DNA of 62,925 nucleotides, counting the filler, from Coriobacteriales bacterium (GTDB lineage: Bacteria; Actinomycetota; Coriobacteriia; Coriobacteriales; UBA8131), in NCBI GenBank assembly GCA_031263105.1. It is 5 parts of 5 records of this genome, joined end to end, with 100 filler letters (N's around TTAATTAATTAA, not from the genome) between each part and the next. Parts side by side here need not be neighbours in the genome. Positions count along the whole stretch, not along the records: positions 48,768 to 56,448 come from JAISGJ010000086.1; 4 more parts are not named here. The stretch is one strand, 5' to 3'. Under the pieces are notes generated by a model. That model ran no database searches. It worked only from the letters and a program-made list of their open reading frames with translations, and was not told where the DNA came from. This document shows, one piece after another, positions 1 to 62,925 of the stretch. The first letter of the stretch is position 1. Every line of letters starts with the position of its first letter. A program made the position numbers and the translations under genes.

Positions 1-127
1 GGGGCTCGGAATGGCAGTGGGGGCTCGGAATGGCAGTGGGTGCTCGGAATGGCAGTGGGGGCTCGGAATGGCAGTTTGGGCTCGGAATGGCAGTGGGGGC
101 TCGGGCGACGGCAGTGGGGGTGTGAAC
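1..127. repeat. Tandem array of 19-bp unit GGGGGCTCGGAATGGCAGT, an amplified end of the palindromic repeat family
   Basis: About 6 near-identical head-to-tail units ending in GTGGGGGTGTGAAC, matching the terminus of the elements at 28661-28810 and 60809-61071. Confidence 0.9.
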
Positions 128-274
128 TGCAACCCCGCTCCCGTCCGTCGCGACCGTCGGCAACCTGCCCCGCCCCTGCGGGCCGTTTTCCGGTATAATC
201 CCAAGAAAGCCTAAAACTGTCACGGGCTCTGCTCCGTCGGGGCCCGTTGTTGTCTGTAGTATTGAAAACCGGAA

Positions 275-2149
275 ATGAGGAGTGCTATGAGGACCCTTCA
301 TATCATGGATACGACCATCCGCGACGCGCACCAGAGCCTTTGGGCGACGCGGATGCAGCTCGGTGACATGCTCCCCATCCTGCCCAAGATGGACAAGGTC
401 GGGTACTGGGCGATCGAGGCCTGGGGCGGTGCGACCTTCGACACCTGCCTGCGGTTCCTCGACGAGAACCCTTGGGAGCGCCTGCGCGCCATCAAGAAGC
501 ACTGCCCCAAGACCCCGCTCTCCATGCTCGTGCGCGGACAGAACCTCGTCGGCTACCACCATTACTCGCGCGACATAGTCGACCGCTTCATCAAGGCCTC
601 CCACCGCAACGGCATCGAGGTCTTCCGTGTGTTCGACGCGCTGAACGACATCCGCAACGTCAAGGACTGCGCCGAGGCCATCATCGACGCCGATGCGCAC
701 TTCGAGGGCGCCATTTCCTACACCATGAGCCCCGTCCACACGCTCGACAGCTTCATCGAGTACGGCATGCTGCTCAAGGAGCTGGGCGCGCACTCCATCT
801 GCATCAAGGACATGGCGGGCATGCTCACCCCCTATCGCACGGAGCGCATGGTCAAGGCCTTCCGCGAGCAGATCGGCCTGCCGGTGCACCTGCACTGCCA
901 CTATGTCGGCGGCATGGCGCCTGCCAACTACCTCAAGGCCGCCGAGGCGGGCGCCGCCATCGTGGACACCGCGTCGGCGCCTCTGGCCTTCGGCAACTCG
1001 CAGCCGGCCGTCGAGATGATCGTCGCGGCCCTCAAGGAGAGCGGCTACGACACCGGGCTGAACCTCGATCTGCTGTTCGAGATAGCGCAGTACTGGGAGG
1101 GCGTGCGCAAGCGCGGCCACTACAAGCGCGGCGTCAGCGCCCTTATCCACATGCAGGTCTACAGCCATCAGGTGCCCGGCGGCATGATGAGCAACCTCGT
1201 CAGCCAGCTCGAGATACAGAAGGCGTCCAACCGCCTGCCCGACGTCATGGAGGAGATACCGCGCGTGCGCGCCGAGGTCGGCTACCCGCCGCTCGTCACG
1301 CCGCTCTCGCAGATAGTCGGCACGCAGGCGGTGCTCAACGTGCTCACGGGCAAGCGCTGGAGCGTCGTGTCGACGGAGATGAAGGACTACATCGCGGGCT
1401 CCTACGGCAAGGCGCCCGGCCCGCTCGACAAGGAGATCGTGAAGAAGGTCCTGGGCGACACGGTGCCGCTCGACCCCGACACGCCGCCGAGCTCGCTGGT
1501 GACCACGACCTATGACGAGGTCGCGGCCGAGGCCGGCGATTTGGCCTCCAGCGAGGAGGACGTGATCATGTGGGCGCTGTTCCCCAACGAGGCGCGCACC
1601 TACCTCTCCCGGCATCGCACCTCGGAGAAGACCGCGTTTCTTCTTGCAGAGGAGTCTTCCAACATCAAGGAGGAGCAGAACGTGGACATCAACCAGATCA
1701 AGGAACTGATACGTGTCGTCGAGGACTCCGATGTCGGCGAGGTCACGGTCGAGGAGGCGGGCATGAAGATAACCGTCCGGGCCTCGGGGCAGTCCGGCGA
1801 GCCGTCCGCCTCTGCTGCGGGCGAGCCCCTTGCCGCCGTCAGCACGGTGCCCGACGCCCCCGCCCCTGCCGACCCCGCCCCGGCCTCCGACCGTCCCGGC
1901 ACCTGGGTGCCCGTCACCTCGCCGATGGTCGGCACCTTCTATGCGGCGCCCGCGCCCGATGCCCCGCCCTTCGTCCAGGCAGGCGACGAGGTCACCGCCG
2001 GGCAGACCCTGTGCATCGTCGAGGCGATGAAGCTCATGAACGAGATAAGCTCCGAGCAGATGGGGACCGTCCGCGAGGTCTGCGTCGATAACGCCATGCC
2101 CGTCGAGTACAACACGGTGCTCTTCTACCTCGAACCGACGCTGGACTAG
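275..2149 (+). CDS. Pyruvate carboxylase subunit B / oxaloacetate decarboxylase alpha-type carboxyltransferase fused to a complete AccB-like biotin carboxyl carrier domain
   Basis: DTTIRDAHQSL, EAWGGATFD, IKDMAG, HLHCH, QVPGGM and GYPPLVTPLSQIVG motifs; C-terminal SPMVGTFY and EAMKLMN biotinylation motif; start may be 287. Confidence 0.9.
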   Translation: MRSAMRTLHIMDTTIRDAHQSLWATRMQLGDMLPILPKMDKVGYWAIEAWGGATFDTCLRFLDENPWERLRAIKKHCPKTPLSMLVRGQNLVGYHHYSRDIVDRFIKASHRNGIEVFRVFDALNDIRNVKDCAEAIIDADAHFEGAISYTMSPVHTLDSFIEYGMLLKELGAHSICIKDMAGMLTPYRTERMVKAFREQIGLPVHLHCHYVGGMAPANYLKAAEAGAAIVDTASAPLAFGNSQPAVEMIVAALKESGYDTGLNLDLLFEIAQYWEGVRKRGHYKRGVSALIHMQVYSHQVPGGMMSNLVSQLEIQKASNRLPDVMEEIPRVRAEVGYPPLVTPLSQIVGTQAVLNVLTGKRWSVVSTEMKDYIAGSYGKAPGPLDKEIVKKVLGDTVPLDPDTPPSSLVTTTYDEVAAEAGDLASSEEDVIMWALFPNEARTYLSRHRTSEKTAFLLAEESSNIKEEQNVDINQIKELIRVVEDSDVGEVTVEEAGMKITVRASGQSGEPSASAAGEPLAAVSTVPDAPAPADPAPASDRPGTWVPVTSPMVGTFYAAPAPDAPPFVQAGDEVTAGQTLCIVEAMKLMNEISSEQMGTVREVCVDNAMPVEYNTVLFYLEPTLD

Positions 2150-2224
2150 GGAGACGATGGCCAATGCCTGTGCGCCGGAAGGCGGTATGCAATGAGTAGC
2201 CAGCGCCCCTCTGGCGGTGGCGTC

Positions 2225-3598
2225 ATGTTCGACAAGGTGCTCGTCGCCAACCGGGGAGAGGTCGCCGTGCGCATCGTGCGTGCCCTGCGCGAGCTCGGGG
2301 TGGCAAGCGTCGTCGTGTACTCGGACGCGGACAAGGACACGCTCGCGGTGCGCCTCGCCGACGAGAGCGTCTGCATCGGGCCCGCAAGCCCTGCGCAGTC
2401 CTACCTCTCGATACCCGCCATCATCGGCGCCGCCAACTCCCGTGGCGCGCAGGCGGTCCATCCCGGCTACGGCTTCCTTGCGGAGAACGCGGAGTTCGCC
2501 CGTGCCTGTGCGGCAAACGGCTTGGTGTTCATCGGGCCTACGCCCGAGGCCATAGAGCTGATGGGGGACAAGAACGTCGCGCGCGAGACCATGCGGCGCA
2601 TCGGCGTGCCGACCATCCCCGGCTCAGACGGCGTGCTCGCCAGCGTCGAGGAGGCGGCCCGCTTCGCCGAGGAGGTCTCCTACCCGGTGCTCATCAAGGC
2701 GAGCGCCGGCGGCGGCGGCAAGGGCATGCGCGTCGTCGAGGACGCCGGGCAGCTGGAGGGCGCCTTCCTCGCAGCGCGCGCCGAAGCGGCGGCGGCCTTC
2801 GCCAACGACGCGGTCTATCTCGAGAAGCACCTGCTGCGCCCCCGCCATATCGAGATACAGGTCCTCGCGGACACCCACGGCAATGCCCTGCACCTCTGCG
2901 AGCGCGACTGCTCCATCCAGCGCCGCCACCAGAAGCTGCTGGAGGAGGCCCCGTCCGTCGCCGTCGACGACGCGCTGCGCGAGCGCATGGGGGCCGCTGC
3001 GCTGAAGGCCGTCGCCGAGGTCTCCTACCTCGGGGCGGGCACCATCGAGTTCTTGCTCGACGAGCAGGGCCGCTTCTACTTCATGGAGATGAACACGCGC
3101 ATACAGGTCGAGCATCCCGTCACCGAGGCCGTCACGGGCACCGACCTCGTCAAGGAGCAGATACGCATCGCCGCAGGCGAGCCCATCAGCTTCGCCTCCT
3201 GCCCTCCGACCTCGCCCCACGGCCACGCCATCGAGCTGCGCATCAACGCGGAGGACCCCCTCAACAGCTTTTGGCCGAGTCCCGGCACGGTGACGGCGCT
3301 TGCGCTGCCGGGCGGGCCGGGCGTGCGCGTGGACACGCACCTCTTCGAGGGCTACCGCATCCCTCCGAACTACGACTCGCTCATCGCCAAGCTCATCGTC
3401 TGGGGCGCGACGCGCGAGGAGGCCCTTGCACGCGGGCGCCGTGCCCTCGACGAGCTGGTGATAGAGGGGATACGGACGACGGCCTCCTTCCATCGCAGCG
3501 TGCTCGACGAGGAGGACTTCATCGCGGGGTCGGTCCACACCGACTACATCCCGACGCATGAGGACGCCCTTCTGACGAAAGGACAGGGACATGGATGA
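2225..3598 (+). CDS. accC: Biotin carboxylase
   Basis: MFDKVLVANRGE start; HPGYGFLAEN, GGGGKGMR, ERDCSIQRRHQK, FMEMNTRIQVEHPVTE, YDSLIAKL. Confidence 0.95.
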   Translation: MFDKVLVANRGEVAVRIVRALRELGVASVVVYSDADKDTLAVRLADESVCIGPASPAQSYLSIPAIIGAANSRGAQAVHPGYGFLAENAEFARACAANGLVFIGPTPEAIELMGDKNVARETMRRIGVPTIPGSDGVLASVEEAARFAEEVSYPVLIKASAGGGGKGMRVVEDAGQLEGAFLAARAEAAAAFANDAVYLEKHLLRPRHIEIQVLADTHGNALHLCERDCSIQRRHQKLLEEAPSVAVDDALRERMGAAALKAVAEVSYLGAGTIEFLLDEQGRFYFMEMNTRIQVEHPVTEAVTGTDLVKEQIRIAAGEPISFASCPPTSPHGHAIELRINAEDPLNSFWPSPGTVTALALPGGPGVRVDTHLFEGYRIPPNYDSLIAKLIVWGATREEALARGRRALDELVIEGIRTTASFHRSVLDEEDFIAGSVHTDYIPTHEDALLTKGQGHG

Positions 3599-3944
3599 AA
3601 GACTCGTGAACGAAGGGCTGTCCATCGCGCCGGGCGTGGTCGAGACCATCGTCTCGCTTGCGGCCGAGCAGGTCGACGGCGTCGCGCAGGTCAACGCTCC
3701 CGGGCTCTCTCGCGGCCTCCTTACGGTGCTGGGCAGGAGGCATCCCGGCCAGGGCGTCGTCATCATGGCCGACGAGGACGGCGCCATCACCGTCGCCGTG
3801 CGCGTGCGCGTCTATTACGGCTACCGCCTGCAAGAGGTCGCCGAGCAGATACGCCACGCGGTCGCAGGCACGCTCTCCGGCCAGATAGGCATCGAGGTGG
3901 CGGCCGTCGATGTCTTCGTCGACGGCATCCAGTTCCCCGAGTAG
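3591..3944 (+). CDS. Asp23/Gls24 family envelope stress response protein
   Basis: 117 aa; IAPGVVETIVSLAA..VDGVA and V.YG..L.EVA..I patterns, VDVFVDGI; usual position between accC and nusB. Confidence 0.85.
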   Translation: MDERLVNEGLSIAPGVVETIVSLAAEQVDGVAQVNAPGLSRGLLTVLGRRHPGQGVVIMADEDGAITVAVRVRVYYGYRLQEVAEQIRHAVAGTLSGQIGIEVAAVDVFVDGIQFPE

Positions 3945-3951
3945 CCCGCCC

Positions 3952-4470
3952 ATGTCAAGCCCTCACGGACAGCACCAGGTGCGCAGCGCCGCGCGCAGGA
4001 AGGCCCTCCAGATCCTCTTTCAGAGCGAGATATGCGGGCGTGACCCTGCGGGCATCCTCGACGAGGGCCTGTGCATCGAGGAGGTAGGGGTTCCCTGCGA
4101 GTTCACCCGCCTGCTGTTGGAGGGCGTCACCACGCATGCCGAGCGGATAGACGCGCTCATCGTCCATACCTCCGAGCACTGGTCGCTCAGGCGCATGCCG
4201 CTCGTCGACCGGAGCATACTGCGCCTTGCGACCTTCGAGATGCTGTGCCTGGACGACATCCCCTACAGCGTCTCCATCAACGAGGCCATCGAGCTGGCAA
4301 AGAACTTCGGAGGGGAGGACGAGTCCGCGCGCTTCGTCAACGGGGTGCTCGGCAGGATCGCGGGCAGCCTGGGCGAGCAGGAGGCGGAGAAGGCGCAGGA
4401 CATGGGAGGCGCGGCAGCGACGGGCGGAAAGGCCCGCTCGCGGAGAGAGAAGAGGGCTGCACATGGATGA
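3952..4470 (+). CDS. nusB: Transcription antitermination factor NusB
   Basis: RSAARRKALQILFQ, WSLRRMPLVDRSILRLA, SINEAIELAK, FVNGVL. Confidence 0.95.
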   Translation: MSSPHGQHQVRSAARRKALQILFQSEICGRDPAGILDEGLCIEEVGVPCEFTRLLLEGVTTHAERIDALIVHTSEHWSLRRMPLVDRSILRLATFEMLCLDDIPYSVSINEAIELAKNFGGEDESARFVNGVLGRIAGSLGEQEAEKAQDMGGAAATGGKARSRREKRAAHG

Positions 4471-4639
4471 GCGGAGCTCGTATGCCCATACGCGGCAACG
4501 GCTTGAGGAGATAGTCGCGCAGGTCAAGGCGAAGGACGTCCCGCTGGAGAAGAGCCTCGACCTGTACGAGGAGGCGCTGCGCCTGGGGAGCGCCTGCGCG
4601 GAGACGATCGACCATACCGATTTCTCGGCCGAGGAATGA
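4463..4639 (+). CDS. xseB: Exodeoxyribonuclease VII small subunit
   Basis: 58 aa with RLEEIVAQV..KDVPLEKSLDLYEEALRL pattern; overlaps nusB stop and dxs start. Confidence 0.85.
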   Translation: MDERSSYAHTRQRLEEIVAQVKAKDVPLEKSLDLYEEALRLGSACAETIDHTDFSAEE

Positions 4640-6852
4640 CCTCGCGAGGGGCGACCATGTATGAGAGCATAGCTGCGAACCTGCCCGAGGGCAGCGCTGG
4701 GAGCGGCACTGGGAGCAGCGTCGAGGACGGCGCGGACATACCGGGGAGCAGTGCGGGCGCGCCGGACGCCCTGCCCTGCTCCGCCGAGGTCAGGAGCCTG
4801 GACGTCCCTCGGCTCAACGAGGTGGCGGCGCAGCTCCGCCGCCGCCTTATCGAGGTCACCGCCGTCAACGGCGGCCATCTCGCCTCAAGTCTGGGGGCGG
4901 TCGAGCTCATCCTTGCGCTGCATCGCGTCTACGACTTTCCCACCGACCGCCTGGTGTTCGACGTCGGGCATCAGGCATATGCGCACAAGCTCATAACGGG
5001 GCGGGCGGACGCCTTCGACACCCTGCGCACCTACGGCGGCCTGAGCGGGTTCCCCCGCAGGAAGGAGAGCAGCTTCGACGCCCATGACGCCGGCCATGCC
5101 TCGGACTCGCTTTCCATCGCGCTCGGCCTCGCGCTCGCCCGCGACATAAACGGCAGCACCGAGGACATCGTCGCCCTCATCGGCGACGCGGCGCTTTCGG
5201 GCGGCATGGCCTTCGAGGCCCTCAACCAGACAGGGCAGCTCGGCATCGACATGACCATCCTCTTGAACGACAACGAGATGAGCATCTCGCGCAGCGTCGG
5301 CGCACTCTCGCTCTATCTCGGCAAGGCCCGCACGAGCAGGCCCTACACGGCCCTGCGCGACACCGTCGAGGGCCGCGTCGGCCGCGTCGGCCGCCTCGGC
5401 CGCTTCCTGGTGAGCGCCGGCGAGGCCGCCAAGGGCTCCTTCAAGAAGCTCATGGTCCCCGGCACCCTTTTCGAGGACATGGGCATCACGTACATCGGTC
5501 CCATCGACGGGCACAACATCGAGGCGGTCAGCGAGGCACTGCGCCTCTCGCGGAAGGCGTCCGGCCCCGTCCTCGTCCACGCCGTGACCCAGAAAGGCCA
5601 CGGCTACGCCCCCGCCGAGAGGCAGCCCGAGGCCTTCCACGGCCTCTCCCGCCCCTCCCCTGTGGCTGCGACTTCCGCTGTGTCTCCTACCTCTGCTGCG
5701 GCATCGACATTCCCCTCCGTCGGAGGGGTGCCCCGAAGGGGCGGGGTGGTTCTCCCAGCCGACGACTCCTTAGCGGTTGCAACGGAATCGGATACGGCCT
5801 TAACTGCCCCCGCCCCCGCCCCCTCTCCCAAGCCGACCTACACCTCGGTCTTCTCGCAGGCCCTGCTTGCCGAGGCGCGGCTCGACCCGGACATCGTCGC
5901 CATCACCGCAGCGATGACGGACGGCACCGGCCTCGCGCCCTTCAAGGAGGCCTTCGAGCGGCGCTTCTTCGACGTGGGGATAGCCGAGGAGCACGCGGTC
6001 GCGCTGGCAGGGGGGCTTGCCTTGGGAGGGAAGCTGCCCGTCGTCGCCATCTACTCGACCTTCCTGCAGCGGGCCCTCGACCAGGCCGTCATCGATGTGG
6101 CCCTGCAGGAGCAGCACGTGGTGTTCGCCGTCGACCGCGCGGGCCTTGTCGGCGAGGACGGCTCCACGCACCACGGGCTGTTCGACCTCGCCTATCTCCG
6201 CTCCATCCCCCATATGCGCATCATCGCCCCTGCCGACGCCGCCCAGATGAGGGACGCCCTGCATACCGCCCTTGCCTTGGACGGGCCTGTGGCGCTGCGC
6301 TATCCCCGGGGCGAGCCTGTCGGCGGCACCGCCGACGAGGAGGGGCGCAGGCCCCGGGCGTTGCCGGTGGGACGTGCGACGCGGCTTCGGGAGGGAGGCG
6401 ACCTCAGCATCCTGGCGGTCGGCCGTATGGTCGCCCAGGCCCGTGACGCCGCCGCGCTCCTCGCCACCAAGGGCGTCGAGGCGGCGGTCTACAACATGCT
6501 CTGGGTCAAGCCCATCGACGAGGGCGTCGTCCGTGACGCCGCCCGCGCCCCGCTCGTCGTGACCTTGGAGGAGGGGACCGTCGTCGGCGGCTTCGGCACG
6601 GCGGTGCTCGAGGCGCTTGCGTGCGGCTCCGTCGCAGGCACCTGCCCGCAGACGCGCGTGCTGGTCATGGGGGTCCCGGACAGCTTCGTCGGCCATGGGA
6701 GCGTCGAGCAGCTGTTCGACGAGCTCGGCCTGACGCCGCCACAGATAGCGGAGAGAATACTCCATGCCCTCGGGCCGGAAGGCAGGAGGCGCTCCAGCGG
6801 ACTGGTTTCGGGCGAAGCTGCGACACAGCGCGAGGGCCCCGCACTGCAATGA
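4636..6852 (+). CDS. dxs: 1-deoxy-D-xylulose-5-phosphate synthase with a ~60-aa linker insertion
   Basis: GGHLASSLG, FDVGHQAYAHK, GDAALSGGMAFEALN..NDNEMSI, DVGIAEEHAV, IYSTFLQRALDQ, DRAGLVGEDGSTHHG; start may be 4657. Confidence 0.95.
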   Translation: MTSRGATMYESIAANLPEGSAGSGTGSSVEDGADIPGSSAGAPDALPCSAEVRSLDVPRLNEVAAQLRRRLIEVTAVNGGHLASSLGAVELILALHRVYDFPTDRLVFDVGHQAYAHKLITGRADAFDTLRTYGGLSGFPRRKESSFDAHDAGHASDSLSIALGLALARDINGSTEDIVALIGDAALSGGMAFEALNQTGQLGIDMTILLNDNEMSISRSVGALSLYLGKARTSRPYTALRDTVEGRVGRVGRLGRFLVSAGEAAKGSFKKLMVPGTLFEDMGITYIGPIDGHNIEAVSEALRLSRKASGPVLVHAVTQKGHGYAPAERQPEAFHGLSRPSPVAATSAVSPTSAAASTFPSVGGVPRRGGVVLPADDSLAVATESDTALTAPAPAPSPKPTYTSVFSQALLAEARLDPDIVAITAAMTDGTGLAPFKEAFERRFFDVGIAEEHAVALAGGLALGGKLPVVAIYSTFLQRALDQAVIDVALQEQHVVFAVDRAGLVGEDGSTHHGLFDLAYLRSIPHMRIIAPADAAQMRDALHTALALDGPVALRYPRGEPVGGTADEEGRRPRALPVGRATRLREGGDLSILAVGRMVAQARDAAALLATKGVEAAVYNMLWVKPIDEGVVRDAARAPLVVTLEEGTVVGGFGTAVLEALACGSVAGTCPQTRVLVMGVPDSFVGHGSVEQLFDELGLTPPQIAERILHALGPEGRRRSSGLVSGEAATQREGPALQ
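5712..5749. repeat. REP-like double-hairpin element lying in frame inside dxs
   Basis: CCCCTCC-GTC-GGAGGGG followed by GCCCC-GAA-GGGGC and GGGGTGG. Confidence 0.6.
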
Positions 6853-7745
6853 CCGGCTCATCGTCCCCTTCAAGGCGGAAGGTGCCGCTGGCCGAGCTGC
6901 TGGTCGAGCGCCAGCTGTATGCAACCGTCGAAGCGGCCGAGCGCGCCGTGCTCGCAGGCGACGTGCTGGGCCCAGGCGGCGCACGCAGCCTGGGCGGCGC
7001 AGGCGGCGCACAGAGTGCACGGGGTGCCGACACGGTGCTCACCCGGCCCCGCATGCTGCTCGATTCCGCCTGCGAGCTGCGGCTCAGGCCGCGTCGCCCC
7101 TATGTCTCGCGAGGGGGCGAGAAGCTGGCCGGGGCCCTCGCGTCCTTCTCCTTCGACCCCTGCGGCCTGCGCTGTCTCGATGTCGGCGCCTCGACGGGCG
7201 GCTTCACCGACTGCCTGCTCAAGCAGGGCGCGGCATCGGTCGTCGCCGTGGACGTCGCCTACGGCCAGTTCGCCTGGGCCCTGCGCAACGATGCGCGCGT
7301 CACGCTCGTCGAGCGCACCAACATCCGCGACATCCGCGACGTCGCGGATGCGGCCGTGTGCGCGCCCTTCGACCTCGTGGTGGCGGATCTGAGCTTCACC
7401 CCTGTGCGGACGCTGCTTGCGCACCTCGCCTCCCTGCTCGGGCGCGACGGCGTCCTTGTCGTCCTCGTCAAGCCGCAGTTCGAGCTGCCGCCGGACGAGG
7501 TGGGCGCAGGAGGCGTCGTCACCGACCCTGCCGCCCATGCCCGGGCGCTCGACACGGTGCTCGAGGCGGCGCTGGCGGAGGGCCTTGTGCCGCAGGGCCT
7601 GACCTTCTCGCCCCTCAAAGGGGCCAAGGGCAACATCGAGTTCTTTTTCGAGGCGCGACGGGCTTTGCCGGCGCAACAGGCGGTCGTTCCTGCTACCATT
7701 GACACGCAAGGCGTGATAGCGCGCGCCCACGCACAATTGGATTGA
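6849..7745 (+). CDS. tlyA: TlyA family rRNA methyltransferase
   Basis: YVSRGGEKL, LDVGASTGGFTDCLL, VDVAYGQ, LVKPQFE, SPLKG..GNIEF; ATG overlaps the dxs stop. Confidence 0.92.
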   Translation: MTGSSSPSRRKVPLAELLVERQLYATVEAAERAVLAGDVLGPGGARSLGGAGGAQSARGADTVLTRPRMLLDSACELRLRPRRPYVSRGGEKLAGALASFSFDPCGLRCLDVGASTGGFTDCLLKQGAASVVAVDVAYGQFAWALRNDARVTLVERTNIRDIRDVADAAVCAPFDLVVADLSFTPVRTLLAHLASLLGRDGVLVVLVKPQFELPPDEVGAGGVVTDPAAHARALDTVLEAALAEGLVPQGLTFSPLKGAKGNIEFFFEARRALPAQQAVVPATIDTQGVIARAHAQLD

Positions 7746-7751
7746 GGACCC

Positions 7752-8786
7752 ATGAAGGTACTGCTGTTCACCGGCACGGCACAGGGACTTGCCCCGCCGA
7801 TACTGCAAACGGTCAGCGAATGGCTCGAAGGCCGGGGAATCGGATACCGCATCCTCCTCGACCCCGCCGCCGGGGCCGTGTCTCCTGGCACCACGGCTGC
7901 GGACCCCGCCTCTGCCACCTCCCTCGACGGCTTCGACCTCATATGCAGCTTCGGAGGGGACGGCACGACGCTGCGTGCCGCGCATCTCGTGGGAACCTCG
8001 GGCGTCCCGCTGCTGAGCTACAACTTCGGGCGGCTGGGGTTCTTGTCGGGGGCGGGGAGGGCCGACCTCATCCCCGCCCTTGAGGCCGCCGTGGACGGCA
8101 GGCTGGAGCGCGACGAGCGCACGATGCTCGACGTGAGGGTCGGCTATGCGGACGGGAGCATCGACAGCCGGGTGGCCTTGAACGAGGTCGTCGTCTCCCG
8201 GGGGCACTTCGGGCGCATCGTCGTGCTCGACCTGTCCATCAACAGCAGCTTCATCGACTCGGTGCAAGGCGACGGCGTCCTCGTCGCGACGCCGACCGGC
8301 TCGACGGCGTACTCGCTCTCGGCGGGCGGCCCCATCATCGCGCCGACCCACGAGGGCCTGTGCATCGTCCCCATATCGCCGCACAGCCTCAAGTCCCGTG
8401 CCGTGATAACGGCCAAGGGCGACCGCGTCCGCCTCGAGCCGAACAGCCTCAACCGCCAGCAGCTCGTCCTGTTCATCGACGGCGAGGTGTTCTGGACGAA
8501 CGCGCCCGGCCCCTCCGTCGGCGGCCCCTCCGTCGGCGGCCCCTCCGCCCCCGGACCCTCCGTCGCCAAAGGCGAGGTCACGAGCGTCGAGGTCGCCGTC
8601 TGTGCCGAGAGGCTCGTCTTCCTGCGCTACGGCGCCTACGACTTCTACAGCCATATATCCCAGACCTTCTTCAGGGGCGAGGACCCCTTGCTTGCGGCTG
8701 CGGCCCCGGCATCGGCCCCGGCTGCGGCCCCGGCCCCGGCTGCGGCCCCGGCCCCGGTTGCGGCCTCGGAGGGCAGGGACGCATGA
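7752..8786 (+). CDS. nadK: NAD(+) kinase
   Basis: GGDGTTL, NFGRLGFL, ALNEV, GDGVLVATPTGSTAYSLSAGGPI. Confidence 0.93.
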   Translation: MKVLLFTGTAQGLAPPILQTVSEWLEGRGIGYRILLDPAAGAVSPGTTAADPASATSLDGFDLICSFGGDGTTLRAAHLVGTSGVPLLSYNFGRLGFLSGAGRADLIPALEAAVDGRLERDERTMLDVRVGYADGSIDSRVALNEVVVSRGHFGRIVVLDLSINSSFIDSVQGDGVLVATPTGSTAYSLSAGGPIIAPTHEGLCIVPISPHSLKSRAVITAKGDRVRLEPNSLNRQQLVLFIDGEVFWTNAPGPSVGGPSVGGPSAPGPSVAKGEVTSVEVAVCAERLVFLRYGAYDFYSHISQTFFRGEDPLLAAAAPASAPAAAPAPAAAPAPVAASEGRDA

Positions 8787-8819
8787 GCCCCCTTGTCCAC
8801 GGCCCGGGGAGGAGCGAAG

Positions 8820-10460
8820 ATGCTCGATGAGCTCCATGTCCGCGATTACGCCCTCGTGCGTGACGTGCGCATCGTCTTCTCGCCGGGCTGCACGGTGCTT
8901 TCCGGCGAGACGGGGGCGGGCAAGACCGCGCTGGTCGGTGCGCTCAAGCTGTTGATAGGGGAGAGGGGCGACGTCTCGGCCGTCCGCGACGGTGCGCAGG
9001 AGCTGGTGGTCGAGGGCCGCTTCGTCGCCGGGGACGAGGAGCGCATCGCCTCCCGACGCCTTTCCAGGGAGGGGCGTTCGCGCTGCACGCTCGACGGGGA
9101 CATGGCCGCCGTCGGTGCGCTCGGCAAGGCGCTCGGCCCCCTCGTCGATCTGCAAGGGCAGCACGAGCACCAGCTCCTGCTCTCGCCCGCCGCGCAGCTG
9201 GCCTGTCTCGACCGGTATGCAGGCGAGGAGGTCGGTCGCCCCCTTGCCGCCTATCAGGAGGCATGGGACGGCCACCTGCGTGCCGAGGCGGCGCTTGCGG
9301 CCCTTGCCGAGGCCGCGCAGGCCTCGGAGCAGATGCTTGCGCAGGCGCACCAGACGATCCATGACATGGAGGCGGCGGGCCCGCAGCCGGGGGAGTACGA
9401 GGAGCTCGAACAACGCCTGCCCGTCCTCCGCAACGGCGAGGGCCTCGCGCTCGCGTCCCAGACGGCCCTCGACGCCCTGAGAGGCGAGGGGGGCGGCTCC
9501 GGTGCCGAGGGCGCAGGCGCGCTCGATGCCCTGGCGGCCGCAGGGCGCGCGCTTGCCCAACAGGCAGGCCTCGATGTGCGCCTCGATGCGCTGGCCTCCC
9601 AACTCGAGTCGGTCGCCATCACGGCCGACGACCTGGCGGCCTCGCTGAGGGCGTACCGGGAGGACGTGGAGTTCGACCCGCAGGCGCTCGAGGAGGCGCA
9701 TGCGCGCCTCGGCGCGCTGGAGGGGCTGCGCAAGCGCTACGGGCCGCGCATGGAGGACGTGTTCGCGGCCTGGCAGGAGGCATCCCGGCAGCTGGCGCTC
9801 ACAGAGGACCGGGAAGGGCTCATGCGGGCCGCCACCGAGGAGCTCTCCTCGACGGAACACGCGCTCCAGGAGGCGGCCGCAGCGCTCGCGCAGGCCCGCA
9901 CGCAGGCGGCGGCGCGGCTTGCGGAGGCGCTGGGCCTGTCCCTGCACGACCTTGCGATGGAAGGCGCTGCGGTGGCCTTCTCCGAGCAGGCGCTGCCCCG
10001 CGCGTCGTGGGGCAGGAACGGCTCCGTCCGCTACGAGCTCACCTATCGGCCGAGCGCGTCGAGCGCCCTGCGCCCCTTGGCGAAGATCGCAAGCGGCGGC
10101 GAGCTCTCCCGCATCATGCTTGCGCTCAAGACCCTGCTCAAGGCCCCCGACGACCAGGTGACGCTCGTGTTCGACGAGGTCGATGCCGGCATCGGCGGCG
10201 CGACCGCGACCGTCGTCGCCGAGCACGTCCGCATGCTCTCCCAGACCCAACAGGTGATAGTGATAACCCATCTCGCCCAGATAGCCGCGATAGCCGACCG
10301 GCAGTTCGTGGTCGAGAAGACCCGCGAGGGCACAGGCGCCGTCACCGTCATCCGCGAGGTCTCGGGCACAGAGCGCGTCGCCGAGGTCGCCCGGATGCTC
10401 GCAGGGGCCTGCGACGACGTGGCCCTCGACCATGCGCGGCGGCTTTTGGAGGGACGATGA
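8820..10460 (+). CDS. recN: DNA repair protein RecN
   Basis: MLDELHVRDYALV, Walker A GETGAGKT, GQHEHQLL, ASGGELSRIMLALK, FDEVDAGIGG, ITHLAQIAA. Confidence 0.95.
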   Translation: MLDELHVRDYALVRDVRIVFSPGCTVLSGETGAGKTALVGALKLLIGERGDVSAVRDGAQELVVEGRFVAGDEERIASRRLSREGRSRCTLDGDMAAVGALGKALGPLVDLQGQHEHQLLLSPAAQLACLDRYAGEEVGRPLAAYQEAWDGHLRAEAALAALAEAAQASEQMLAQAHQTIHDMEAAGPQPGEYEELEQRLPVLRNGEGLALASQTALDALRGEGGGSGAEGAGALDALAAAGRALAQQAGLDVRLDALASQLESVAITADDLAASLRAYREDVEFDPQALEEAHARLGALEGLRKRYGPRMEDVFAAWQEASRQLALTEDREGLMRAATEELSSTEHALQEAAAALAQARTQAAARLAEALGLSLHDLAMEGAAVAFSEQALPRASWGRNGSVRYELTYRPSASSALRPLAKIASGGELSRIMLALKTLLKAPDDQVTLVFDEVDAGIGGATATVVAEHVRMLSQTQQVIVITHLAQIAAIADRQFVVEKTREGTGAVTVIREVSGTERVAEVARMLAGACDDVALDHARRLLEGR

Positions 10461-11578
10461 GCGTCGTCGGCACCGCGCAGCTCGGCAAGCGGACGAAGGA
10501 CCTCATCCCCCGCCTGAAGCCTGCCGACATCGCCCTCATCGACCACGAGGACATCGACCGCGTCTCCGCCGACGGCCTGGTCGCCAGCGGCGTCAAGGCG
10601 GTCGTCAACGCCGCGCGCTCCATATCGGGGCGCTATCCGAACGTAGGGCCGCGCATCATCGTGCAGGCGGGCATCCTCCTCATCGACGAGGTGGGGCCCT
10701 CCGTCTTCGATGCCGTGAGGGACGGGGAGACGGTCGTCATCGAGGGCGGCCAGCTGTTCTTGGAGGGCGCGCCCGTCGCATCGGGCACGGTGCTCACCTC
10801 AGCGCTCGTCGAGGAGCGCATGGAGGAGGCGGACGAGACGCTCGACGAGGAGCTCGAGCAGTTCGTCACGAACACGATAGAGTACCTCGACCAGCAGAAG
10901 GTCGAGCTCATCTACGACCCCTGGGTGCCGGACATCGCGACGGAGATACGTGGCCGACAGGCCTTGGTGGTGGTTCGCGGCTACGACTACCTCGAGGACC
11001 TCAAGACCCTCATGTCCTATATCCGCGAGGTGCGCCCCGTGCTCATCGGCGTGGACGGCGGCGCCGACGCCCTGTTGGAGGCGGGGCTGAAGCCGGACAT
11101 CATCATCGGTGACATGGACTCGGTCACCGACAAGGCGCTGCTCTCCGGTGCGGAGCTGATCGCCCATGCCTATACGGACGGCACCGTCCCTGCGGCGCCG
11201 CGCATGGAGAAGCTCGGGCTGGGCTTCACGGCGTGGCCGCTCGCCGCCACGAGCGAGGATCTTGCCCTGCTGCTCGCCTGGGTGAAGAAGGCCGACCTCA
11301 TCGTCGCCTTGGGAACCCACTCCAATCTCGTCGAGTACCTCGACAAGGGGCGCAGCGGCATGGCGTCCTCCTTCCTCGTGCGCCTCAAGGTGGGCACGAA
11401 GCTCGTGGACGCGAAGGGGGTGAGCAAGCTCTACCGGGCCGCCGCCCCTGCCTGGCAGCTGCTCGCCGTGGTGCTGACCTTCCTGCTCGTCGTCGTCGTC
11501 GTCATCGCGGTCTCGCCCTCCCTCCGCGAGATATTCACCGTCATCTGGCTCAACATTCGCTTCTGGCTGGGGATATAG
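10457..11578 (+). CDS. steA: SteA-like protein (thiamine pyrophosphokinase-like catalytic domain, C-terminal TM helix)
   Basis: KRTKDL, H.DIDRVSA, SISGRYPN.GP, VRGYDY.EDL, IGVDGGADAL, IIGDMDS, FL.RLKVG.KLVDAKGVS.LY; lies directly after recN. Confidence 0.85.
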   Translation: MSVVGTAQLGKRTKDLIPRLKPADIALIDHEDIDRVSADGLVASGVKAVVNAARSISGRYPNVGPRIIVQAGILLIDEVGPSVFDAVRDGETVVIEGGQLFLEGAPVASGTVLTSALVEERMEEADETLDEELEQFVTNTIEYLDQQKVELIYDPWVPDIATEIRGRQALVVVRGYDYLEDLKTLMSYIREVRPVLIGVDGGADALLEAGLKPDIIIGDMDSVTDKALLSGAELIAHAYTDGTVPAAPRMEKLGLGFTAWPLAATSEDLALLLAWVKKADLIVALGTHSNLVEYLDKGRSGMASSFLVRLKVGTKLVDAKGVSKLYRAAAPAWQLLAVVLTFLLVVVVVIAVSPSLREIFTVIWLNIRFWLGI

Positions 11579-11658
11579 CGGGCACGTCGCCACCCCACCT
11601 TTGACGTGGTATCATTGAGGCCGGTTCCCCGACCCCTGTGAGGCAGGCTGCGGTTCCC

Positions 11659-12960
11659 ATGTATAACTTCCGTTACCATCTGATAACCATCATATCCATC
11701 TTCGCAGCGTTGGCGATAGGCCTGCTGCTCGGCGTCGCCATCACGGGCTCCGACCTCGTCCGCGACGCGTCAAACGAGCTCGCGGACTCCCTGTCGGACC
11801 AGTTCGACGACCTGCGCAAGACGAACGAGGAGCTCACGGCCAACCTCCAGCTCAAGGCGAGCCTCTCGAACCAGCTGCTGGGCGACTGGCAGCAGGAGCG
11901 CCTCAAGGGCAGGACGATTCTCATCCTTGCGCGCGAGGAGGCGGGCGGCACGGCCCTGACCCGCGAGCTGAGCGGGCTGGTGACCCAAAGCGGCGGCATC
12001 CCTGTGCTTGCGCGCATCGACCCCGGCACAGGCTTCGGGCTCGAGGACGAGAAGCAGCTCGCCGCGCTCCAAAAGCTGCTCCCTGCAATCGAGGGGGAGG
12101 AGTACGCGACGACGCTCGCGCGGGCGCTGGCGGACGAGTGGAGCACCCCCTACAAGGGGGAGGAGGTGGAGACGCAGGCCGCCTTCAAGGAGAACTATCC
12201 CCTCACCCGGGAGCTCGTGGAGGCGAAGCGCCTCAGGGTGACCGTCGACTACCAGCCCCTGCTCCAGTCCTTGGGCCTTCAGGTCTCTGCGGAAGCGGTG
12301 CTGGCCTTCTCGCAGCGGGCCGCCTACGACGCCGCGCAGCAGCAGCAGCTCCCCTATGGGGTGAACGGCATCATCGACACGGCGGTCTACTCCTTCTCCG
12401 AGGGCGAACAGCTGCTCACGGATGCGGTCGCGTTGCAGGTGGCCTTGCGAATCGACGCAAAGGGACGCGCAGGCGACTTGCCCGCCCCTCCCGTGGAGGC
12501 ACAGGAGAGGAAGGCCGTCGGAGAGGCAGGGGCAGACGGGGCGGCCGAGGGGGCAGCCGAAGGCGAGGCCGAAGGGACGGCCGAAGGCGAGGCCTCTCCT
12601 CCGTCGACCGAGCAGCCTGCCAGCCAGGAAGGCGACGGTACAGGGGGACAGCCTGCCAGCCAGGAGGGCGACGGGGCAGGGGAGCAGTCTGCCGAAAGGA
12701 CCGATGCCGAGACGGGTGGGCAGCCGGTCTGGCGCTCAGGCGCACAGGCGGGCAACGCAAGCCACTACGCCCTTCTCGTCCAGCCGAACGTCGAGTCCGA
12801 GGCCCTGCTGTCGGCACTCCACAGCAGCGGGCTCTCTGCGGTCATCTCGCCCTTCGATGCGACCGGCCGCTACGGTGTCGTCGCCCTGCTCTCCGGTGCC
12901 GCCAAAGGCATATACGGTCTCGACCACTCCGAACTCAACCCCTTCCCTGGCGCCCCCTGA
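11659..12960 (+). CDS. SteB / MctB (copper transporter, DUF3186) family protein with an acidic low-complexity insertion
   Basis: N-terminus MYNFRYHLITIISIFAALAIGLLLG followed by a coiled coil; directly downstream of steA. Confidence 0.75.
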   Translation: MYNFRYHLITIISIFAALAIGLLLGVAITGSDLVRDASNELADSLSDQFDDLRKTNEELTANLQLKASLSNQLLGDWQQERLKGRTILILAREEAGGTALTRELSGLVTQSGGIPVLARIDPGTGFGLEDEKQLAALQKLLPAIEGEEYATTLARALADEWSTPYKGEEVETQAAFKENYPLTRELVEAKRLRVTVDYQPLLQSLGLQVSAEAVLAFSQRAAYDAAQQQQLPYGVNGIIDTAVYSFSEGEQLLTDAVALQVALRIDAKGRAGDLPAPPVEAQERKAVGEAGADGAAEGAAEGEAEGTAEGEASPPSTEQPASQEGDGTGGQPASQEGDGAGEQSAERTDAETGGQPVWRSGAQAGNASHYALLVQPNVESEALLSALHSSGLSAVISPFDATGRYGVVALLSGAAKGIYGLDHSELNPFPGAP

Positions 12961-13717
12961 CGCGTCGGTGGATGATGCGGAGGCCTTCGAGGGTCAGGTC
13001 GTCGTTCACGGTGTCGATGGTTCGGGAGAGCCCTGTGACGCGGGCCGAGAGCCCGCCGGTCGCTATCACGGTCGCGGGGTAGCCCAGCTCGTCGACGATG
13101 CGCCGGACGAGCCCGTCGATGCGGTCTATCTCCCCAAAGGTCAGCCCGGACTGCACCGCCTCCCTGGTGGAGGCCCCGATGACGCGGGGAGGCACGTCGA
13201 TGCTCGTCTTGGCAAGGCGGGCGGCCGCGTCGAACAGGGCCTGCGCCGAGGTCGCGAGCCCGGGGGCGATGACGCCGCCGACGAAGGCCCCTGTGCGGTC
13301 GATCACCTCGATGTTCGTCGCCGTCCCGAAGTCGACGACGATGCACGGCGCCCCGTACAGCTCCACGGCCGCCACGGCATCCGCCAGGCGGTCGGCACCG
13401 ATTTCCGTGGGGTCGCCATAGGCTATCGGGAGGCCCGTGTCGGTGCCGCTGTCCACTATGAGCGCGGGCGTCGTCGCAAGGCGCGCGGCAAGCTGCCTCC
13501 ATTGCTCGGTCAGAGGGGGCACGACGGAGGCTATGGCCACGTCGGTGACGGGCGCGTCCCCGAGCGCCTCGAGCGCGAAGAGCGCATGGATGCGCAGGGC
13601 AAGCTCGTCGCCCGTGTCGGCGGCATCGGTCGCGACGCGCCAATGGGCGAGCAGCCGCTCGTCCTCGTAAAGCCCCATGACAGTCTGGGTGTTCCCGACA
13701 TCGACAGCAAGCAACAT
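12935..13717 (-). CDS. coaX: Type III pantothenate kinase
   Basis: MLLAVDVGNT, ASVVP, IGADR, VVDFGTAT, GGVIAPG, VIATGG, LTLEGL. Confidence 0.95.
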   Translation of the reverse strand: MLLAVDVGNTQTVMGLYEDERLLAHWRVATDAADTGDELALRIHALFALEALGDAPVTDVAIASVVPPLTEQWRQLAARLATTPALIVDSGTDTGLPIAYGDPTEIGADRLADAVAAVELYGAPCIVVDFGTATNIEVIDRTGAFVGGVIAPGLATSAQALFDAAARLAKTSIDVPPRVIGASTREAVQSGLTFGEIDRIDGLVRRIVDELGYPATVIATGGLSARVTGLSRTIDTVNDDLTLEGLRIIHRRVRGRQGRG

Positions 13718-13832
13718 TGCTTCTCCTTCCTCAGTCGTCCGCCTCTGGTCGCCCACGCCCCATTGTCTTTCCCTGTTACCGCCCGCGCCCCCGCCGCCTG
13801 CCGCCCGCGCCCCTGCCGCCTGCCGCCCGCGC

Positions 13833-13965
13833 CCCCACTGTCATTCCGAGCCTGTCGAGGAATCCTTGATCGCGAAGCGATCAACCGCGACCGAGAGACG
13901 CTTCTGCCCGCAGTCGACTGCTTCGCAGCCGAAGATTCCTCGACAGGCTCGGAATGACAGTGGGG
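13833..13965. repeat. Palindromic REP/MITE-like element
   Basis: 32-bp perfect terminal inverted repeat CCCCACTGTCATTCCGAGCCTGTCGAGGAATC / GATTCCTCGACAGGCTCGGAATGACAGTGGGG; preceded by a 22-bp tandem repeat at 13781-13835. Confidence 0.9.
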
Positions 13966-14090
13966 CGTGACCTGTAACCAGCGGCATTCCCAACGGCGTG
14001 GCAACGCCTGTAATTGTACTGCATGTGCGTGGTATCATTCATAGAGTTGAATTGTACCGCTGCTTCCCGCACAGATTGGGAGGAACACCG

Positions 14091-14801
14091 ATGAGCGAGA
14101 GCCCTGCACGTATACTGGTCGTCGATGACGAGGACTCCATCACCGACGTCGTGAGCTACAACCTGAAGAAGGAGGGCTACGACGTCCAGGTCGCCGCCGA
14201 CGGCGCGACGGCGGTGAGCATGGTGAACGCAAGCCCCTTCGACCTTGTCGTCCTCGACGTCATGCTCCCCAAGATGGACGGCTACGAGGCGCTGCGCCAC
14301 ATCCGCACCAACCACTCCATGCCCGTGCTCTTCCTTTCCGCGCGCGACACGGAGCTCGACAAGGTCGTCGGCCTCGAGATCGGCGGCGACGACTACCTCG
14401 CCAAGCCCTTCGGCGTGCGCGAGCTCATAGCCCGCGTCAAGGCGCTGCTGAGGCGCACGTCCCCGCAGGAGCCGGGCAGCGCGGTCGCCGACTACAACGA
14501 GGTCATCGAGGTCTCGGGCATCACGCTCGACGAGGGGACGCACATGGCGGTCGGCCAGGGCGGCCCCATCGACCTCACCCCGCGCGAGTTCGAGCTGCTT
14601 GCCACGCTCATGCGCCACGCGGGCAAGGTGCTGAGCCGCGACCAGCTGCTCCACGACGCCTGGGGCTGGGAGTACCTGGTGGAGACCAAGACCGTCGACA
14701 CGCACGTCAAGCGCCTCCGCGACAAGCTCGAGGCCGCCAAGGTGGACCCGACGCTCATCGAGACCGTCCGGGGCTACGGGTACCGCTTCAAGCTGCTCTA
14801 A
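14091..14801 (+). CDS. OmpR/PhoB family response regulator
   Basis: ILVVDDE, LDVMLP, GADDY-like GGDDYLAKPF, LTPREFELL, TVDTHVKRLRDKL, IETVRGYGY; GGAGG RBS. Confidence 0.95.
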   Translation: MSESPARILVVDDEDSITDVVSYNLKKEGYDVQVAADGATAVSMVNASPFDLVVLDVMLPKMDGYEALRHIRTNHSMPVLFLSARDTELDKVVGLEIGGDDYLAKPFGVRELIARVKALLRRTSPQEPGSAVADYNEVIEVSGITLDEGTHMAVGQGGPIDLTPREFELLATLMRHAGKVLSRDQLLHDAWGWEYLVETKTVDTHVKRLRDKLEAAKVDPTLIETVRGYGYRFKLL

Positions 14802-14817
14802 GGAACCGGGCCGACCC

Positions 14818-15861
14818 GTGCATTACCGTGCGCTGCGCATACTCCTTGCCACCATCAGCGCACTCAGCACGCTCGTGTTCTCCCTGCTCCTCGTGCTGAT
14901 TATCGTCATCGACCCCCGTGTCACCTACTGGCTGCTCATGCTGGCGGTGCCGTTCTCGCTCTTCACCTTCTTCATCGCGCTCTGGCTCTCGGGGCTCTTG
15001 CTGCTGCCGCTCGGCGAGCTTGCGGAGAAGACGCGTCGCCTCGCCGCCGGCGACCTGTCCGTGCAGTTCACCGATGCGGCCACCCGCAGCGCCCCCCCTG
15101 CGGTCCTCAAGCTCAGCGAGTCGCTCGACAAGGTGGGCCTGCGCGTGCGTTCGAGCATGGCGGAGGTGGCGGCGGAGGGCAAGCGGCAGGGGCAGTTCGT
15201 CTCGGACGTCTCCCATGAGATACGCACGCCGCTGACGGCCATCCGAGGGGCGGCCGAGACGCTGCTGGACGAGGACATCCCCTACCGCGACCGCCAGCGC
15301 TTCTGCGAGACCATCATCCACGAGAGCGAGCGCCTGACCCGCCTGGCGAACGACCTTCTCACGCTCCAGCGCATCGAAGGGGACGGAGAGGTACGGCTCA
15401 AACGCGTCGATCTGCACGGCATCGTCGAATACGCGGCGGCGATGCTGGAGCCGCTGCTCGAGGAGCGCGAGGTCGTCCTCACGATTTCGGGGGAGGCACC
15501 CGATGTCCTCGGCGACCCCGACCGCCTGCAGCAGGTCGTGCAGAACCTCATCGAGAACGCAAGCCACTTCGTCGGCGAGGGCGGCTGCATCCACGTCGAG
15601 CTCTCAGGCCTTCGCGAGCACAGCGTGATAACCGTCTCCGACGACGGCCCCGGATTCGGCGACATCGACCCCGCCCGCCTGTTCGACCGCTTCTACCGTG
15701 GCGACTTCAGCCGCGCACGGACCTACGGCGGCGCCGGCCTCGGCCTCACCATCGTGAAGGCGATAGTGACGGCCCACGAGGGCACCGTCGAGGCAGTCAA
15801 CCTCCCCACCGGCGGCGCCTGCTTCATCGTAGCCATCCCCTCCCTCCCCCCGCGCGGATAG
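14818..15861 (+). CDS. HAMP-domain sensor histidine kinase (intramembrane-sensing type)
   Basis: Two closely spaced TM helices; H-box SHEIRTPL, N-box NLIENA, DDGPG, FDRFYR, GAGLGL. Confidence 0.92.
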   Translation: MHYRALRILLATISALSTLVFSLLLVLIIVIDPRVTYWLLMLAVPFSLFTFFIALWLSGLLLLPLGELAEKTRRLAAGDLSVQFTDAATRSAPPAVLKLSESLDKVGLRVRSSMAEVAAEGKRQGQFVSDVSHEIRTPLTAIRGAAETLLDEDIPYRDRQRFCETIIHESERLTRLANDLLTLQRIEGDGEVRLKRVDLHGIVEYAAAMLEPLLEEREVVLTISGEAPDVLGDPDRLQQVVQNLIENASHFVGEGGCIHVELSGLREHSVITVSDDGPGFGDIDPARLFDRFYRGDFSRARTYGGAGLGLTIVKAIVTAHEGTVEAVNLPTGGACFIVAIPSLPPRG

Positions 15862-16010
15862 GCCTTTCGAGTATGTCAAGGTGCACGTCCCCCTGACAGG
15901 CGTCCCCCCTGACTCGTTTGGGAGCGGGCGGTGCCTCTATCGACTGCCCGCTTCTCCAGTGCGAGCATCTTCCTGTCGTTCCCGTCAACCTCGACCGCTA
16001 GCCACTTTGT

Positions 16011-16208
16011 TCACAGGATTGTGGCCCAGTTTCGTTTGGCGTAGAGCACCCGCACGACATCAACGCGTTCCGCCTCTTCGTCAATGACGAAGAAGAGCGT
16101 GTGGTTCGTAACGCTTAACCAGCGAAATCCCAAGGAGGCCAAGCGCTCGTCTCGAACGAGGGGAAGCCGAGCCGGGTTCTCCTTTGCCTTGTCAGACGCG
16201 AAAATGAC
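16011..16208 (-). pseudogene. RelE/ParE family toxin remnant (C-terminal part only, no start codon)
   Basis: My translation of the minus strand: ...ENPARLPLVRDERLASLGFRWLSVTNHTLFFVIDEEAERVDVVRVLYAKRNWATIL*; in-frame TGA upstream and no start codon. Confidence 0.7.
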
Positions 16209-16298
16209 TCACCGTCTGACGCAAGCAGGCAACAGTCACGCTACAGTATGGTAGTATTGGTTCCTGTCACAAGCAAACGAAAGGAAGGGAGGAGCACT

Positions 16299-16487
16299 AT
16301 GGCGACCTCGAGCTTTGGGCAGATAGTCGTTTTGGACGACGACATGGCCGACCGCATCATCGAGTCGAACAGAACCGCAAACACTCTATCCTTTGGCAAG
16401 GGCAGCGATTTGTTCAGACCCGCGACCAAAGAGGAAACCGAGCGCATCGTTGTTGCACTTGGCGGCAAGGTCGAGACGGCGAAATGA
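16299..16487 (+). CDS. Small hypothetical protein, probable antitoxin-like partner of the downstream GNAT-like gene
   Basis: Strong RBS GGGAGGAG; 62 aa starting MATSSFGQIVVLDD; ATGA overlap with the next ORF. Confidence 0.6.
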   Translation: MATSSFGQIVVLDDDMADRIIESNRTANTLSFGKGSDLFRPATKEETERIVVALGGKVETAK

Positions 16488-16708
16488 TGGCCAAGTACTT
16501 TGTCCAACAGCTTGGCAATTTGCTTACCTACAACATCAGGCAGGAACTTCTTGAAACCAAACTCAGGGAGTTCTCCTGTGCGCGAGACAAACAGCTTGAA
16601 AAATTCATCCATGAGCAAGCCATAATCTACGAGAGACGTGGTTTCAGTCGGACGTATGAGGGTTACTACAAAATGTACAAAGTGCCCCCTGACTCGTTTG
16701 CCGCTTGA
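16484..16708 (+). pseudogene. Internally deleted GNAT-family toxin-like gene
   Basis: EFSCARDKQLEKFIHEQAIIYERRGFSRTY resembles the N-terminus of GNAT toxins, but the ORF ends after 74 aa with no acetyl-CoA-binding core. Confidence 0.5.
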
Positions 16709-16847
16709 TTGCAGGTGAGCTACGAATTGGGTCAAGATGTCGGCAAGCCACGGCAAGCCACGATGCGGAAACCGACGACTGCGTTGACCTTTACGGTAAG
16801 GTATCAGTAGGTTTGGCTGCAGGACTTCGATGGGAGGGTATCAGGCG

Positions 16848-18125
16848 ATGACGCTTCTGGTCGCCAAATTCGGCGGCACATCTGTGGCGAACCCCGAGCG
16901 TGTCAAGGATGTGGCACGTAGGCTCGTCTCCTGCCATCGTGGCGGGAGCCAGGTGGTCGCCGTCGTGAGCGCCATGGGGCCTGCGACCGACGAGCTGCTC
17001 GCGTTGGCCCGCAGCGTGAACGCGAGCCCTCCGGCCCGCGAGCTCGACCAGCTGCTCGCGACCGGCGAGCAGGTGAGCATGTCCCTTCTCGCCATGGCCA
17101 TCGAGGCGCTGGGCGTGCGGGCCGTGAGCATGACGGGGCGGCAGGCAGGCATCCTCACGACGACGGTGTTCAACCGTGCAAAGATCGCCGAGGTGCGGGC
17201 CGACCGTCTCAAGAAGGAGCTCGACCGTGGCAGGATCGTCATCGTGGCCGGCTTCCAGGGCGTCACGGCGGAGGGCGACATCACGACGCTCGGCCGTGGC
17301 GGCTCGGACACGACCGCAGTGGCGCTGGCCGCCGGCATCGGCGCGGACGTCTGTGAGATATACACCGATGTGGACGGCGTCTACACCGCCGACCCGCGCA
17401 GGGTGCCCCGTGCCCGCAGGCTTGCGGCCGTCAGCTACGAGGAGATGCTCGAGCTCGCCGCATCCGGCAGCGGCGTGCTCCAGATGCGCTCCGTCGAGGT
17501 GGCGCGCAACTACGGCGTGGTCATCCAGTGCCGCTCCGCCTTCACCGCAGGCCCCGGAACCCTTGTCAAGGAGGCAAAGGACATGGAATCAGCCATCGTC
17601 TCAGGCATCGCATACGACGACTCGGAAGCGAAGGTCACGGTTCGCGACGTGCCCGACCGCGTGGGCATCGCCGCCGAGGTCTTCAGTGCGCTCGCCGCTG
17701 CGGGCATCAACATCGACATGATCGTCCAGAACATATCCGAGAACGGCACGACGGACATCAGCTTCACCTGTCCCGCCGAGGACCTGACGAAGCTTCGGCC
17801 CGTCCTCGACGAGCAGGTCTGCGGCCTGGGCGTGCGCGGCTATGTGGTGGACGAGTCCGTCTCGAAGGTCTCGCTCGTCGGCGCGGGCATGAAGAGCAAC
17901 CCCGGCATCGCGGCCCGGATGTTCCGCGTGCTTGCGGACGAGGGGATAAACCTGAACATGATCTCGACCTCCGCCATCCGCATAAGCGTGGTCATCGAGG
18001 GCGGCGGGGCCACACGCGCCCTGCGCGCCCTGCACACCGCCTTCGGCCTCGACAGCGACCAGGTCTTCGAGGAGACCCAGCTGAGCAGCGAGGAGCTGGC
18101 AGCAAAGGCCGAGAAGGGGCGCTAG
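16848..18125 (+). CDS. lysC: Aspartate kinase (two ACT domains)
   Basis: KFGGTSV, VVSAMG, GRGGSDTTA, IYTDVDGVYTADPR, SYEEMLELA, INIDMIVQN, STSAIRIS. Confidence 0.95.
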   Translation: MTLLVAKFGGTSVANPERVKDVARRLVSCHRGGSQVVAVVSAMGPATDELLALARSVNASPPARELDQLLATGEQVSMSLLAMAIEALGVRAVSMTGRQAGILTTTVFNRAKIAEVRADRLKKELDRGRIVIVAGFQGVTAEGDITTLGRGGSDTTAVALAAGIGADVCEIYTDVDGVYTADPRRVPRARRLAAVSYEEMLELAASGSGVLQMRSVEVARNYGVVIQCRSAFTAGPGTLVKEAKDMESAIVSGIAYDDSEAKVTVRDVPDRVGIAAEVFSALAAAGINIDMIVQNISENGTTDISFTCPAEDLTKLRPVLDEQVCGLGVRGYVVDESVSKVSLVGAGMKSNPGIAARMFRVLADEGINLNMISTSAIRISVVIEGGGATRALRALHTAFGLDSDQVFEETQLSSEELAAKAEKGR

Positions 18126-19147
18126 GCGCTGCCCGGGCCGCTGCCCGGGCCGCCTCCTTCGGCGGCCTCGGCCCCGGGCCGCTCGGCGCTTTTCGTGAGC
18201 AGTACCGCCGCGATGCCGCAGGCGAGCACAAGGGTCACGGCCAGCCCGCCCTCAAGGCCGAAGGAGCCGCCGTTCAGCAGCTGGCCGCCTTCGGTGCCGA
18301 CGAAGGAGAACAGCGAGGGCATCGGAGACGCCCCGCTCACCGAGATGCCGAAGAAGCAGCCCTGCATGAAGTTCCATGCCGTATGGACAGCCCCTATGCC
18401 CCAGATGCTGCCGCGCTTCAGCATGTACAGGGCCGCGAACACGCCGAACACCACGATGTTCACGAACGCGAGGGCCGTGAAGCCGTCGTTGGGGACGTGC
18501 ATGAGGCCGAACACGACCGCGCTTGTGCCGATGGCAACGGCCATCCGCTGCCTGCGCGCCAGCGAGACGCAGAAGTAGCCCCGGCAGAGCAGCTCCTCGC
18601 TCATGCCCTGGAAGACGAAGCCGACGAAGAAGAGGGCGATGAGGACGCCCGTCGCGCCCACCGTCGCTTCCGTGGGCGTCATCGTCCCTGCGAGCACGCA
18701 GATGCCGAGGGCCGCCGAGAGCATGGCGGCGCCGACGAGCAGCCCCACGAGGTACTCGCGCAGCACATGGCCCCGGCGCAGCCCCAGGGTGGCCAGCTTG
18801 CGCCGCTCGATGAAGCGGCAGAACACGAGGACGCCCGCTATCATCCCGATGGTCGCAAACAGCATCAGTGCCGTCCCGAGCGGGTTTGCGAGGATTCCGT
18901 TGACGGCCGAGTCGTACAGCGAGACGTCGGGGGCGCCCCCCGCGAGCGCGCCCCGCACGATGTCTTGGAACGCGCCGTCGGCCAGCAGGAGGGGTATGAG
19001 GCCCACCAGCATGACACCGCCTTCGAGCACGATCCCCGCAGCGACGAACACCGCCACGTAGATGAGTATCTCGATTGCAAGCGGCCGGCTCTTGCTCTGC
19101 TGGCGGGCCTCCGCCAGCATGCGCGGCTCGGAAAGGCTGAATGGCAT
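18122..19147 (-). CDS. CPBP (CAAX/Abi) family intramembrane metalloprotease
   Basis: EELLCRG, FGLMH, H.AWN motifs; multiple TM helices; AGAAAGGA RBS. Confidence 0.9.
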   Translation of the reverse strand: MPFSLSEPRMLAEARQQSKSRPLAIEILIYVAVFVAAGIVLEGGVMLVGLIPLLLADGAFQDIVRGALAGGAPDVSLYDSAVNGILANPLGTALMLFATIGMIAGVLVFCRFIERRKLATLGLRRGHVLREYLVGLLVGAAMLSAALGICVLAGTMTPTEATVGATGVLIALFFVGFVFQGMSEELLCRGYFCVSLARRQRMAVAIGTSAVVFGLMHVPNDGFTALAFVNIVVFGVFAALYMLKRGSIWGIGAVHTAWNFMQGCFFGISVSGASPMPSLFSFVGTEGGQLLNGGSFGLEGGLAVTLVLACGIAAVLLTKSAERPGAEAAEGGGPGSGPGSA

Positions 19148-19259
19148 GGCGTTCCTTTCTGAAGTCTTGTGCGTACTGCCACAGGGTGCCCGGAGGGGAA
19201 TCGGGTACCCTGTGGACAGTGGCATCCTGCGTTACCTGTCACACCCCTGTCATTCCGAA

Positions 19260-19359
19260 NNNNNNNNNNNNNNNNNNNNNNNNNNNNNNNNNNNNNNNNN
19301 NNNTTAATTAATTAANNNNNNNNNNNNNNNNNNNNNNNNNNNNNNNNNNNNNNNNNNNN
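19260..19359. other. Artificial contig-joining linker
   Basis: N44-TTAATTAATTAA-N44 with stop codons in all six frames; identical at four places. Confidence 0.97.
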
Positions 19360-19530
19360 CCGCTGGCGCGGTCGAAGATTCCTCGACAGGCTCGGAATGA
19401 CAGTGATGGCTCGGGATGGCAGTGGGGACTCGGGATGGCAGTGGGGGCTCGGGATGGCAGTGGGGGCTCGGGATGGCAGTGGGGGCTCGGGATGGCAGTG
19501 GGGGGCGTGAGCTGCAGGCAGTGGGGTGTG
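19360..19530. repeat. Right end of a palindromic element plus 19-bp tandem array
   Basis: GATTCCTCGACAGGCTCGGAATGACAGT followed by about 5 GGGGGCTCGGGATGGCAGT units. Confidence 0.88.
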
Positions 19531-19542
19531 CGAACTGCAACT

Positions 19543-19616
19543 TGCGGGCAGAGGCACTGCGGGCAGAGGCACTGCGGACAGAGGCACTGCGGACAGAGGC
19601 ATTGCGGACAGAGGCA
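19543..19616. repeat. 15-bp tandem repeat (5 copies) upstream of the Mo-enzyme gene
   Basis: TGCGG[G/A]CAGAGGCA[C/T] x5. Confidence 0.85.
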
Positions 19617-19644
19617 AGGAAACGAACGAGAGAAGGAGGCAGGC

Positions 19645-21990
19645 ATGGCGGAATACAACAACGAGTACAACATGGAGCTGTATCCTGAGCAGCTCCACTG
19701 GCAGGAAGGCGACCTTACTGCCACGCGCACCACGATGTGGTCGGGGCCCGGCTGCCACGACGGCTGTCAGATCATCTTCTACACCGACAAGGACGGCACG
19801 CTCGTCAAGACCGAGGGCGACCCCAACAGCCCGCTGTCGCAGGGGCGCCTGTGCATGCGCTGTCTGGAGCTGCCCCAGATAGTCAACCATCCCGACCGCC
19901 TCAAGTACCCCATGAAGCGCACAGGGGAGCGCGGCGAGGACAAATGGGAGCGCGTCAGCTGGGACGAGGCCTACGACATCATCGAGGAGAACGTGCGGCG
20001 CTTCCAGAAGGAGACCGGCCCGGAGTCGATCGTCTCCATGATCGGCACCGGCCGCAACGTGTCGCAGGTCATCGCGCACAACCAGTACGCCAACTTCGGA
20101 GGCGCCGACCTGACGCTGTGCTTCCTGTCCGGCGACAGCTGCATGCTGCCGCGCACGGCGCTGTGCTTCGTGATCATGGGCAACCAGTGGGTGGCGGACA
20201 TGTCGCAGTACCGGCCGACGCGCTACGACGAGGACGAGGACTGGGTGCCCCCGGAGTGCATCCTGATATGGGGCACGAACCCCGTGATCAACAACGCCGA
20301 CGCCTTCCTCGGCCACTGGATAGTCGAGGCCATGAAGCGCGGCAGCCAGCTGGTGACCGTCGACCCGCAGCTTACCTGGATCGCCTCGAAGTCCAAGTAC
20401 TGGCTGCACATCCGCCCGGGCACCGATGCGGCGCTTGCGCTCGGCATGCTCAACGTCATCATCAACGAGGACATCGTCGACCACGACTTCATCGACACGT
20501 GGACCTACGGCTACGAGGAACTCAGGGAGCGCGTGCAGGAGTACCCGCCGGGCAAGGTCGCCGAGATCTGCTGGATCGACGAGGAGGAGCTGGTCGAGGC
20601 GGCACGCTTCTACGCCAAGGCACATCCCTCCACCATCCAGTGGGGCCTCGCCGTCGACATGAGCAAGATCGGCACGCAGACGGCACACGCCATCGCCTGC
20701 CTGGCCGGCGTGACGGGCAACATCGACAACCCCGGCGGCAACGTCCTCATCGACCAGGCCGCCGGCCTGGAGTTCGGCTACAACTCGGGCATCGAGTACG
20801 TGGACCCGCACATGGTCGCGATCCGCCTGGGCAACGAGAAGTACCCGCTCAAGAAGTACGGGTTCACCGCATCCTCGCAGTCCGACGCCATCCTCGAGGC
20901 CATCGAGACCGGGGAGCCGCGGCCCGTGCGCATGCTCTGGATCCAGTCCTCCAACCCTATCACCAACATGGGCCAGGACGCCCCGCGCATCTACCGGGCG
21001 ATGAAGAAGGTGGACTTCATCTGTGTCATCGACCTGTTCAAGACGCCGTACGCCGTGGCCTGCGCGGACCTGCTGCTGCCCTGCGCCATGAGCAACGAGC
21101 GCGACTGCATCCGTGTCTGGTTCGACCCCATGCGCTCGCTCACCAAGTGCTCCAGCTACTACGAGGCCAAAGAGGACGAGCAGATCATGATCGACCTGGG
21201 GCACCGCCTGTCGCCGGACAAGTGGCCCGAGTGGGTGCAGACCCCGCGCGACTACATGAACTGGCGCATGGACGGCGCCAATGTGGGCTATACCATGGAG
21301 GAGCTCGAGGAGACGTACCACGGCATGCACTACAGCCCCTTCCGCTACAAGAAGCACGAGAAGGGCCTGCTGCGCCCGGACGGGGAGGTCGGCTTCATGA
21401 CGCCCACGGGGCGCTACGAGTTCTTCAGCACCCTGTTCGAGAACTGGGACATGGACCCGTTGCCGTTTTACGAGGAGCCGCCCACCTCGCCCTACTCGAC
21501 GCCCGAGATGGCGGCGGAATACCCCTTCGTGCTCACGACGGGCAAGCGCTCCTTCGAGTTCTTCCACTCGGAGTGGCGCCAGAAGGGCACCACGAGCCGC
21601 GAGCTGCACCCCAACCCCTACTTCGACATCCATCCCGACGCGGCCGCACAATACGGCATAGCCGAAGGGCAATGGGCATGGATCGAGAACCACCTGGGAC
21701 GCTTTCGCCAGATCGCGCGCTACAACATCACGCTCGACCCTCGGATCGTCTCCACCGAGCACGGCTGGTGGTTCCCGGAGACCGAGGCGGCGGAGCCGAG
21801 CCTCTTCGGCGTGTTCGACTGCAACCCCAACAACGCGATCCCCATGTGCGAGAACGGGCCTTCCGGCTATGGCGCGCCCATCAAGTGCGGCATCTGCAAG
21901 GTCTATCCGGTCACACCGGAGAACTCGGGCCCGAAGGCCCAGCCCACCTATCAAGTGACCAGAGGAGGAGGATACACCCATGGCGTCTAA
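19645..21990 (+). CDS. Molybdopterin (bis-PGD) dependent oxidoreductase catalytic subunit, DMSO reductase superfamily, no Tat signal
   Basis: WSGPGCHDGC..LCMRC, HPDRLKYPMKR, WERVSWDEA, RPGTDAALA, ADLLLP, PTGRYE, LTTG..FFHSE, IHP.AA; AAGGAGG RBS. Confidence 0.92.
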   Translation: MAEYNNEYNMELYPEQLHWQEGDLTATRTTMWSGPGCHDGCQIIFYTDKDGTLVKTEGDPNSPLSQGRLCMRCLELPQIVNHPDRLKYPMKRTGERGEDKWERVSWDEAYDIIEENVRRFQKETGPESIVSMIGTGRNVSQVIAHNQYANFGGADLTLCFLSGDSCMLPRTALCFVIMGNQWVADMSQYRPTRYDEDEDWVPPECILIWGTNPVINNADAFLGHWIVEAMKRGSQLVTVDPQLTWIASKSKYWLHIRPGTDAALALGMLNVIINEDIVDHDFIDTWTYGYEELRERVQEYPPGKVAEICWIDEEELVEAARFYAKAHPSTIQWGLAVDMSKIGTQTAHAIACLAGVTGNIDNPGGNVLIDQAAGLEFGYNSGIEYVDPHMVAIRLGNEKYPLKKYGFTASSQSDAILEAIETGEPRPVRMLWIQSSNPITNMGQDAPRIYRAMKKVDFICVIDLFKTPYAVACADLLLPCAMSNERDCIRVWFDPMRSLTKCSSYYEAKEDEQIMIDLGHRLSPDKWPEWVQTPRDYMNWRMDGANVGYTMEELEETYHGMHYSPFRYKKHEKGLLRPDGEVGFMTPTGRYEFFSTLFENWDMDPLPFYEEPPTSPYSTPEMAAEYPFVLTTGKRSFEFFHSEWRQKGTTSRELHPNPYFDIHPDAAAQYGIAEGQWAWIENHLGRFRQIARYNITLDPRIVSTEHGWWFPETEAAEPSLFGVFDCNPNNAIPMCENGPSGYGAPIKCGICKVYPVTPENSGPKAQPTYQVTRGGGYTHGV

Positions 21991-22318
21991 TGGCGAATAC
22001 GGACTGTTGATCGACTTCGAGTTCTGCTCAGGCTGCCATGCCTGCGAGGTGGCCTGCAAGACGGAGCACCGGATGCCGGAGGGCGACTTCGGCATCCATA
22101 TCCTGCAGGACGGGCCGCGCAAGAACTCCAACGGCACGTGGGAGTACCTCTACCTGCCGGTGCCCACGAGCCTGTGCGACCTGTGCGAGGAGCGCGTTGC
22201 GGCAGGCAAGCTGCCCACCTGCGTGCATCACTGCCAGGCAGGCGTCATGGCCTATGGCAGGCTGGCCGACCTCGCCGCCAAGGCCGGCAAGCCGACGGTG
22301 GCGATCTTCAGCCGTTGA
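21980..22318 (+). CDS. Small 4Fe-4S ferredoxin-type subunit of the Mo enzyme
   Basis: CSGCHACEVAC, CDLC and PTCVHHC; overlaps the upstream stop; GGAGGAGG RBS. Confidence 0.9.
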   Translation: MASNGEYGLLIDFEFCSGCHACEVACKTEHRMPEGDFGIHILQDGPRKNSNGTWEYLYLPVPTSLCDLCEERVAAGKLPTCVHHCQAGVMAYGRLADLAAKAGKPTVAIFSR

Positions 22319-22349
22319 GCCGGGCCCGAACCGAGCTGGGAGACGGCCC

Positions 22350-24059
22350 ATGCGGAACGGACATGCGCCCTGCCCTGACGCCGGGAAGACGCACGGATGC
22401 TCCGTGCCCCTCGATGTCGTGCTGGACCTCGAGGCATTGGAGCACCATCTTTGCCATCCCGCCAACCTCAAGCGCGGCTTCTGCTGGCCGGCACTGGCGG
22501 ATCCTACGCCGCCCGTCCCGGGCAGGCAGGGCGGGGGCCCGCTGCTGTACATAGTGGGGGCCGATGCCGCCAGGGGCTTCCTTGCGGGGCACGTCGAGGC
22601 CTTCTGCCTCGTCGTGCAGCCGGAGGGCGACCTTTCCGACTGGCTGGCGGAGTATGGCGACCGCGTGTGCGCCGTCTCCAGCACACTGGACGTCATGCAG
22701 ATATTTGCACAGGTCCAAGGCCTGTTCTCCCAGATAGCGCTGTGGCTGGGGGCCATGGAGCTTGCCATAGCGCGTCACGCCTCCCTGCAGCAGCTGCTCG
22801 ATGAGGGCGAGCAGGTGCTCCCTGGCTTCGTCTACATCTATGACGACAAGGGGAGCCTGCGTGCCTACACCAGGTCGATGGTGCCGCCGTCGCCGAGCTA
22901 CGTGGAGCTCGGGAAGACCGGCAACCTGAGGCCCGAACAGGTCCTGGGCCCTCACAGGAAGGACTTCGAGGCGCTTGCCTGCGAGGGCCCGACCGTCTGG
23001 CTCGAGAAGCCGACGGACGGGCAAACGGGAGAGCGAAGGCGCGAACGCCGCCTGTTCAGCTCGGTCGAGGTCGCCCATGCCGACATCTGCACCATCGTCA
23101 TGGTCGGCGGCCACACGCAGCCGACCAAGGGGCAGGTCACGTTGTTTGCGCTGTTCGTGACCTATGCACGAAGGCTCTGCCAGGCGCAGTGCCGCAGCGC
23201 TGCCGCCCTTGGCGCAGAGCCGCGACACGAGCTGTTCGACAAGCTCCTGAACGGAGAACAGCTGCACACCAGCTACATCGAGAGCCAGGCGAGGCGGTTG
23301 TCCGTTCCGACGGACGCCGAGCTCAAGCTGCTGCAGATAGGGCCGTTGCCGCCACAGGGACAGGCGCCCCTCCCCAGCGTCCTGCAGGAGGCAGGAAGGC
23401 TCAACGGCGGGGAATGCAGGGCCTTTTTCCATGAGGACAAGCTGTTGGTGCTCTGTCACTGCGAGAAGAGCGACAACCGCCTGTCCGTGCGCAGGATCGA
23501 CGCGGACCTGCGCACGCATCTTCACAGGCCGTTCGGGGCGGTCGCGTCGTCGTCCCAGGTGTTCTCCCACCTCAAGAACCTGGAATTCGCCTACCGGCAG
23601 ACGAACATAGCCTTCGACCTCAGAAAGGCCATCGATGCGGAGTTCCCCGGCAGCGGCCCGGACGGCTCCAGGGCGGTGTATGCCTTCGAGGACGCGTTCC
23701 TGTTCTATCTGATAACCCAAAAGGAGCCGGACGCGCGCTTCCTGGCCTTCTCGTTCTCGCATACGGTCCTGGAGAAGATCCATGCCGAGGACGTCGGGCA
23801 CGACACTGACGACGTGTGGCTGCTATGGCTCTACCTGCACTTCGAGCGCAGGGCCTCCGCCGTAGCCGAGGCCCTGCACATGCATCGCAACACCGTCATC
23901 TACCGCATCGAGCGCATCTGCAGGCGCTTCGACCTCGACTTCACGGACCAGGGCACACGCGACCGCCTGCTCCTGGACTACAAGGTCTACTTCCTCGCTG
24001 CGACCGACACGCACCAGCTCGCCCGCAAGATCCGCAAGAACGCCTCCCTCTCCTCCTGA
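22350..24059 (+). CDS. PucR/CdaR family transcriptional regulator
   Basis: C-terminal HTH AEALHMHRNTVIYRIERI; degenerate GGDEF-like middle region; start uncertain. Confidence 0.85.
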   Translation: MRNGHAPCPDAGKTHGCSVPLDVVLDLEALEHHLCHPANLKRGFCWPALADPTPPVPGRQGGGPLLYIVGADAARGFLAGHVEAFCLVVQPEGDLSDWLAEYGDRVCAVSSTLDVMQIFAQVQGLFSQIALWLGAMELAIARHASLQQLLDEGEQVLPGFVYIYDDKGSLRAYTRSMVPPSPSYVELGKTGNLRPEQVLGPHRKDFEALACEGPTVWLEKPTDGQTGERRRERRLFSSVEVAHADICTIVMVGGHTQPTKGQVTLFALFVTYARRLCQAQCRSAAALGAEPRHELFDKLLNGEQLHTSYIESQARRLSVPTDAELKLLQIGPLPPQGQAPLPSVLQEAGRLNGGECRAFFHEDKLLVLCHCEKSDNRLSVRRIDADLRTHLHRPFGAVASSSQVFSHLKNLEFAYRQTNIAFDLRKAIDAEFPGSGPDGSRAVYAFEDAFLFYLITQKEPDARFLAFSFSHTVLEKIHAEDVGHDTDDVWLLWLYLHFERRASAVAEALHMHRNTVIYRIERICRRFDLDFTDQGTRDRLLLDYKVYFLAATDTHQLARKIRKNASLSS

Positions 24060-24072
24060 CTCTGGTTCACGC

Positions 24073-24537
24073 CCCCACTGTCATTCCGAGCGGAGGCGGC
24101 GCCGCAGCCGAGGAATCCTTGGGTTCGAGCGCCCGGAAAACAGTCCGGTGGGTCCGAGCGCCCGGACGGGGTGCCGGTGGCACCCCGTCAGCGAAGAACG
24201 GGTGAAGCGCTTGCGCGAACCCACGGGTCTGTTTTCAGCGAGGACGGCGCGACAGTCCGGTGGACTGTCGCGGGGCGAAGCTGCGGAGCAGCGGGGGAGC
24301 CCATGGAACCGACAGGCCCACGGAACGCAAAGCGGCCAACCGCAGTCGGAAGGCGCTTCGATCCGCAGTCGGCTGCTTCGCAGCCGAAGATTCCTCGACG
24401 GGGCTCGGAATGACAGTGAGGGGTGAGCAGTAGACAGTGAGGGGTGAGCAGTAGACAGTGAGGGGTGAGCAGTAGACAGTGAGGGGTGAGCAGTAGACAG
24501 TGAGGGGTGAGCAGTAGACAGTGAGGGGTGAGCAGTA
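24073..24537. repeat. Long (~345 bp) palindromic element plus six 21-bp tandem copies of its end
   Basis: CCCCACTGTCATTCCGAGC...GCTCGGAATGACAGTG; GACAGTGAGGGGTGAGCAGTA x6 at 24412-24537. Confidence 0.9.
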
Positions 24538-24605
24538 ACCCCTGACAGGTCCGAGCAGAATCGTGCGCCGGTACCGACGGGCACACCGGCACCGGCGCAG
24601 GGCAC

Positions 24606-27215
24606 CTACGCGTACGTCTCGGCGAGGCAGGCGGAGCAGACGATGCGGCAGTTGTCCAGCTCCAAGGGGCCGTCCGGGTCGATGGGCATGGCCTCGAAGC
24701 CTCCGGGGGCCTGGCTGCCCTGCATGGGCATCGAGCAACGGGTGTTGCAGCGCACGGGCCCATGGGCGTGCTCGGCGGCCTCGCACTCGCAGCAGCCGCC
24801 CGCCCGCTCGAAGGCGGCGTTGACGACGACCGTCGGGAAGGGCCGCTCGATCCGGTAGTTGGCCTTCTGGGCTATCGACTTTCCCATCGTGGGATGCTCG
24901 ACGCGCTCGTAGGCCCAGCCTCCCCGCTCGGTGACCTGCACGGACGGCATGACCGTGCTGTTTTCTGGCGTGCAGGGATAGACCTTGCAGAGCAGGCCCT
25001 TGTAGGGCGCGCCGTAGCCGGTGTCCCCCACCACCATCATCGTGGTGAGGTTGTTGATGTTGGAGTCGAAGACGTCGAACAGGTGCGGGCTCGCCGCCTC
25101 CTTCTCCGGGAACCACCAGCCGTGCTCCGCGCTGACGCAGCCCTTCTTCAGGCCCGGGTTGAGGTGCGCCTTCTGCCGGCACCGCCCCCGCTGGTTCTCG
25201 ATCCAGACCCACTGGCCACCGGTGATTCCCAGATCGGCCGCGTCCTCGGGGTTGAGGTCGACGAGCGGGTCGGGATGGAACTCGCGCATGGTCGGCAGCT
25301 GGCGGTGCTCGGAGTGGAAGAACTCGTAGGAGCGGTGCCCGGTGGTGAGCACCAAGGGATACTCCTCGAAGAGCCCCGGTGTGCTCACCGGGCTCTCGGG
25401 CGGCTCCTCGTAATGCGGCAGCGGGTCGTTGCCGAAGGCCTTGAGGGTCGTGCAGTACAGCTCGATGCGCCCCGTCGGCGTGTTGAAGCCCGGCTGGCCG
25501 TCAGGGCGCAAGAGCCCCTTGACATGACGGTTGTATTCCAGCGGCTGCCAGTCGTAGACGCGCTCCTGCAGCTCCTTGAAGCCGTAGGGCACCCCGCCTT
25601 CGACAAGGCGGGCATCGAGCAGGTCGATGTCGGTCTCGTAGGGCCAGGCCTCGGGGTTCAGGCGCTTGCCGAGGTCGAGGATGATCTGCTCGTCGGATTT
25701 TGCCTCGTAGTACTGCGTGATCTTGGAGATGGCCCGAAGCGGGGTCCACCACGTGCGCAGCGAGTTGCGCTCGATGCTCATGCCGCAGGGCAGCACGACG
25801 TCTGCGCAGGCCACGGCCGTCGGCGTCATGAACACGTCCACGACCACGTTGAAGTCCGTGGAGCGGATGGCCTCGTAGATGCGCGGGGCCTCGGCGCCCA
25901 TGTTGGCGATGGTGTTGTTGCCTTGGAACCACAGCATCTTTATGGGGTAGGGCTTGCCGGTCTCGATGGCCTCAAGGACGCAGTCCGACGAGGCCGTGGC
26001 GCTCAGTCCGAACTGGTGCATCGGCGACATGTCGTCACCGATGCGCTTGGCGCGCATCTCGGCATCGAGGTTCTCGAAATACCCGCACTGGTAGGCGAGG
26101 TTCATGTGATACGACTCGCGGGCCAGGTAGTTGCCGCCCGGGGCCTCGATGTTGCCGCAGATGGCGTTCAGGGCCATCAGCCCATGCGCCTCGGAGATGC
26201 CGTTGACGCGCATGTCCGTGGTCAGCCCCCATTGCAGGGCGCCGGGCCTGGCCGCGGCGAACAGGCGCGAGGCCTTGACGATCTCCTCGGGCGTGACCCA
26301 GGCGACCTCGGCCGCGCGCTCCGGCGTCCACTCGCTGACGCGCTCGGCAAGCTCGTCGAAGCCGTAGCACCAGAGGTCGACGAACTCGCGGTCGTACAGG
26401 CCCTCCTTGATGATGACGTCGATCATCGCGAGGATGACGGCCCCGTCCGAGCCCGGACGGGGCTGGATGTGCACCTCGGCACGCGAGGCCAGCCAAGTGA
26501 CGTCGGGGTCCACGACGATGAGCCTGGTCGCGCCCTCGGCCATCATCTCGACAAGCCAATGGCCGAAGAAGCCGTCGCCGTTGCTCTTGAGCACGTTGTT
26601 GCCCCAGATCAGGACGACCTCCGGGTACACGTACTCGGGGTGCTCCCAACGCGCCTCGTTGAACTGGGACGCGTCCAGCACCGGCAGGTCGCCACAGACG
26701 CAGAACGACAGCGACGTGCGGGGCACCATGCAGCTGTCGCCGGACAGGAAGCCGAACGACATGTTGGGCGTGCCGAAGGCGGCGTAGCACACCAAGGGGT
26801 TCTGCCAGCACACGTTGCGCCCCGTGCCGATCATGCCGCAGATGCTCTCCGGGCCGTACCTGTCCCAGATCCTGCGGACGTTCTCCTCGATGATGTCGTA
26901 GGCCTCGTCCCAGCTGACGCGCTCCCACCGGTTCTCGCCGCGCTCGCCCACGCGCTTGAGCGGGTACTTGAGACGGTCGGGGTGGTTCACCGTCTCGGGG
27001 AGGTTGAGGCAGCGCATGCAGAGGTGGCCGTAGTTGTAGGGCTGGTTCGGGTCGCCTTCGACATGGTCGAGCCTGCCGTCCTTGACGTAGTACAGCATCC
27101 CGCAGCTGTTGTGGCAGCCCGGCGCCGACCAGTGGCAGGAGCGGTAGACGTCGAAGCCGTCCTCCTCCCAGTGGAAGTCCTTGCGGTAGGCCTCCTTGTT
27201 CACGGTGGTTCCCAT
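24606..27215 (-). CDS. Second molybdopterin-dependent oxidoreductase with an extra Cys-rich C-terminal domain
   Basis: CHWSAPGCHNSC..LCMRC, HPDRLKYPLKR, LSGDSC, PTGRIE, FFHSEHRQ; clear paralog of 19645-21990 with ~85 extra C-terminal residues. Confidence 0.92.
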   Translation of the reverse strand: MGTTVNKEAYRKDFHWEEDGFDVYRSCHWSAPGCHNSCGMLYYVKDGRLDHVEGDPNQPYNYGHLCMRCLNLPETVNHPDRLKYPLKRVGERGENRWERVSWDEAYDIIEENVRRIWDRYGPESICGMIGTGRNVCWQNPLVCYAAFGTPNMSFGFLSGDSCMVPRTSLSFCVCGDLPVLDASQFNEARWEHPEYVYPEVVLIWGNNVLKSNGDGFFGHWLVEMMAEGATRLIVVDPDVTWLASRAEVHIQPRPGSDGAVILAMIDVIIKEGLYDREFVDLWCYGFDELAERVSEWTPERAAEVAWVTPEEIVKASRLFAAARPGALQWGLTTDMRVNGISEAHGLMALNAICGNIEAPGGNYLARESYHMNLAYQCGYFENLDAEMRAKRIGDDMSPMHQFGLSATASSDCVLEAIETGKPYPIKMLWFQGNNTIANMGAEAPRIYEAIRSTDFNVVVDVFMTPTAVACADVVLPCGMSIERNSLRTWWTPLRAISKITQYYEAKSDEQIILDLGKRLNPEAWPYETDIDLLDARLVEGGVPYGFKELQERVYDWQPLEYNRHVKGLLRPDGQPGFNTPTGRIELYCTTLKAFGNDPLPHYEEPPESPVSTPGLFEEYPLVLTTGHRSYEFFHSEHRQLPTMREFHPDPLVDLNPEDAADLGITGGQWVWIENQRGRCRQKAHLNPGLKKGCVSAEHGWWFPEKEAASPHLFDVFDSNINNLTTMMVVGDTGYGAPYKGLLCKVYPCTPENSTVMPSVQVTERGGWAYERVEHPTMGKSIAQKANYRIERPFPTVVVNAAFERAGGCCECEAAEHAHGPVRCNTRCSMPMQGSQAPGGFEAMPIDPDGPLELDNCRIVCSACLAETYA

Positions 27216-27258
27216 GGCTCTCCTCACTTCCTTTCCGGTAACGAACGTCGATTGCGGC

Positions 27259-28491
27259 TCACTTGATGCGGCACAGGATTGCGAAGCTGATGCCGAAGGC
27301 GCTGATGCCGAACACGACAGAGGCCATCATCGCCCATTGGTCGAGCGCGGGGCCGAGCACCAGGGCCGGCAGCATCGTGCCGAGGAACTGCCCTATGCTC
27401 TGGATGACGGTGAGCAGCCCCATGCCGACGGCAAGCATCGCGGGATCGCCGATCAGCCGCGGATACACGGCCACCGCCACGGTGGGGGCGCCCATGCCCA
27501 GCAGGCCCATCAGCGCCACGCCCAGCCAAAGCGTCGTCCCCGTGGAGGTGAACATGCAGAACACCGCCAAGGCCATGGCGATGAGACCGACAAGGTAGAG
27601 GAGCTTGTACCTTCCCGTGCGGTCGGCGATGATGCCGAAGGCCACCGATGTGACTATCGAGAGCAGCATGGGCAGCGTGGACACCAGGCCGGAGAGCGTA
27701 GGGCTGAAGTCGTTCTGTTGCAGATAGGTGGGCGAGAAGGTCAGGGTCGTGAGCAGCAGTATCTGGAACACGACAAAGGAGGCGAAGAACAGCAGCATGT
27801 TACGGGTGAGCAGCAGCCGGTAGGCGGCAGGGGGCGTGCGGGCTACAGGGGATGCACGGTCGGCAGGGGGCGTGCCGCCTCCCGGTGCGCGTCCCGGCAC
27901 CGTCGCACGGTCCGGCTCCCCGCGCCGGTCGTCGACGACGAGGAACAGCGCCATGCCTGCCGCCATCGTGAGCGCGGCATATCCCAGCCAGACGCCGAGC
28001 AGCCCACCGAGCTCGAAGACGGTGGGCGTGAGCACCCCTGCAAGGAAGGCCCCGAGCATCCCGCCCACTATCCAAAGCCCGGTCGCGACGCCGCGCCTGT
28101 CGGGGGCGATCTTATGCTGCACCACGACAGGGCCCGAGACTATGAGCAAGGTGAGCGCCATGCCCTCGAAGACACGGCAGGCGTACAGGACCGCCACGTT
28201 CTCCGACATGATGCCCAACGAGGCCGCCGCGACGATGCCGACAGACGCAAGCAATGCGTTCTTGGCACCGATGCGGTGCACGAGAAGCCCTGCCGGCAAC
28301 GCCAGGAAGATACCGACGAAGGTGAAGGCCGGCATCAGGAACGTGGTCTGCCGGACGTCCATGACGCCGCTGGCGACGATGCCGGGGATGATGGTCGGAA
28401 CCTTGTACTGCACCATGGTGACGGATACGGCAACCGCCATCACCGCCATGGAGACGACAAGGAAGTTCTGATACGTTCCGCGCTGCTCCAC
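27259..28491 (-). CDS. MFS transporter
   Basis: About 12 hydrophobic segments; GLLVHRIGAK and GIIADRTGRYK motif-A-like loops. Confidence 0.88.
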   Translation of the reverse strand: MEQRGTYQNFLVVSMAVMAVAVSVTMVQYKVPTIIPGIVASGVMDVRQTTFLMPAFTFVGIFLALPAGLLVHRIGAKNALLASVGIVAAASLGIMSENVAVLYACRVFEGMALTLLIVSGPVVVQHKIAPDRRGVATGLWIVGGMLGAFLAGVLTPTVFELGGLLGVWLGYAALTMAAGMALFLVVDDRRGEPDRATVPGRAPGGGTPPADRASPVARTPPAAYRLLLTRNMLLFFASFVVFQILLLTTLTFSPTYLQQNDFSPTLSGLVSTLPMLLSIVTSVAFGIIADRTGRYKLLYLVGLIAMALAVFCMFTSTGTTLWLGVALMGLLGMGAPTVAVAVYPRLIGDPAMLAVGMGLLTVIQSIGQFLGTMLPALVLGPALDQWAMMASVVFGISAFGISFAILCRIK

Positions 28492-28660
28492 TCGCCCCTC
28501 CTCATCTCACAGACACGCTCACAACGGAGACGATGACTGCTCATCGTCTCCCGAGGGCCTTTTCGACCGTACTCCAGTATGAACGGCCCTCGCTTCTACC
28601 GGAAGCCGCTGCATCGGTAGCTTCCTCCAAGGATTCTTCGTCTGGATGTATGTTGCTACA

Positions 28661-28810
28661 GTTCACACCCCACTGTCATTCCGAGCCCCGCCGAGGAATC
28701 TTTGGACACGCAGTGTCCAACGGCAGGTCAGGAGGTCCTTTGACCTGCGGTCGACCGCTTGCGCGGTCGAGGATCCCTCGGCAGGCTCGGGATGACAGTG
28801 GGGTGTGAAC
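28661..28810. repeat. Palindromic REP/MITE-like element
   Basis: GTTCACACCCCACTGTCATTCCGAGC...GCTCGGGATGACAGTGGGGTGTGAAC; interior nearly identical to 60835-60970. Confidence 0.9.
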
Positions 28811-28856
28811 GGTAACGTCTGTTTGCACAAGCTGGTACGGAATGTGCGATTTCCCC

Positions 28857-28885
28857 TTGACAGCTTCAGTTAGAGGAACTAAACT
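28857..28885 (+). promoter_or_regulatory. Sigma70 promoter of the iron operon overlapped by a DtxR-type palindrome
   Basis: TTGACA (28857-62), 17-bp spacer, TAAACT (28880-85); TTAG-N5-CTAA at 28870-28882. Confidence 0.65.
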
Positions 28886-28993
28886 TCACAGGAGTTAAAC
28901 AGTCCTTACAAATGGGCCGAGCGGGAGCAGGCCCGGTGGAACGGTCGGTCGGGACAAGAGAGCGCAGGACGGGGAACACCTTTGGCAACCACG

Positions 28994-30238
28994 ATGAGAC
29001 TCCATACCCTTGGGCGGGCCCTGCCCGGCATCTTGGCCGTCCTTCTGGCGCTCGTCTTCGCGTTTCCCCCCGTTGCCGCCCATGCCGCAGACAATGCGGA
29101 CTACGAGTCCTGGAACCAGATCGTCGACGAGATGGAGGACATCCTCGACGACTCCTATGCGATATACGGGGAAGGCGACGCGAAGGCCGCGAAGGCGCGC
29201 GTCGATGACGCGTACTACGGCTACTACGAGGCGCTCGGATTCGAGAAGACGGTCATGGCGCATATCTCGGGGGATCGGGCGGCCGAGGTCGAGTACAACT
29301 TCAGCTTCGCCAAGCGCGCCATGGAAGAAGGGCGCAGCGACGATGCCCGCGCATCGCTCGACACCCTCGTCCGCCTGCTCAGAGAGGACGCGAACACCCT
29401 CGACGGCTCCGCCGGAAACCCCTTTGTGGCCTTCCTGGGGTCGCTTGCCATCATCGTCCGCGAGGGCTTCGAGGCCATACTGGTGGTCGGTGCCATCATC
29501 GCCTATCTGGTGAAGAGCGGCAACAAGGCGCAGACGCGGCCGGTCTACATCGGCTCGGCCCTTGCGCTGGTCGCAAGCGTGGCCCTTGCCTTTCTCCTCA
29601 CGGCCCTCTCGGCCGCAAGCAGCGCGAACCAGGAGATCATCGAGGGCGCCACCATGCTGTTCGCGGTCGTCGTGCTGTTCTATGTGAGCAACTGGATGAT
29701 ATCGAAGGCTGATTCCTCGTCGTGGAAGTCCTATATCGAGGGGAAGGTGCAGGCCTCGGTCAGCCGGGGCAGCGTGTTCGCCTTGGCCTTCGCCGCCTTT
29801 CTGGCGGTCTTTCGCGAGGGTGCCGAGACCATCCTGTTCTACGGCGCCCTGTTCTCAGGTTCGGGCGAGGAGAGCGCAGGCATGATTTGGGTGGGCCTCG
29901 GAGTCGGCCTCGTCATGCTCGTCGTGCTGTTCGTGCTCATACGCTTCCTCTCCATCAGGCTGCCGCTCAAGCCTTTCTTCATGGCGACCAGCCTCCTGAT
30001 GTTCCTGCTCTGCATCGTTTTCGTCGGCTCAGGCGTCAAAGAGCTCCAGGAAGGCAACGTGATAGGGGTCACCTCCCTGCCCGGCCTTCCGTCAGTGGAC
30101 CTGCTGGGAATCTACCCCACGCTCGAGACCTTGGTCCCGCAGGTCGTCCTTTTGGTTATCTCGGTAGCGACCATCGTCTACCAGATACGTAAGTGGAAGA
30201 AGAACCGGACCATCAGAGAAGAAGGAGAAACACGATGA
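28994..30238 (+). CDS. FTR1 family iron permease (FetM-like)
   Basis: Two REGxE motifs (REGFE, REGAE); N-terminal extracellular domain; LGIYPTLET. Confidence 0.92.
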   Translation: MRLHTLGRALPGILAVLLALVFAFPPVAAHAADNADYESWNQIVDEMEDILDDSYAIYGEGDAKAAKARVDDAYYGYYEALGFEKTVMAHISGDRAAEVEYNFSFAKRAMEEGRSDDARASLDTLVRLLREDANTLDGSAGNPFVAFLGSLAIIVREGFEAILVVGAIIAYLVKSGNKAQTRPVYIGSALALVASVALAFLLTALSAASSANQEIIEGATMLFAVVVLFYVSNWMISKADSSSWKSYIEGKVQASVSRGSVFALAFAAFLAVFREGAETILFYGALFSGSGEESAGMIWVGLGVGLVMLVVLFVLIRFLSIRLPLKPFFMATSLLMFLLCIVFVGSGVKELQEGNVIGVTSLPGLPSVDLLGIYPTLETLVPQVVLLVISVATIVYQIRKWKKNRTIREEGETR

Positions 30239-30816
30239 AGCACAGAATTGTCTTGGCGTTCGTGGCCTGTCTTGCCGCCGCTTTTGCGCTGGTAGGATGT
30301 GCGCAGACCGGTGGCGAGGGGAGCGCAACGGGCCCGCAGGACGCGGGCGGCTTCGAAGAGTACCCGATAGGCGACGACCTCGTGCTGGGGCCGCTCAACG
30401 TCGCGGGCGTCTACTTCCAGCCCGTCGACATGGAGCCTGCGGGCAACTCGCTGCCCGCCGCTGAGAGCGACATGCACATCGAGGCTGACATATCGGCCGC
30501 CGAGGGCACCGAGCTCGGTTACGGCGTCGGCGACTTCGTGCCGAACCTCACGGTGAACTACGAGATCGAGGACGCGGACGGCAACGTGCAGGAAGGCGCC
30601 TTCATGCCCATGAGCGCCTCCGACGGCCCCCACTACGGCGCGAACGTGAAGATCGGGCCTGCGGGCACCTACAAGGTCCGCTTCATCATCGAGAGTCCCG
30701 AGGAGCAGGGCTACCTGCTGCACACGGATGCCGAGACGGGCGTCGAGGGCAAGTTCTGGACGACTCCCCTCGTCGCCGAGTGGGAGGAATTCGACTGGGT
30801 TCCCCGCGAGTGGTAG
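30235..30816 (+). CDS. P19/Tp34/FetP iron-copper binding lipoprotein
   Basis: Lipobox ALVGC; EYPIG, VYFQPVDMEP, HIEADI, FMPMSASDGPHYGAN, HTDAETGV. Confidence 0.92.
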   Translation: MKHRIVLAFVACLAAAFALVGCAQTGGEGSATGPQDAGGFEEYPIGDDLVLGPLNVAGVYFQPVDMEPAGNSLPAAESDMHIEADISAAEGTELGYGVGDFVPNLTVNYEIEDADGNVQEGAFMPMSASDGPHYGANVKIGPAGTYKVRFIIESPEEQGYLLHTDAETGVEGKFWTTPLVAEWEEFDWVPREW

Positions 30817-32148
30817 ATGCTTGAATACTTTATAGAGACCCAGCAGCACACGCTCTTCCTTGCACTCCTGCTGCCGCCCCTGGGGATTTCCGTCTCCCGG
30901 GTCGGCGGCAGGCCTGCGTTCAGGCGCTTCCTCGTCGGCTTGGCCGCAGGGGCCGGCGCGGCGGTCGCGCTGGCACTCCTCAAGACCTTCACCGGATGGA
31001 TTGTCACCGAATACTGGAGCATGGGCTTCATGGCCGGCGTCCTGCTCTTCGGGGCGCTCTTCCTCTTGGCCGACCTGCGCCTGGTCTTTAGGAGGAACGA
31101 GCGCAGGGCGCAGGGGCTGCTGCTGTGGTCGGCCCTGCTCCTTGCGGCCTTTCTTGCGGCCTATGTGCTGAGGGGCGACCTGGTCGCCATCCGAGAGTTC
31201 ATACAGGCGGACGAGAGCCTCTTCGACGTCGCCGTGGTCTACCGCGCCCTCGGTTGGCTGGGAGGCCTCCTCGTCGTCGCGCTGTGCGCCGCCGGGACGA
31301 CCGTGGCGGCAAGGGGCGTTACGGAGAATGCCCTGCGCCCTCTGCGGAGCGCCCTGCTCCTCGTCTACCTCGTGTACGGGATCCTCTCGACCGTGCAGAT
31401 CCTCTATGCGCACCACATGATCCCGCGCGCGTCATGGATCCGCGCCGTGCTGCAAGTCTCCATCAACCAAGGCGACGCCTTCCTGTACGCGAGCATGGCC
31501 CTGACCGTGGCGCTGGTCGTGTGCGCCCTCGTCGCCCAGCGGCGCTCCCTGGCAGCCGCAAGGCCGGGGCAGGCGACGGCTGCCCCGGAGGCGGCGCCCA
31601 CAGCGGACCCCCCGACCTCCTCCCCCTCCTCCCCCTCCCAGACGAACCCCGCCCTCTGGAGGAAGGCCCGGGCGGCATGGCGCAGGGTGCGCCGCTGGGG
31701 CACGGTCGTCGTCGCGGGCATGGCCGTCACCGTCCTCTCCCTGACCGTCGGCGTGGCCTACAACGAGCGGGGCATCGAGCTCAGCCCCGCCGAGCCCTTG
31801 GAGTACGTCGGCACAACGGTGCAGGTGCCGCTTGCGAGCATCGAGGACGGGCACTTGCACCGATTCGCGCACGTGACGGAGGCGGGGACCGAGGTGCGCT
31901 TCATCATCATCAAAAAGAACGCGACGGCCTACGGCGTGGGGCTCGACGCCTGCAACGTCTGCGGCCCCACGGGCTACTACGAGCGCGACGACCAGGTCGT
32001 CTGCAAGATGTGCGACGTCGTCATGAACAAGCAGACCATCGGCTTCCCGGGAGGGTGCAACCCCGTCCCCCTCGGGTTCGAGGTCAAAGAGGGCGTCCTC
32101 AGCATCGAGCTCTCACTGCTCGAACAGGAAGCCGGGCGTTTCGAGTAA
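30817..32148 (+). CDS. DUF2318 membrane protein with a Cys-rich C-terminal domain
   Basis: Multi-TM N-terminus; DGHLHRF, DACNVCG..GYY, VVCKMC, GGCNPVP. Confidence 0.88.
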   Translation: MLEYFIETQQHTLFLALLLPPLGISVSRVGGRPAFRRFLVGLAAGAGAAVALALLKTFTGWIVTEYWSMGFMAGVLLFGALFLLADLRLVFRRNERRAQGLLLWSALLLAAFLAAYVLRGDLVAIREFIQADESLFDVAVVYRALGWLGGLLVVALCAAGTTVAARGVTENALRPLRSALLLVYLVYGILSTVQILYAHHMIPRASWIRAVLQVSINQGDAFLYASMALTVALVVCALVAQRRSLAAARPGQATAAPEAAPTADPPTSSPSSPSQTNPALWRKARAAWRRVRRWGTVVVAGMAVTVLSLTVGVAYNERGIELSPAEPLEYVGTTVQVPLASIEDGHLHRFAHVTEAGTEVRFIIIKKNATAYGVGLDACNVCGPTGYYERDDQVVCKMCDVVMNKQTIGFPGGCNPVPLGFEVKEGVLSIELSLLEQEAGRFE

Positions 32149-32198
32149 CGCAGACAGGGGACGGCCCGTCCGTGGCGGGCCGACGAAAGGCAGGCACG

Positions 32199-33482
32199 AT
32201 GTTCGTCAGGATGATACTGGGAGCCCTGTTCAGACAGAAGGGCAAGATGCTGATGATCGCCCTCACCGTGGCGCTCGGCACCTCCCTTGCGTCCGCGATG
32301 CTCAACGTCATGCTCGACGTCGGCGACAAGGTGAACCGCGAGCTCAAGGCCTACGGCGCGAACATCAACGTGCTCCCACGCGGCGCCCTGCTCCTGAGCG
32401 ACCTGTACGGGATGGAGAACGTGCCGGAAAGCCCTGAGAACTACCTCGCGGAAGAGGACGTGCTCAAAGTAAAGACCATCTTCTGGGCCCACAACATCGT
32501 GGACTTCACCCCGCTCCTCGACACGACCGGGACCGTCGAGGGCGACGCCGAGGCGCTCAAGGTGACGGGGACCTGGTACCAGAAGCGCCTCGATTTGCCC
32601 ACCGGCGAGGAGGTCACGACCGGCATACAACAGATGCGCAGCTGGTGGAGGATCGAGGGCGAATGGCTGAGCGACGACGACGCGCAAGGGGCCCTGATAG
32701 GCTCTGCGGTGGCCGAGCGCTGCGGGCTTGCGGTGGGCGACGGCCTCACGCTGGACGTGCAGGGCGCCGGGCGCGACCTCGTCGTCAGGGGGATAGTCGA
32801 TGCGGGAGGCGACGAGGACGCCCAGGTCTTCGTCACGCTCGCGACCGCGCAGGAGCTCGCCGACAAGCAGGGGAAGGTCAGCAGCTTCGAGGTCAGCGCG
32901 CTCACCACCCCCGACAACGACCTCGCCCGCCGCGCGGCGGAGAACCCGCGCAGCCTTTCGGCCAAAGAGCATGAGACCTGGTACTGCACGGCCTACGTGA
33001 GCTCCATCTGCTACCAGATAGACGAGGTGGTGCCGGGCGGCGTTGCGAAGGCGGTACGGCAGGTCGCCGAGTCGGAGGGGACGATCCTGGAAAAGACGCA
33101 GCTGCTGATGCTGCTGATAACCGTGTTGAGCCTGCTCGGTGCCGCGCTCGGCATCTCGAACCTCATATCCGCAAGCGTCATGGAGCGCAGCGCGGAGATA
33201 GGGCTGCTGAAGGCCCTGGGGGCGCACGACGTCCCGCTGTCCTGGCTCGTGCTGTTGGAGATACTGCTCGTGGGGCTCGCCGGAGGGGCGGCGGGCTACT
33301 TCGCAGGCTTCGGCTTCGCGCAGATCATCGGGCAGTCCGTGTTCGGCGCACCGGTCGCCGCAGCACCCATGGTGGTGCCGTTGCTCACCGTCCTCGTGGT
33401 GCTGGTCATCGGTATCGGAAGCCTTCCCTCCCTGCGCTACCTGCTCTCGCTCAGGCCGGCCGAAGTGCTGCACGGGAGATAG
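32199..33482 (+). CDS. ABC transporter permease (FtsX/MacB-like) of the iron operon
   Basis: [42 protein letters not shown]. Confidence 0.9.
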
Positions 33483-33493
33483 GGAGACTGACG

Positions 33494-34636
33494 ATGCAGG
33501 TCAAACGCAGCATGTTCTATCTGCGGACGGTGCTCGCCTCGCTGGTGCGAAGGCGCTCCCGCCTGCTGGTCGCCCTCCTCTCCATCACGATAGGCGCGAC
33601 CATCCTCTCGGGGCTGGTGACCATCTTCTACGACATACCGCGCCAGATGGGGCAGGAGTTCCGCTCGTATGGCGCGAACATGGTGCTTCTGCCTGCAAAC
33701 GGGAGCACGGCCATAGACCCCGGACAGCTTGAGGATGCGCTGGGCGCCCTGCCGGCCGACGACGTGGTCGGAGCGGCCCCCTACCGCTACGACACCGTTG
33801 CAGTCAACGACCTCCCCTTCATCCTCGCAGGCACCGACTTCGCGGGGGCACGGGCATCGAGCCCCTTCTGGGGCGTCACGGGCGAATGGCCCTCCGGGCG
33901 CAACCAGGCGCTGGTCGGCCGCGAGATAGCGAACACCTTCCGGCTCGAGGCGGGAAAGAGCGTCACCGTCTCCGGCACCGACTCTGCGGGCACGCCCTTC
34001 GAGCAGCCATTCCGCGTCGCGGGAATCGTGCAGACCGGCGGGCAGGAGGAGACCTTCGTGTTCATCTCCCTCGACGACTACGGGACCCTCATCGGCGGGC
34101 AGGAGGCCTTCGATGTCGTCGACCTCAGCGTCACGGCCTCCGGCACCGGCCTCGAGGAGATGGCGGCGGCCATCGAGCAAGGGGCCGAAGGGGTCTCCGC
34201 GCAGCTCGTCAGGCGCGTCACCCAGAGCGAGGACACCGTGCTCTCCAAGCTCCGGTCGCTGGTCTACCTCGTCACCGTCGTGGTGCTCGTTCTGACCATG
34301 ATATGCGTCGCGACCACGATGATGGCCGTCGTCGCCGAGCGGCGGCGGGAGATAGGGCTCAGGAAGGCGCTGGGGGCCTCGAACGGCAGCGTCGTCCTCA
34401 ACTTCCTCGGCGAATGCCTGGGTATGGGCCTTCTGGGAGGGGCGCTGGGCTCTCTGCTCGGCTTCGGCCTCGCAGAGCTCGTCAGCCTCCAAGTGTTCAA
34501 CCGCACCATAGACTTCCCGCTTGCCATAGTGCCCCTGACCATAGCGAGCTCGCTGGCGATAACGACCCTCGCCTGCCTTCTGCCTGTACGCAACGCCACG
34601 AGGATAGACCCCGCCGTCGTCCTGAAAGGAGAGTGA
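33494..34636 (+). CDS. ABC transporter permease (FtsX/MacB-like)
   Basis: [33 protein letters not shown]; start may be 33512. Confidence 0.9.
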
Positions 34637-34639
34637 CCG

Positions 34640-35305
34640 ATGCCGCAGATGCTGCTGGAACTCAAGGGGATAACCAAGAGCTACGGCTCGCTCGACGCCC
34701 TCCACGACGTGAGCTTCGACGTCGAAAAAGGGGAATGGCTCGCCATCATGGGACCCTCCGGCAGCGGAAAGACCACCATGATGAACATCATCGGCTGCAT
34801 GGACAAGCCGAGCAAGGGGAGCGTGGTGCTCGACGGGCGGGACATCTCCCGGGAGAGCGCCCGGAGCCTGACCGATATCCGGCGGGACACGATAGGGCTG
34901 GTCTTCCAGCAGTTCCACCTCATCAGCTACCTGACCGCCGTCGAGAACGTCATGGTCGCGCAGTACTACCACAGCCTCCCCGACGAGGCGGAGGCGACCT
35001 TGGCGCTCGAGCGCGTCGGCCTCGCGAAGCGCGCACGGCACCTGCCGAGCCAGCTCTCGGGCGGCGAGCAGCAGCGGGTCTGCATCGCGCGGGCCCTCAT
35101 CAACCGGCCGCAGCTGATACTCGCCGACGAGCCGACGGGCAACCTCGACGAGGCCAACGAGGGCAAGGTGCTCGAACTGCTCCGCGAGCTGCACCAAGAG
35201 GGGCGCACCGTCATCGTCGTCACCCACGACCCCGAGGTCGCCGAGCAGGCGCGGCGCACCGTCGTGCTCGAACACGGCCGCGTCCATACGATCCGCGAGA
35301 ATTGA
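34640..35305 (+). CDS. ABC transporter ATP-binding protein
   Basis: [31 protein letters not shown]. Confidence 0.95.
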
Positions 35306-35306
35306 G

Positions 35307-35696
35307 ATGGGGATGAAGGCGGGCGGGCGGGGGACGGCGCGGGCGCGGGCGTTGGCCCTTGCCGCCCTGCTCGCCCTGCTGGCGCTGCTGGGAGCCTGCG
35401 GCTCACAGGCGACGGGGCAGCCCCTGAGTGCGATACACGCGAACGCGGACTCCTGGAGCGCGGACGCCGTCGCCGATGCCGACTGCCTGGGCTGCCACAA
35501 CGGGGCTGCGCTCACACGGGCCACGCAAGGCTACGACGGCGCAGACGACGTGAACGTCCACGAGCCGCCCGCAACCGGCCACTCCCCCACCGCCTGCGCA
35601 TCCTGCCACCGCGTGGAGGCCGCCCCCGTCCTCGCCTGCAACCAGGGCGGCTGCCACGCCTACACCCTCCCCGAAGGCTGGTCCGCGCAGGGCTGA
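35307..35696 (+). CDS. Small triheme c-type cytochrome lipoprotein
   Basis: Lipobox LLGAC; heme motifs CLGCH, CASCH and CNQGGCH (CX4CH); extra His residues as possible distal ligands. Confidence 0.75.
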
Positions 35697-35702
35697 CGAG
35701 AC

Positions 35703-36122
35703 TCAGGGCCGCCCCGTGGCGCCTCCGTATCTCCTCCAGAACTCCGCAGGGGTGAGAATCGGATAACGGTCGGCAAGAGCCAACAGGTCTTTGTCGCCTG
35801 TCACTAAAGCCTCTGCCCCCGACTCGGCCAGCAGCGCCAGGACGGGATCGTCCTTGCTGTCGCGAACAGATGCCACGACCTCACTCGGCACAACGATGTC
35901 CGCGCTGAACAGAAAGGTGTCGACAAGTCGGTCTATCTCGGCAGCGCTGAGCGTGTTTCTCGAAAGCCGGGGCAGCACCCTCCTGAACTCATCGAGCAGA
36001 TAGGGGGAGAGCGTCACTTCCAGCGAGCCGTTCCGCCACATCGAGACGATTGCGCCGGGGAGGCCGTGCGGATACGCAATGCCGGACACGAGCACATTGG
36101 TGTCCAGCACGACACGCGTCAA
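35703..36122 (-). CDS. PIN-domain toxin
   Basis: RVVLDTNVLVS, RDSKDD, LVTGDKDLL. Confidence 0.9.
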   Translation of the reverse strand: MTRVVLDTNVLVSGIAYPHGLPGAIVSMWRNGSLEVTLSPYLLDEFRRVLPRLSRNTLSAAEIDRLVDTFLFSADIVVPSEVVASVRDSKDDPVLALLAESGAEALVTGDKDLLALADRYPILTPAEFWRRYGGATGRP

Positions 36123-36409
36123 TGCCGTGCCTCGGATCGCACCGATGCGGAGACGGCCTCGATTTCAGCCATGCCCTCATCTTCAGGAACGGAGGCATAC
36201 GCATCGGCCACCTTGTCGGTCAGCCTGTCAAAGATGTCCCACATCCTCCGGATGCGCTCGTAAAGGGCAGAGTCGATCAAGGCCGCAGCTGGCTTGCCCC
36301 CTTTGTTGATGATGACGGCATCGTTGCTGTACTGAACCCTGGCTATCATCTCCCCGAGGTTCTGACGAAACTTCACCGCTGTGACTTCCTGGACCATCTT
36401 TTGCTCCAA
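36119..36409 (-). CDS. Phd/YefM family antitoxin
   Basis: VTAVKFRQNLGEMI..V...VIINKGGKPAAALI; overlaps the toxin start; start may be 36397. Confidence 0.88.
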   Translation of the reverse strand: MEQKMVQEVTAVKFRQNLGEMIARVQYSNDAVIINKGGKPAAALIDSALYERIRRMWDIFDRLTDKVADAYASVPEDEGMAEIEAVSASVRSEARH

Positions 36410-36575
36410 TCATATCAATCAATATGTTCCATACAATCAGTATATCGACTGTGCCTATCGGGGTCAAAGGCGACAGCGAGGTGGATTGCTCGAGATCGCC
36501 AGCAGAGTGCCGACGGTTTGAGCTGCAACCCAGCCAGTTGTGAGTCCAGCCAGTTGGACTGCTGAGGTAGCCATC

Positions 36576-36780
36576 GCCTTCATTGTGATAGAATTCGAGT
36601 TGCCAAATCTACATGCGGATTCCCTCCGTGGGTTTCAGTATATCCAGCTTGAAGGGCATCGGCCCGACAAGGACATGTTGAATCCCCTGTAGGTTTGGCG
36701 ACTGTGGGCAGATGCCCTTCATCCTGATGAAGGCAGCTCGGTCGCCGAATTACCGGCTAGCTGCGAGGCTCTTTCCACGG
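36576..36780 (+). ncRNA. Candidate structured non-coding or cis-regulatory RNA
   Basis: 16-bp stem 36598-36613/36688-36703 with two G-U pairs, continued by GGATTC/GAATCC; 11-bp pairing 36650-36660/36711-36721; extended -10 TGATAGAAT at 36586-36594. Confidence 0.4.
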
Positions 36781-36973
36781 TTATTCAGACGTGACGTCAC
36801 GATGAATGAGTGGAACGGGGTCAGAAATGAATAATTGCAGCATGCGGCGAACGCTAGTGGTTCAAGGGGAAAGAATCCCAATTTGTGATTATTTGCACAA
36901 CAACTTAAATCAACCTCTTGAGGAATCGGTTTGCGGACACGAAGAGTCAGATAACTGTGAGTTCAACGTAACA

Positions 36974-37174
36974 ATGGCGAAGGGTTCTTGGATGTTGTAC
37001 CTGATCCTGCCACTCTTGTTGCCAGTTGTCGGATCCATTATCGGGCTATACTTTGCGCATAAAAACAGCCAGCGTAACACAAGGGCTGCACAAGCAGTAA
37101 AAAACAGATGGCTTATCGCATCCATTATCGGCTTCATCATATGGATAGTTGTCCTCATTAGTAACTTATCGTAG
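36974..37174 (+). CDS. Small two-TM membrane protein
   Basis: Two hydrophobic stretches separated by a basic loop; start uncertain (ORF is open from 36806). Confidence 0.5.
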   Translation: MAKGSWMLYLILPLLLPVVGSIIGLYFAHKNSQRNTRAAQAVKNRWLIASIIGFIIWIVVLISNLS

Positions 37175-37338
37175 CCATCACAACGTCCGCACAAGCAACA
37201 GCAAAAGCTACGGAGTATTCAAGAGCTAAAGAGCAGAAGCGTTACGACGCTTTCAATGGCGTCATTGTTCCAGAAAAAGGAACAAAAGGAGGCCTCGGGC
37301 AACTCAGGGGCTGAATCAGAGAATGGGGATTGTTGCAC

Positions 37339-38556
37339 ATGAGCGGACCAAAGGGAGCAAACTACAGAGTCATCTCAGCTGCTGAGCAGGAGCGCAGGCG
37401 CAACGAGGAGCTCTGCGCACAGTGCCGCGCCCTCTTGGCAAAAGTCGTTGAGGAGTACGAGAGTGCGCAGAACACGGATGGGGAAGCAATCGCACGACAA
37501 CTGGAGCCGTCCAAGAAAACCGCCCAGACACTGGCGAAGTGGCAACAGGAGCTAGAGTATATGCACCAGACAGCGAAGGCTGCCGCCGCCGCCAAGCAGC
37601 AGGAACGCAGACAGAAGCTATTGGAGAAAGCGTTTGCAGACAACGCCAGGCACGTCGTCAGACTTGGAGTAACGGAATCGAAGAGGCCAAAGGCTGCAAG
37701 CAGTACCAAGCCTGCTAACAAGAATGCAGTTAGACAAAGCACAGACGCAGAAGCGCTGAAGCAAATCCACGCGAGCATAGAGAAGGCACTGTCTCTGGCT
37801 GCGGACATCGAAGCAGACAGTGTGTGCGCCCAGTTAGGGGCAGAGAGCGCCCGCATCTACCAAATCGAGGACGCCTCTATCGCCAGGGCGAGCCTGTCCG
37901 TATTTGAGTCACAAGTGGAGAAGGCTCTGCGTCAACAGCGACAGCAACGCCATCTCGCCGAGCAGAAAAGCGAAATAGCCCTCTCGCTTTCTCATCTGAA
38001 CAACGATACGGCCAAAGAGATAATCTCTGGCCTGGGCACTGCCTCCGATGCTACAGCGGTTGCCGCACTGGCTGTACGGGCTTCAGGCTTACTGGAGACG
38101 GACAGTCGTGAGCAGGATGCCGCATACGTTGCCAAACAAATAGCCGAGGTGCTAAGCGAGATGGATGGCTACTCAGCCTACGGCGAAGCAGCTACCGACG
38201 ACAGCAATACGATTGTTGTTCAGCGCGCGGATTTGACCGACTGCGTACTGCGCATACGCATCGATTCTGAGCGTAGCGCAGTATTTACGAATGTTGAATA
38301 CACTGCTACAAGTGGCCGCATCAAAGCCAAAGACAGAGAAGCGGCCATTTGCCCAGACATCACAGAACTTCAAGAGCGAATGACTAAAAACGGCATAGAG
38401 ACCGAGTGGATTTTTCGTCAAGAGCCTGGTGCGGTGCCGATGAAGGAGCTTGTCGCCGCCAAAACAGCAGACAAAGCACAAACACGGGCAACAAAGCGAA
38501 AGAAGAAGGGAAAGCTTGAACAATTGGAATTAGGAAGGGGTTTGAAAAATGGCTAA
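37339..38556 (+). CDS. Hypothetical coiled-coil protein (MSGPK N-terminus), first gene of the AAA/radical SAM/kinase operon
   Basis: Ala/Gln/Glu/Lys-rich helical protein with a small alpha/beta C-terminal region; overlaps the next gene by 8 nt. Confidence 0.8.
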   Translation: MSGPKGANYRVISAAEQERRRNEELCAQCRALLAKVVEEYESAQNTDGEAIARQLEPSKKTAQTLAKWQQELEYMHQTAKAAAAAKQQERRQKLLEKAFADNARHVVRLGVTESKRPKAASSTKPANKNAVRQSTDAEALKQIHASIEKALSLAADIEADSVCAQLGAESARIYQIEDASIARASLSVFESQVEKALRQQRQQRHLAEQKSEIALSLSHLNNDTAKEIISGLGTASDATAVAALAVRASGLLETDSREQDAAYVAKQIAEVLSEMDGYSAYGEAATDDSNTIVVQRADLTDCVLRIRIDSERSAVFTNVEYTATSGRIKAKDREAAICPDITELQERMTKNGIETEWIFRQEPGAVPMKELVAAKTADKAQTRATKRKKKGKLEQLELGRGLKNG

Positions 38557-40474
38557 GAACCAAAATAATATTGCTGCTGAAGTTGATGAGGTGGACGACA
38601 AACTGCCACTGTGGTTACAAAATATCCACACCGCGCTTCCGCACATCTCTCAGTTTATCCTGCATGGTTCTATCCGTGATGTAATCCCGCAATACGACGA
38701 AAATGGGAAATACACGGGTTTCATTGATGTAAAGACAGCGATTGCCGACCTCTTGACAGCAAACGGATTCGATGCCGTGCTGGAATACTGCGTCCCCGAC
38801 ATGCTGGTAATCCGCAGTTTGTCGGATGAACGCTATTCACTAGAGGAAATAGACGACTACCTGTGCAAGACTTGTTCGTTGCCAAAGTCTGAAAAGATCG
38901 GAGTAATAACCACTGAGTGGTTTGAGTCACTCGACAAAGTCACCGCCGAAATTGGCAGCATGATGCGCGAAAGGGATTTGCCGCGCCTGAGCCTGGTCGT
39001 TGACTACGCGTCACAGGCACATGAGGTCTCAGAAATGCATCCCGCAATCGACAGATTGATGATCGCCTGTTTGAAGCATGTGCACGAGTCAGGAGAGCTT
39101 CTGCATGACGGCTATCGGAAAGTCTCGTTGCGCCACCCTGTCTTTTGGCTCGTGGACAAGCCCAATGATCTACCGGGGTGGATGCTTACAGGTGACGGCA
39201 TTCGTCAGGTACCTATACTCTACCCCGATTTAGATGAACGCACGAGAATCGCGCGTGCCGCATTGCAGGCTTCCCTTGGTGTCGAAGCTGTTGATGAGGA
39301 GACTGTAAGACGCTTTGCTGGGGTCTCGGAAGGACTGAGCATCAGAAGCATTTTGGGAATAAACAAACTTGTGATAGCCGGTGATGTCAGTTCTGAGCGG
39401 GTAGTTGAGTCGGCACGGCAATTCCGGCTGGGCATCACCGAGAACCCTTGGCAGAAACCGGAGCTTCGGGAGCGGATCAAGAATGGCAGAGAAGTGTTGG
39501 CAAGCCGGGTCTATGGACAGGAAAGAGCGATAGAGAAAAGCCTCGATATCCTCATCCGCTCGGCATTGAACATGACCCATGCCCATTCTAAAGACGGGGG
39601 CACCGGTCCGCGTGGTGTGCTGTTCTTCGCCGGAGCAACCGGCGTGGGCAAAACGGAGCTGGCAAAACAACTTGCCGAATTGATCTTCGGTACCACAGAG
39701 CGGATTATCCGCTTCGATATGAGCGAGTTCGCTCAGGAACACACTGAAGCGCGTCTGCTCGGAGCTCCTCCAAGTTACATCGGCCACGGTGCTGGCGGTG
39801 AGTTGACCAACGCCATTCGTAGACAACCGCATTCTGTCGTCCTGTTTGACGAGATCGAGAAGGCTCATCCGGCGATCTTGGATAAGTTCCTGCAGGTTCT
39901 TTCTGACGGGCGCCTTACAGATGGCAGTGGCGACACGGTGTTCTTCACGGAGTCAATCATAATATTTACCTCGAACAAGGGTGCCGAGAACGCTCAGTAT
40001 ATTATCGAGGACATCTCAACGCAGAAACCAGACGGAGAGGCGCTTTCTCAGAAGCTTAATGAGTATGAGAGAGTGATTCGTGAGTCAGTTGTGGATTACT
40101 TCACCGGCACAGGGGAAAGTCAGCTGGGGCGTCCTGAGTTGCTTGGACGGATTGGTGAGAGCAACATCATCGTGTTCAACCCTATAGCCACAGAGATTGC
40201 AGAGGCAATTGCCGGTAATGGCATTAACAATGTCGTCATTAACATTCTGAAGCAGCTTAAATGCCAAATCACATTCAGCGATGAGGCGCTGAAGCAGAGC
40301 ATGGGCTTCGCAACGTCCGATCTGTCCAAGGGCGGACGAGGTATTCAGAATGCCCTCAAAGACGTGCTCGTCCGCCCGTTGGCACATATCCTGTTCGTGA
40401 ATGAAGGAATTGAGGAGTTGCACATACGCTCCGTTGCGCGCATCGATGCCGACACCTTCGAGCTGGAAGTTTGA
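38549..40474 (+). CDS. AAA+ ATPase with a ClpA/ClpB D2-type module and a divergent N-terminal region
   Basis: RVYGQERA, Walker A GATGVGKTELAK, RFDMSEF, LLGAPPSYIG, Walker B VVLFDEIEKAH, DGRLTD, RPELLGRI; no D1 Walker A or Clp-N domain seen. Confidence 0.9.
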   Translation: MAKNQNNIAAEVDEVDDKLPLWLQNIHTALPHISQFILHGSIRDVIPQYDENGKYTGFIDVKTAIADLLTANGFDAVLEYCVPDMLVIRSLSDERYSLEEIDDYLCKTCSLPKSEKIGVITTEWFESLDKVTAEIGSMMRERDLPRLSLVVDYASQAHEVSEMHPAIDRLMIACLKHVHESGELLHDGYRKVSLRHPVFWLVDKPNDLPGWMLTGDGIRQVPILYPDLDERTRIARAALQASLGVEAVDEETVRRFAGVSEGLSIRSILGINKLVIAGDVSSERVVESARQFRLGITENPWQKPELRERIKNGREVLASRVYGQERAIEKSLDILIRSALNMTHAHSKDGGTGPRGVLFFAGATGVGKTELAKQLAELIFGTTERIIRFDMSEFAQEHTEARLLGAPPSYIGHGAGGELTNAIRRQPHSVVLFDEIEKAHPAILDKFLQVLSDGRLTDGSGDTVFFTESIIIFTSNKGAENAQYIIEDISTQKPDGEALSQKLNEYERVIRESVVDYFTGTGESQLGRPELLGRIGESNIIVFNPIATEIAEAIAGNGINNVVINILKQLKCQITFSDEALKQSMGFATSDLSKGGRGIQNALKDVLVRPLAHILFVNEGIEELHIRSVARIDADTFELEV

Positions 40475-40477
40475 CCG

Positions 40478-41158
40478 ATGCAAATCGAGGTCGCGCGCGT
40501 TCTGTCGCCAGTTGAGAGTTTGGGCCCCGGCAAGCGTCTGGCACTCTGGCTGCAGGGCTGTGCCATTGCCCAAGCGGGTTCGCCTTGTGGCGGCTGTATA
40601 TCGCGTGACCTTTGGGTCTCCGGCCACGGTCGTTGCCTTGATACTTATGATTTTGGCAGAGAGGTCACAGAAAGAGTGCACAGCGAAGAATTGTCTGGCT
40701 TAACGGTGACCGGCGGTGAACCTTTGGATCAATACGATGCCTTGTTGGCACTGGTCGGTGCTGTAAAAAGCGAGCTGCTGTCCGATCATGATTCTTATGG
40801 TCAAAGCAATACATTCGACCTCTTACTCTTTACGCACTACACGCAGTCAGAGATTGCTACAGGCTTTCCCGACATTATGGAGGCATTCGATGCCATGGTT
40901 TGTGGGGAGTACCGAGCCGACTTGCCCTCGGAGACCCCTTTGATTGGTAGCACCAACCAGGAGTTGATCGTCAAGCCGATAGTTGCCAACAAATATAGCA
41001 CGCTCAGCCAACAACCCCGCTTGCAGGCATTCGTCGTGGAGGGGGACGTCCTCTTCACAGGCATCCCTTTGACCGGCGAGGTCGAGGCAATAGCGCATCG
41101 CCTTGAGTCAAGAGGCGTAACATTCGAATCAGTCTCATGGAAGGGAGCCCAGCCGTGA
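40478..41158 (+). CDS. NrdG-like radical SAM / 4Fe-4S single-cluster protein
   Basis: LGPGKR..LWLQGC..CGGC, GLTVTGGEPLDQ, D.MVCG.Y, GSTNQ. Confidence 0.85.
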   Translation: MQIEVARVLSPVESLGPGKRLALWLQGCAIAQAGSPCGGCISRDLWVSGHGRCLDTYDFGREVTERVHSEELSGLTVTGGEPLDQYDALLALVGAVKSELLSDHDSYGQSNTFDLLLFTHYTQSEIATGFPDIMEAFDAMVCGEYRADLPSETPLIGSTNQELIVKPIVANKYSTLSQQPRLQAFVVEGDVLFTGIPLTGEVEAIAHRLESRGVTFESVSWKGAQP

Positions 41159-42458
41159 AGGAGTGCCCTGCTTGCGGCCGCGAGGTCACTGACGGGACGG
41201 CGCTCTGCCCGGGGTGCGGGGCGTCGCTGCGGAAGGACTCAGGACCCGGCGCGTCGCGCAGGCGCGACGGGGAGGACCTGGCGCCCTGCCCCGTCTGCGG
41301 CGACCTGGGCGTCCCCGGTGCGGCCTGCAGAGTTTGTCCCCAAGGCGAATACGGAGCCCCTGTTCAACCGGTGACACCTCCGAATGACAACAACGCCTTC
41401 GTACCCAGGCGCCTGGCAGACGACTATGAGTTCGTACGCTATCTTGGCGAAGGCGCCCAGGCCCGCGTAAGCCTGCTGCGCAACAGAAGAAACGGCAATC
41501 AGGTGGTCTTGAAAAGATACCACCGCCTAGAGGCCATACTGGATACTGCTGCTGTGGCCAAGCTGCGGGGAGACGGACTGTCTGGCGACGAATCCAAGGA
41601 ACTGGGCAGGCACGTGCTGCGGATACTGGGCTACAGCGACTCTTACGGCGACAACTGGGAGTTGCAGGAATACTGCGAACAGGGCACCTTGCACGACGTT
41701 TTGGCAGCAGCACCGAACAGGCGTCTAGCCCCTGAAAGTTTGAAAGGCGTCATCAGGGAACTGAGCCAAGCTATCGCCTTCATCCATTCTCTTGATGTCA
41801 TCCACAGGGACTTGAAGCCCTCAAACGTTCTCGTACGCACGGCTGCCCCGTTGGATCTTGTGTTCGCAGACTTCGGAACTGCCAAAGAGCAGCAACTGTC
41901 GCATGACCGGGTCTCTAACGTAGAGGGTACTTATGCCTATCTGCCACCCGAGGCATATCTCGGGGAAACAGGAAGGACGCTTGACTGGTGGGCGCTTGGC
42001 ATGATTGTCTTTGAGGCCTGTACAGGACACCATATCCTCAGCAGAGACGATGACAAGTTTCCAAGTGATGCGGAGATAATGTATACCGTCAGCAAAGGTG
42101 CTTACAGGGTGCGGCTAGATGAGATCGATGACGAACGCACTCATAATCTTGTCGAAGGCCTATTGCTCATGAATAGCGAAAACCGCTGGGGTAGCGCACA
42201 GGTCTCGGATTGGCTTGACGGCTACAACCCTCCAATCGTTCGCGATGCGACACCTGAGCCAAAAGACTTCACAACTAACTGGGCATTTTACGTAGAGGGG
42301 ATTGCAGATCAAGTCGCCACGCCAGATGACCTGAACTTACTGCTCAAAGGGCACTGGGAGCATGCCGACGCCCTGTTCGTGCAGATGCCCGACGAGTTCG
42401 CGGCATGGCTGGAGAGCGACGGGGCCTACGCCGAGATCGCCAAGGCCGCCCGGAGCCG
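41155..42458 (+). CDS. Hanks-type Ser/Thr protein kinase with N-terminal double zinc ribbon (truncated at contig end)
   Basis: CPAC, CPGC, CPVC, CRVC; LGEGAQA, VLK, HRDLKPSN, DFG, GTYAYLPPE, DWWALG; GTGA overlap with the upstream stop. Confidence 0.9.
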
Positions 42459-42558
42459 NNNNNNNNNNNNNNNNNNNNNNNNNNNNNNNNNNNNNNNNNN
42501 NNTTAATTAATTAANNNNNNNNNNNNNNNNNNNNNNNNNNNNNNNNNNNNNNNNNNNN
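42459..42558. other. Artificial contig-joining linker
   Basis: N44-TTAATTAATTAA-N44. Confidence 0.97.
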
Positions 42559-42663
42559 GGCGGCAGGGGGGGCGGGGGGGCAGGGGGGCCGGGGGCGGCA
42601 GGGGGGTGTCTGTGGAGGGTATGGGCTGTAACGGTCAACCTTTGGCCCATGCGCCCCACCCTC

Positions 42664-45003
42664 TCATTCGCTCACCAGCGCATAGGCGGAGATTTTGCGG
42701 ATGCGTGAGGCGACGAGCAGGGCGAAGGCATAGGACAGCACGAGCAGGCCGGCACAGACGGCCACGGTCAGCGGAACCGGCGCGGGCAAGGATGCCGTCA
42801 TTATCCCCATGCCTTTTGTGAGCGCCACGAAGACGGAGTTGAACCCGACTATGCCCAGAAGCCCGCCCGCCGCGATGCCCGCCGCTATCACGGGGATGAA
42901 GTACAGCGCAAACTGGTTCATGAGCTGCATGGTGGTGAAGCCCAGGGCCTTCTGGATGCCGAGCTCCCGCCTGCGCCGCAGGATCACGGTTTTCAGCATG
43001 AGGTACAGGGTCAGGAAGATCACCAGTGCGGTCACTGCCACCAGCACGACCGCCACGGTGAAGAAGATGTTGCCGTACATCGAGACCTGTGCATCCAACG
43101 CCTCTTGGATGTTGACGGTGCTTTCCAGCTCTTCCGCGAAGCCCGTGCTGACGGAATCCACGAATCCGGCGGCCTCCGCGTTGTCCGTCAGATAGACGTA
43201 CAGCCAGCGCGGCTCATAGCCGGGCTGTATGCGACGGATGCCGGGGATGGTCATGGCAACGGCCATCCCGTTGCTGTTCACCGTCTGGATGAGCCCTACC
43301 ACCAGATAGTCGGCGGCCTTGTTGCCCTGCGCCACCTCGACGGCGCTCCCTAGGGCGAAGCCCTCCATCGCAGCCAGGGTCCCGCTGACGCAAAGCTCGT
43401 TGTCGTGCCTGGGGTAGCGTCCCTCGTACAGCAGCGACCCCTCGAGCAGGCCGAAGTCCTCGGCGACGATGTCGGTGACCTCCCTGTCGTCGATCATCAC
43501 GAGGGCACTCTGATAATAGAACACCTTGCGCGCCTCGCCCGTGCCTTCGATGGCGTCCCTCACGCGCACGGCGTCCTGCGAATCCTTGACGAAGAACGCG
43601 GCATCGGGCATCTCGCCGCTCAACAGCCTCGCGAACATGTCGGGGTTGAGGCCGAGGTTGCTATATACGGCGAGTCCAGCGGCCGCTGCGAAGCTCACCG
43701 CCGTCACGATGATGAATATCATCACCGCCTGCCCCTTTGCCTGCACGGCGGCTTTGGCCGCCAGCAACAGGGACAGCGGGCCACGGGAGCGGTCGAGCGG
43801 AAAGCGGTTCTTCCTGAAGCTGTGGGTCGCAAGCCCTTGCCGCAGGGCGGCAAGCGGTTGCAGGTTGCGTATCCTGCGGGCGGACAGCCACGTGACGGCC
43901 AGCACCGCCAGAAGGATCGATGCGAAGGCCAGAAGGCTTGTCGTCGCGTCGAAGCCCTGGCGCCACGGAAGCGCCGTCTGCTGCTCCAATATATGGGAGA
44001 CCGCCGGCAGCACCGCGTAGGAGAGCCCGATGCCCGCCAGAACACCGACGAGCGCAATCAGGAGAAACTGCAACACCGTCGCCCACAGGAGCTGCCGCCC
44101 GGTGTAGCCCACCGCTTTGAGCGCTCCGACGTTCTCCATGCCCTCCTCGATGCTGTTGCGTATCCTGAACCTGACGACGAGCAGGCTGACCAGGACGATA
44201 AGGGACGCGAAGACCACCAGTATGCTCGACGTCACGCCGGACATCAGGGTGCGCATACGTTTGGCGCTGCTCCAGTTCATCGAGATGACGTAGCGGGAGC
44301 CGTCGCTCTCGGAGACGAACTCCTTGGCGCAGTCAGCGTGCAGCGCCTCGCTCTTGGCAGGGTCGTTGAGCCGCGCGCGCAGAAGGACGCACTCGGCCCC
44401 GGGCGCCAAGGCAAGGAGGGCGTCGTAGCCCAAGGAGGACAGGTACAGCTGGAACAGCTGGTTGTTGAACGAGCCGAACAGTATCTCCTCGGTGAAGCCG
44501 CTGACCTTGAAGGTAAGGGCCCTGCCCCCGACGTTCGTCGTGAAGTCGTCGCCGATGCCGTAGCCGCCTCCGGCCTTGAACAGGTACGGCAGGCAGATGT
44601 CCTTGTCGCCGACCGGGGCCTCGCCCTCGACAAGCGTCAGGTCGTTCATGGAGCGGCGCGTGCCCGCGTCGAGGAAGACGAGGTAGGCGGGCGCTTTCCC
44701 GCCGCCGTAGGAGATGTCGGTGAAAAACGACACGGCCTGCTCGTGTTCGACCTCGGTCACCCCCTCATGGTCGCGCAGGTACTCCTCCTGCGCCGACGTG
44801 TAGAGCCCCGTTTCCTCGACCAGCGCGTAATGGGGCGCGTGAAGGGCCTCGCTGCGCCTGTCGAAGAAGTCTCCGAAATCCAGCATGAGGAGCAGTCCGA
44901 GGCTGAGGAGCAGCGCAGCGATCAACGTGAACACGAGCAGGCTGATCGCCTGGCCCTTGCCCTTGCGCAGGTTTGCCGCTATGACGGGCATGATGTTCCT
45001 CAT
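42664..45003 (-). CDS. FtsX-like ABC exporter permease (duplicated FtsX domains)
   Basis: GALKAVGYT and ELGIQKALGFT repeats, GRYPRHDNE, large extracellular loops. Confidence 0.9.
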   Translation of the reverse strand: MRNIMPVIAANLRKGKGQAISLLVFTLIAALLLSLGLLLMLDFGDFFDRRSEALHAPHYALVEETGLYTSAQEEYLRDHEGVTEVEHEQAVSFFTDISYGGGKAPAYLVFLDAGTRRSMNDLTLVEGEAPVGDKDICLPYLFKAGGGYGIGDDFTTNVGGRALTFKVSGFTEEILFGSFNNQLFQLYLSSLGYDALLALAPGAECVLLRARLNDPAKSEALHADCAKEFVSESDGSRYVISMNWSSAKRMRTLMSGVTSSILVVFASLIVLVSLLVVRFRIRNSIEEGMENVGALKAVGYTGRQLLWATVLQFLLIALVGVLAGIGLSYAVLPAVSHILEQQTALPWRQGFDATTSLLAFASILLAVLAVTWLSARRIRNLQPLAALRQGLATHSFRKNRFPLDRSRGPLSLLLAAKAAVQAKGQAVMIFIIVTAVSFAAAAGLAVYSNLGLNPDMFARLLSGEMPDAAFFVKDSQDAVRVRDAIEGTGEARKVFYYQSALVMIDDREVTDIVAEDFGLLEGSLLYEGRYPRHDNELCVSGTLAAMEGFALGSAVEVAQGNKAADYLVVGLIQTVNSNGMAVAMTIPGIRRIQPGYEPRWLYVYLTDNAEAAGFVDSVSTGFAEELESTVNIQEALDAQVSMYGNIFFTVAVVLVAVTALVIFLTLYLMLKTVILRRRRELGIQKALGFTTMQLMNQFALYFIPVIAAGIAAGGLLGIVGFNSVFVALTKGMGIMTASLPAPVPLTVAVCAGLLVLSYAFALLVASRIRKISAYALVSE

Positions 45004-45065
45004 GTTGACGACCTATCCTTTCGGGGGTTGACAGGGGTGACAGGTGACGTTTCCTTTGTCAAGCC

Positions 45066-45824
45066 TCACCACCCCATCTCCACGAGGAAGCCCCGCAGCC
45101 TTTCCCGCCGGGCCGCGTCCTCATGCGTGTACGCGCCGAGCCCGCATTCCCCGCAGACCACGCCGTCCCTCAGGTACAGCACCCGGTTCCCACGCAGGGC
45201 GGACGTCACATCGTGCGTCACGATGACGATGCTCTGCCCGTTTTGGTTCGTCTCCGTCAGCAGGTCCAGCACCGCCTCGCCGGAGGAGGAGTCGAGGGCC
45301 CCCGTGGGCTCGTCGGCGAAGAGCATGGCAGGGCCGTTGATGAGCCCGCGCACCAGTGCGCCCCGTTGCGCCTGCCCGCCCGAGAGCTGGGCGGGGAACT
45401 TGCGGCAGTCCTGCTCTGAGAGCCCCACCTGCGCAAACAGGCCTCGCGCCCGCGAGGCGACCTCCTTGCGGCTCCTGCTCACAAGAAGCCCGCTTGCCAT
45501 CACGTTGTCCATCAGGCTCATGTTGTCGCACAGGTATATCTGCTGGAAGACGAAGCCGCAGTTCCTGCGCCGAAACAGCGCCAACCTGTCGCTGCTCAGC
45601 CCCGATATCCTCTCGCCCCCGAACACGATCTCGCCGAGCGTCGGCGTGTCCATGCCGGAGAGCGCGTACAGCAGGGTCGACTTCCCGGAGCCGGACGGCC
45701 CCATGACGACCGTGAAGTCCCCGTTGCGGATCTCCAGGTCGAGGTTGCGCAGGACATGCTGCTGCACTCCTCCTGTGGAGAAGGTCTTGCAGAGCTTCTG
45801 TGTGACAATGATGTTCTCGGTCAT
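45066..45824 (-). CDS. ABC transporter ATP-binding protein
   Basis: GPSGSGKST, LSGGQAQR, FADEPTGALD, VTHD. Confidence 0.95.
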   Translation of the reverse strand: MTENIIVTQKLCKTFSTGGVQQHVLRNLDLEIRNGDFTVVMGPSGSGKSTLLYALSGMDTPTLGEIVFGGERISGLSSDRLALFRRRNCGFVFQQIYLCDNMSLMDNVMASGLLVSRSRKEVASRARGLFAQVGLSEQDCRKFPAQLSGGQAQRGALVRGLINGPAMLFADEPTGALDSSSGEAVLDLLTETNQNGQSIVIVTHDVTSALRGNRVLYLRDGVVCGECGLGAYTHEDAARRERLRGFLVEMGW

Positions 45825-45883
45825 GGGACATGCCCCCTCAAAGGTCAGAGCCGTACCTTCGGCTCACGGCCCCATTGTGCCAT

Positions 45884-45929
45884 GCCGTTCCTTAACCGGT
45901 CTTGAGCCGTTCCTTAACCAATCCTTAAA
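45884..45929 (-). promoter_or_regulatory. Direct-repeat site, probable OmpR-family regulator binding region
   Basis: CTTAA/CTTGA at 45891, 45901, 45913 and 45924 (10-12 bp period) upstream of the ABC exporter. Confidence 0.45.
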
Positions 45930-45973
45930 TCTGACCCCCCACCCCCCCCCCCCCCCCCCCCTGCCACCTCGGG

Positions 45974-46555
45974 CCCCACTGCCGTCGCCCGAGCCCCACT
46001 GCCGTCGCCCGAGCCCCCACTGCCGTCGCCCGAGCCCCACTGTCATCCCAAGCCCCACTGCCATCCCGGGCCCCCACTGCCATCCCGAGCCCCACTGTCA
46101 TCCCGAGCCCCACTGTCATCCCGGGCCCCACTGCCATCCCGGGCCCCACTGCCATCCCGGGCCCCACTGTCATCCCGAGCCTGCCGAGGGATCCTCGGCT
46201 GCGAAGCAGCCGACCGCAGGTCGAAGGATTCTCCGGCTGCGATCGGTCGCTTCGCGTTCCGTGGGCCTGTCGGTTCCATGGGCCCACCCGCTCAGGGGCT
46301 CATACGCTTAAGGGCTCATACGCTTAGGGGCTCACCCGCTGCTTCGCAGCTTCGCCCGGAAACAGCCCACTGGGCTGTTTCCCAGTCCGCTGGACTGTCG
46401 CGCCGTCCGCGCTGAAAACGCGGTGCGTTTTCCGGGCGCTCGGACCCAAGGATCCCTCGGCAGGCTCGGGATGACAGTGGGGGCTCGGGATGACAGTGGG
46501 GGCTCGGGATGACAGTGGGGGCTCGGGATGACAGTGGGGGCTCGGGATGACAGTG
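45974..46555. repeat. Long palindromic element (46162-46482) flanked on both sides by tandem arrays of its 18-20-bp end
   Basis: 33-bp perfect TIR CCCCACTGTCATCCCGAGCCTGCCGAGGGATCC; about 10 left and 4 right terminal units; internal 16-bp duplication GGGCTCATACGCTTA. Confidence 0.9.
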
Positions 46556-46669
46556 AGATGTCCGTGGAGGGTGTGACCAGTAACTGTTCTCGTCCACAAC
46601 AAAAGAGGCACTGAGTCGGCGCCTTCCTCAATGACCTGCCATACTTAACCTAGCCTGCGGAGCGTCCCC

Positions 46670-47008
46670 TCACACCGCTATGTCCCCCTTCTCGTCGGTG
46701 CGGATGCGGATGACCTCGTCGACGGGGAGCACGAATATCTTGCCGTCGCCGACCTGGCCGGTGCGGGCGGTCTCGGCGATGATGGCCACGATCTCGTCCA
46801 CCTTGCCGTCCGGCACCACGACCTCGAACTTCACCTTGGGCAGGGTGTTGACGATGACCTCGCTGCCACGGTAGTACTCCTTCCAGCCGTGCTGGTTGCC
46901 GCAGCCGCTGACCTCGTAGATGGACATCCCGGTTATCTCTGCCGCGAACAGTGCCTCTTTGAGCGGCTCCAGCTTCGAGGGACGGACGATGGCCTCGATC
47001 TTCTTCAT
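46670..47008 (-). CDS. glnK: P-II nitrogen regulatory protein
   Basis: 112 aa; MKKIEAIVRP, T-loop YRGSE, LPKVK, TGQVGDGKIFV; downstream of amtB. Confidence 0.93.
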   Translation of the reverse strand: MKKIEAIVRPSKLEPLKEALFAAEITGMSIYEVSGCGNQHGWKEYYRGSEVIVNTLPKVKFEVVVPDGKVDEIVAIIAETARTGQVGDGKIFVLPVDEVIRIRTDEKGDIAV

Positions 47009-47059
47009 GGTTGATTCCTCTCTCTGCTAATCGCATGGTCTAGGAAGCGCCGATTGCTG

Positions 47060-47150
47060 CTGTCATTGCGAGCGAAGCGAAGTAATCCGACCTGAGATTC
47101 GCAGGCAACGACTGGATTGCCACGCCTGCTACGCAGGCTCGCAATGACAG
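47060..47150. repeat. Second-family palindromic element (GTCATTGCGAG type)
   Basis: CTGTCATTGCGAGC...GCTCGCAATGACAG TIR with inner GTAATCC/GGATTGC pairing. Confidence 0.8.
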
Positions 47151-47172
47151 GAGGGGGTTGCTCGACATCTCC

Positions 47173-48462
47173 CTAGTCAAGGCCGTTGAAGGCCGGGTAG
47201 GCGGACTCGCCGTGGGCGACCGTGTCGAGGCCCTCGTTCTCCTCGGAGGTATCGACGCGCAGCGAGCCTTTGAACACGAGCTTCAGGGCGAAGCCGACGA
47301 CGGCGACGGCGCAGGCGACGAACGCGATGCTGACCAGTATGCCGAGGATCTGGGCGAAGAACAGCGAGGGGTCGCCGCCGGAATAGAGGAGGCCGCCGAC
47401 CGGCTCGGGCATCGCGGCGCTCGTCCATTGCAGCTGCGGGACGCAGAACAGGCCCGTCAGGACGCCGCCCGTGACGCCGCCGACGGCGTGGCAGCCGAAG
47501 GCGTCGAGCGCGTCGTCGTAGCCTATCCTATGCTTGAGGTACGAGATGCTGAAGTAGCACACAGGCGAGACGACCAGGCCCATGACGACCGCCGCCCAGG
47601 GCTCGACGAAGCCGGCGGCAGGCGTGATGACGACCAGGCCGGCGACCAGGCCGGTGGCGGCGCCGACCAGCGTGGGCTTGCCCGTCCGTATGCGCTCGAT
47701 GACGCTCCAGGAGAGCAGCGCGGCGGCCGAGGCGGCGAGCGTGTTGAGCATGGCGAGCGCCGCGACGCCGTCGGCGGCGAAGGCCGAGCCCCCGTTGAAG
47801 CCGAACCAGCCGAACCACAGCAACGTGGCCCCGAGCACGACGAAGGGGACGTTGTGCGGGCGGTAGCTCATAAGGCCGTAGCCCTTGCGGCGGCCGAGGA
47901 TGAGGCAGAGCACGAGCCCGGCGACGCCGGAGCTGATGTGGACGACGTCGCCGCCCGCGAAGTCGATGGCCCCGATCATGTCCCCCACGAGGCTGCCCTC
48001 GCCTCCCCAGACCATATGGGCGAGCGGGGCGTAGATGAACGGCACCCAGATCACCACGAACGCGACGACCGCGCCGAACTTCATGCGCCCCGCGACCGAG
48101 CCCGTGACGATGGCCGTGGTTATCATGGCGAAGGCCGCCTGATAGGCGATGGCGCCGAGATCCGGCCAGCTGTTCTCCGTCCCCTCGGCCTCCGCGAGCA
48201 TGTCGCTGACGCCCCCGAGGAGCCCTATCTGGTCGAAGCCGCCGAAGAAGGGCAGAGCGCCGTCCCCGCCGTAGGCGAAGGACTGCCCGACGAGCACCCA
48301 GGCCACCCCGACTATCCCCAGGACGACCATCGACATGAACATCGTGTTCACGACGTTCTTGCGACGGGCGAGCCCTCCGTAGAAGAACGCCAGGCCCGGC
48401 GTCATCAGGAGCACCAGCATCACACAGACGAGCATGAACGCAGAGGTACCGGTATCCAGCAT
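47173..48462 (-). CDS. amtB: Ammonium transporter
   Basis: LMTPGLAFFYGG, DFAGG.VVH, WFGWFGFNGGS, DDALDAFGCH. Confidence 0.96.
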   Translation of the reverse strand: MLDTGTSAFMLVCVMLVLLMTPGLAFFYGGLARRKNVVNTMFMSMVVLGIVGVAWVLVGQSFAYGGDGALPFFGGFDQIGLLGGVSDMLAEAEGTENSWPDLGAIAYQAAFAMITTAIVTGSVAGRMKFGAVVAFVVIWVPFIYAPLAHMVWGGEGSLVGDMIGAIDFAGGDVVHISSGVAGLVLCLILGRRKGYGLMSYRPHNVPFVVLGATLLWFGWFGFNGGSAFAADGVAALAMLNTLAASAAALLSWSVIERIRTGKPTLVGAATGLVAGLVVITPAAGFVEPWAAVVMGLVVSPVCYFSISYLKHRIGYDDALDAFGCHAVGGVTGGVLTGLFCVPQLQWTSAAMPEPVGGLLYSGGDPSLFFAQILGILVSIAFVACAVAVVGFALKLVFKGSLRVDTSEENEGLDTVAHGESAYPAFNGLD

Positions 48463-48582
48463 ATGTCCTCATCTCCTCCGTCTCGCAGGCTGCGGACGCC
48501 TGCCCGCAGCAGCGGCCCCTCGTGGCCGCCTTTTCCCATGATGGGAGGAGGCAGGGCCCGCTTCAAGCGGATATGCCGAGAG

Positions 48583-48620
48583 TTAACACGGAGGTGCGAA
48601 CGAATTAACCGCGCCGAAAC
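48583..48620. promoter_or_regulatory. GlnR-box-like site upstream of amtB
   Basis: TTAAC-N6-GAAAC at 48605-48620 plus a TTAAC 22 bp upstream at 48583. Confidence 0.45.
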
Positions 48621-48667
48621 ATTGCCCGGCGGGTGACGGGTGACAAGGGGGCGGAGCAGGCGGCAGG

Positions 48668-48767
48668 NNNNNNNNNNNNNNNNNNNNNNNNNNNNNNNNN
48701 NNNNNNNNNNNTTAATTAATTAANNNNNNNNNNNNNNNNNNNNNNNNNNNNNNNNNNNNNNNNNNNN
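48668..48767. other. Artificial contig-joining linker
   Basis: N44-TTAATTAATTAA-N44. Confidence 0.97.
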
Positions 48768-49095
48768 AGCCTGCCGAGGGATCTTCGACCGCACGAGCGG
48801 TCGACTGCGGCCAGAAAGCGCCTCGGCCCACGGTCGGCTGCTTCGCGTTCCGTGGGCCTGTCGGCCCGTCCTCGCTGAAAACGCGGTGCGTTTTCCGGGC
48901 GCTCGGACCCTAGGATTCCACGGCACGCTCGGAATGACAGTGGGGGACGGACTGACAGTGGGGGACGGACTGACAGTGGGGGACGGACTGACAGTGGGGG
49001 CTCGGACTGACAGTGGGGGACGGACTGACAGTGGGGGCTCGGACTGACAGTGGGGACGGGAGGCCGGGGCGACAGTGGGGACTGACAGTGGGGAA
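48768..49095. repeat. Palindromic element (left end cut by contig edge) plus 18/19-bp tandem array
   Basis: Shares internal modules with 46162-46482; about 8 GACAGTGGGGG(A/CT)CGGACT units. Confidence 0.85.
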
Positions 49096-49124
49096 CCTGG
49101 GGTGACAGGGCGTGGACGGTAGCT

Positions 49125-49178
49125 GTCGGTATCGGCGGTATCGGCGGTATCTGCGGTATCTGCGGTATCGGCGGTATC
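49125..49178. repeat. 9-bp tandem repeat x6 just upstream of the peptide promoter
   Basis: [G/T]GCGGTATC units. Confidence 0.85.
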
Positions 49179-49253
49179 CGTGATTCTGCTCTCGCTAGGC
49201 GCACAAAGCTGGTATGATGGGGGCATGATGACAAGAGCAAGGAGGTGCTGAAG

Positions 49254-49319
49254 ATGTCGAAGCTCCCCTATAGTTCGCCGACGATCAGGGAACTGCCGCC
49301 TGTGCCGATGTCCGCCTGA
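49254..49319 (+). CDS. Putative RiPP precursor peptide MSKLPYSSPTIRELPPVPMSA (28 aa to 49340 if UGA is read as Sec)
   Basis: Extended -10 TGGTATGAT at 49210-18; AAGGAGGT RBS; YxxPxI RRE-binding leader motif; directly upstream of radical SAM and PqqD genes. Confidence 0.7.
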   Translation: MSKLPYSSPTIRELPPVPMSA

Positions 49320-49346
49320 GTGCGCGTTCGTCGTCGGTAGCCGTCC

Positions 49347-50294
49347 ATGCACTGCCAGAGGCCTCAGACAGCAGATGTCCGGGGGAACCCCGTCCGGGCA
49401 GGCATTGTGCCGCCCGGCAGCAGCCTGCCGCTGATGGATGCGCCTCGGCATATCAACTGGAACATCACGTACCGCTGCCCCCAGGACTGCGAGCACTGCT
49501 ACAGCCGTGCCCCCAGGGAGCAACCGGAACTCGACCTCGACGGCAAGCTGGCGGTCGCACGCAACATCGTCGCCAGCCGCGTGCCCTCCGTGAACCTCGG
49601 CGGCGGCGAGCCACGGGTCTCGCCCGACACCCTCCCGATAATCAGGTACCTCTCCGAGAGCGGCGTGCGCGTGAGCCTGAGCAGCAACGGCTTCGGCGTC
49701 ACGGCGGCCGAGGCGGATGCGCTCAAGGATGCGGGGCTGCACTCGGTCATCCTCTCCCTCGACTTCGCCAGCGCCGCCCGGCACGACGCCTTCAGGCGCC
49801 GTCCCGGCAGCTTCGACGCCTGCCTTGAGGCCGCCGCGCTCTTCGTCGAGCGGGGGGTGGCGCTCCTCGTCTCGACGGTGCTGACCTCCCAGAACCTCGA
49901 CGAACTCGACGGCATCGTCGAGGTGGCCGAGCGCATCGGCGCAAGCGGCGTCGAGCTCAAGCGCCTGCGCCTCGCCGGCAACGCGCGGGGCAGGGCCGAC
50001 CTCGCGTTGAGCCGCGAGCAGGAGCGCACGCTGTACGACGTGTTCGCAGGGCTGCGCGAGAGTGCGGCGATACCTCTCACGCTGGTGTACGGAGCCGAGC
50101 CCAGGGCCGGAACGGAGGACGGCTGCCCCTGCGGCCGCACGGCGCTCGCCCTGCTCGACAACGGGGACATGGCCCCCTGCGTCTACAGCCCCACGGTCAT
50201 CGGCAACGCCCTGACCGAGAACATCGACGACGTATGGCGCGACTCGCCGCATCTGGAGGCGCTGCGCGAGAACTTCCACTGTCAGGGAACGTGA
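49347..50294 (+). CDS. Radical SAM enzyme (MftC/PqqE-like) with a short SPASM/Twitch domain
   Basis: DAPRHINWNITYRCPQDCEHCYS (CX3CX2C), NLGGGEP, SSNG, SLD....HDAFR..GSF, CPCG..GDMAPC..IGN..VW; start could be 49407 or 49434. Confidence 0.9.
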   Translation: MHCQRPQTADVRGNPVRAGIVPPGSSLPLMDAPRHINWNITYRCPQDCEHCYSRAPREQPELDLDGKLAVARNIVASRVPSVNLGGGEPRVSPDTLPIIRYLSESGVRVSLSSNGFGVTAAEADALKDAGLHSVILSLDFASAARHDAFRRRPGSFDACLEAAALFVERGVALLVSTVLTSQNLDELDGIVEVAERIGASGVELKRLRLAGNARGRADLALSREQERTLYDVFAGLRESAAIPLTLVYGAEPRAGTEDGCPCGRTALALLDNGDMAPCVYSPTVIGNALTENIDDVWRDSPHLEALRENFHCQGT

Positions 50295-50352
50295 GGGGGC
50301 ACTGGGGACCCTAGGGGACGCTCAGTGCTTCCGCGAAGGAACGGAGGCGAGA

Positions 50353-50769
50353 ATGGCTGGATACCGGCTCGCAGACGGCGTGATGATGCAGCGCAACGCC
50401 CGTGTGCCCAAGGGCGGCAGCGTCCGCGACATGGTCGAGGCGGCATTGGCGGGCGACGGCCCGGACGGCACGCCGGATGCCTCGGGCACCGCGCCCGACA
50501 CCACCCCGGGCACCGCCGTCGCCGCCGCCGCGCCCGCCCCCTTGGATCCGGACGCCGTCTACGTGGCGCTCTCCTCGGGCGGCAGGCATCACGTCCTCAA
50601 CCTCTCGGCCGCCTTTATCCTAGAGGCCCTGCTTGCAGGCGAGGCGCCGGCGGCGATCGAGGGACAGCTCACCCGGGCCTTCGACGTCAGCGGCGAACAG
50701 GCGGCGCTCGACATCAAGGCCACGGTTCGCTCCCTTGTCGCCGACGGCTTCATAGTGCTGCGGGACTGA
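50353..50769 (+). CDS. PqqD family peptide chaperone (RiPP recognition element) with a Pro/Ala/Thr insertion
   Basis: LNLSAAFILEAL..I..QL...FDVS.EQA..DI...V..L...GFI pattern; GGAGG RBS. Confidence 0.8.
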   Translation: MAGYRLADGVMMQRNARVPKGGSVRDMVEAALAGDGPDGTPDASGTAPDTTPGTAVAAAAPAPLDPDAVYVALSSGGRHHVLNLSAAFILEALLAGEAPAAIEGQLTRAFDVSGEQAALDIKATVRSLVADGFIVLRD

Positions 50770-50927
50770 GGGCAGGAACCGACGGGCAGAGACGGCGGAG
50801 CAGGAGCGACCGCCAGCGCCGACGAGCGTGAACGGCCCGTAGGATTCCCCAAAGAACAGGCGGGAATCTTGGCAGTATTGGCAAACTACGAGAACCGCAT
50901 GTCTGACATACTGAACTATGGGTTCAG

Positions 50928-51066
50928 CCTCCCACTGTCATTCCGAGCCTGCCGAGGAATCTTCGACCGCGCCAGCGGTCGACCGCAGGTCGAAGGATCT
51001 TTCAACCTACCGTTGGTCGCTTCGCGACCAAGGATTCCTCGGCAGGCTCGGAATGACAGTGGGAGG
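50928..51066. repeat. Palindromic REP/MITE-like element
   Basis: 34-bp perfect TIR CCTCCCACTGTCATTCCGAGCCTGCCGAGGAATC. Confidence 0.9.
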
Positions 51067-51142
51067 TGGGCTGTGGGGCGTGCGGCATCCTCGACAGCCG
51101 CCACAACCGAATCGACGGCCGGAGCGGACTGGGAGGTCTGAC

Positions 51143-51901
51143 ATGAAAAGGCTCGAAGGCAAGACGGCGCTGGTCACAGGCGCAGGCAGCGGCATCGGCA
51201 GGGCGACGGCCATCCGTTTTGCGAAGGAGGGGGCCAAGGTCGTCCTTGCGACCCGCACGGCCTCGCATGGCGAGGAGACCCTGGGCGAGATCGAGGCAGC
51301 AGGCGGCACGGCGCTGTTCGTGCAGGCCGACGGCCGCAGGAAGGACGAGGTCCTTGCACTCGTCAAGGAGGCCCGCTCGGAACTGGGCTCGCTCGACATC
51401 CTCGTGAACGCGGCAGGCGTCCTGGTGCACAAGCCCTTCCTCGAGCACACCGACGAGGACTTCGCGCTCGTCAGCGAGACGAACTTCCTGGCGTATGTCT
51501 GGGCGATGCAGACGGCGATACCGATCATGAGGGAGCAGGGCGGCGGGTCGATCGTCAACGTGGCCTCGATATCGACCGCCCGCCCGGAGCTCAACGCCTA
51601 TTACTACGGCGCCTTCAAAGCAGCCATCGCCAACCTCTCCGTCAACGTCGCCAAGGAGTTCGCTGCGGAGAGGATCCGCGTGAACGTCGTCTGCCCGGGG
51701 CCCGTCGCCACGGCCATGACGCCCCCGCAGCTGCAGGACCCGGAGGTCCTCAAGGCCTTCGTCGAGTACTGGAACCCCATCGGCCGCATCGGCGAGCCCG
51801 ACGACGTCGCCAACGTCATCCTGCTTCTGGCATCGGACGAGGCCGCCTGGATCACCGGCTCGTCCTACACGGTGGACGGCGGCGCCTGCCTCGCCGGATA
51901 G
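51143..51901 (+). CDS. SDR family NAD(P)-dependent oxidoreductase
   Basis: TGAGSGIG, VNAAG, YGAFK (YxxxK), IRVNVVCPG, ITG...VDGG. Confidence 0.93.
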   Translation: MKRLEGKTALVTGAGSGIGRATAIRFAKEGAKVVLATRTASHGEETLGEIEAAGGTALFVQADGRRKDEVLALVKEARSELGSLDILVNAAGVLVHKPFLEHTDEDFALVSETNFLAYVWAMQTAIPIMREQGGGSIVNVASISTARPELNAYYYGAFKAAIANLSVNVAKEFAAERIRVNVVCPGPVATAMTPPQLQDPEVLKAFVEYWNPIGRIGEPDDVANVILLLASDEAAWITGSSYTVDGGACLAG

Positions 51902-51914
51902 GCGGCCGCCTCCG

Positions 51915-52205
51915 ATGCCGTGCTACCAGTGCTCCCATTGCGGCAAATGCGGGATGTTCTCCTATTCCATGGAGCTCGCCTGCGGAACCTGTGGGACCCC
52001 CCTTGCCCCAGGCCTGTCCCACTGCGAGGCCTGCGGGGCCTCGGCGCGCGATGCCAGGCACAGCGCGACGCTGAAGCTCAGGGACACCGAGTTCGTCATC
52101 AACCCGACCATACGGGCCCTGGCGGACGAAGGGGCGCCCGGCGACGAAGAGGCGCCCTCAGCTGGTGCGGCGGGCGGCCTTCAGGTGCGGAACCAGCAGG
52201 CATGA
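51915..52205 (+). CDS. Small Cys-rich zinc-ribbon / Fe-S protein
   Basis: CYQCSHCGKC, CGTC, CEAC. Confidence 0.65.
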   Translation: MPCYQCSHCGKCGMFSYSMELACGTCGTPLAPGLSHCEACGASARDARHSATLKLRDTEFVINPTIRALADEGAPGDEEAPSAGAAGGLQVRNQQA

Positions 52206-53726
52206 GAGCAGCAGCATCAGGTGCGTGTTCACGTCGGTGGACGTGAGGTCGTCCCCCAGCAGCTCGGAGAGGCGCTCCAGACGATAGATGACGGTGTTGC
52301 GATGCAGGCCCATGGCCCGCGCCGTGGCGTTGGCGTTCTTGCCATGGATCAGATAGCTGTGCAGCGTCTCGACCAGCGCACGCCCCTTGTCGCCCTCGCG
52401 CAGCCATTGGCGCAGGACCTTGGGATGGCAGAGGCTGGAGACGTTCACGGTCGATTCCAGGGCGCCGACCAGATAGGGCACGTAGTGCTCCTGGAAGCAC
52501 AGCACGCGCTCCTTCGCATTGCCCTCGCCGAACTCCAGCGCCGCCTTTGCCTGCAGGTATGCCTCCCGTATCTGTAGGAAGCCCGTATGGACCATGCTGA
52601 TGCCGCAGTACAGGTCGAGGCTCTCGCACAGGCGCTCCAGCTCGCAGAACTCCTTGGAGTGTATCGGGCTCTCCTCGTCGCGCAGCACGGCGAGCACCCC
52701 TTGCTCGTAGGGGAAGGCAAGGGCCGACGGGAAGAGGCTCTGCACCCGCATGGTCTGCACGCTGTGCAGGCTGTCGTCGACCGAGAAGGTGTCCTTTGCC
52801 CTGAGGTAGACCGCCTGGTACGAATCGGCGATCTTCCAGTTCCGCAGCTCGAGCGAGTAGGTCAGGGCGCCTCGCTCCACGAGGTAGCCCTGCAGGATGC
52901 GGTCGGCGTAGTAGCCGACGTGGTCGGCCAGGTGCTGCTTGCCGATCTCGGAAAGCAGGACATGCTTCATCAGGCCCTGCAGCAACTTGACCAGGGAGAT
53001 CTGCCCCAAGGTGATGGGCGAGGCGAGGTCCGACATCCCGAGCATCGCAAAGGGCTTGCCCTCGTGGTGCAAGGGTGCGATAAGGTGCCGGGCGTCACGG
53101 TACTGGGAGACCTTCTCCAGGAAGAACGGCTCCTCCGTGCCCCAGAGCTCCTGGGTGAACAGGTGGCGCTGCTGCTTGGACAGGTTCTCCAGACGCGCGT
53201 ATCCGTGATGCAGGAGGTCCCCCCAGATGGATCCGGAGACGTCGTCGGGCAGGTCCCCCGCCCGCATGACGACGGTCTGCGAGGTGTCGACAAGGGCTAT
53301 CGCATTGTTCAGCACGGATGCCGCCTTGTCGAAGACCACCTGCAGGCTCCCTTGGCCGACGGTGGTCTTGAGCACGTCCTCCTGCCATGCGGCATAGGTC
53401 TCGAAGACGGACTGCATGCACATGAACAGTTCGACGGGGTCGTGCCCGGACGCCACACGGATGACCTTCCAATGCGGCGGCGGCGCCGTCCCTCTCGCCC
53501 CCTCACTGTCCTTGGGGCCCACCAGGACCATCGACTGCCCCTGGCCGAGGTCGGGCACCGCAGCCAGGTCCTTGTCCAACACAAGATAGATAAAGGCGGG
53601 GTCGAACGAGAAACCGGGGCGGTACAGGCGCGCACCGCGCACGTCGAGGTCCGTCGAGGCGGGCGCCGTTATCTCGGGGGAATACTCGGCAAGCTCGTCA
53701 AAAACGATGTGCGCGTTGAGTTTCAT
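52158..53726 (-). CDS. PucR/CdaR family transcriptional regulator
   Basis: C-terminal HTH TARAMGLHRNTVIYRLERL; CGIS..AYLQA region. Confidence 0.88.
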   Translation of the reverse strand: MKLNAHIVFDELAEYSPEITAPASTDLDVRGARLYRPGFSFDPAFIYLVLDKDLAAVPDLGQGQSMVLVGPKDSEGARGTAPPPHWKVIRVASGHDPVELFMCMQSVFETYAAWQEDVLKTTVGQGSLQVVFDKAASVLNNAIALVDTSQTVVMRAGDLPDDVSGSIWGDLLHHGYARLENLSKQQRHLFTQELWGTEEPFFLEKVSQYRDARHLIAPLHHEGKPFAMLGMSDLASPITLGQISLVKLLQGLMKHVLLSEIGKQHLADHVGYYADRILQGYLVERGALTYSLELRNWKIADSYQAVYLRAKDTFSVDDSLHSVQTMRVQSLFPSALAFPYEQGVLAVLRDEESPIHSKEFCELERLCESLDLYCGISMVHTGFLQIREAYLQAKAALEFGEGNAKERVLCFQEHYVPYLVGALESTVNVSSLCHPKVLRQWLREGDKGRALVETLHSYLIHGKNANATARAMGLHRNTVIYRLERLSELLGDDLTSTDVNTHLMLLLSCLLVPHLKAARRTS

Positions 53727-53825
53727 CGGCCTATCCCCTCGACGACGCAGCACTTCCTTCGGTCAAAACTGCACAAAGCACTATAGCAAACTTCACTTTG
53801 TCGCACCATAGGCAAAGAGGCCCCG

Positions 53826-53897
53826 ACGGCCATACAATCACAAGTATCGGGACAAACTGCATAAACCTGCAACATAGGGAGATGATTGTATGGCCGT
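53826..53897. promoter_or_regulatory. 15-bp perfect inverted repeat in a divergent promoter region
   Basis: ACGGCCATACAATCA (53826-40) / TGATTGTATGGCCGT (53883-97); each arm contains TACAAT. Confidence 0.55.
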
Positions 53898-54094
53898 GGA
53901 CGCACGATGAGCCCGGTCGACCGCGAGGGGAAGTGCCGATTCGTTGCTTGTGCGCCACGTGGCATGCACTGAACGGGTCGATGCCTCCCAAGGGGAAGCG
54001 GTCGGCCGGGCTCGCCTGTTTGTTCGGTTGTTGGTTGTGGTTGTTGGTTGTTCTTTGACCGGTCACGTTCAAGGCACCAAGGAGAGGAGTCCCC

Positions 54095-55318
54095 ATGTTC
54101 AAGACAAAGAACAAGTTCATCATCAAGCTGGCGATCCTGTGTCTCGCCCTGCAGGACGTCGGCGCAGGTGCGGCCACGCCTGCCTTGGGCGCCATCCAGG
54201 CCGCGTTCCCGGAGGTCGATCCGACGCTGATCCAGATGATCTCCACCATGCCCTCGCTCACCGTCGTCATCTTCGGCCTGCTGTATGCGCCGATGTCCAA
54301 GGTGATGCCCAAGCGTGCCATCATGTACATCGCCGCCGTCACCTTCATCATCGGCGGCGTCGCACCGGCCTTCCTGAACGACATCTACCCCATCCTGTTC
54401 TTCCGGGCCCTGGTCGGCGTCGGCGTCGGCCTGCTCTACCCCATGGCGAACGACCTTGCAGTCGACTTCTTCGAGGGCGGCGAGAGGGCCAAGACGATCG
54501 GCCAGGCCTTCGGCATCGGCATGATCGGCGGCGCCTTCTTCCAGCTGATCGGCGGCACGCTCTCCGACATCGACTGGCATTACACCTTCTTCGCCTATTT
54601 CGTCTCCGTCCTGTTCTTCGCGTTCCCGGTGTTCTTCCTGCCTGAGCCCAAGAAGAAGGAAGAAGTCGTCAGGGGCACCGCGCAGGAGAAGGCCAAGATG
54701 CCCGTCACGCAGTTCGTCAGCTGCATCATCAACGCCGTCTGCTGCTGCCTGTTCATCACCTTGATCACCAACGCCGCCATGGTCATCGCCATGGAGGGCT
54801 TCGGGTCGGGCGCTGAGATCGGCCTGGCGTTCTCGATCATGACGCTGGCTGCGTTCGTTGCGGGCTTTGCCTACGGCCCCTCGCAGAAGATCCTCAGGAA
54901 GGGCAGCATGCTCCCAGCCCCCATACTGCTGGCGCTGGGCCTGTTCGTGATGTCCACGGCCCATAGCATGGGGATCGTCTTCACTGCCATGATCCTCTTC
55001 GGCCTCGGCATGGGCTACACCGGCTCCAAGTTCTTCGCCAAGTCCACCGAGATCGTCCCGTTTGCCGTCTCTGCCCTGGCGCTGTCCATGATGACGGCCT
55101 TCAACGGCTTCGGCCAGCTGGTGTCCGCCCCGGTCATGAACTGGCTCGTGACCGTGACCGGAATCGGCATGGGCCGTCCGGCGTTGCAGTTCGCAGCCAT
55201 CGCCATGATAGGGCTCGGCGTGATAATGGTCGTCTTCGACGTCATGACCCCGAAGATCCCCGAAAGCGAGAAGCCCGAGGGCACCGAGGGCGCCATGGAC
55301 GCCGTGCAGAACTCCTAG
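54095..55318 (+). CDS. MFS transporter
   Basis: About 12 TM segments; FRALVGVGVG, IDWHYTF..FFLPEP; GAGGAG RBS. Confidence 0.9.
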   Translation: MFKTKNKFIIKLAILCLALQDVGAGAATPALGAIQAAFPEVDPTLIQMISTMPSLTVVIFGLLYAPMSKVMPKRAIMYIAAVTFIIGGVAPAFLNDIYPILFFRALVGVGVGLLYPMANDLAVDFFEGGERAKTIGQAFGIGMIGGAFFQLIGGTLSDIDWHYTFFAYFVSVLFFAFPVFFLPEPKKKEEVVRGTAQEKAKMPVTQFVSCIINAVCCCLFITLITNAAMVIAMEGFGSGAEIGLAFSIMTLAAFVAGFAYGPSQKILRKGSMLPAPILLALGLFVMSTAHSMGIVFTAMILFGLGMGYTGSKFFAKSTEIVPFAVSALALSMMTAFNGFGQLVSAPVMNWLVTVTGIGMGRPALQFAAIAMIGLGVIMVVFDVMTPKIPESEKPEGTEGAMDAVQNS

Positions 55319-55467
55319 ACAAGTGCCGATCCGTCGTGTGGGCGCCCGCGACCGCTTTCCGGGCGGCCCCGTCACGACATCGGCCTGCACAAGAAGGACG
55401 GGGGCCAAGGATTCTCCGAAGCCCCCCGTCCGAACCATAAGAACGCCACGAGAGGAGCATCGGGCTT

Positions 55468-56283
55468 ATGAAAGACATGCTTGAGGGAAAGGTCGCCCTG
55501 ATAACCGGCGCCACCAGCGGCATGGGCGAGGCCACGGCCAGACTGTTCGCCCGCGAGGGCGCCAAGGTCGTCATCGGCGGCCGCAGCGCAGACAAGGGCA
55601 GACGTATCGCCGCAGAGATCGAGGAGGCCGGTGGCGTGGCACGCTTCTATGCCTCCTTGGATGTGACCGAGCAGGACTCGGTCGACGCCGTCGTCGACGC
55701 GACCTTGCGGGAGTTCGGGCAGATCGACATCCTCGCCACCTACGCCGGGCAGACCTTCGACCACGACGGGCTCGACCCCTGGGAGCAGTACGACAGGACC
55801 ATGGACGCCAACATGACCGGCACCTACCGCTGCGTCCTTGCGGTGCTCCCCCACATGAAGGAGCGCGAATCCGGCAACATCATCATCTGCTCGTCCAACG
55901 GGGCGTTCAATCCCACCACGCCGGCCTACGACTACCACATGGCCAAAGGCGCATGCGAGTCCCTGACGGTGAACCTTGCGACCGAGCTTGCCCCGCTCGG
56001 CATCCGTGTGAACTGCATCAAGCCGGGCCCGATCGTCACCCCGTTCTGGGACGAACTCATCGAGGAGGGGGAAGGGCGCAGGGCGCTGTTTGCGGGCATC
56101 GCCAAACGGGAGGTGCCGATGGAGCGCGTGGGGACCCCCGAGGACATCGCCGGCCCTGCGCTGTTCTTCGCTTCGGGGCTCTCGGCCTACGTCACAGGGC
56201 TCTGCCTGTATGTCGCAGGCGGCATGGGATACATCTACGCGCACGGGCAGTCGTTCTTGATGTCGGGCGAAGCAGGGATCTGA
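55468..56283 (+). CDS. SDR family NAD(P)-dependent oxidoreductase
   Basis: TGATSGMG, YHMAK (YxxxK), GIRVNCIKPG, RVGTPEDIA. Confidence 0.92.
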   Translation: MKDMLEGKVALITGATSGMGEATARLFAREGAKVVIGGRSADKGRRIAAEIEEAGGVARFYASLDVTEQDSVDAVVDATLREFGQIDILATYAGQTFDHDGLDPWEQYDRTMDANMTGTYRCVLAVLPHMKERESGNIIICSSNGAFNPTTPAYDYHMAKGACESLTVNLATELAPLGIRVNCIKPGPIVTPFWDELIEEGEGRRALFAGIAKREVPMERVGTPEDIAGPALFFASGLSAYVTGLCLYVAGGMGYIYAHGQSFLMSGEAGI

Positions 56284-56284
56284 G

Positions 56285-56448
56285 ATGGCAGGCACGCTTG
56301 ATTTCTACGAGCGGCACAAGGGGCAGTCGACCTGGCAGGACGGCGACCTCACCGTCACGCGCACGACCGTCTGGTCGGGCCCCGGCTGCCACGACGGCTG
56401 CGGCGTGCTGTACTACACCAGGGACGGCGCGCTCGTGAAGGTCGAGGG
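56285..56448 (+). CDS. Third molybdopterin oxidoreductase paralog, N-terminal fragment cut by contig end
   Basis: WQDGDLTVTRTTVWSGPGCHDGCGVLYY, very similar to the protein at 19645. Confidence 0.85.
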
Positions 56449-56548
56449 NNNNNNNNNNNNNNNNNNNNNNNNNNNNNNNNNNNNNNNNNNNNTTAATTAA
56501 TTAANNNNNNNNNNNNNNNNNNNNNNNNNNNNNNNNNNNNNNNNNNNN
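56449..56548. other. Artificial contig-joining linker
   Basis: N44-TTAATTAATTAA-N44. Confidence 0.97.
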
Positions 56549-56682
56549 GACAGAACAGTACCGTCCCCACTGTCACACCCACCGTCACACGCGGGCTGTG
56601 ACAGAACGGTACCGTCCCCACCGTCACACGCGGGCTGTGACAGAACGGTACCGTCCCCACCGTCACAGTCCCCACTGTCACC
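56549..56682. repeat. Third repeat family, ~39-bp unit GACAGAACGGTACCGTCCCCACCGTCACACGCGGGCTGT
   Basis: About 3 copies, each with a TGTGAC/GTCACA hairpin; in frame with the GT2 C-terminus. Confidence 0.75.
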
Positions 56683-57486
56683 TGTCGCGGCAGCCGGAGC
56701 GGTTGCGGGATCGGAAGCGCCCGGTTTTCTCGCTAAAAAATCGAGGAGGGCGAGCTGGCCTATGGCCTTGCCCCAGAACTTGGCGCGGCTTCTGGGGGCG
56801 GTGACGGTCGAGTCGCTCCGTATCCTGCGGTGATAGAGCGCCCGGGGGATGTGCTGCACCCTCTGCGCACCCAGAAGGGCCGAGAAGGTGAAAACGTCGT
56901 CCTCATGGATGATCCCCTCGATGAAGCGCAGGCCCTGCTCCGTCAGGAAGCCCCTTCGGTACAGCGAGAGGCAGACGGACTCCCGGTAGTCGCCTTGGGC
57001 ACGCAGCTCGCCGAACAGGGTGCGCCCGTCCCGGACGCCTTCGTAGCTCCCCTTTCTGAGGTACAGCCCGTCGTACACAGCGAAGGCCTCCCTCATCTCG
57101 TCGCTCTCGAAGAAGGTCCGAGCATCGAAGAACACGAGGTCGAGGGAGGACTCCTCGGCCTTGGCACAGCACAGTTCCAGCAGCTCGGGGGCCTGATAGT
57201 CGTCGGAGTCCAGGAAGGAGACGTAGCTGCCGCGTGCGACGCCGAGGCCCGCATTGCGCGCGGAGGACTGCCCGCCGTTCTCCTTGTCGATGAGCACGAC
57301 GCGGGAGTCCGCTCGGGCATACCGGGCAAGGATGCTCCGCGAACCGTCCGTCGAGCCGTCGTTCACACAGATGACCTCGATGTCGCGCAGCGTCTGGCCG
57401 AGCACCCCGTCGAGGCACTCCTCAAGGTAGCGCTCGGCGTTGTAGACGGGGATTATCACGCTCGCTTTGGGGAGACGCTCAGCCAT
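56549..57486 (-). CDS. Glycosyltransferase family 2 (3' end lost at contig edge)
   Basis: SVIIPVYN, VNDGSTD, NGGQSSARNAG, FLDSDD, HEDD. Confidence 0.9.
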
Positions 57487-57513
57487 TGTGCGGCGCCTTC
57501 TTGAGGACGTGCG

Positions 57514-60500
57514 TCAACGGCGGGCGGCCCAATAGTCCCACGTGGCGGTCGAGCCATAGAACAGGTTGAGGTCGAGGTTGCCGTTATAGCCCGACAGCCT
57601 TCCCTGGGAGGTGTACTGATAGATGTTGCAGGACACCATGGGGGTGTTGGCATGCGAGTAGCCGTAATACAGACGGTCGTACCAGTAGTTGGCCTGCCAC
57701 AGCATGACGCCCAGCTCGGTCCAGAGGCCGTTTATCTTGCTCTGCGCCCATGACCCCGAGGTGTAGATGTTGCATTTGACGCTCGTGAGCCGGTAGACCT
57801 CGTCGCAGAACTTCTTGATCCAGACCTTGTCCACGCCCGGCACGTCCTCCTCGTAGTCCAGGAACAGGACCGCCCTGCCGATGTAGGCACGGATGCCGTT
57901 CACGAAGTGGCGCGCCTCGGAGACGGCGGAGTTCTGGCCCTTGTACTCCGCCGCATAGTGGTACAGGCCCAGCTTCTTGCCGCGCTCGAGCGCCGAGTTC
58001 GCCTGCGCCATGAACAGGGGGTTCGTATAGGTCGTGCCGCCCGTCGCCTTGACGATCATGAAGTCGTAGTTGACGCGGGAGCCGATGTCGGCGGGCTGCC
58101 AGCTCGAGACGTCTATGCCGTCGAGCGGGGCCTTCTTGTAGGCGCCCGTCGACGTGAAGTTCGTGAACCTGAACAGCTGCGCACTGCTGCTCCTCTTCTT
58201 GGAGACGAGCACCTCGGTCGAGTTCACGGTGTTGCCGTCCCTCACCTCGAGGCACGAGGTTCCTGCACCGAGGATGCTGGATATGCGGAACTCGCCGTCG
58301 CCGACGTATTCGACCTTCCAGGTCTGCCGTTTGCTCGTCTCGCTCCCTGCGCGCCAGGTCCATTGCTGGACGGTGCCTTGCCCGCTTGCAGGGTCGAGAA
58401 GCTCGTTTTTGACCTCAAGGGGCTTGCTGGAGTTCAGCGGGACTATGCGGCAGGTGCCGTCGGCATTGCCCACAAAGCTGAACTTCTGGGCGAAGGTCCC
58501 GTTTGCCTCGTAGAGCTGCAGGGCGGCGCCGTTGTCGAGCGAGGCGGCCCTGATGTCGAGGACCATGTTCGTGTCAAGGGCGCTGGCGACCACATAGATG
58601 CCGTCCCCCACGGCGGTGGTGGGAACCAGCTTCCAGCTTTGGGAAAGGCTGTTCCTGCGGGGGTTGACCTTCACGTTCGCGCCTGCCTTCTTGCTGGCAC
58701 CGGCGACGTCGAGCACCTGGCCGTTGCCGTTCTGCAAGAAGAAGTAGCTCCCGCCCGAATAGACGAGCCGGAACTTCCAGTGCTGGGTCGTGGCCTTGGT
58801 ATAGGGCGTCATGACGACGTTGCTCCCGGAAAGGCCGAGCACCAGGCCGGAGTTGAGGCATTCGATGCGGTAGGCGCCCCCGCCGACCGCAACGGCCCTG
58901 AACTTCTGCGCCTGGGTGTTGTTCGCGGTATAGGTCTGGACCCTCGTGCCCTTGGTGATCCCGTTCGCCTTGACGTCGAGCACGGTGCCCAAGGCACTGT
59001 TGAGCGTGATGATGCTCTTGTTGGGAACGAGCGGCGCCCTCTCGAAGGTCCACAGCTGGGCGGCGTTGGCCTTCTTCACCCTCGAGGTGTGGACACCGGT
59101 CCGGTTGGCGGTCTTGCCGCCCTTGACCTCGAGCACAAGGCCGCTGCAGGCGGCATAGAGGCGATACACGCCCTTGCCGTTGTCCACAATGGTCCAGCGC
59201 TGGGCGGGCGTGCTGTTCGCTTTATGAAGCGCCACGGCGGTGCCGTCGCGCGTGCCGGACCCCACGACGTCAAGGGGCTTCAGGGCATTGACGTTGGTGA
59301 GGGTGTAGTAGCCGGTCTTCGCGTCGTACACCACCCGGAACCTCTGGGCAAAGGTGTCGTTGTCCTGGTATATCTGGAGCTTGGCCCCGTTTGCCGTTCC
59401 AGCCGACGCGATGTCCAAGACCTTGTCCGACGACTTCGTGTGAATGATGTAGTACCCGTTGGCAATGACGGGCCTTATCTCCTTGAGCAGGAACTTCTGG
59501 GCAGAGACGGCCCTGGCGCGCTGGAGTTGGAGTCCGGTGCCGTTCGTAGACGCCCCCCTGACGAGCCCCAAGGCGAGCTTCCTGTCCAGCATGGTGTGGA
59601 TCGAGTAGCTGCCGTCCGGGTCGCCGGTGGGCACGAGCTCCCATCTCTGGGCGGCCGTGCCGTTGGGGGCGTACTGCCATATCAGGTTGCTGCTTTCTGC
59701 CCGGCCCTGGCGCACGTCGAGCGCCTTCCCGGAGTTGACGTTGATGATGACGTAGGAGCCGTCCCGTTGCCGCTCGAGCCTGAAGCGCTGCGCAGGAGTG
59801 GTGTTGGGGGTGTATATCTGCGCGAAGGCCCCGTCTTGACGCGAAGCAGCGGGGATGTCGAAGACCTTGGCACCGGGCAGGATGGAGGCGATGGTGTAGA
59901 TGCCGCTCAGGTCGGTCGTGGCAGCCAAGGGGGCAAGGTCGCCCGAGCCGCCTGCGGAGGCGGCCTTGGTGTCCTTGGCCTTGGCGGCCTTTTCGTCCTT
60001 GCTGCTGGTCTTGCTGCCTGTTTCGTCGGTCGTGTCGGCCTGGTCCGGCTCGGCCGGCTGGTCCGGCTGGTCCGACTCTTCGGCTTGGGCCGGCGGGGCC
60101 GGCTCGGTCGACTGGTCCGAGGCATCGGCGGGGGCCGGGACAGCGGGGTCGGGGCCGTCGGGGCCGGTGGCGGGGTCGTCGGTGGCGGGACCGTCGGGGC
60201 CGTCGGGGCCGGCGGGGCCGGCGGGGCCGGGGCCCTCATCGGGGCCGGCATCGGGGTCGGCGGGGTCGGCGGGGTCGGGGCCGGTGGCGGAACCGGCAGT
60301 GCCGCCGTCATCCCCTGCGCCGGATGTCCCGGGCGGGGTGGAGGGAGCAGCTCCGTCCTGGTCCCCTCCTCCCACGACCGATGCCGCCCCTTCCAGGGCC
60401 TCCGCCGAAACGACGGTCGGGCCTTCGACGGACTGCGACGTGCCCTCCGCTGGGCCGGCCTCCGACCCTGCGTAGGCGGGCACTGTCGTCACGGTGCCGA

Positions 60501-60615
60501 CGACCAACAGGAACGAGAGCATCGCAGAAAGGACCGCACGCACGCTCAGCCCCCTTCGATGCCGCCTGCTCGACCCGTGCTGCGATGCGGACCTGTCCGC
60601 CTGTGCGTTCTTCAT
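57514..60615 (-). CDS. Secreted GH25 muramidase with multiple ricin-B lectin repeats and a Pro/Asp/Gly-rich linker
   Basis: Hydrophobic signal segment; repeated LD(V/I)...NxTxAQ(R/K)(F/W) ricin motifs; GIDVSSWQ, VKATGG, GLYHY, LDYEE, QYTS.G, LDLN. Confidence 0.9.
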   Translation of the reverse strand: MKNAQADRSASQHGSSRRHRRGLSVRAVLSAMLSFLLVVGTVTTVPAYAGSEAGPAEGTSQSVEGPTVVSAEALEGAASVVGGGDQDGAAPSTPPGTSGAGDDGGTAGSATGPDPADPADPDAGPDEGPGPAGPAGPDGPDGPATDDPATGPDGPDPAVPAPADASDQSTEPAPPAQAEESDQPDQPAEPDQADTTDETGSKTSSKDEKAAKAKDTKAASAGGSGDLAPLAATTDLSGIYTIASILPGAKVFDIPAASRQDGAFAQIYTPNTTPAQRFRLERQRDGSYVIINVNSGKALDVRQGRAESSNLIWQYAPNGTAAQRWELVPTGDPDGSYSIHTMLDRKLALGLVRGASTNGTGLQLQRARAVSAQKFLLKEIRPVIANGYYIIHTKSSDKVLDIASAGTANGAKLQIYQDNDTFAQRFRVVYDAKTGYYTLTNVNALKPLDVVGSGTRDGTAVALHKANSTPAQRWTIVDNGKGVYRLYAACSGLVLEVKGGKTANRTGVHTSRVKKANAAQLWTFERAPLVPNKSIITLNSALGTVLDVKANGITKGTRVQTYTANNTQAQKFRAVAVGGGAYRIECLNSGLVLGLSGSNVVMTPYTKATTQHWKFRLVYSGGSYFFLQNGNGQVLDVAGASKKAGANVKVNPRRNSLSQSWKLVPTTAVGDGIYVVASALDTNMVLDIRAASLDNGAALQLYEANGTFAQKFSFVGNADGTCRIVPLNSSKPLEVKNELLDPASGQGTVQQWTWRAGSETSKRQTWKVEYVGDGEFRISSILGAGTSCLEVRDGNTVNSTEVLVSKKRSSSAQLFRFTNFTSTGAYKKAPLDGIDVSSWQPADIGSRVNYDFMIVKATGGTTYTNPLFMAQANSALERGKKLGLYHYAAEYKGQNSAVSEARHFVNGIRAYIGRAVLFLDYEEDVPGVDKVWIKKFCDEVYRLTSVKCNIYTSGSWAQSKINGLWTELGVMLWQANYWYDRLYYGYSHANTPMVSCNIYQYTSQGRLSGYNGNLDLNLFYGSTATWDYWAARR

Positions 60616-60808
60616 GTCAGATGCGCCTTTCAGCCAGATTCCCCTCACGGGGATACCGATCGCTCCCCCTCGCCCAGTGCCTCAAAACACCGAAGCCCAC
60701 AGGCCGCCGATCGACTTTCCCAAACGTCTACCACCTTAGCACAACATCCCTCCTGCTGCATAATGCCCTCCAGGCAGGGGCAGGAAGCGGGCTACTGCTC
60801 AGTTACTG

Positions 60809-61071
60809 CTCACACCCCACTGTCATTCCGAGCCCCCACTGTCATTCCGAGCCCCGCCGAGGAATCTTTGGACACGCAGTGTCCAACGGTAGGTCAGTGG
60901 ACCCTTCGACCTGCGGTCGACCGCTTGCGCGGTCGAGGATCCCTCGGCAGGCTCGGGATGACAGTGGGGGCCCGGGATGGCAGTGGGGGCCCGGGATGGC
61001 AGTGGGGGCCCGGGATGGCAGTGGGGGCCCGGGATGGCAGTGGGGGCCCGGGATGGCAGTGGGGTGTGAAC
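60809..61071. repeat. Palindromic element with duplicated left end and five 19-bp tandem units at the right end
   Basis: Interior nearly identical to 28661-28810; GGGGGCCCGGGATGGCAGT x5; ends in GGGGTGTGAAC. Confidence 0.9.
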
Positions 61072-61256
61072 AGTGCTGCATAATGCCCTCCGGGCAGAGG
61101 CAGGAAGGGGCGGCAGGGGCAGGAAGGCGGGGGGCTATCGCTTGGTGCCGAGATATGAGATAATGGGGCATCTATGGATGTCATCGGACACACAGAACAA
61201 AGGTTTGTCAGGCACTGAGCGCTTGGCAATTTGGAACCGACAGGGCTTCTTCTCTT

Positions 61257-62735
61257 ATGAATCTATCCCCACGCACTACGCGAAACACCAGAAACCGCAG
61301 GCCGCTCCAAAAGGACGAGGGGCCCCTTCGCACACAGCGAAGGGCGAAGCAGCTCTCGCGCCTCGACGCCGCAGGGGGCTATGCCCAGATACGGAGCCAG
61401 CGCAGCCGCAGGAAGACCGTCGTCAAGGCCTTGGGCATAACCTTGGCGTCGCTGCTCGTCGTCGCCATCATCGGCGTGGCCGCCTTCGCGCTCGTCGTCA
61501 ACAACAAGCTGGGAACCGACTTCACGGGCAACAAGGGGGACTTCGACAGCGGGACCTTCAAAACCACGCTCGTGGCACCGGAGAAGCCCGAGGACCCCTT
61601 CTGGATGCTCCTCATGGGCACGGACGACCGGGAGGACCTGGAGCTCCCCCGGACCGACACGCTGATACTGGTCCGGGTCGACCAGGCGAACAAGGCCATG
61701 GCCATGATCTCGATACCTCGGGACACCTACGTGGAGATAGAGGGCATAGGGGGCGAGAAGATCAACACCGCCTACACCTATGCCGAGATAGAGAAGCCCG
61801 GCAGTGGGACGGCAGCGACCCTGAAAGCGGTCTCGCGGTTCTCCGGCGTTGACATCTCCTACTTCGCACAGGTGAACTTCGACGGCCTGATACGGCTCGT
61901 CGACGGCCTCAACGGGGTCGAGGTCGATGTGCCCGTCGACATCATCGGGGACTACGACGCGGGCGGGCTCGACATCTATGCGGGGCAGCAGACCCTCGAT
62001 GGCGCGCACGCCCTCGTGTTCTGCCGCTCCCGCGAGTTCCTGAACGGCGATTACCAGCGCCAGGCCAACCAGCGCACCTTCCTGCAGGCGCTCGCCACAA
62101 AGGTGCTCGCCTCGAACCCCGCGACCATCGCCACCACCGTGACGAACCTGGCCGACATGACCTACACCAACATGGACATCGCCAAGATAGTCAAGGTCGC
62201 GCAGGGCATGGCGGGCATGAAGGAAAACGGCATCCACACCTACACGGTGCCCTCGACCACCGACGACACCACCGGGACATCCTACGTCGTCGCCGATGCG
62301 GATGCGTGGACACAGCTGCTCAGGTCGATCGAGGCAGGCTCGTATCCAGAGCGGCAGGACGAGGGAATCGGAGGGGTCGTGCCGGAGAGCTACGTCGCGG
62401 GCCCCGGAGGAACGGCGACGGACGGTTCCACACAGGCCCCTCTCGGCAACCCGGGCGACTACACCGTCGAGGTCCGAAACGGCAACGGCATCACTGGCTC
62501 CGCAAAGGACGTGTCCGACGCGATCGCCTCGGCAGGCTATGTGCCAGGCGAGGTAGGCGACGCCCAGAACAGCGACTATGCGACGACCCTCATCGTCTAT
62601 AAGAACGATGGGGACAAACGCGTGGCGGACGACATTCGGCAGCGCCTGGGCTATGGGAAGCCCACCGCGTCCCGAGGCGCCTACACCTTCAGCGGCGACA
62701 TCCTGGTCGTCGTCGGCAAGGACTTCAAGGCCTAG
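61257..62735 (+). CDS. LCP (LytR-CpsA-Psr) family protein with LytR C-terminal domain
   Basis: N-terminal TM; LMGTD, RTDTLIL, SIPRDT, KINTAY, LVDGLNGVEV, DYQRQANQR; C-terminal VEVRNGNG..VVGKDF. Confidence 0.93.
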   Translation: MNLSPRTTRNTRNRRPLQKDEGPLRTQRRAKQLSRLDAAGGYAQIRSQRSRRKTVVKALGITLASLLVVAIIGVAAFALVVNNKLGTDFTGNKGDFDSGTFKTTLVAPEKPEDPFWMLLMGTDDREDLELPRTDTLILVRVDQANKAMAMISIPRDTYVEIEGIGGEKINTAYTYAEIEKPGSGTAATLKAVSRFSGVDISYFAQVNFDGLIRLVDGLNGVEVDVPVDIIGDYDAGGLDIYAGQQTLDGAHALVFCRSREFLNGDYQRQANQRTFLQALATKVLASNPATIATTVTNLADMTYTNMDIAKIVKVAQGMAGMKENGIHTYTVPSTTDDTTGTSYVVADADAWTQLLRSIEAGSYPERQDEGIGGVVPESYVAGPGGTATDGSTQAPLGNPGDYTVEVRNGNGITGSAKDVSDAIASAGYVPGEVGDAQNSDYATTLIVYKNDGDKRVADDIRQRLGYGKPTASRGAYTFSGDILVVVGKDFKA

Positions 62736-62754
62736 GGGGAACACAGAAGAATGC

Positions 62755-62925
62755 GGTCGGCTGCTTCGCAGCCGAAGATTCCTCGACAGCGCTGCGCTGC
62801 GCTCGGAATGACAGTGGTGTTCTGTGGTGTGGTGTGGTGTTCTGTGGTGTGGTGTGGTGTTCTGTGGTGTGGTGTGGTGTTCTGTGGTGTGGTGTGGTGT
62901 TCTGTGGTGTGGTGTGGTGTTCTGT
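62755..62925. repeat. Right half of a palindromic element followed by a 20-bp tandem repeat
   Basis: GGCTGCTTCGCAGCCGAAGATTCCTCG...GCTCGGAATGACAGTG, then TCTGTGGTGTGGTGTGGTGT x5. Confidence 0.85.

Follow-up and report, generated by a model that had tools for sequence, protein, structure and literature searches.

An Actinomycetota gene cassette joining a new MSGPKG protein family to an Hsp100-type ATPase, a radical-SAM enzyme, and a Ser/Thr kinase: a possible phospho-regulated conflict system

Introduction

In the threonine-phosphorylation pathway of type VI secretion, PpkA, PppA, and Fha1 control a ClpV-dependent machine. Dodola (DolA/DolB) and the PADLOC candidate PDC-M37 (A/B) are two-gene systems, known or candidate defence loci, in which the B component is a ClpB-NBD2-like ATPase and the partner is uncharacterised; to our knowledge, Dodola includes no radical-SAM, kinase, PP2C, or FHA genes. 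The TerY-P triad, a kinase/phosphatase defence module, was reportedly described by Gao and colleagues in 2020. The KKP module of Pf prophages (PMC11341870) is a further kinase/phosphatase module. Passages of Kaur et al., 2020 (PMC7159879) set out an actinobacterial theme of Zn-ribbon kinase, PP2C, and vWA in GAP1-N2 GTPase systems and radical-SAM effectors in FtsH ternary systems, and propose that a radical-SAM enzyme modifies the protein encoded by a neighbouring gene.

Here we analyse a locus in a window of 62,925 nucleotides, made up of five contigs of a Coriobacteriales bacterium (GCA_031263105.1) with N spacers between them. An earlier note on this DNA had read four genes as a horizontally acquired conflict, defence, or signalling operon. 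We find that they open a conserved cassette, five to six genes long, that occurs in Actinomycetota and encodes the g1 protein, an AAA+ ATPase, a radical-SAM enzyme, a PP2C phosphatase, a kinase, and usually a separate FHA protein.

Results

The cassette lies in a low-GC island (36300..42458, no strand assigned). The N run starting at 42459 marks the contig end and cuts both the fourth gene and the right-hand boundary of the island. In 300-nt windows the GC content over 36300-42299 is mostly 0.45-0.58, with exceptions of 0.68 and 0.59 at 41100-41699, compared with 0.70-0.73 over 34800-35699; in 1-kb windows the island gives 0.50-0.54 versus 0.65-0.70. The island is adjoined by a toxin-antitoxin pair on the minus strand, composed of a PIN toxin gene (35703-36122; PIN_3, 1.2e-18) and a Phd/YefM antitoxin gene (36119-36409; 2.3e-7). 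The host contig also encodes anaerobe-type molybdopterin oxidoreductases. Within the cassette, g1 and g2 overlap by 8 nt, g2 and g3 are separated by 3 nt, and g3 and g4 share a GTGA overlap provided that g4 starts at GTG 41155; such tight junctions imply coupled translation. The AT-rich composition, the neighbouring toxin-antitoxin pair, the four coupled genes, and their truncation at the contig end had all been described in the earlier note, and re-reading of the sequence gave the same picture.

The first gene, g1 (37339..38556, plus strand), encodes a 405-aa protein that matched no Pfam, NCBIfam, or PADLOC model. It founds a previously undescribed family with 476 representatives at E<=1e-3. 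The N-terminus MSGPKG is almost invariant in the family, and ATG 37339 was therefore taken as the start in place of the TTG 37330 given by the ORF tool. Ser-2, Cys-338, and Gly-364 are conserved in 60/60 sequences and Gly-277 in 59/60; position 278 is Tyr or Phe in all 60. The AF2 model (pLDDT 87.9) shows long helices, where the earlier note had read a coiled-coil protein, together with an alpha/beta domain at the C-terminus whose fold the N-terminal strand completes, and this globular domain gave KA1/COR-like structural matches with Z scores of 8-10. The classical glycyl-radical fingerprint RVxG[YF] is absent from g1 and is conserved nowhere in the cassettes. The linker is not clearly Thr-rich (0.076 vs 0.058), so no phospho-site is evident there.

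The second gene, g2 (38549..40474, plus strand), encodes an Hsp100-type AAA+ protein of 641 aa. AAA_2 matched residues 355-508 (9.6e-43); the ClpB model aligned only through its positions 554-841 of 853, at 216.6 bits (cut-off 1232), corresponding to NBD2, and the TssH/ClpV model also matched below its cut-off (5.2e-60). NBD2 carries Walker A (362-369), a pore loop (405-412) whose GAPPSYIGH aligns with GAPPGYVGH of ClpB1 (9ip0), Walker B (Asp-434/Glu-435), and sensor-2 Arg-597. The Walker, pore-loop, and sensor residues are invariant across 29 ATPases of this kind, and NBD2 appears to be active. The D2 pore loop GAPPSYIG reported in the earlier note thus holds; its description of a single-ring ATPase with D2 only needs qualifying, as residues 17-300 are modelled as an NBD1-like AAA+ fold lacking the Walker A motif (pLDDT 87.3 for the g2 model). 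Two-ring ClpC1/ClpB chains align with 480-517 residues of the model over 17-641, compared with about 300 for NBD2 alone (4fcv_A: Z 29.8, rmsd 2.8, 304 aa), which argues that the N-domain is NBD1-like. This domain carries the Atlas tag PF29202, and profile comparison found no similarity left between it and NBD2. The model therefore points to a single active ring accompanied by a degenerate ring and not to a bare D2 module.

The third gene, g3 (40478..41158, plus strand), encodes a 226-aa NrdG/PflA-like radical-SAM protein, as had been proposed. It matched Fer4_12 (5.1e-18) and, among NCBIfam models, NrdG (5.8e-14; 52.3 bits, cut-off 126.1) and PflA (4.4e-8); QueE is absent from the NCBIfam matches listed. 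The cluster cysteines Cys-28, Cys-37, and Cys-40 form a CX8CX2C rather than a CX3CX2C motif, together with a GGEP motif. Among 120 relatives, 114 have CX3CX2C and 6, constituting the window's clade, have CX8CX2C; all 47 sequences aligned share the three cysteines and GGEP. Source annotations name the relatives 'anaerobic ribonucleoside-triphosphate reductase activating protein'. This name and the anaerobe-type oxidoreductases of the host contig would suit an ordinary anaerobic activase (NrdG/PflA) with its glycyl-radical partner elsewhere in the genome and an incidental place in the operon. Such an identity is very improbable, given the score far under the NrdG cut-off, a C-terminal extension (about 60 aa) specific to the family and kept in 47/47 aligned relatives, and the tracking of g1 by the enzyme gene from genome to genome, directly after the cassette ATPase in 10/11 loci. 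No glycyl-radical enzyme was found among the 10 contig genes scanned, consistent with the earlier note, or in the cassettes of related loci.

The fourth gene, g4 (41155..42458, plus strand, cut by the contig end), encodes a Ser/Thr kinase that carries a double zinc ribbon at its N-terminus. Pkinase matched at 4.9e-34, and the GxGxxxxV, VLK, HRD, and DFG motifs can be read directly in the translation. Zinc-ribbon models scored below their cut-offs (DZR 25.0 vs 27.3) but the sequence clearly shows two CxxC...CxxC pairs, in agreement with the original assignment. Of the two possible starts, GTG 41155 and ATG 41137, the former was chosen because GGAAGGGAG lies just 5' of it; ATG 41137 has no comparable site. 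Relatives of g4 are 769-1331 aa long and often have a C-terminal multi-pass membrane region, as seen from hydrophobic segments.

Eleven related loci extend far enough on their flanks to be compared; in every one of them the same ATPase gene directly follows g1, and the NrdG-like radical-SAM gene, a large Ser/Thr kinase gene, and a PP2C phosphatase gene are all present. The radical-SAM gene comes directly after the ATPase gene in ten of these and is displaced by about 5 kb in L021. A separate FHA gene occurs in 10/11, and the zinc-ribbon module is fused either to the FHA protein or to the kinase. The genes proposed to act together hence co-occur as one unit, which is larger than the four genes first delimited; with PP2C always and FHA usually present in relatives, roughly two thirds of a five- to six-gene cassette lies in the window. 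The spread is patchy: g1 was found in 8 of the 401 genomes sampled from one order, and a phylum sample of 401 genomes gave 2 strong matches. In the order sample, the seven best radical-SAM hits (E<=2.2e-74) all fall in g1-positive genomes, 1-3 kb from g1, and in the eighth g1-positive genome a copy (8.7e-42) lies 7 kb away. This patchiness and the low-GC island fit horizontal acquisition of the cassette, as the earlier note had supposed.

The pairing of a g1-like protein with the radical-SAM enzyme recurs in three architectures, namely the main cassette, a sister cassette, and L032. In the sister cassette g1 is divergent (hhalign probability 82%, E 1.1e-5) and the radical-SAM gene is kept, with the MSGPKG N-terminus absent; that peptide cannot therefore be a universal target of the enzyme. 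L032 encodes a 497-aa protein with an MSGPK start and ELGF and TAC motifs directly upstream of the radical-SAM gene, and an Hsp70-like gene and an AAA-trypsin gene replace the ClpB-like ATPase. Since MSGPK-type proteins pair with this enzyme subfamily in all three settings, we infer that g1 is its probable substrate. The enzyme of a conflict system might instead act on a small molecule or nucleic acid, such as a nucleotide (viperin-like or QueE-like) or SAM, leaving g1 and the ATPase as sensor or scaffold only. Fer4_12-type enzymes include small-molecule ones, and the missing RVxG[YF] fingerprint, the sister cassette, and the non-adjacent enzyme gene of L021 all lean this way; we nevertheless regard it as quite unlikely, because the best family matches are protein-directed activases (NrdG and PflA), the pairing persists while the ATPase partner changes, and the Gly-Tyr/Phe and Cys residues of g1 are so well conserved.

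PADLOC v2 gave only generic kinase and AAA matches for the cassette proteins, with no system fitting, and literature searches found no published description, which bears out the view that the operon is functionally uncharacterised. No cassette match was obtained in viral contigs or in phage and plasmid records, and no classical effector domain (nuclease, TIR, or pore-former) is recognisable in the cassette.

Defence genes neighbour the cassette in 2 of about 8 independent genomic contexts. In L001 it abuts a type III CRISPR-Cas locus and TIR-SAVED genes, and in L002 it lies between TIR genes, with an IetA-like ATPase also present; a PADLOC scan of 41 flank proteins gave matches only at these two loci, plus one weak match in L013. 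Three other loci (L022, L024, and L025) have the cassette adjoining arc/mpa, encoding the proteasomal ATPase (Pfam). In L024 and L025 dop (Pup ligase) lies on its other side, and in L022 dop falls outside the fetched stretch. Flanking gene sizes in L023 and L026 are as in the arc-dop loci, and g1 starts about 110 bp from arc in L022 and L026. In L027 some 4 kb separate the cassette from arc, and M50 and trmI are its neighbours; L021 and L013 have housekeeping flanks. The five flank-sharing arc-dop loci were treated as a single lineage, and every arc-linked locus belongs to the same order; the linkage may accordingly reflect a single inherited insertion site.

These surroundings raise the possibility of a cellular proteostasis or stress-signalling module, in which a membrane kinase/PP2C/FHA switch would control an Hsp100-like remodeller and g1 as its adaptor or substrate, possibly with the Pup-proteasome pathway, and which would not serve immunity. 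A cellular role fits the Pup-proteasome and housekeeping contexts equally well, and the resemblance of the g1 globular domain to kinase-associated KA1 domains and the lack of a classical effector domain are in keeping with it. We consider it somewhat unlikely in view of the very patchy distribution, the low-GC island, the CRISPR and TIR neighbours at two loci, an arc linkage confined to one order, and ATPase C-termini that, read from the alignment, have no conserved proteasome-docking tail.

Discussion

Taken as a whole, the cassette is best explained as a phospho-regulated conflict system, anti-phage or abortive-infection in nature, to which we assign a probability of roughly 45%. The defence reading of the earlier note gains from the two defence contexts, the toxin-antitoxin pair, and the island; the housekeeping and Pup-proteasome loci speak the other way. 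The small share of defence contexts, the missing effector domain, and the lack of phage, plasmid, or viral matches likewise count against it. In such a conflict system, the variable C-terminal part of the kinase would sense the trigger, and Thr phosphorylation, recognised by the FHA module and reversed by PP2C, would switch on the core. The radical-SAM enzyme would then modify g1 through H-atom abstraction, with Gly277-Tyr/Phe278 or Cys-338 as the best candidate sites. The AAA+ unfoldase, translationally coupled to g1, may engage g1, perhaps via the invariant N-terminal peptide, leading to its assembly, activation, or recycling.

Compared with NrdG and PflA, g3 shares the small Fer4_12-type fold, with an N-terminal three-Cys motif followed by S/N-x-D/x-T-W and a GGEP SAM motif, but it scores below every curated cut-off, bears the C-terminal extension and, in the window's clade, CX8CX2C, and is always linked to g1, AAA+, and kinase genes with neither a glycyl-radical enzyme nor RVxG[YF] in any cassette. 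Like ClpB, ClpC, and ClpA, g2 has the NBD2 pore loop GAPPSYIG, Walker A and B, sensors, and a D2-small domain, but its NBD1 is without Walker A and it has no ClpN or middle domain; by eye, no ClpP-loop or proteasome-docking tail is seen. The likeness to PDC-M37 and Dodola concerns the ATPase core only (residues 307-484; PDC-M37B 2.1e-26, DolB 7.9e-19), whereas g1 has no match to DolA, PDC-M37A, or any other PADLOC model.

The GAP1-N2 and FtsH systems, as presented in passages of PMC7159879, are centred on GTPases or vWA-MoxR/FtsH, and those passages do not describe a cassette of ClpB-like ATPase, NrdG-like enzyme, and MSGPKG protein. TerY-P and KKP likewise place a Hanks-type Ser/Thr kinase and a PP2C-type phosphatase in a conflict locus, but Pfam finds no vWA/TerY gene in any cassette, the core of which is g1, AAA+, and radical SAM.

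The type VI secretion pathway is built in the same way: a kinase in the membrane, a phosphatase of the PP2C type, and an FHA reader accompany a ClpB-family ATPase, which remodels a structural protein of helical form. The present cassette differs in its Actinomycetota hosts, its radical-SAM enzyme, and the absence of other type VI secretion genes, and the resemblance is an analogy of design rather than homology of the two systems.

A conserved cassette at the contig end

Four co-directional genes on the plus strand close the 23,099-bp contig at 19360-42458. They encode the MSGPKG protein g1 (37339-38556, 405 aa), the Hsp100-type, ClpB-like AAA+ ATPase g2 (38549-40474, 641 aa), the NrdG-like radical-SAM protein g3 (40478-41158, 226 aa) and the Ser/Thr kinase g4 (from 41155). 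As the earlier note had described, g1 and g2 overlap by 8 nt, g2 and g3 are separated by 3 nt, g3 and g4 overlap in GTGA, and the operon is cut by the contig end, where the g4 frame stops at 42458. GGAAGGGAG precedes the GTG start of g4 at 41155; an alternative ATG at 41137 has no such site. The five contigs of the window are joined by N runs around TTAATTAATTAA (19260-19359, 42459-42558, 48668-48767 and 56449-56548), so that features are unreadable across these joints.

The four genes had been read as one unit; they form a real and conserved one, but it is larger than four genes. Eleven related loci (L001, L002, L010, L013 and L021-L027) had enough flanking sequence for comparison, and g1 with its ATPase, the radical-SAM gene and the kinase occur together in all 11; chance adjacency was rejected. 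A g2-type ATPase gene directly follows g1 in 11 of 11 loci and is itself directly followed by a g3-type gene in 10; the exception, L021, has a more divergent g3-type copy on the opposite strand, at a distance of about 5 kb. A large kinase (769-1331 aa) and a PP2C phosphatase are likewise present in 11 of 11, and 10 loci have FHA as a separate gene, its product often bearing a zinc ribbon at the N-terminus. L001 has no separate FHA gene and carries the zinc ribbon on the kinase, as does the window. The last three genes vary in order, and in L010 the kinase lies upstream. Because PP2C, and usually FHA, accompany the g1-ATPase-radical-SAM-kinase series in the related loci, the window holds roughly the first two thirds of a cassette of five to six genes. 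None of the four remaining contigs yielded a PP2C gene, an FHA gene or a kinase C-terminus. The flanking genes of L022-L026 are common to all five loci, which were counted as one lineage, giving about eight independent contexts with the window included.

The g1 profile found matches at E ≤ 1e-3 in 4 of 401 genomes sampled from the phylum of L001, two of them strong and full-length, and in 8 of 401 genomes sampled from its order. The seven best matches of a g3 profile in the same order sample (E ≤ 2.2e-74) all belong to genomes that carry g1 and lie within 1-3 kb of it; in the eighth genome with g1, the g3 copy is displaced (8.7e-42). A metagenome locus search with a 14-sequence alignment returned five loci, only one with useful flank and none on a viral contig.

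Four further g3 relatives (E ~1e-52) define a sister cassette, L028-L031. Its divergent g1 homologue, which starts MSSQRVVSFEL and aligns to the g1 profile with a probability of 82% (hhalign, E 1.1e-5), is followed by genes for an ATPase with the same N-domain, a radical-SAM enzyme, a zinc-ribbon-FHA protein and a kinase-like protein; a tblastn search of these loci gave no PP2C. A third layout, on the minus strand of L032 (9735-18717), comprises genes for AAA-AAA-trypsin, Hsp70-like, 339-aa and 497-aa proteins and, immediately after the last of these, a radical-SAM gene of the g3 subfamily. The 497-aa protein starts with MSGPK and has ELGF and TAC...RGI where g1 has ELGY and TC...GV; its hhalign match to the g1 profile is local only (E 0.005). 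An NRPS-like gene lies nearby. These gene orders indicate that the ATPase partner can change while a g1-like protein and the g3 subfamily stay paired, and it is mainly because the pair persists across the layouts that we infer g1 to be the substrate of g3.

The g1 protein family

The g1 protein had no match in Pfam, NCBIfam or PADLOC, and a word-indexed search gave only four relatives. Profile searching of 1.84 billion representatives yielded 476 matches at E ≤ 1e-3, 222 at E ≤ 1e-10 and 46 at E ≤ 1e-30, mostly of 370-410 aa, so that g1 founds a real family. Family members start with MSGPK in 104 of 162 cases and with MSGPKG in 90 of 162. In an alignment of 60 sequences, S2, C338 and G364 are invariant, and M1, G3, P4, K5, G6, R20, L272, G277, E334 and G352 reach 90% conservation or more; Gly277 is present in 59 of the 60 and the next residue is Tyr or Phe in all 60. 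Members named in their source are all annotated 'hypothetical protein' and all come from Actinomycetota, the named carriers being Bifidobacteriaceae and Collinsella MAGs, Tessaracoccus and Actinomycetota MAGs. The orthologue in the L001 MAG (10001-11167) has an in-frame TAG at codon 26, which makes it a pseudogene or reflects an assembly error.

The AF2 model of g1 is confident (pLDDT 87.9, pTM 0.80) and consists of an N-terminal strand (residues 5-11), five long helices and a C-terminal alpha/beta domain (278-359). Foldseek with this model returned nothing at E ≤ 1e-3 from the PDB or BFVD. With an exhaustive aligner, the globular part, formed by the N-terminal strand and the C-terminal domain, aligned with KA1/AMPK-CTD/COR-type domains at Z 8-10. 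The matches include the Chk1 KA1 domain (5wi2_B, Z 9.9, rmsd 2.3 over 89 aa), SAD-B (Z 9.5), the AMPK alpha C-terminal domain (Z 9.5) and the Roco COR domain (Z 10.0). Scores of this size may stem from a widespread arrangement, and we treat the predicted KA1 likeness as a fold-level lead only. Thr enrichment in the g1 linker was not clear. A RiPP-like cluster was also considered and dropped, because g1 is a folded protein of 400 aa without a leader/core layout.

An NrdG-like radical-SAM subfamily

The g3 product is a Fer4_12 radical-SAM protein whose nearest models are NrdG (5.8e-14) and PflA (4.4e-8). It misses every curated cut-off, scoring 52.3 bits against 126.1 for NrdG, 32.8 against 231.75 for PFLA and 21.4 against 250.2 for YjjW, and phmmer against PDB sequences gave no match at E ≤ 0.01. 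All 47 aligned relatives retain the three cluster cysteines and a GGEP motif without change. The cysteines are spaced as CX3CX2C in 114 of 120 relatives and as CX8CX2C in the other six, which form the clade of the window (the window and five others); the longer spacing arises from a 5-residue insertion. No glycyl-radical enzyme (NrdD, PFL and the like) was present among the cassette genes of the 11 related loci, and a search of eight loci and the window island with the glycine-loop expression RVxG[YFW] gave scattered matches only, with no conserved site. An ordinary NrdG was rejected on the grounds of the score below the equivalog cut-off and the lack of a partner in these loci. The subfamily is large, with 984 matches at E ≤ 1e-3 among 8,000 candidates scored, and by source names its cultured carriers include Xylanimonas protaetiae, Kribbella, Microbacterium, Agromyces and Nocardioides.

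The ATPase and the kinase

Alignment of g2 with the ClpB, ClpC and ClpA models covers only the second nucleotide-binding domain (NBD2; AAA_2, 9.6e-43). The ClpB match spans model positions 554-841 of 853, at 216.6 bits against a cut-off of 1232.1, and g2 matches 9ip0_A at 1.3e-48. The protein retains intact Walker A and B motifs, the GAPPSYIG pore loop with its Tyr, sensor-1 and the GGRG sensor-2; among 29 sequences G362-T369, G405-G412, D434/E435, N476 and R597 are invariant. The N-terminal 300 residues are conserved across relatives and showed no similarity to the protein's own NBD2 by hhalign (probability 0.1%). In the AF2 model (pLDDT 87.3), this N-domain is built of an alpha/beta core and a helical lid. 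The isolated ClpB NBD2 4fcv_A aligns over about 300 residues (model 303-641, Z 29.8, rmsd 2.8), and with two-ring ClpC1, ClpB and ClpA chains the alignment extends to 480-517 residues across model positions 17-641 (8ycx_A, Z 30.0; 6oax_E, Z 29.9). Because of this longer span, the N-domain is predicted to be NBD1-like and degenerate, with no Walker A. The proposal that g2 is a single-ring, D2-only ATPase therefore stands for the active D2 module with its pore loop but not for the rest of the protein, where the model places the degenerate domain. The ESM Atlas labels the N-domain PF29202 (Pfam 38.1), which sits N-terminal to AAA_2 ATPases in Atlas clusters from several phyla; no mention of PF29202 was found in the literature searched.

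The kinase domain of g4 scores 118.4 bits against a cut-off of 31.7 (Pkinase, 4.9e-34), and its translation contains LGEGAQARV (Gly-rich loop), VVLK (beta3 Lys), IHRDLKPSN (HRD) and ADFG (DFG). Two CxxC...CxxC zinc ribbons lie ahead of this domain in the N-terminal part. By these motifs, g4 is apparently an active Hanks-type Ser/Thr kinase. The kinases of L001 (13813-16815), L002 (14287-16938) and L013 (4638-6947) carry 4-8 hydrophobic segments at their C-terminal end, pointing to a polytopic membrane domain; no such segments occur in the 1331-aa kinase of L010.

Genomic surroundings and the likely role

The cassette had been called more AT-rich than the host and next to a toxin-antitoxin (TA) pair, and both descriptions hold. 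At 34800-35699, GC is 0.70-0.73; from 36300 onwards, as far as the contig end, it drops to 0.45-0.58 in most windows of 300 nt, the exceptions being 0.68 and 0.59 at 41100-41699. Just upstream, at the left edge of this island, domain matches identify a PIN/Phd TA pair on the minus strand (35703-36409; PIN_3, 1.2e-18; Phd/YefM, 2.3e-7; 4-nt overlap) with an intermediate GC of 0.62. The most AT-rich stretch (GC 0.45) contains a small plus-strand ORF of 122 aa at 36806-37174. Its C-terminal half is hydrophobic, its sole match is a borderline PEN-2 (25.4 bits against a cut-off of 25), and PADLOC and NCBIfam gave none. A tRNA and attachment-site search of the contig found no tRNA, and a promoter and terminator scan gave no decisive signal.

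The remaining genes of the contig encode molybdopterin oxidoreductases, iron-uptake proteins and an ABC transporter. The flank at 19435-32148, with two molybdopterin-oxidoreductase genes, a PucR-type regulator and an FTR1/FtrD-type iron-uptake set, suggests that the host is an anaerobic, respiratory actinobacterium. On another contig, at about 45860-46630, overlapping ORFs on both strands encode repeated HCHPEP- and GPGMTVG-type peptides, which points to short, tandemly repeated DNA downstream of a pair of ABC-transporter genes.

Defence genes adjoin the cassette at two related loci. Directly upstream of it in L001 (954-9744) are type III CRISPR-Cas genes (Csm3/Cas7-like, 2.9e-47; Cas10, 3.6e-13; Cas5-like) and a TIR-SAVED effector that is divided between two ORFs (4.1e-46 and 6.6e-37); in L002, TIR proteins lie on both sides together with an IetA-like ATPase. 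PADLOC, run on 41 flank proteins, gave matches only in these two loci and one weak match in L013. The flanks of L021 and L013 are housekeeping genes, and in several other genomes the cassette is sited at the Pup-proteasome locus. It lies between arc/mpa and dop in L024 and L025; arc is directly upstream in L022, with dop beyond the stretch examined; L023 and L026 have flanking gene sizes in common with the arc-linked loci; and in L027 the cassette is about 4 kb from arc, beside M50 and trmI genes. The arc/dop linkage may reflect a shared function, or else insertion at a hotspot inherited within a single order.

The main rival to a conflict role is one in proteostasis or stress signalling, favoured by the siting near arc in L022, L024, L025 and L027 and by the housekeeping flanks. 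It fits less well with the low-GC island, the patchy spread, and the CRISPR and TIR neighbours of L001 and L002. These same features, with the TA pair, bear out the conflict or defence role put forward in the earlier note only in part, since the other flanks count against it, as do the scarcity of PADLOC matches among flank proteins and the failure to find a plasmid, phage or viral-contig copy; tblastn of g1 against plasmid and phage collections gave no match. PADLOC v2 matches among the cassette proteins were limited to the kinase and the ATPase core. Weighing these points, we consider a conflict (defence) role the most likely reading, though far from settled.

A proposed mechanism and comparison with known systems

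From the conserved linkage of the genes, their intact catalytic motifs and the predicted folds, we propose that a kinase/FHA/PP2C switch would gate both the radical-SAM modification of g1 and its remodelling by the AAA+ ATPase. In a more specific version, g1 would be a new kind of radical-bearing protein. Its small KA1-like domain, unlike the ten-stranded barrel of classical glycyl-radical enzymes, would receive from g3 a glycyl radical at Gly277-Tyr/Phe, or a radical or modification centred on Cys338. The membrane kinase/PP2C/FHA switch would gate this step, the Hsp100 unfoldase would service it, and g1, once modified, would act as the toxic or signalling output in immunity. We consider this version unlikely as a whole, at roughly one chance in eight. 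To our knowledge, radical-SAM enzymes of the activase type have been described only in partnership with glycyl-radical enzymes; the large subfamily seen here lacks such a partner and is locked instead to the new g1 family, together with an Hsp100-like unfoldase and a phospho-switch of eukaryotic type. Should the cassette prove to serve immunity, it would extend the known effector repertoire to radical chemistry on a protein, and would be a second bacterial case, after type VI secretion, of a ClpB-family machine controlled by kinase, FHA and PP2C. Should a tie to the Pup-proteasome locus hold instead, the cassette would hint at a hitherto unrecognised branch of proteostasis in actinobacteria.

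The cassette is uncharacterised, conserved and probably mobile. The claim that it matches no characterised system agrees with the PADLOC v2 results and with a literature search that found no description of it, bioRxiv supplements and subscription journals lying outside the coverage. Membership in the PADLOC candidate PDC-M37 was rejected: the PDC-M37B match is an ATPase segment, g2 residues 358-484, and PADLOC found no PDC-M37A among the five window proteins (g1-g4 and the ORF at 36806-37174). Dodola consists of DolA and DolB; the ATPase core of the cassette resembles DolB, and the match is confined to that core, whereas g1 does not match DolA, and neither g1 nor its L002 orthologue has a PADLOC match, so this assignment was rejected as well. 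The TerY-P triad comprises TerY (vWA), PP2C and a kinase. The latter two are present in the cassette, but Pfam detected no vWA in the cassette genes of L001, L002, L010 and L013, and TerY-P was rejected.

Broader likenesses remain. Passages of Kaur et al. (2020, PMC7159879) describe a GTPase-centred actinobacterial theme in which a zinc-ribbon kinase is joined by PP2C and vWA, as well as a radical-SAM effector proposed to modify the product of a neighbouring gene; as described there, these systems have related themes in a gene combination other than that of the cassette. The KKP module (PMC11341870) is further published background. The g3 family shares the three-Cys cluster motif of the NrdG/PflA activases, but not their cut-off score or cognate glycyl-radical partner. 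ClpB/Hsp104 disaggregases have two active NBDs, an N-domain and a coiled-coil middle domain, a set that g2 lacks, whereas it does possess their NBD2 set of Walker A/B, Tyr pore loop, sensor-1, sensor-2 and D2-small domain.

Follow-up and report, generated by a model that had tools for sequence, protein, structure and literature searches.

A conserved 21-residue peptide, a Twitch-like radical SAM enzyme and a stand-alone PqqD protein form a probable RiPP cassette in a Coriobacteriales genome

A three-gene cassette in the genome of a Coriobacteriales bacterium (assembly GCA_031263105.1) probably constitutes a RiPP system in which a genuine 21-residue precursor is bound by a stand-alone PqqD-type protein and modified by a radical SAM enzyme. 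An earlier note, made from the DNA alone, had suggested an undescribed radical-SAM-modified peptide, a reading supported here by a conserved micro-ORF, a constant PqqD partner, a co-folding prediction for an orthologous pair and the lack of any curated family for the three products. The window, that is, the whole 62,925-nt stretch of DNA analysed, consists of five MAG contigs joined end to end by N spacers. The cassette occupies 1.5 kb (49254-50769) of contig C80 (window positions 48768-56448, 7.7 kb), and because its first base lies only 486 nt from the start of that contig, the upstream neighbours are out of view.

The first gene, identified by reading of the sequence and by pattern matching, runs on the plus strand from an ATG at 49254 to a TGA at 49319 and encodes a putative precursor of 21 aa, MSKLPYSSPTIRELPPVPMSA. 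A Shine-Dalgarno sequence, AAGGAGGT (49239..49246, plus strand), ends 7 nt before the ATG, which bears out the claim of a 21-codon ORF behind a strong ribosome-binding site; an AGGAG or GGAGG core likewise precedes the start in the upstream strings of 7 of 10 other peptide ORFs from the enzyme clade described below. Further upstream, TGGTATGAT (49210..49218, plus strand), picked out by eye and lacking a recognisable -35, is a candidate for the extended -10 element proposed previously. The look-alike is indeed there, but a consensus scan of positions 48768-51200 returned 0 promoter-like and 0 terminator-like sites, so the promoter is a reading by eye. Within the peptide, the recognition motif YSSPTI occupies residues 6-11, an invariant Met is residue 19 and the C-terminal end reads Met-Ser-Ala. 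The sequence also confirms that Cys, Trp, the MftA core with its Gly-Val-Tyr end and the ExxxY of PqqA are all missing. The exact sequence of the peptide is absent from a collection of 15 billion proteins, and all seven micro-ORFs looked up in that collection were absent from it.

The second gene (49407..50294, plus strand) encodes a putative radical SAM peptide maturase of 295 aa with a truncated, Twitch-like SPASM domain, as characterized with Pfam and NCBIfam profiles, an AF2 model and a fold search. The ORF extends over 49347-50294; the gene caller starts it at GTG 49407, the alternatives being ATG 49347 and, judging from homologues, ATG 49434. Against Pfam, the enzyme scores 76.8 bits for Radical_SAM (PF04055, cut-off 29.5) and 26.7 bits for SPASM (cut-off 21.5), the latter over profile positions 1-58 of 67. 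At least 90% of the 21 family members keep residues C24, C28 and C31 of the CxxxCxxC motif, and the C-terminal cysteines C240, C242, C258 and C292 are invariant in the family alignment. The seven-Cys motif of a two-cluster SPASM domain is not found, since the C-terminal alignment lacks the CxxCx5Cx3C block and the tail of GeoRSP and MftC; the protein stops 3 residues beyond a single Cys. Because the second SPASM half is missing and four Cys are kept, the enzyme appears Twitch-like and fits a single auxiliary site, and the shortened SPASM/Twitch domain noticed at the outset was correctly called. The AF2 model (pLDDT 92.2) finds its nearest solved fold in SkfB (6efn; TMq 0.80, E 3.7e-18, identity 23%), and the best solved relative by sequence is PqqE (6c8v, 81.8 bits).

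The third gene (50353..50769, plus strand) encodes a stand-alone PqqD-type RiPP recognition element of 138 aa (PF05402, 31.6 bits, cut-off 23.4) that carries an N-terminal extension specific to the family and an insert of 30 residues rich in Ala, Pro and Gly. Its AF2 model, with a pLDDT of 84.9 and values of about 55-64 for residues 31-60, most closely resembles lasso B1 proteins whose structures include a YxxP leader (6jx3, E 3.7e-4) and superposes on one such protein with its leader (5v1u) at an rmsd of 1.4 A over 66 columns. A word search with the PqqD protein returned the window's own protein alone; the PqqD alignment was built from the loci alone. In all 10 of the loci with enough DNA, PqqD accompanies the enzyme, to which it is fused in L098, and PqqD-enzyme fusions also occur in P0040 and P0049. 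The profile match above the cut-off and these neighbouring orthologues together confirm the stand-alone PqqD/RRE gene.

The enzyme belongs to a discrete family, whose loci were gathered by alignment-based scans. Among 5.8 billion clusters, its 21 members score 186-659 bits, with the next protein at 105. In the tree, 31 rows group into a single clade (SH-like support 99) that is distinct from those of GeoRSP and MftC. A separate search yielded roughly 40 representatives of the family scoring above 260 bits. Occurrence is sporadic (3 of the order's 401 genomes), and a single-protein search of the genome contigs produced 349 pattern matches with no relative among them. The three core genes are the only ones that recur among the clade loci; no exporter or immunity gene is conserved among them, and the 10 loci contain no peptidase, PqqB/C-like or MftD/E/F-like gene.

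The peptide recurs with the enzyme. A 19-26-aa ORF on the enzyme's strand with the form [YF]xxPxI-x7-M-x-x-stop is present in 9 of 12 clade loci. Across 1.08 Mb (175 loci, 64,080 stop-ended frames) this strict pattern, which was drawn up from the very loci where it is counted, matches 11 times, always in clade loci and on the enzyme's strand; only L020 and L022 were found after its formulation, and the peptides of both are exact fits. Two of the 11 matches come from loci retrieved twice, L001 being the window's own locus and L002 the same as L097. The distinct pattern-fitting peptides number 10, from 9 distinct loci, the window and 8 further ones, and in the 2.9-Mb genome (108,691 stop-ended frames) the window ORF is the one strict-pattern match. 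Met is invariant in all 10 peptides, its spacing from the Tyr or Phe is fixed at 13 residues, and 8 of the 10 are without any Cys; the last residue varies across the clade (A, S, Y or E).

The position of the peptide gene is less constant. Seven loci have it directly upstream of the enzyme gene and two, L022 and L023, directly upstream of PqqD; in L020 it opens the operon, 3.9 kb before the enzyme. L017 carries it as a tandem pair, and the clade loci span 30-66% G+C. Two loci are off-pattern, L098 with a 64-aa peptide that has Ser/Cys at the expected Met position and L042 with a 96-aa ORF ending in YAEPQMVVVVNSVANP, and the 1.4-kb contig of L019 holds no pattern-fitting peptide. A relaxed motif, tried over the 175 loci, shows no enrichment (42/175 on the enzyme's strand, 39/175 on the opposite strand) and, because both strands match alike, serves as a finder and not as evidence. 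Judged by sequence, the tiny peptide belongs with the enzyme family: its gene moves and its sequence stays. The conserved YxxP micro-ORFs that the earlier note expected beside homologous radical SAM genes thus exist, as [YF]xxPxI...Mxx-end ORFs, and the attempt at refutation on this point failed.

Binding of the peptide by PqqD was examined through co-folding of an orthologous pair. The L017 PqqD with the L017 peptide (36 aa, taken from its GTG start) gives 0.73, a mark attained among solved complexes by 116 of 157 and among mismatched pairs by 2 of 215; the best of 3 controls gives 0.02. At least 91% of the contacts are common to the runs, and the partner pLDDT is no lower than 59. The predicted interface comprises peptide residues 17-29 (IMISFVEPMINEI), containing FxxPxI; residues 30-36, Met included, fall outside the confident contacts. 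Because RRE-leader complexes have already been solved, this pass may reflect likeness to them. Co-folding of the peptide with PqqD, proposed earlier as a check, is favourable for this L017 pair, an orthologue of the window pair, with the motif at the interface. According to PMC12710340, a W/Y/L-x-x-P/L/I recognition sequence is common to the RREs FusE, McjB, PqqD and StsC.

Comparison with known systems places the cassette near several of them and inside none. The enzyme falls under every NCBIfam cut-off, no curated family takes the enzyme, the PqqD or the peptide, and the suggested assignment of the enzyme to MftC, PqqE or GeoRSP came to nothing. The label "MftC-like" needs amending, in that the best curated model is GeoRSP (TIGR04303, 166.8 bits against a cut-off of 400) ahead of MftC (TIGR03962, 120.7 bits against 265), both far below their cut-offs. 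Even partial sequences of true GeoRSP members reach 468-529 bits, and six other clade members score 161.9-214.8. GeoRSP is a sister group of the clade in the tree, but its enzymes retain the full CxxCx5Cx3C SPASM half and tail that the clade enzyme does not. By its name, the GeoRSP system includes a PqqD-type partner. In 20 GeoRSP or near-GeoRSP loci, no micro-ORF like that of the clade was found other than MKKY[ML]KP[RQ]VVGSSNVHPC (L041, L053 and also L032), and the Geobacter and Nitrospirota GeoRSP loci have no comparable micro-ORF even with stops read through.

The three-part core is shared with mycofactocin, whose radical SAM enzyme comes from the same superfamily branch and is accompanied by a small peptide and a chaperone of the PqqD family, and in MftA the critical residues stand at a set distance from the C-terminus. 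True MftC proteins, however, score 512-536 bits and carry a full SPASM domain in place of the truncated one seen here, the MftA peptide ends Gly-Val-Tyr where the window peptide ends Met-Ser-Ala, and MftD/E/F-like genes are absent from this cassette. The PQQ system is alike in its tiny precursor, its stand-alone PqqD and its W/Y/L-x-x-P-class motif (PMC12710340). It differs in that the window proteins score only 89.6 bits for PqqE (TIGR02109, cut-off 381.35) and 14.6 bits for PqqD (TIGR03859, cut-off 46), the window peptide lacks the Glu-x3-Tyr pair, the enzyme has one auxiliary cluster site where PqqE has two, and the cassette contains no pqqB/C/F genes. SkfB is a Twitch-domain RiPP maturase holding one auxiliary cluster (PMC6231123); its RRE is fused at the N-terminus and a donor Cys is required, whereas the RRE of the window is separate (with C-terminal fusion in some relatives) and its peptide has no Cys. 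The best NCBIfam match of the PqqD protein is the lasso PqqD chaperone (NF033530, 36.7 bits, under the cut-off of 70), and the YxxPxL motif of lasso leaders, as given in PMC13381572, is of the same kind as that of the window peptide. Yet C80, which breaks off upstream of the cassette, carries no lasso cyclase of the Asn-synthetase-like type and no B2 protease, the enzyme partnered with the RRE is of the radical SAM type, and 21 aa leave too little room for both a leader and a lasso core.

We infer that the peptide is translated and modified, and propose the following course of events. The 21-aa peptide would be translated from its own strong ribosome-binding site, and its N-terminal half (LPYSSPTIREL) would lie as a strand in the PqqD cleft, in the manner of W/Y/L-x-x-P leaders in lasso B1 proteins and PqqD. 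PqqD would then dock onto the radical SAM enzyme, allowing the free C-terminal tail to enter the active site. The 13-residue spacing from Tyr/Phe to Met may act as a ruler that sets Met19 or an adjacent residue at the SAM cluster; for PqqADE, a span of some 40 A between PqqD and the SAM cluster has been proposed (PMC10906245). The 5'-deoxyadenosyl radical would take a hydrogen at Met19 or the adjacent residue, and the single Twitch-type auxiliary Fe-S cluster, held by the four invariant Cys, would finish the reaction. There is about an even chance that the Met itself is the modification target. Since a second conserved reactive residue is missing from the core, and Cys from the window peptide, we favour a change confined to one residue, or one joining a side chain to the backbone, at or close to Met; a thioether or a link between two side chains seems less likely. 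Candidate reactions are epimerisation, desaturation, C-functionalisation and a cyclisation involving the last three residues.

Three other readings of the cassette were weighed. The peptide might be a sacrificial scaffold for a redox cofactor or other small molecule, as in PQQ and mycofactocin, its Met-x-x end being modified and then excised by a housekeeping protease. GeoRSP, MftC and PqqE are indeed the nearest curated relatives, the 19-26-aa precursors are PqqA-sized and, like MftA, place their conserved residues a constant distance from the C-terminus, the loci share no exporter or immunity gene, and two SDR genes lie on C80. The motif, too, is of the PqqD-bound class described in PMC12710340. 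We nevertheless regard this reading as unlikely, given that peptidase, PqqB/C-like and MftD/E/F-like genes are absent from all 10 loci, the SDR genes occur in the window's locus only, the C-terminal residue varies unlike the Tyr of MftA, and the spread over 3 of 401 genomes better matches an accessory trait.

A thioether system of the sacti- or ranthipeptide kind, with the Cys-free window peptide as a decayed or non-substrate copy, is highly improbable. It would accord with the Twitch sactisynthase SkfB as top fold, with tail Cys residues in L098 (..SSCTTA), L022 (Cys at +6) and the more distant L179 (..ACIPCMSLE), and with the MftC-like StsB, which proved a sactisynthase (PMC10288494). However, the donor Cys of sactipeptides and ranthipeptides is missing from the window core, 8 of the 10 pattern-fitting peptides are Cys-free when all 10 have the Met, the window's genes are intact and the genome holds no second peptide of the kind. 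Less probable still is that the micro-ORF is a regulatory leader (uORF or attenuator) for the radical SAM and PqqD genes, the true substrate being encoded elsewhere or not a peptide. The ORF is very short, stands immediately 5' of the enzyme gene in 7 of 10 loci, and its conserved Met might in principle respond to the supply of Met or SAM. Against this, it precedes PqqD in L022 and L023, lies far upstream in L020 and is duplicated in L017, and what is conserved over 30-66% G+C is the amino acids, not the RNA. Positions 48768-51200 show no terminator-like hairpin and no Rfam match at E up to 1, and the motif is of the RRE-bound type, predicted to lie on PqqD in the orthologue co-fold.

The precursor bound by PqqD and modified by the radical SAM enzyme therefore remains the preferred reading, and with it goes a bolder one that we put forward tentatively, as possible but not probable: that the cassette founds an undescribed RiPP class in which a stand-alone PqqD guides a Twitch radical SAM enzyme to chemistry unseen on peptides, at an invariant Met that lies three residues from the C-terminal end of a 19-26-aa peptide left uncleaved, and that it is the tip of a much larger unannotated set of 18-26-aa [YF]xxPx[IV] precursors, missed by gene callers, that accompany enzymes of the GeoRSP- and MftC-like kinds. 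New peptide chemistry comes chiefly from radical SAM maturases. The product here may show a new reaction because known cross-links offer no obvious parallel to a Cys- and Trp-free core with an invariant Met. In the titles and abstract openings surveyed, we found no description of such a family and no paper on GeoRSP; members may be held in the supplementary accession and network lists of PMC10288494 and PMC9062424. The network of one published survey was restricted to 340-450 aa, which excludes enzymes of such length (PMC9062424). The cassette is a concrete example of precursors invisible to annotation, and with three genes, 1.5 kb and a 21-aa substrate, so minimal a system is easily tested by co-expression and mass spectrometry. 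Neighbouring enzyme clades, too, have similar tiny peptides at their side, which suggests that substrates of GeoRSP-like orphan systems could be assigned by searching in this way.

The remaining genes on C80 are two for SDR proteins (51143-51901 and 55468-56283), a PucR-type regulator and an MFS transporter (54095-55318). The earlier statement that no protease or exporter is adjacent stands for the protease, of which the 7.7-kb contig has no gene, and is to be qualified by the MFS transporter gene 3.3 kb downstream; neither a protease nor a dedicated exporter for the cassette was found. A tblastn search against plasmids at 1e-30 gave no match. The sequencing runs listed as containing the sequence are DNA runs of termite gut metagenomes from a single study, one of them perhaps the source, with no RNA run among those listed. 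Flanking repeats, considered as a sign of mobility, were rejected as such: the 133-nt palindromic elements are a dispersed repeat that occurs genome-wide.

The five contigs that make up the stretch, with N spacers between them, come from one MAG (2.9 Mb in 250 contigs, completeness 86%, contamination 6.5%) and do not represent a single stretch of its genome. The cassette lies on contig C80 (window 48768-56448, 7,681 bp), 486 nt after the contig start. Because the G+C content of C80 (0.655) agrees with that of the genome (0.645) and the contig carries the genome's dispersed palindromic repeat, we regard C80 as part of the MAG genome, which named relatives assign to Coriobacteriales. The ribosome-binding site, 21-codon ORF, radical SAM ORF and PqqD ORF described in the earlier note are all present in the sequence: a Shine-Dalgarno element AAGGAGGT (49239-49246) precedes a precursor peptide ORF running from ATG 49254 to TGA 49319 (product MSKLPYSSPTIRELPPVPMSA), followed by a radical SAM ORF that ends at 50294 and a PqqD ORF at 50353-50769. 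Pfam confirms the latter two: the Radical_SAM, PqqD and SPASM matches score above their cut-offs, the SPASM match covering profile positions 1-58 of 67. The extended -10 element proposed in the same place is visible by eye as the string TGGTATGAT at 49210-49218; since a consensus scan of the cassette region returned no promoter or terminator sites, its assignment as a putative promoter element comes from reading alone.

The flanks of the cassette are rich in repeats. A palindrome about 133-150 nt long (50924-51073; arms 50928-50971 and 51023-51066, 91% complementary) recurs as a partial copy at the start of C80 (48768-48954), so that direct copies stand on both sides of the cassette. The element is dispersed through the genome (1005 BLAST alignment lines), with near-full copies on at least 10 other contigs among the matches listed (70 lines); C80 starts inside one copy, which probably accounts for the assembly break. 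Two tandem arrays lie just 5′ of the peptide gene, at 48931-49096 and 49118-49187. In one, an 18-19-nt unit, GGACTGACAGTGGGGGAC, is repeated eight times; its core GACAGTGGG is also the tip of the dispersed palindrome. The other comprises six overlapping copies of CGGTATC(G/T)G with a 9-nt period. Rfam gave no match in the array region.

The peptide recurs with homologous enzymes, as had been anticipated in the form of conserved YxxP micro-ORFs. Across 12 distinct loci of the enzyme clade (the window, L097, L096, L098, L016-L020, L022, L023 and L042, after merging the duplicate fetches L097 = L002 = L177, L096 = L176 and L098 = L178), nine contain, on the same strand as the enzyme gene, a short ORF matching [YF]xxPxI-x7-M-x-x-stop. 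Besides the window's own product, these encode MAKKIVYKKPRIIKVSMTTMIS (L097), MKDKIEYIAPEIKEVTLIGMAS (L096), MKKIKYKKPKITVQGTHVMPS (L018), MKKFQYASPTIKLVKSGAMTA (L020), MQATKIKLRRYSAPKICNLKASPMTE (L022), MTKRAPYQPPTIRRLKWPPMPY (L023), MIDFVEPTIEEIEDVAMTA (L016) and, in two copies, MISFVEPMINEIMDVAMTS and MISFVEPMINEIMDIAMQA (L017). Pro and Ile never vary, and the aromatic position holds Tyr or Phe; exactly 13 residues past it stands a Met, with two residues and then the stop after it in every case. The three exceptions are L098, with a 64-aa ORF ending TYEPPKISRLSFGSSCTTA that keeps the motif and has Ser/Cys at the Met position; L042, on a long branch, with a 96-aa ORF ending EYAEPQMVVVVNSVANP; and L019, a 1.4-kb contig on which the enzyme gene is cut and no candidate peptide is seen.

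Counts with this strict pattern are partly circular, as it was derived from the same peptides: six-frame translations of 175 loci (1.08 Mb, 64,080 stop-ended frames) give 11 matches, all of them clade-locus peptide ORFs (those of the window and L097 each counted twice through the refetched loci L001 and L002), more than 160 GeoRSP, MftC or other loci give none, and the MAG itself (108,691 frames) gives one, the cassette peptide. The pattern had already been fixed when the L020 and L022 peptides came to light, and both fit it to the residue. A relaxed motif alone is uninformative, occurring on the enzyme's strand in 42 of the 175 loci vs 39 on the opposite strand. An AGGAG or GGAGG core precedes seven of the 10 other peptide ORFs, and the peptide amino acids are unchanged across loci of about 30-66% G+C. 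The ORF lies directly before the enzyme gene in seven loci, directly before the PqqD gene in L022 and L023, and 3.9 kb upstream in L020, where it opens a longer operon. The ribosome-binding cores, the G+C span and the relocation of the ORF all point to a real gene. None of the seven peptides of 21-26 aa that were looked up is in a collection of 15 billion proteins, where the 64-aa L098 form alone is on record, as a ‘hypothetical protein’; gene callers miss these micro-ORFs. The window's peptide likewise has no match in NCBIfam.

The enzyme falls below every NCBIfam cut-off: it scores 166.8 bits against GeoRSP (cut-off 400), 127.3 against AhbD (500), 120.7 against MftC (265) and 89.6 against PqqE (381). 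The PqqD protein, too, stays below cut-off in both the lasso PqqD chaperone model (36.7 bits, cut-off 70) and the PQQ PqqD model (14.6 bits, cut-off 46). When 5.8 billion protein clusters were searched through a word index, 21 proteins scored 186-659 bits and the next 105. In a FastTree analysis of 158 enzyme sequences, taken from these 21 proteins and the fetched loci, the family proteins and locus-derived members form one clade (31 rows, SH-like support 99) separate from both the GeoRSP clade of Geobacteraceae and Nitrospirota and the MftC clade of Actinomycetota; this is a quick tree with several long branches, of which we use the main split alone. In a profile search of 1.84 billion representatives, scores run continuously from 430 to about 190 bits, with roughly 40 representatives above 260 bits, mostly of 290-320 aa; the clade is therefore small, though it exceeds 21 members and has a blurred lower edge. 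The family is rare and patchy: among 401 genomes sampled in the window's order, three carry it, and 399 genomes from the class of its Clostridiaceae carrier gave one strong and one weak match. A search of plasmids gave no match.

The domain called a shortened SPASM/Twitch in the earlier note is borne out by the alignment. CxxxCxxC is kept in at least 90% of the 21 aligned members, and the four C-terminal Cys (C240, C242, C258 and C292) in all 21. Aligned with GeoRSP and MftC enzymes drawn from the loci, the family lacks the CxxCx5Cx3C block, the missing half of the domain, along with the tail that follows; the chain stops three residues past a single Cys, and a second Cys sits in GCPCG, where GeoRSP has GSVCG. 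With block and tail absent and four Cys left, the sequence points to four ligands for one auxiliary cluster in a Twitch-type arrangement. The best solved relative by sequence is PqqE (6c8v, 81.8 bits). An AF2 model (pLDDT 92.2, pTM 0.90) lies closest in fold, among solved structures, to SkfB (6efn, TMq 0.80), ahead of BlsE, SuiB and PqqE. SkfB is described as a RiPP maturase whose Twitch domain holds one auxiliary cluster (PMC6231123), a likeness to the predicted four-Cys site here.

A PqqD partner is found in all 10 loci with enough DNA, after the enzyme gene in nine and fused to the enzyme C-terminus in L098; the same fusion occurs in P0040 and P0049, family representatives of 404-405 aa. 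The locus PqqDs are 19-30% identical to that of the window, and a word search with the latter returned only the protein itself. Its model (pLDDT 84.9) has a strand-strand-helix-helix-helix core and an Ala/Pro/Gly/Thr-rich 30-residue insert of low model confidence (residues about 31-60, window 50443-50535) that is missing from all nine orthologues. The closest folds are lasso B1 proteins solved with YxxP-type leader peptides, 6jx3 (E 3.7e-4) and 5v1u (rmsd 1.4 Å over 66 columns) among them; PqqD 5sxy ranks seventh. In the literature, YxxP is given as a characterized lasso recognition sequence and a W/Y/L-x-x-P/L/I class as common to the RREs FusE, McjB, PqqD and StsC (PMC12710340); a further study shows the Tyr or Trp to be the main determinant of RRE choice (PMC13381572). 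This literature supports, by analogy, reading the PqqD as a binder of the [YF]xxPxI stretch.

Co-folding of peptide and PqqD was carried out on the orthologous L017 pair, namely its PqqD (108 aa, 10-row alignment) and peptide copy 1 read from an upstream GTG (36 aa, 11-row alignment). The pair scored 0.73, the best of three controls 0.02; 116 of 157 solved complexes attain that mark, as do two of 215 mismatched pairs, a rough calibration since our own alignments were used. Runs agree on at least 91% of contacts, with partner pLDDT of at least 59. The confident peptide contacts are residues 17-29, IMISFVEPMINEI, which is the conserved motif, and the tail MDVAMTS lies outside them. The prediction supports, for this pair, a division between a recognition half that is bound and a core that stays free. 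The pass may come from likeness, as RRE-leader complexes have already been solved.

We propose that PqqD would hold the [YF]xxPxI stretch and dock on the enzyme, allowing the peptide tail to reach the SAM cluster. A PqqADE model has a connected region of nearly 40 Å from PqqD to the SAM cluster (PMC10906245), and the eight to ten extended residues from motif to Met would bridge a similar distance; such a match would explain the invariant spacing between them. There is an even chance that the Met or a neighbor is the site of hydrogen abstraction. A one-residue change or cyclization of the last three residues appears more likely than a thioether or aromatic cross-link, because a second conserved reactive side chain is missing from the core, as Cys usually is too.

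A radical SAM enzyme with an RRE and a small peptide is a well-known kind of system. In the literature searched, we found no description of an enzyme clade with this half SPASM domain, of the tiny precursor family or of the invariant C-terminal Met. The network of one survey was restricted to enzymes 340-450 aa in length (PMC9062424), a limit that shuts out the 289-320-aa enzymes of this family.

Genes outside the three-gene core differ between loci: L016 and L017 have a DegT-type aminotransferase, methyltransferases occur in L017, L020 and L022, and an MFS transporter occurs in L096 and, at 3.3 kb distance, in the window, which also has two SDRs and a PucR-type regulator. As the earlier note had remarked for the window, no protease gene is adjacent; none was seen in any locus inspected. 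The product may be a secreted peptide, a signal or a cofactor precursor. In the metagenome locus L020 (237-6012), the peptide heads an operon of a 282-aa ORF, a nitrogenase-component-1-like protein (PF00148), a NifH-like ATPase (PF00142), a 296-aa protein of unknown function, the radical SAM enzyme, PqqD and a methyltransferase, an unusual pairing of a nitrogenase-like reductase with a Met-bearing RiPP in one locus.

Short ORFs also accompany related enzymes. In L041 (5089-5154), L053 (1914-1970) and L032 (within 4897-5145), whose enzymes, scored as partial sequences, reach 361-369 bits and so fall just short of the GeoRSP cut-off, a near-identical 18-aa ORF, MKKY[ML]KP[RQ]VVGSSNVHPC, lies 3′ of the enzyme gene and is a candidate precursor of a GeoRSP-like branch; none was seen in true Geobacter and Nitrospirota GeoRSP loci. 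In other enzyme clades that fall between the family and GeoRSP, ORFs of 18-19 aa share the N-terminal YxxPx[IVL] motif and differ in their tails, examples being MKRYRRPTIRRIARITTD, MRRYNKPFIRRVAHLHFT and MKRHYTSPYLRYLFHVRFI; these ORFs lie at L036 1983-2039, L067 1762-1818, L058 872-928, L074 236-304, L048 2668-2727, L054 (within 3516-3647) and L040 716-772. As the relaxed motif has no overall enrichment, these ORFs draw their weight solely from recurrence among related loci. Finally, in the more distant relative L179 (208 bits to the family profile), an ORF on the minus strand, the strand of the enzyme, lies some 700 nt upstream of the enzyme gene and encodes MAKEKKSKFVSPKVRKVACIPCMSLE, with a similar motif and a tail containing two Cys and Met, a hint that the wider group has both Cys-bearing and Cys-free cores.
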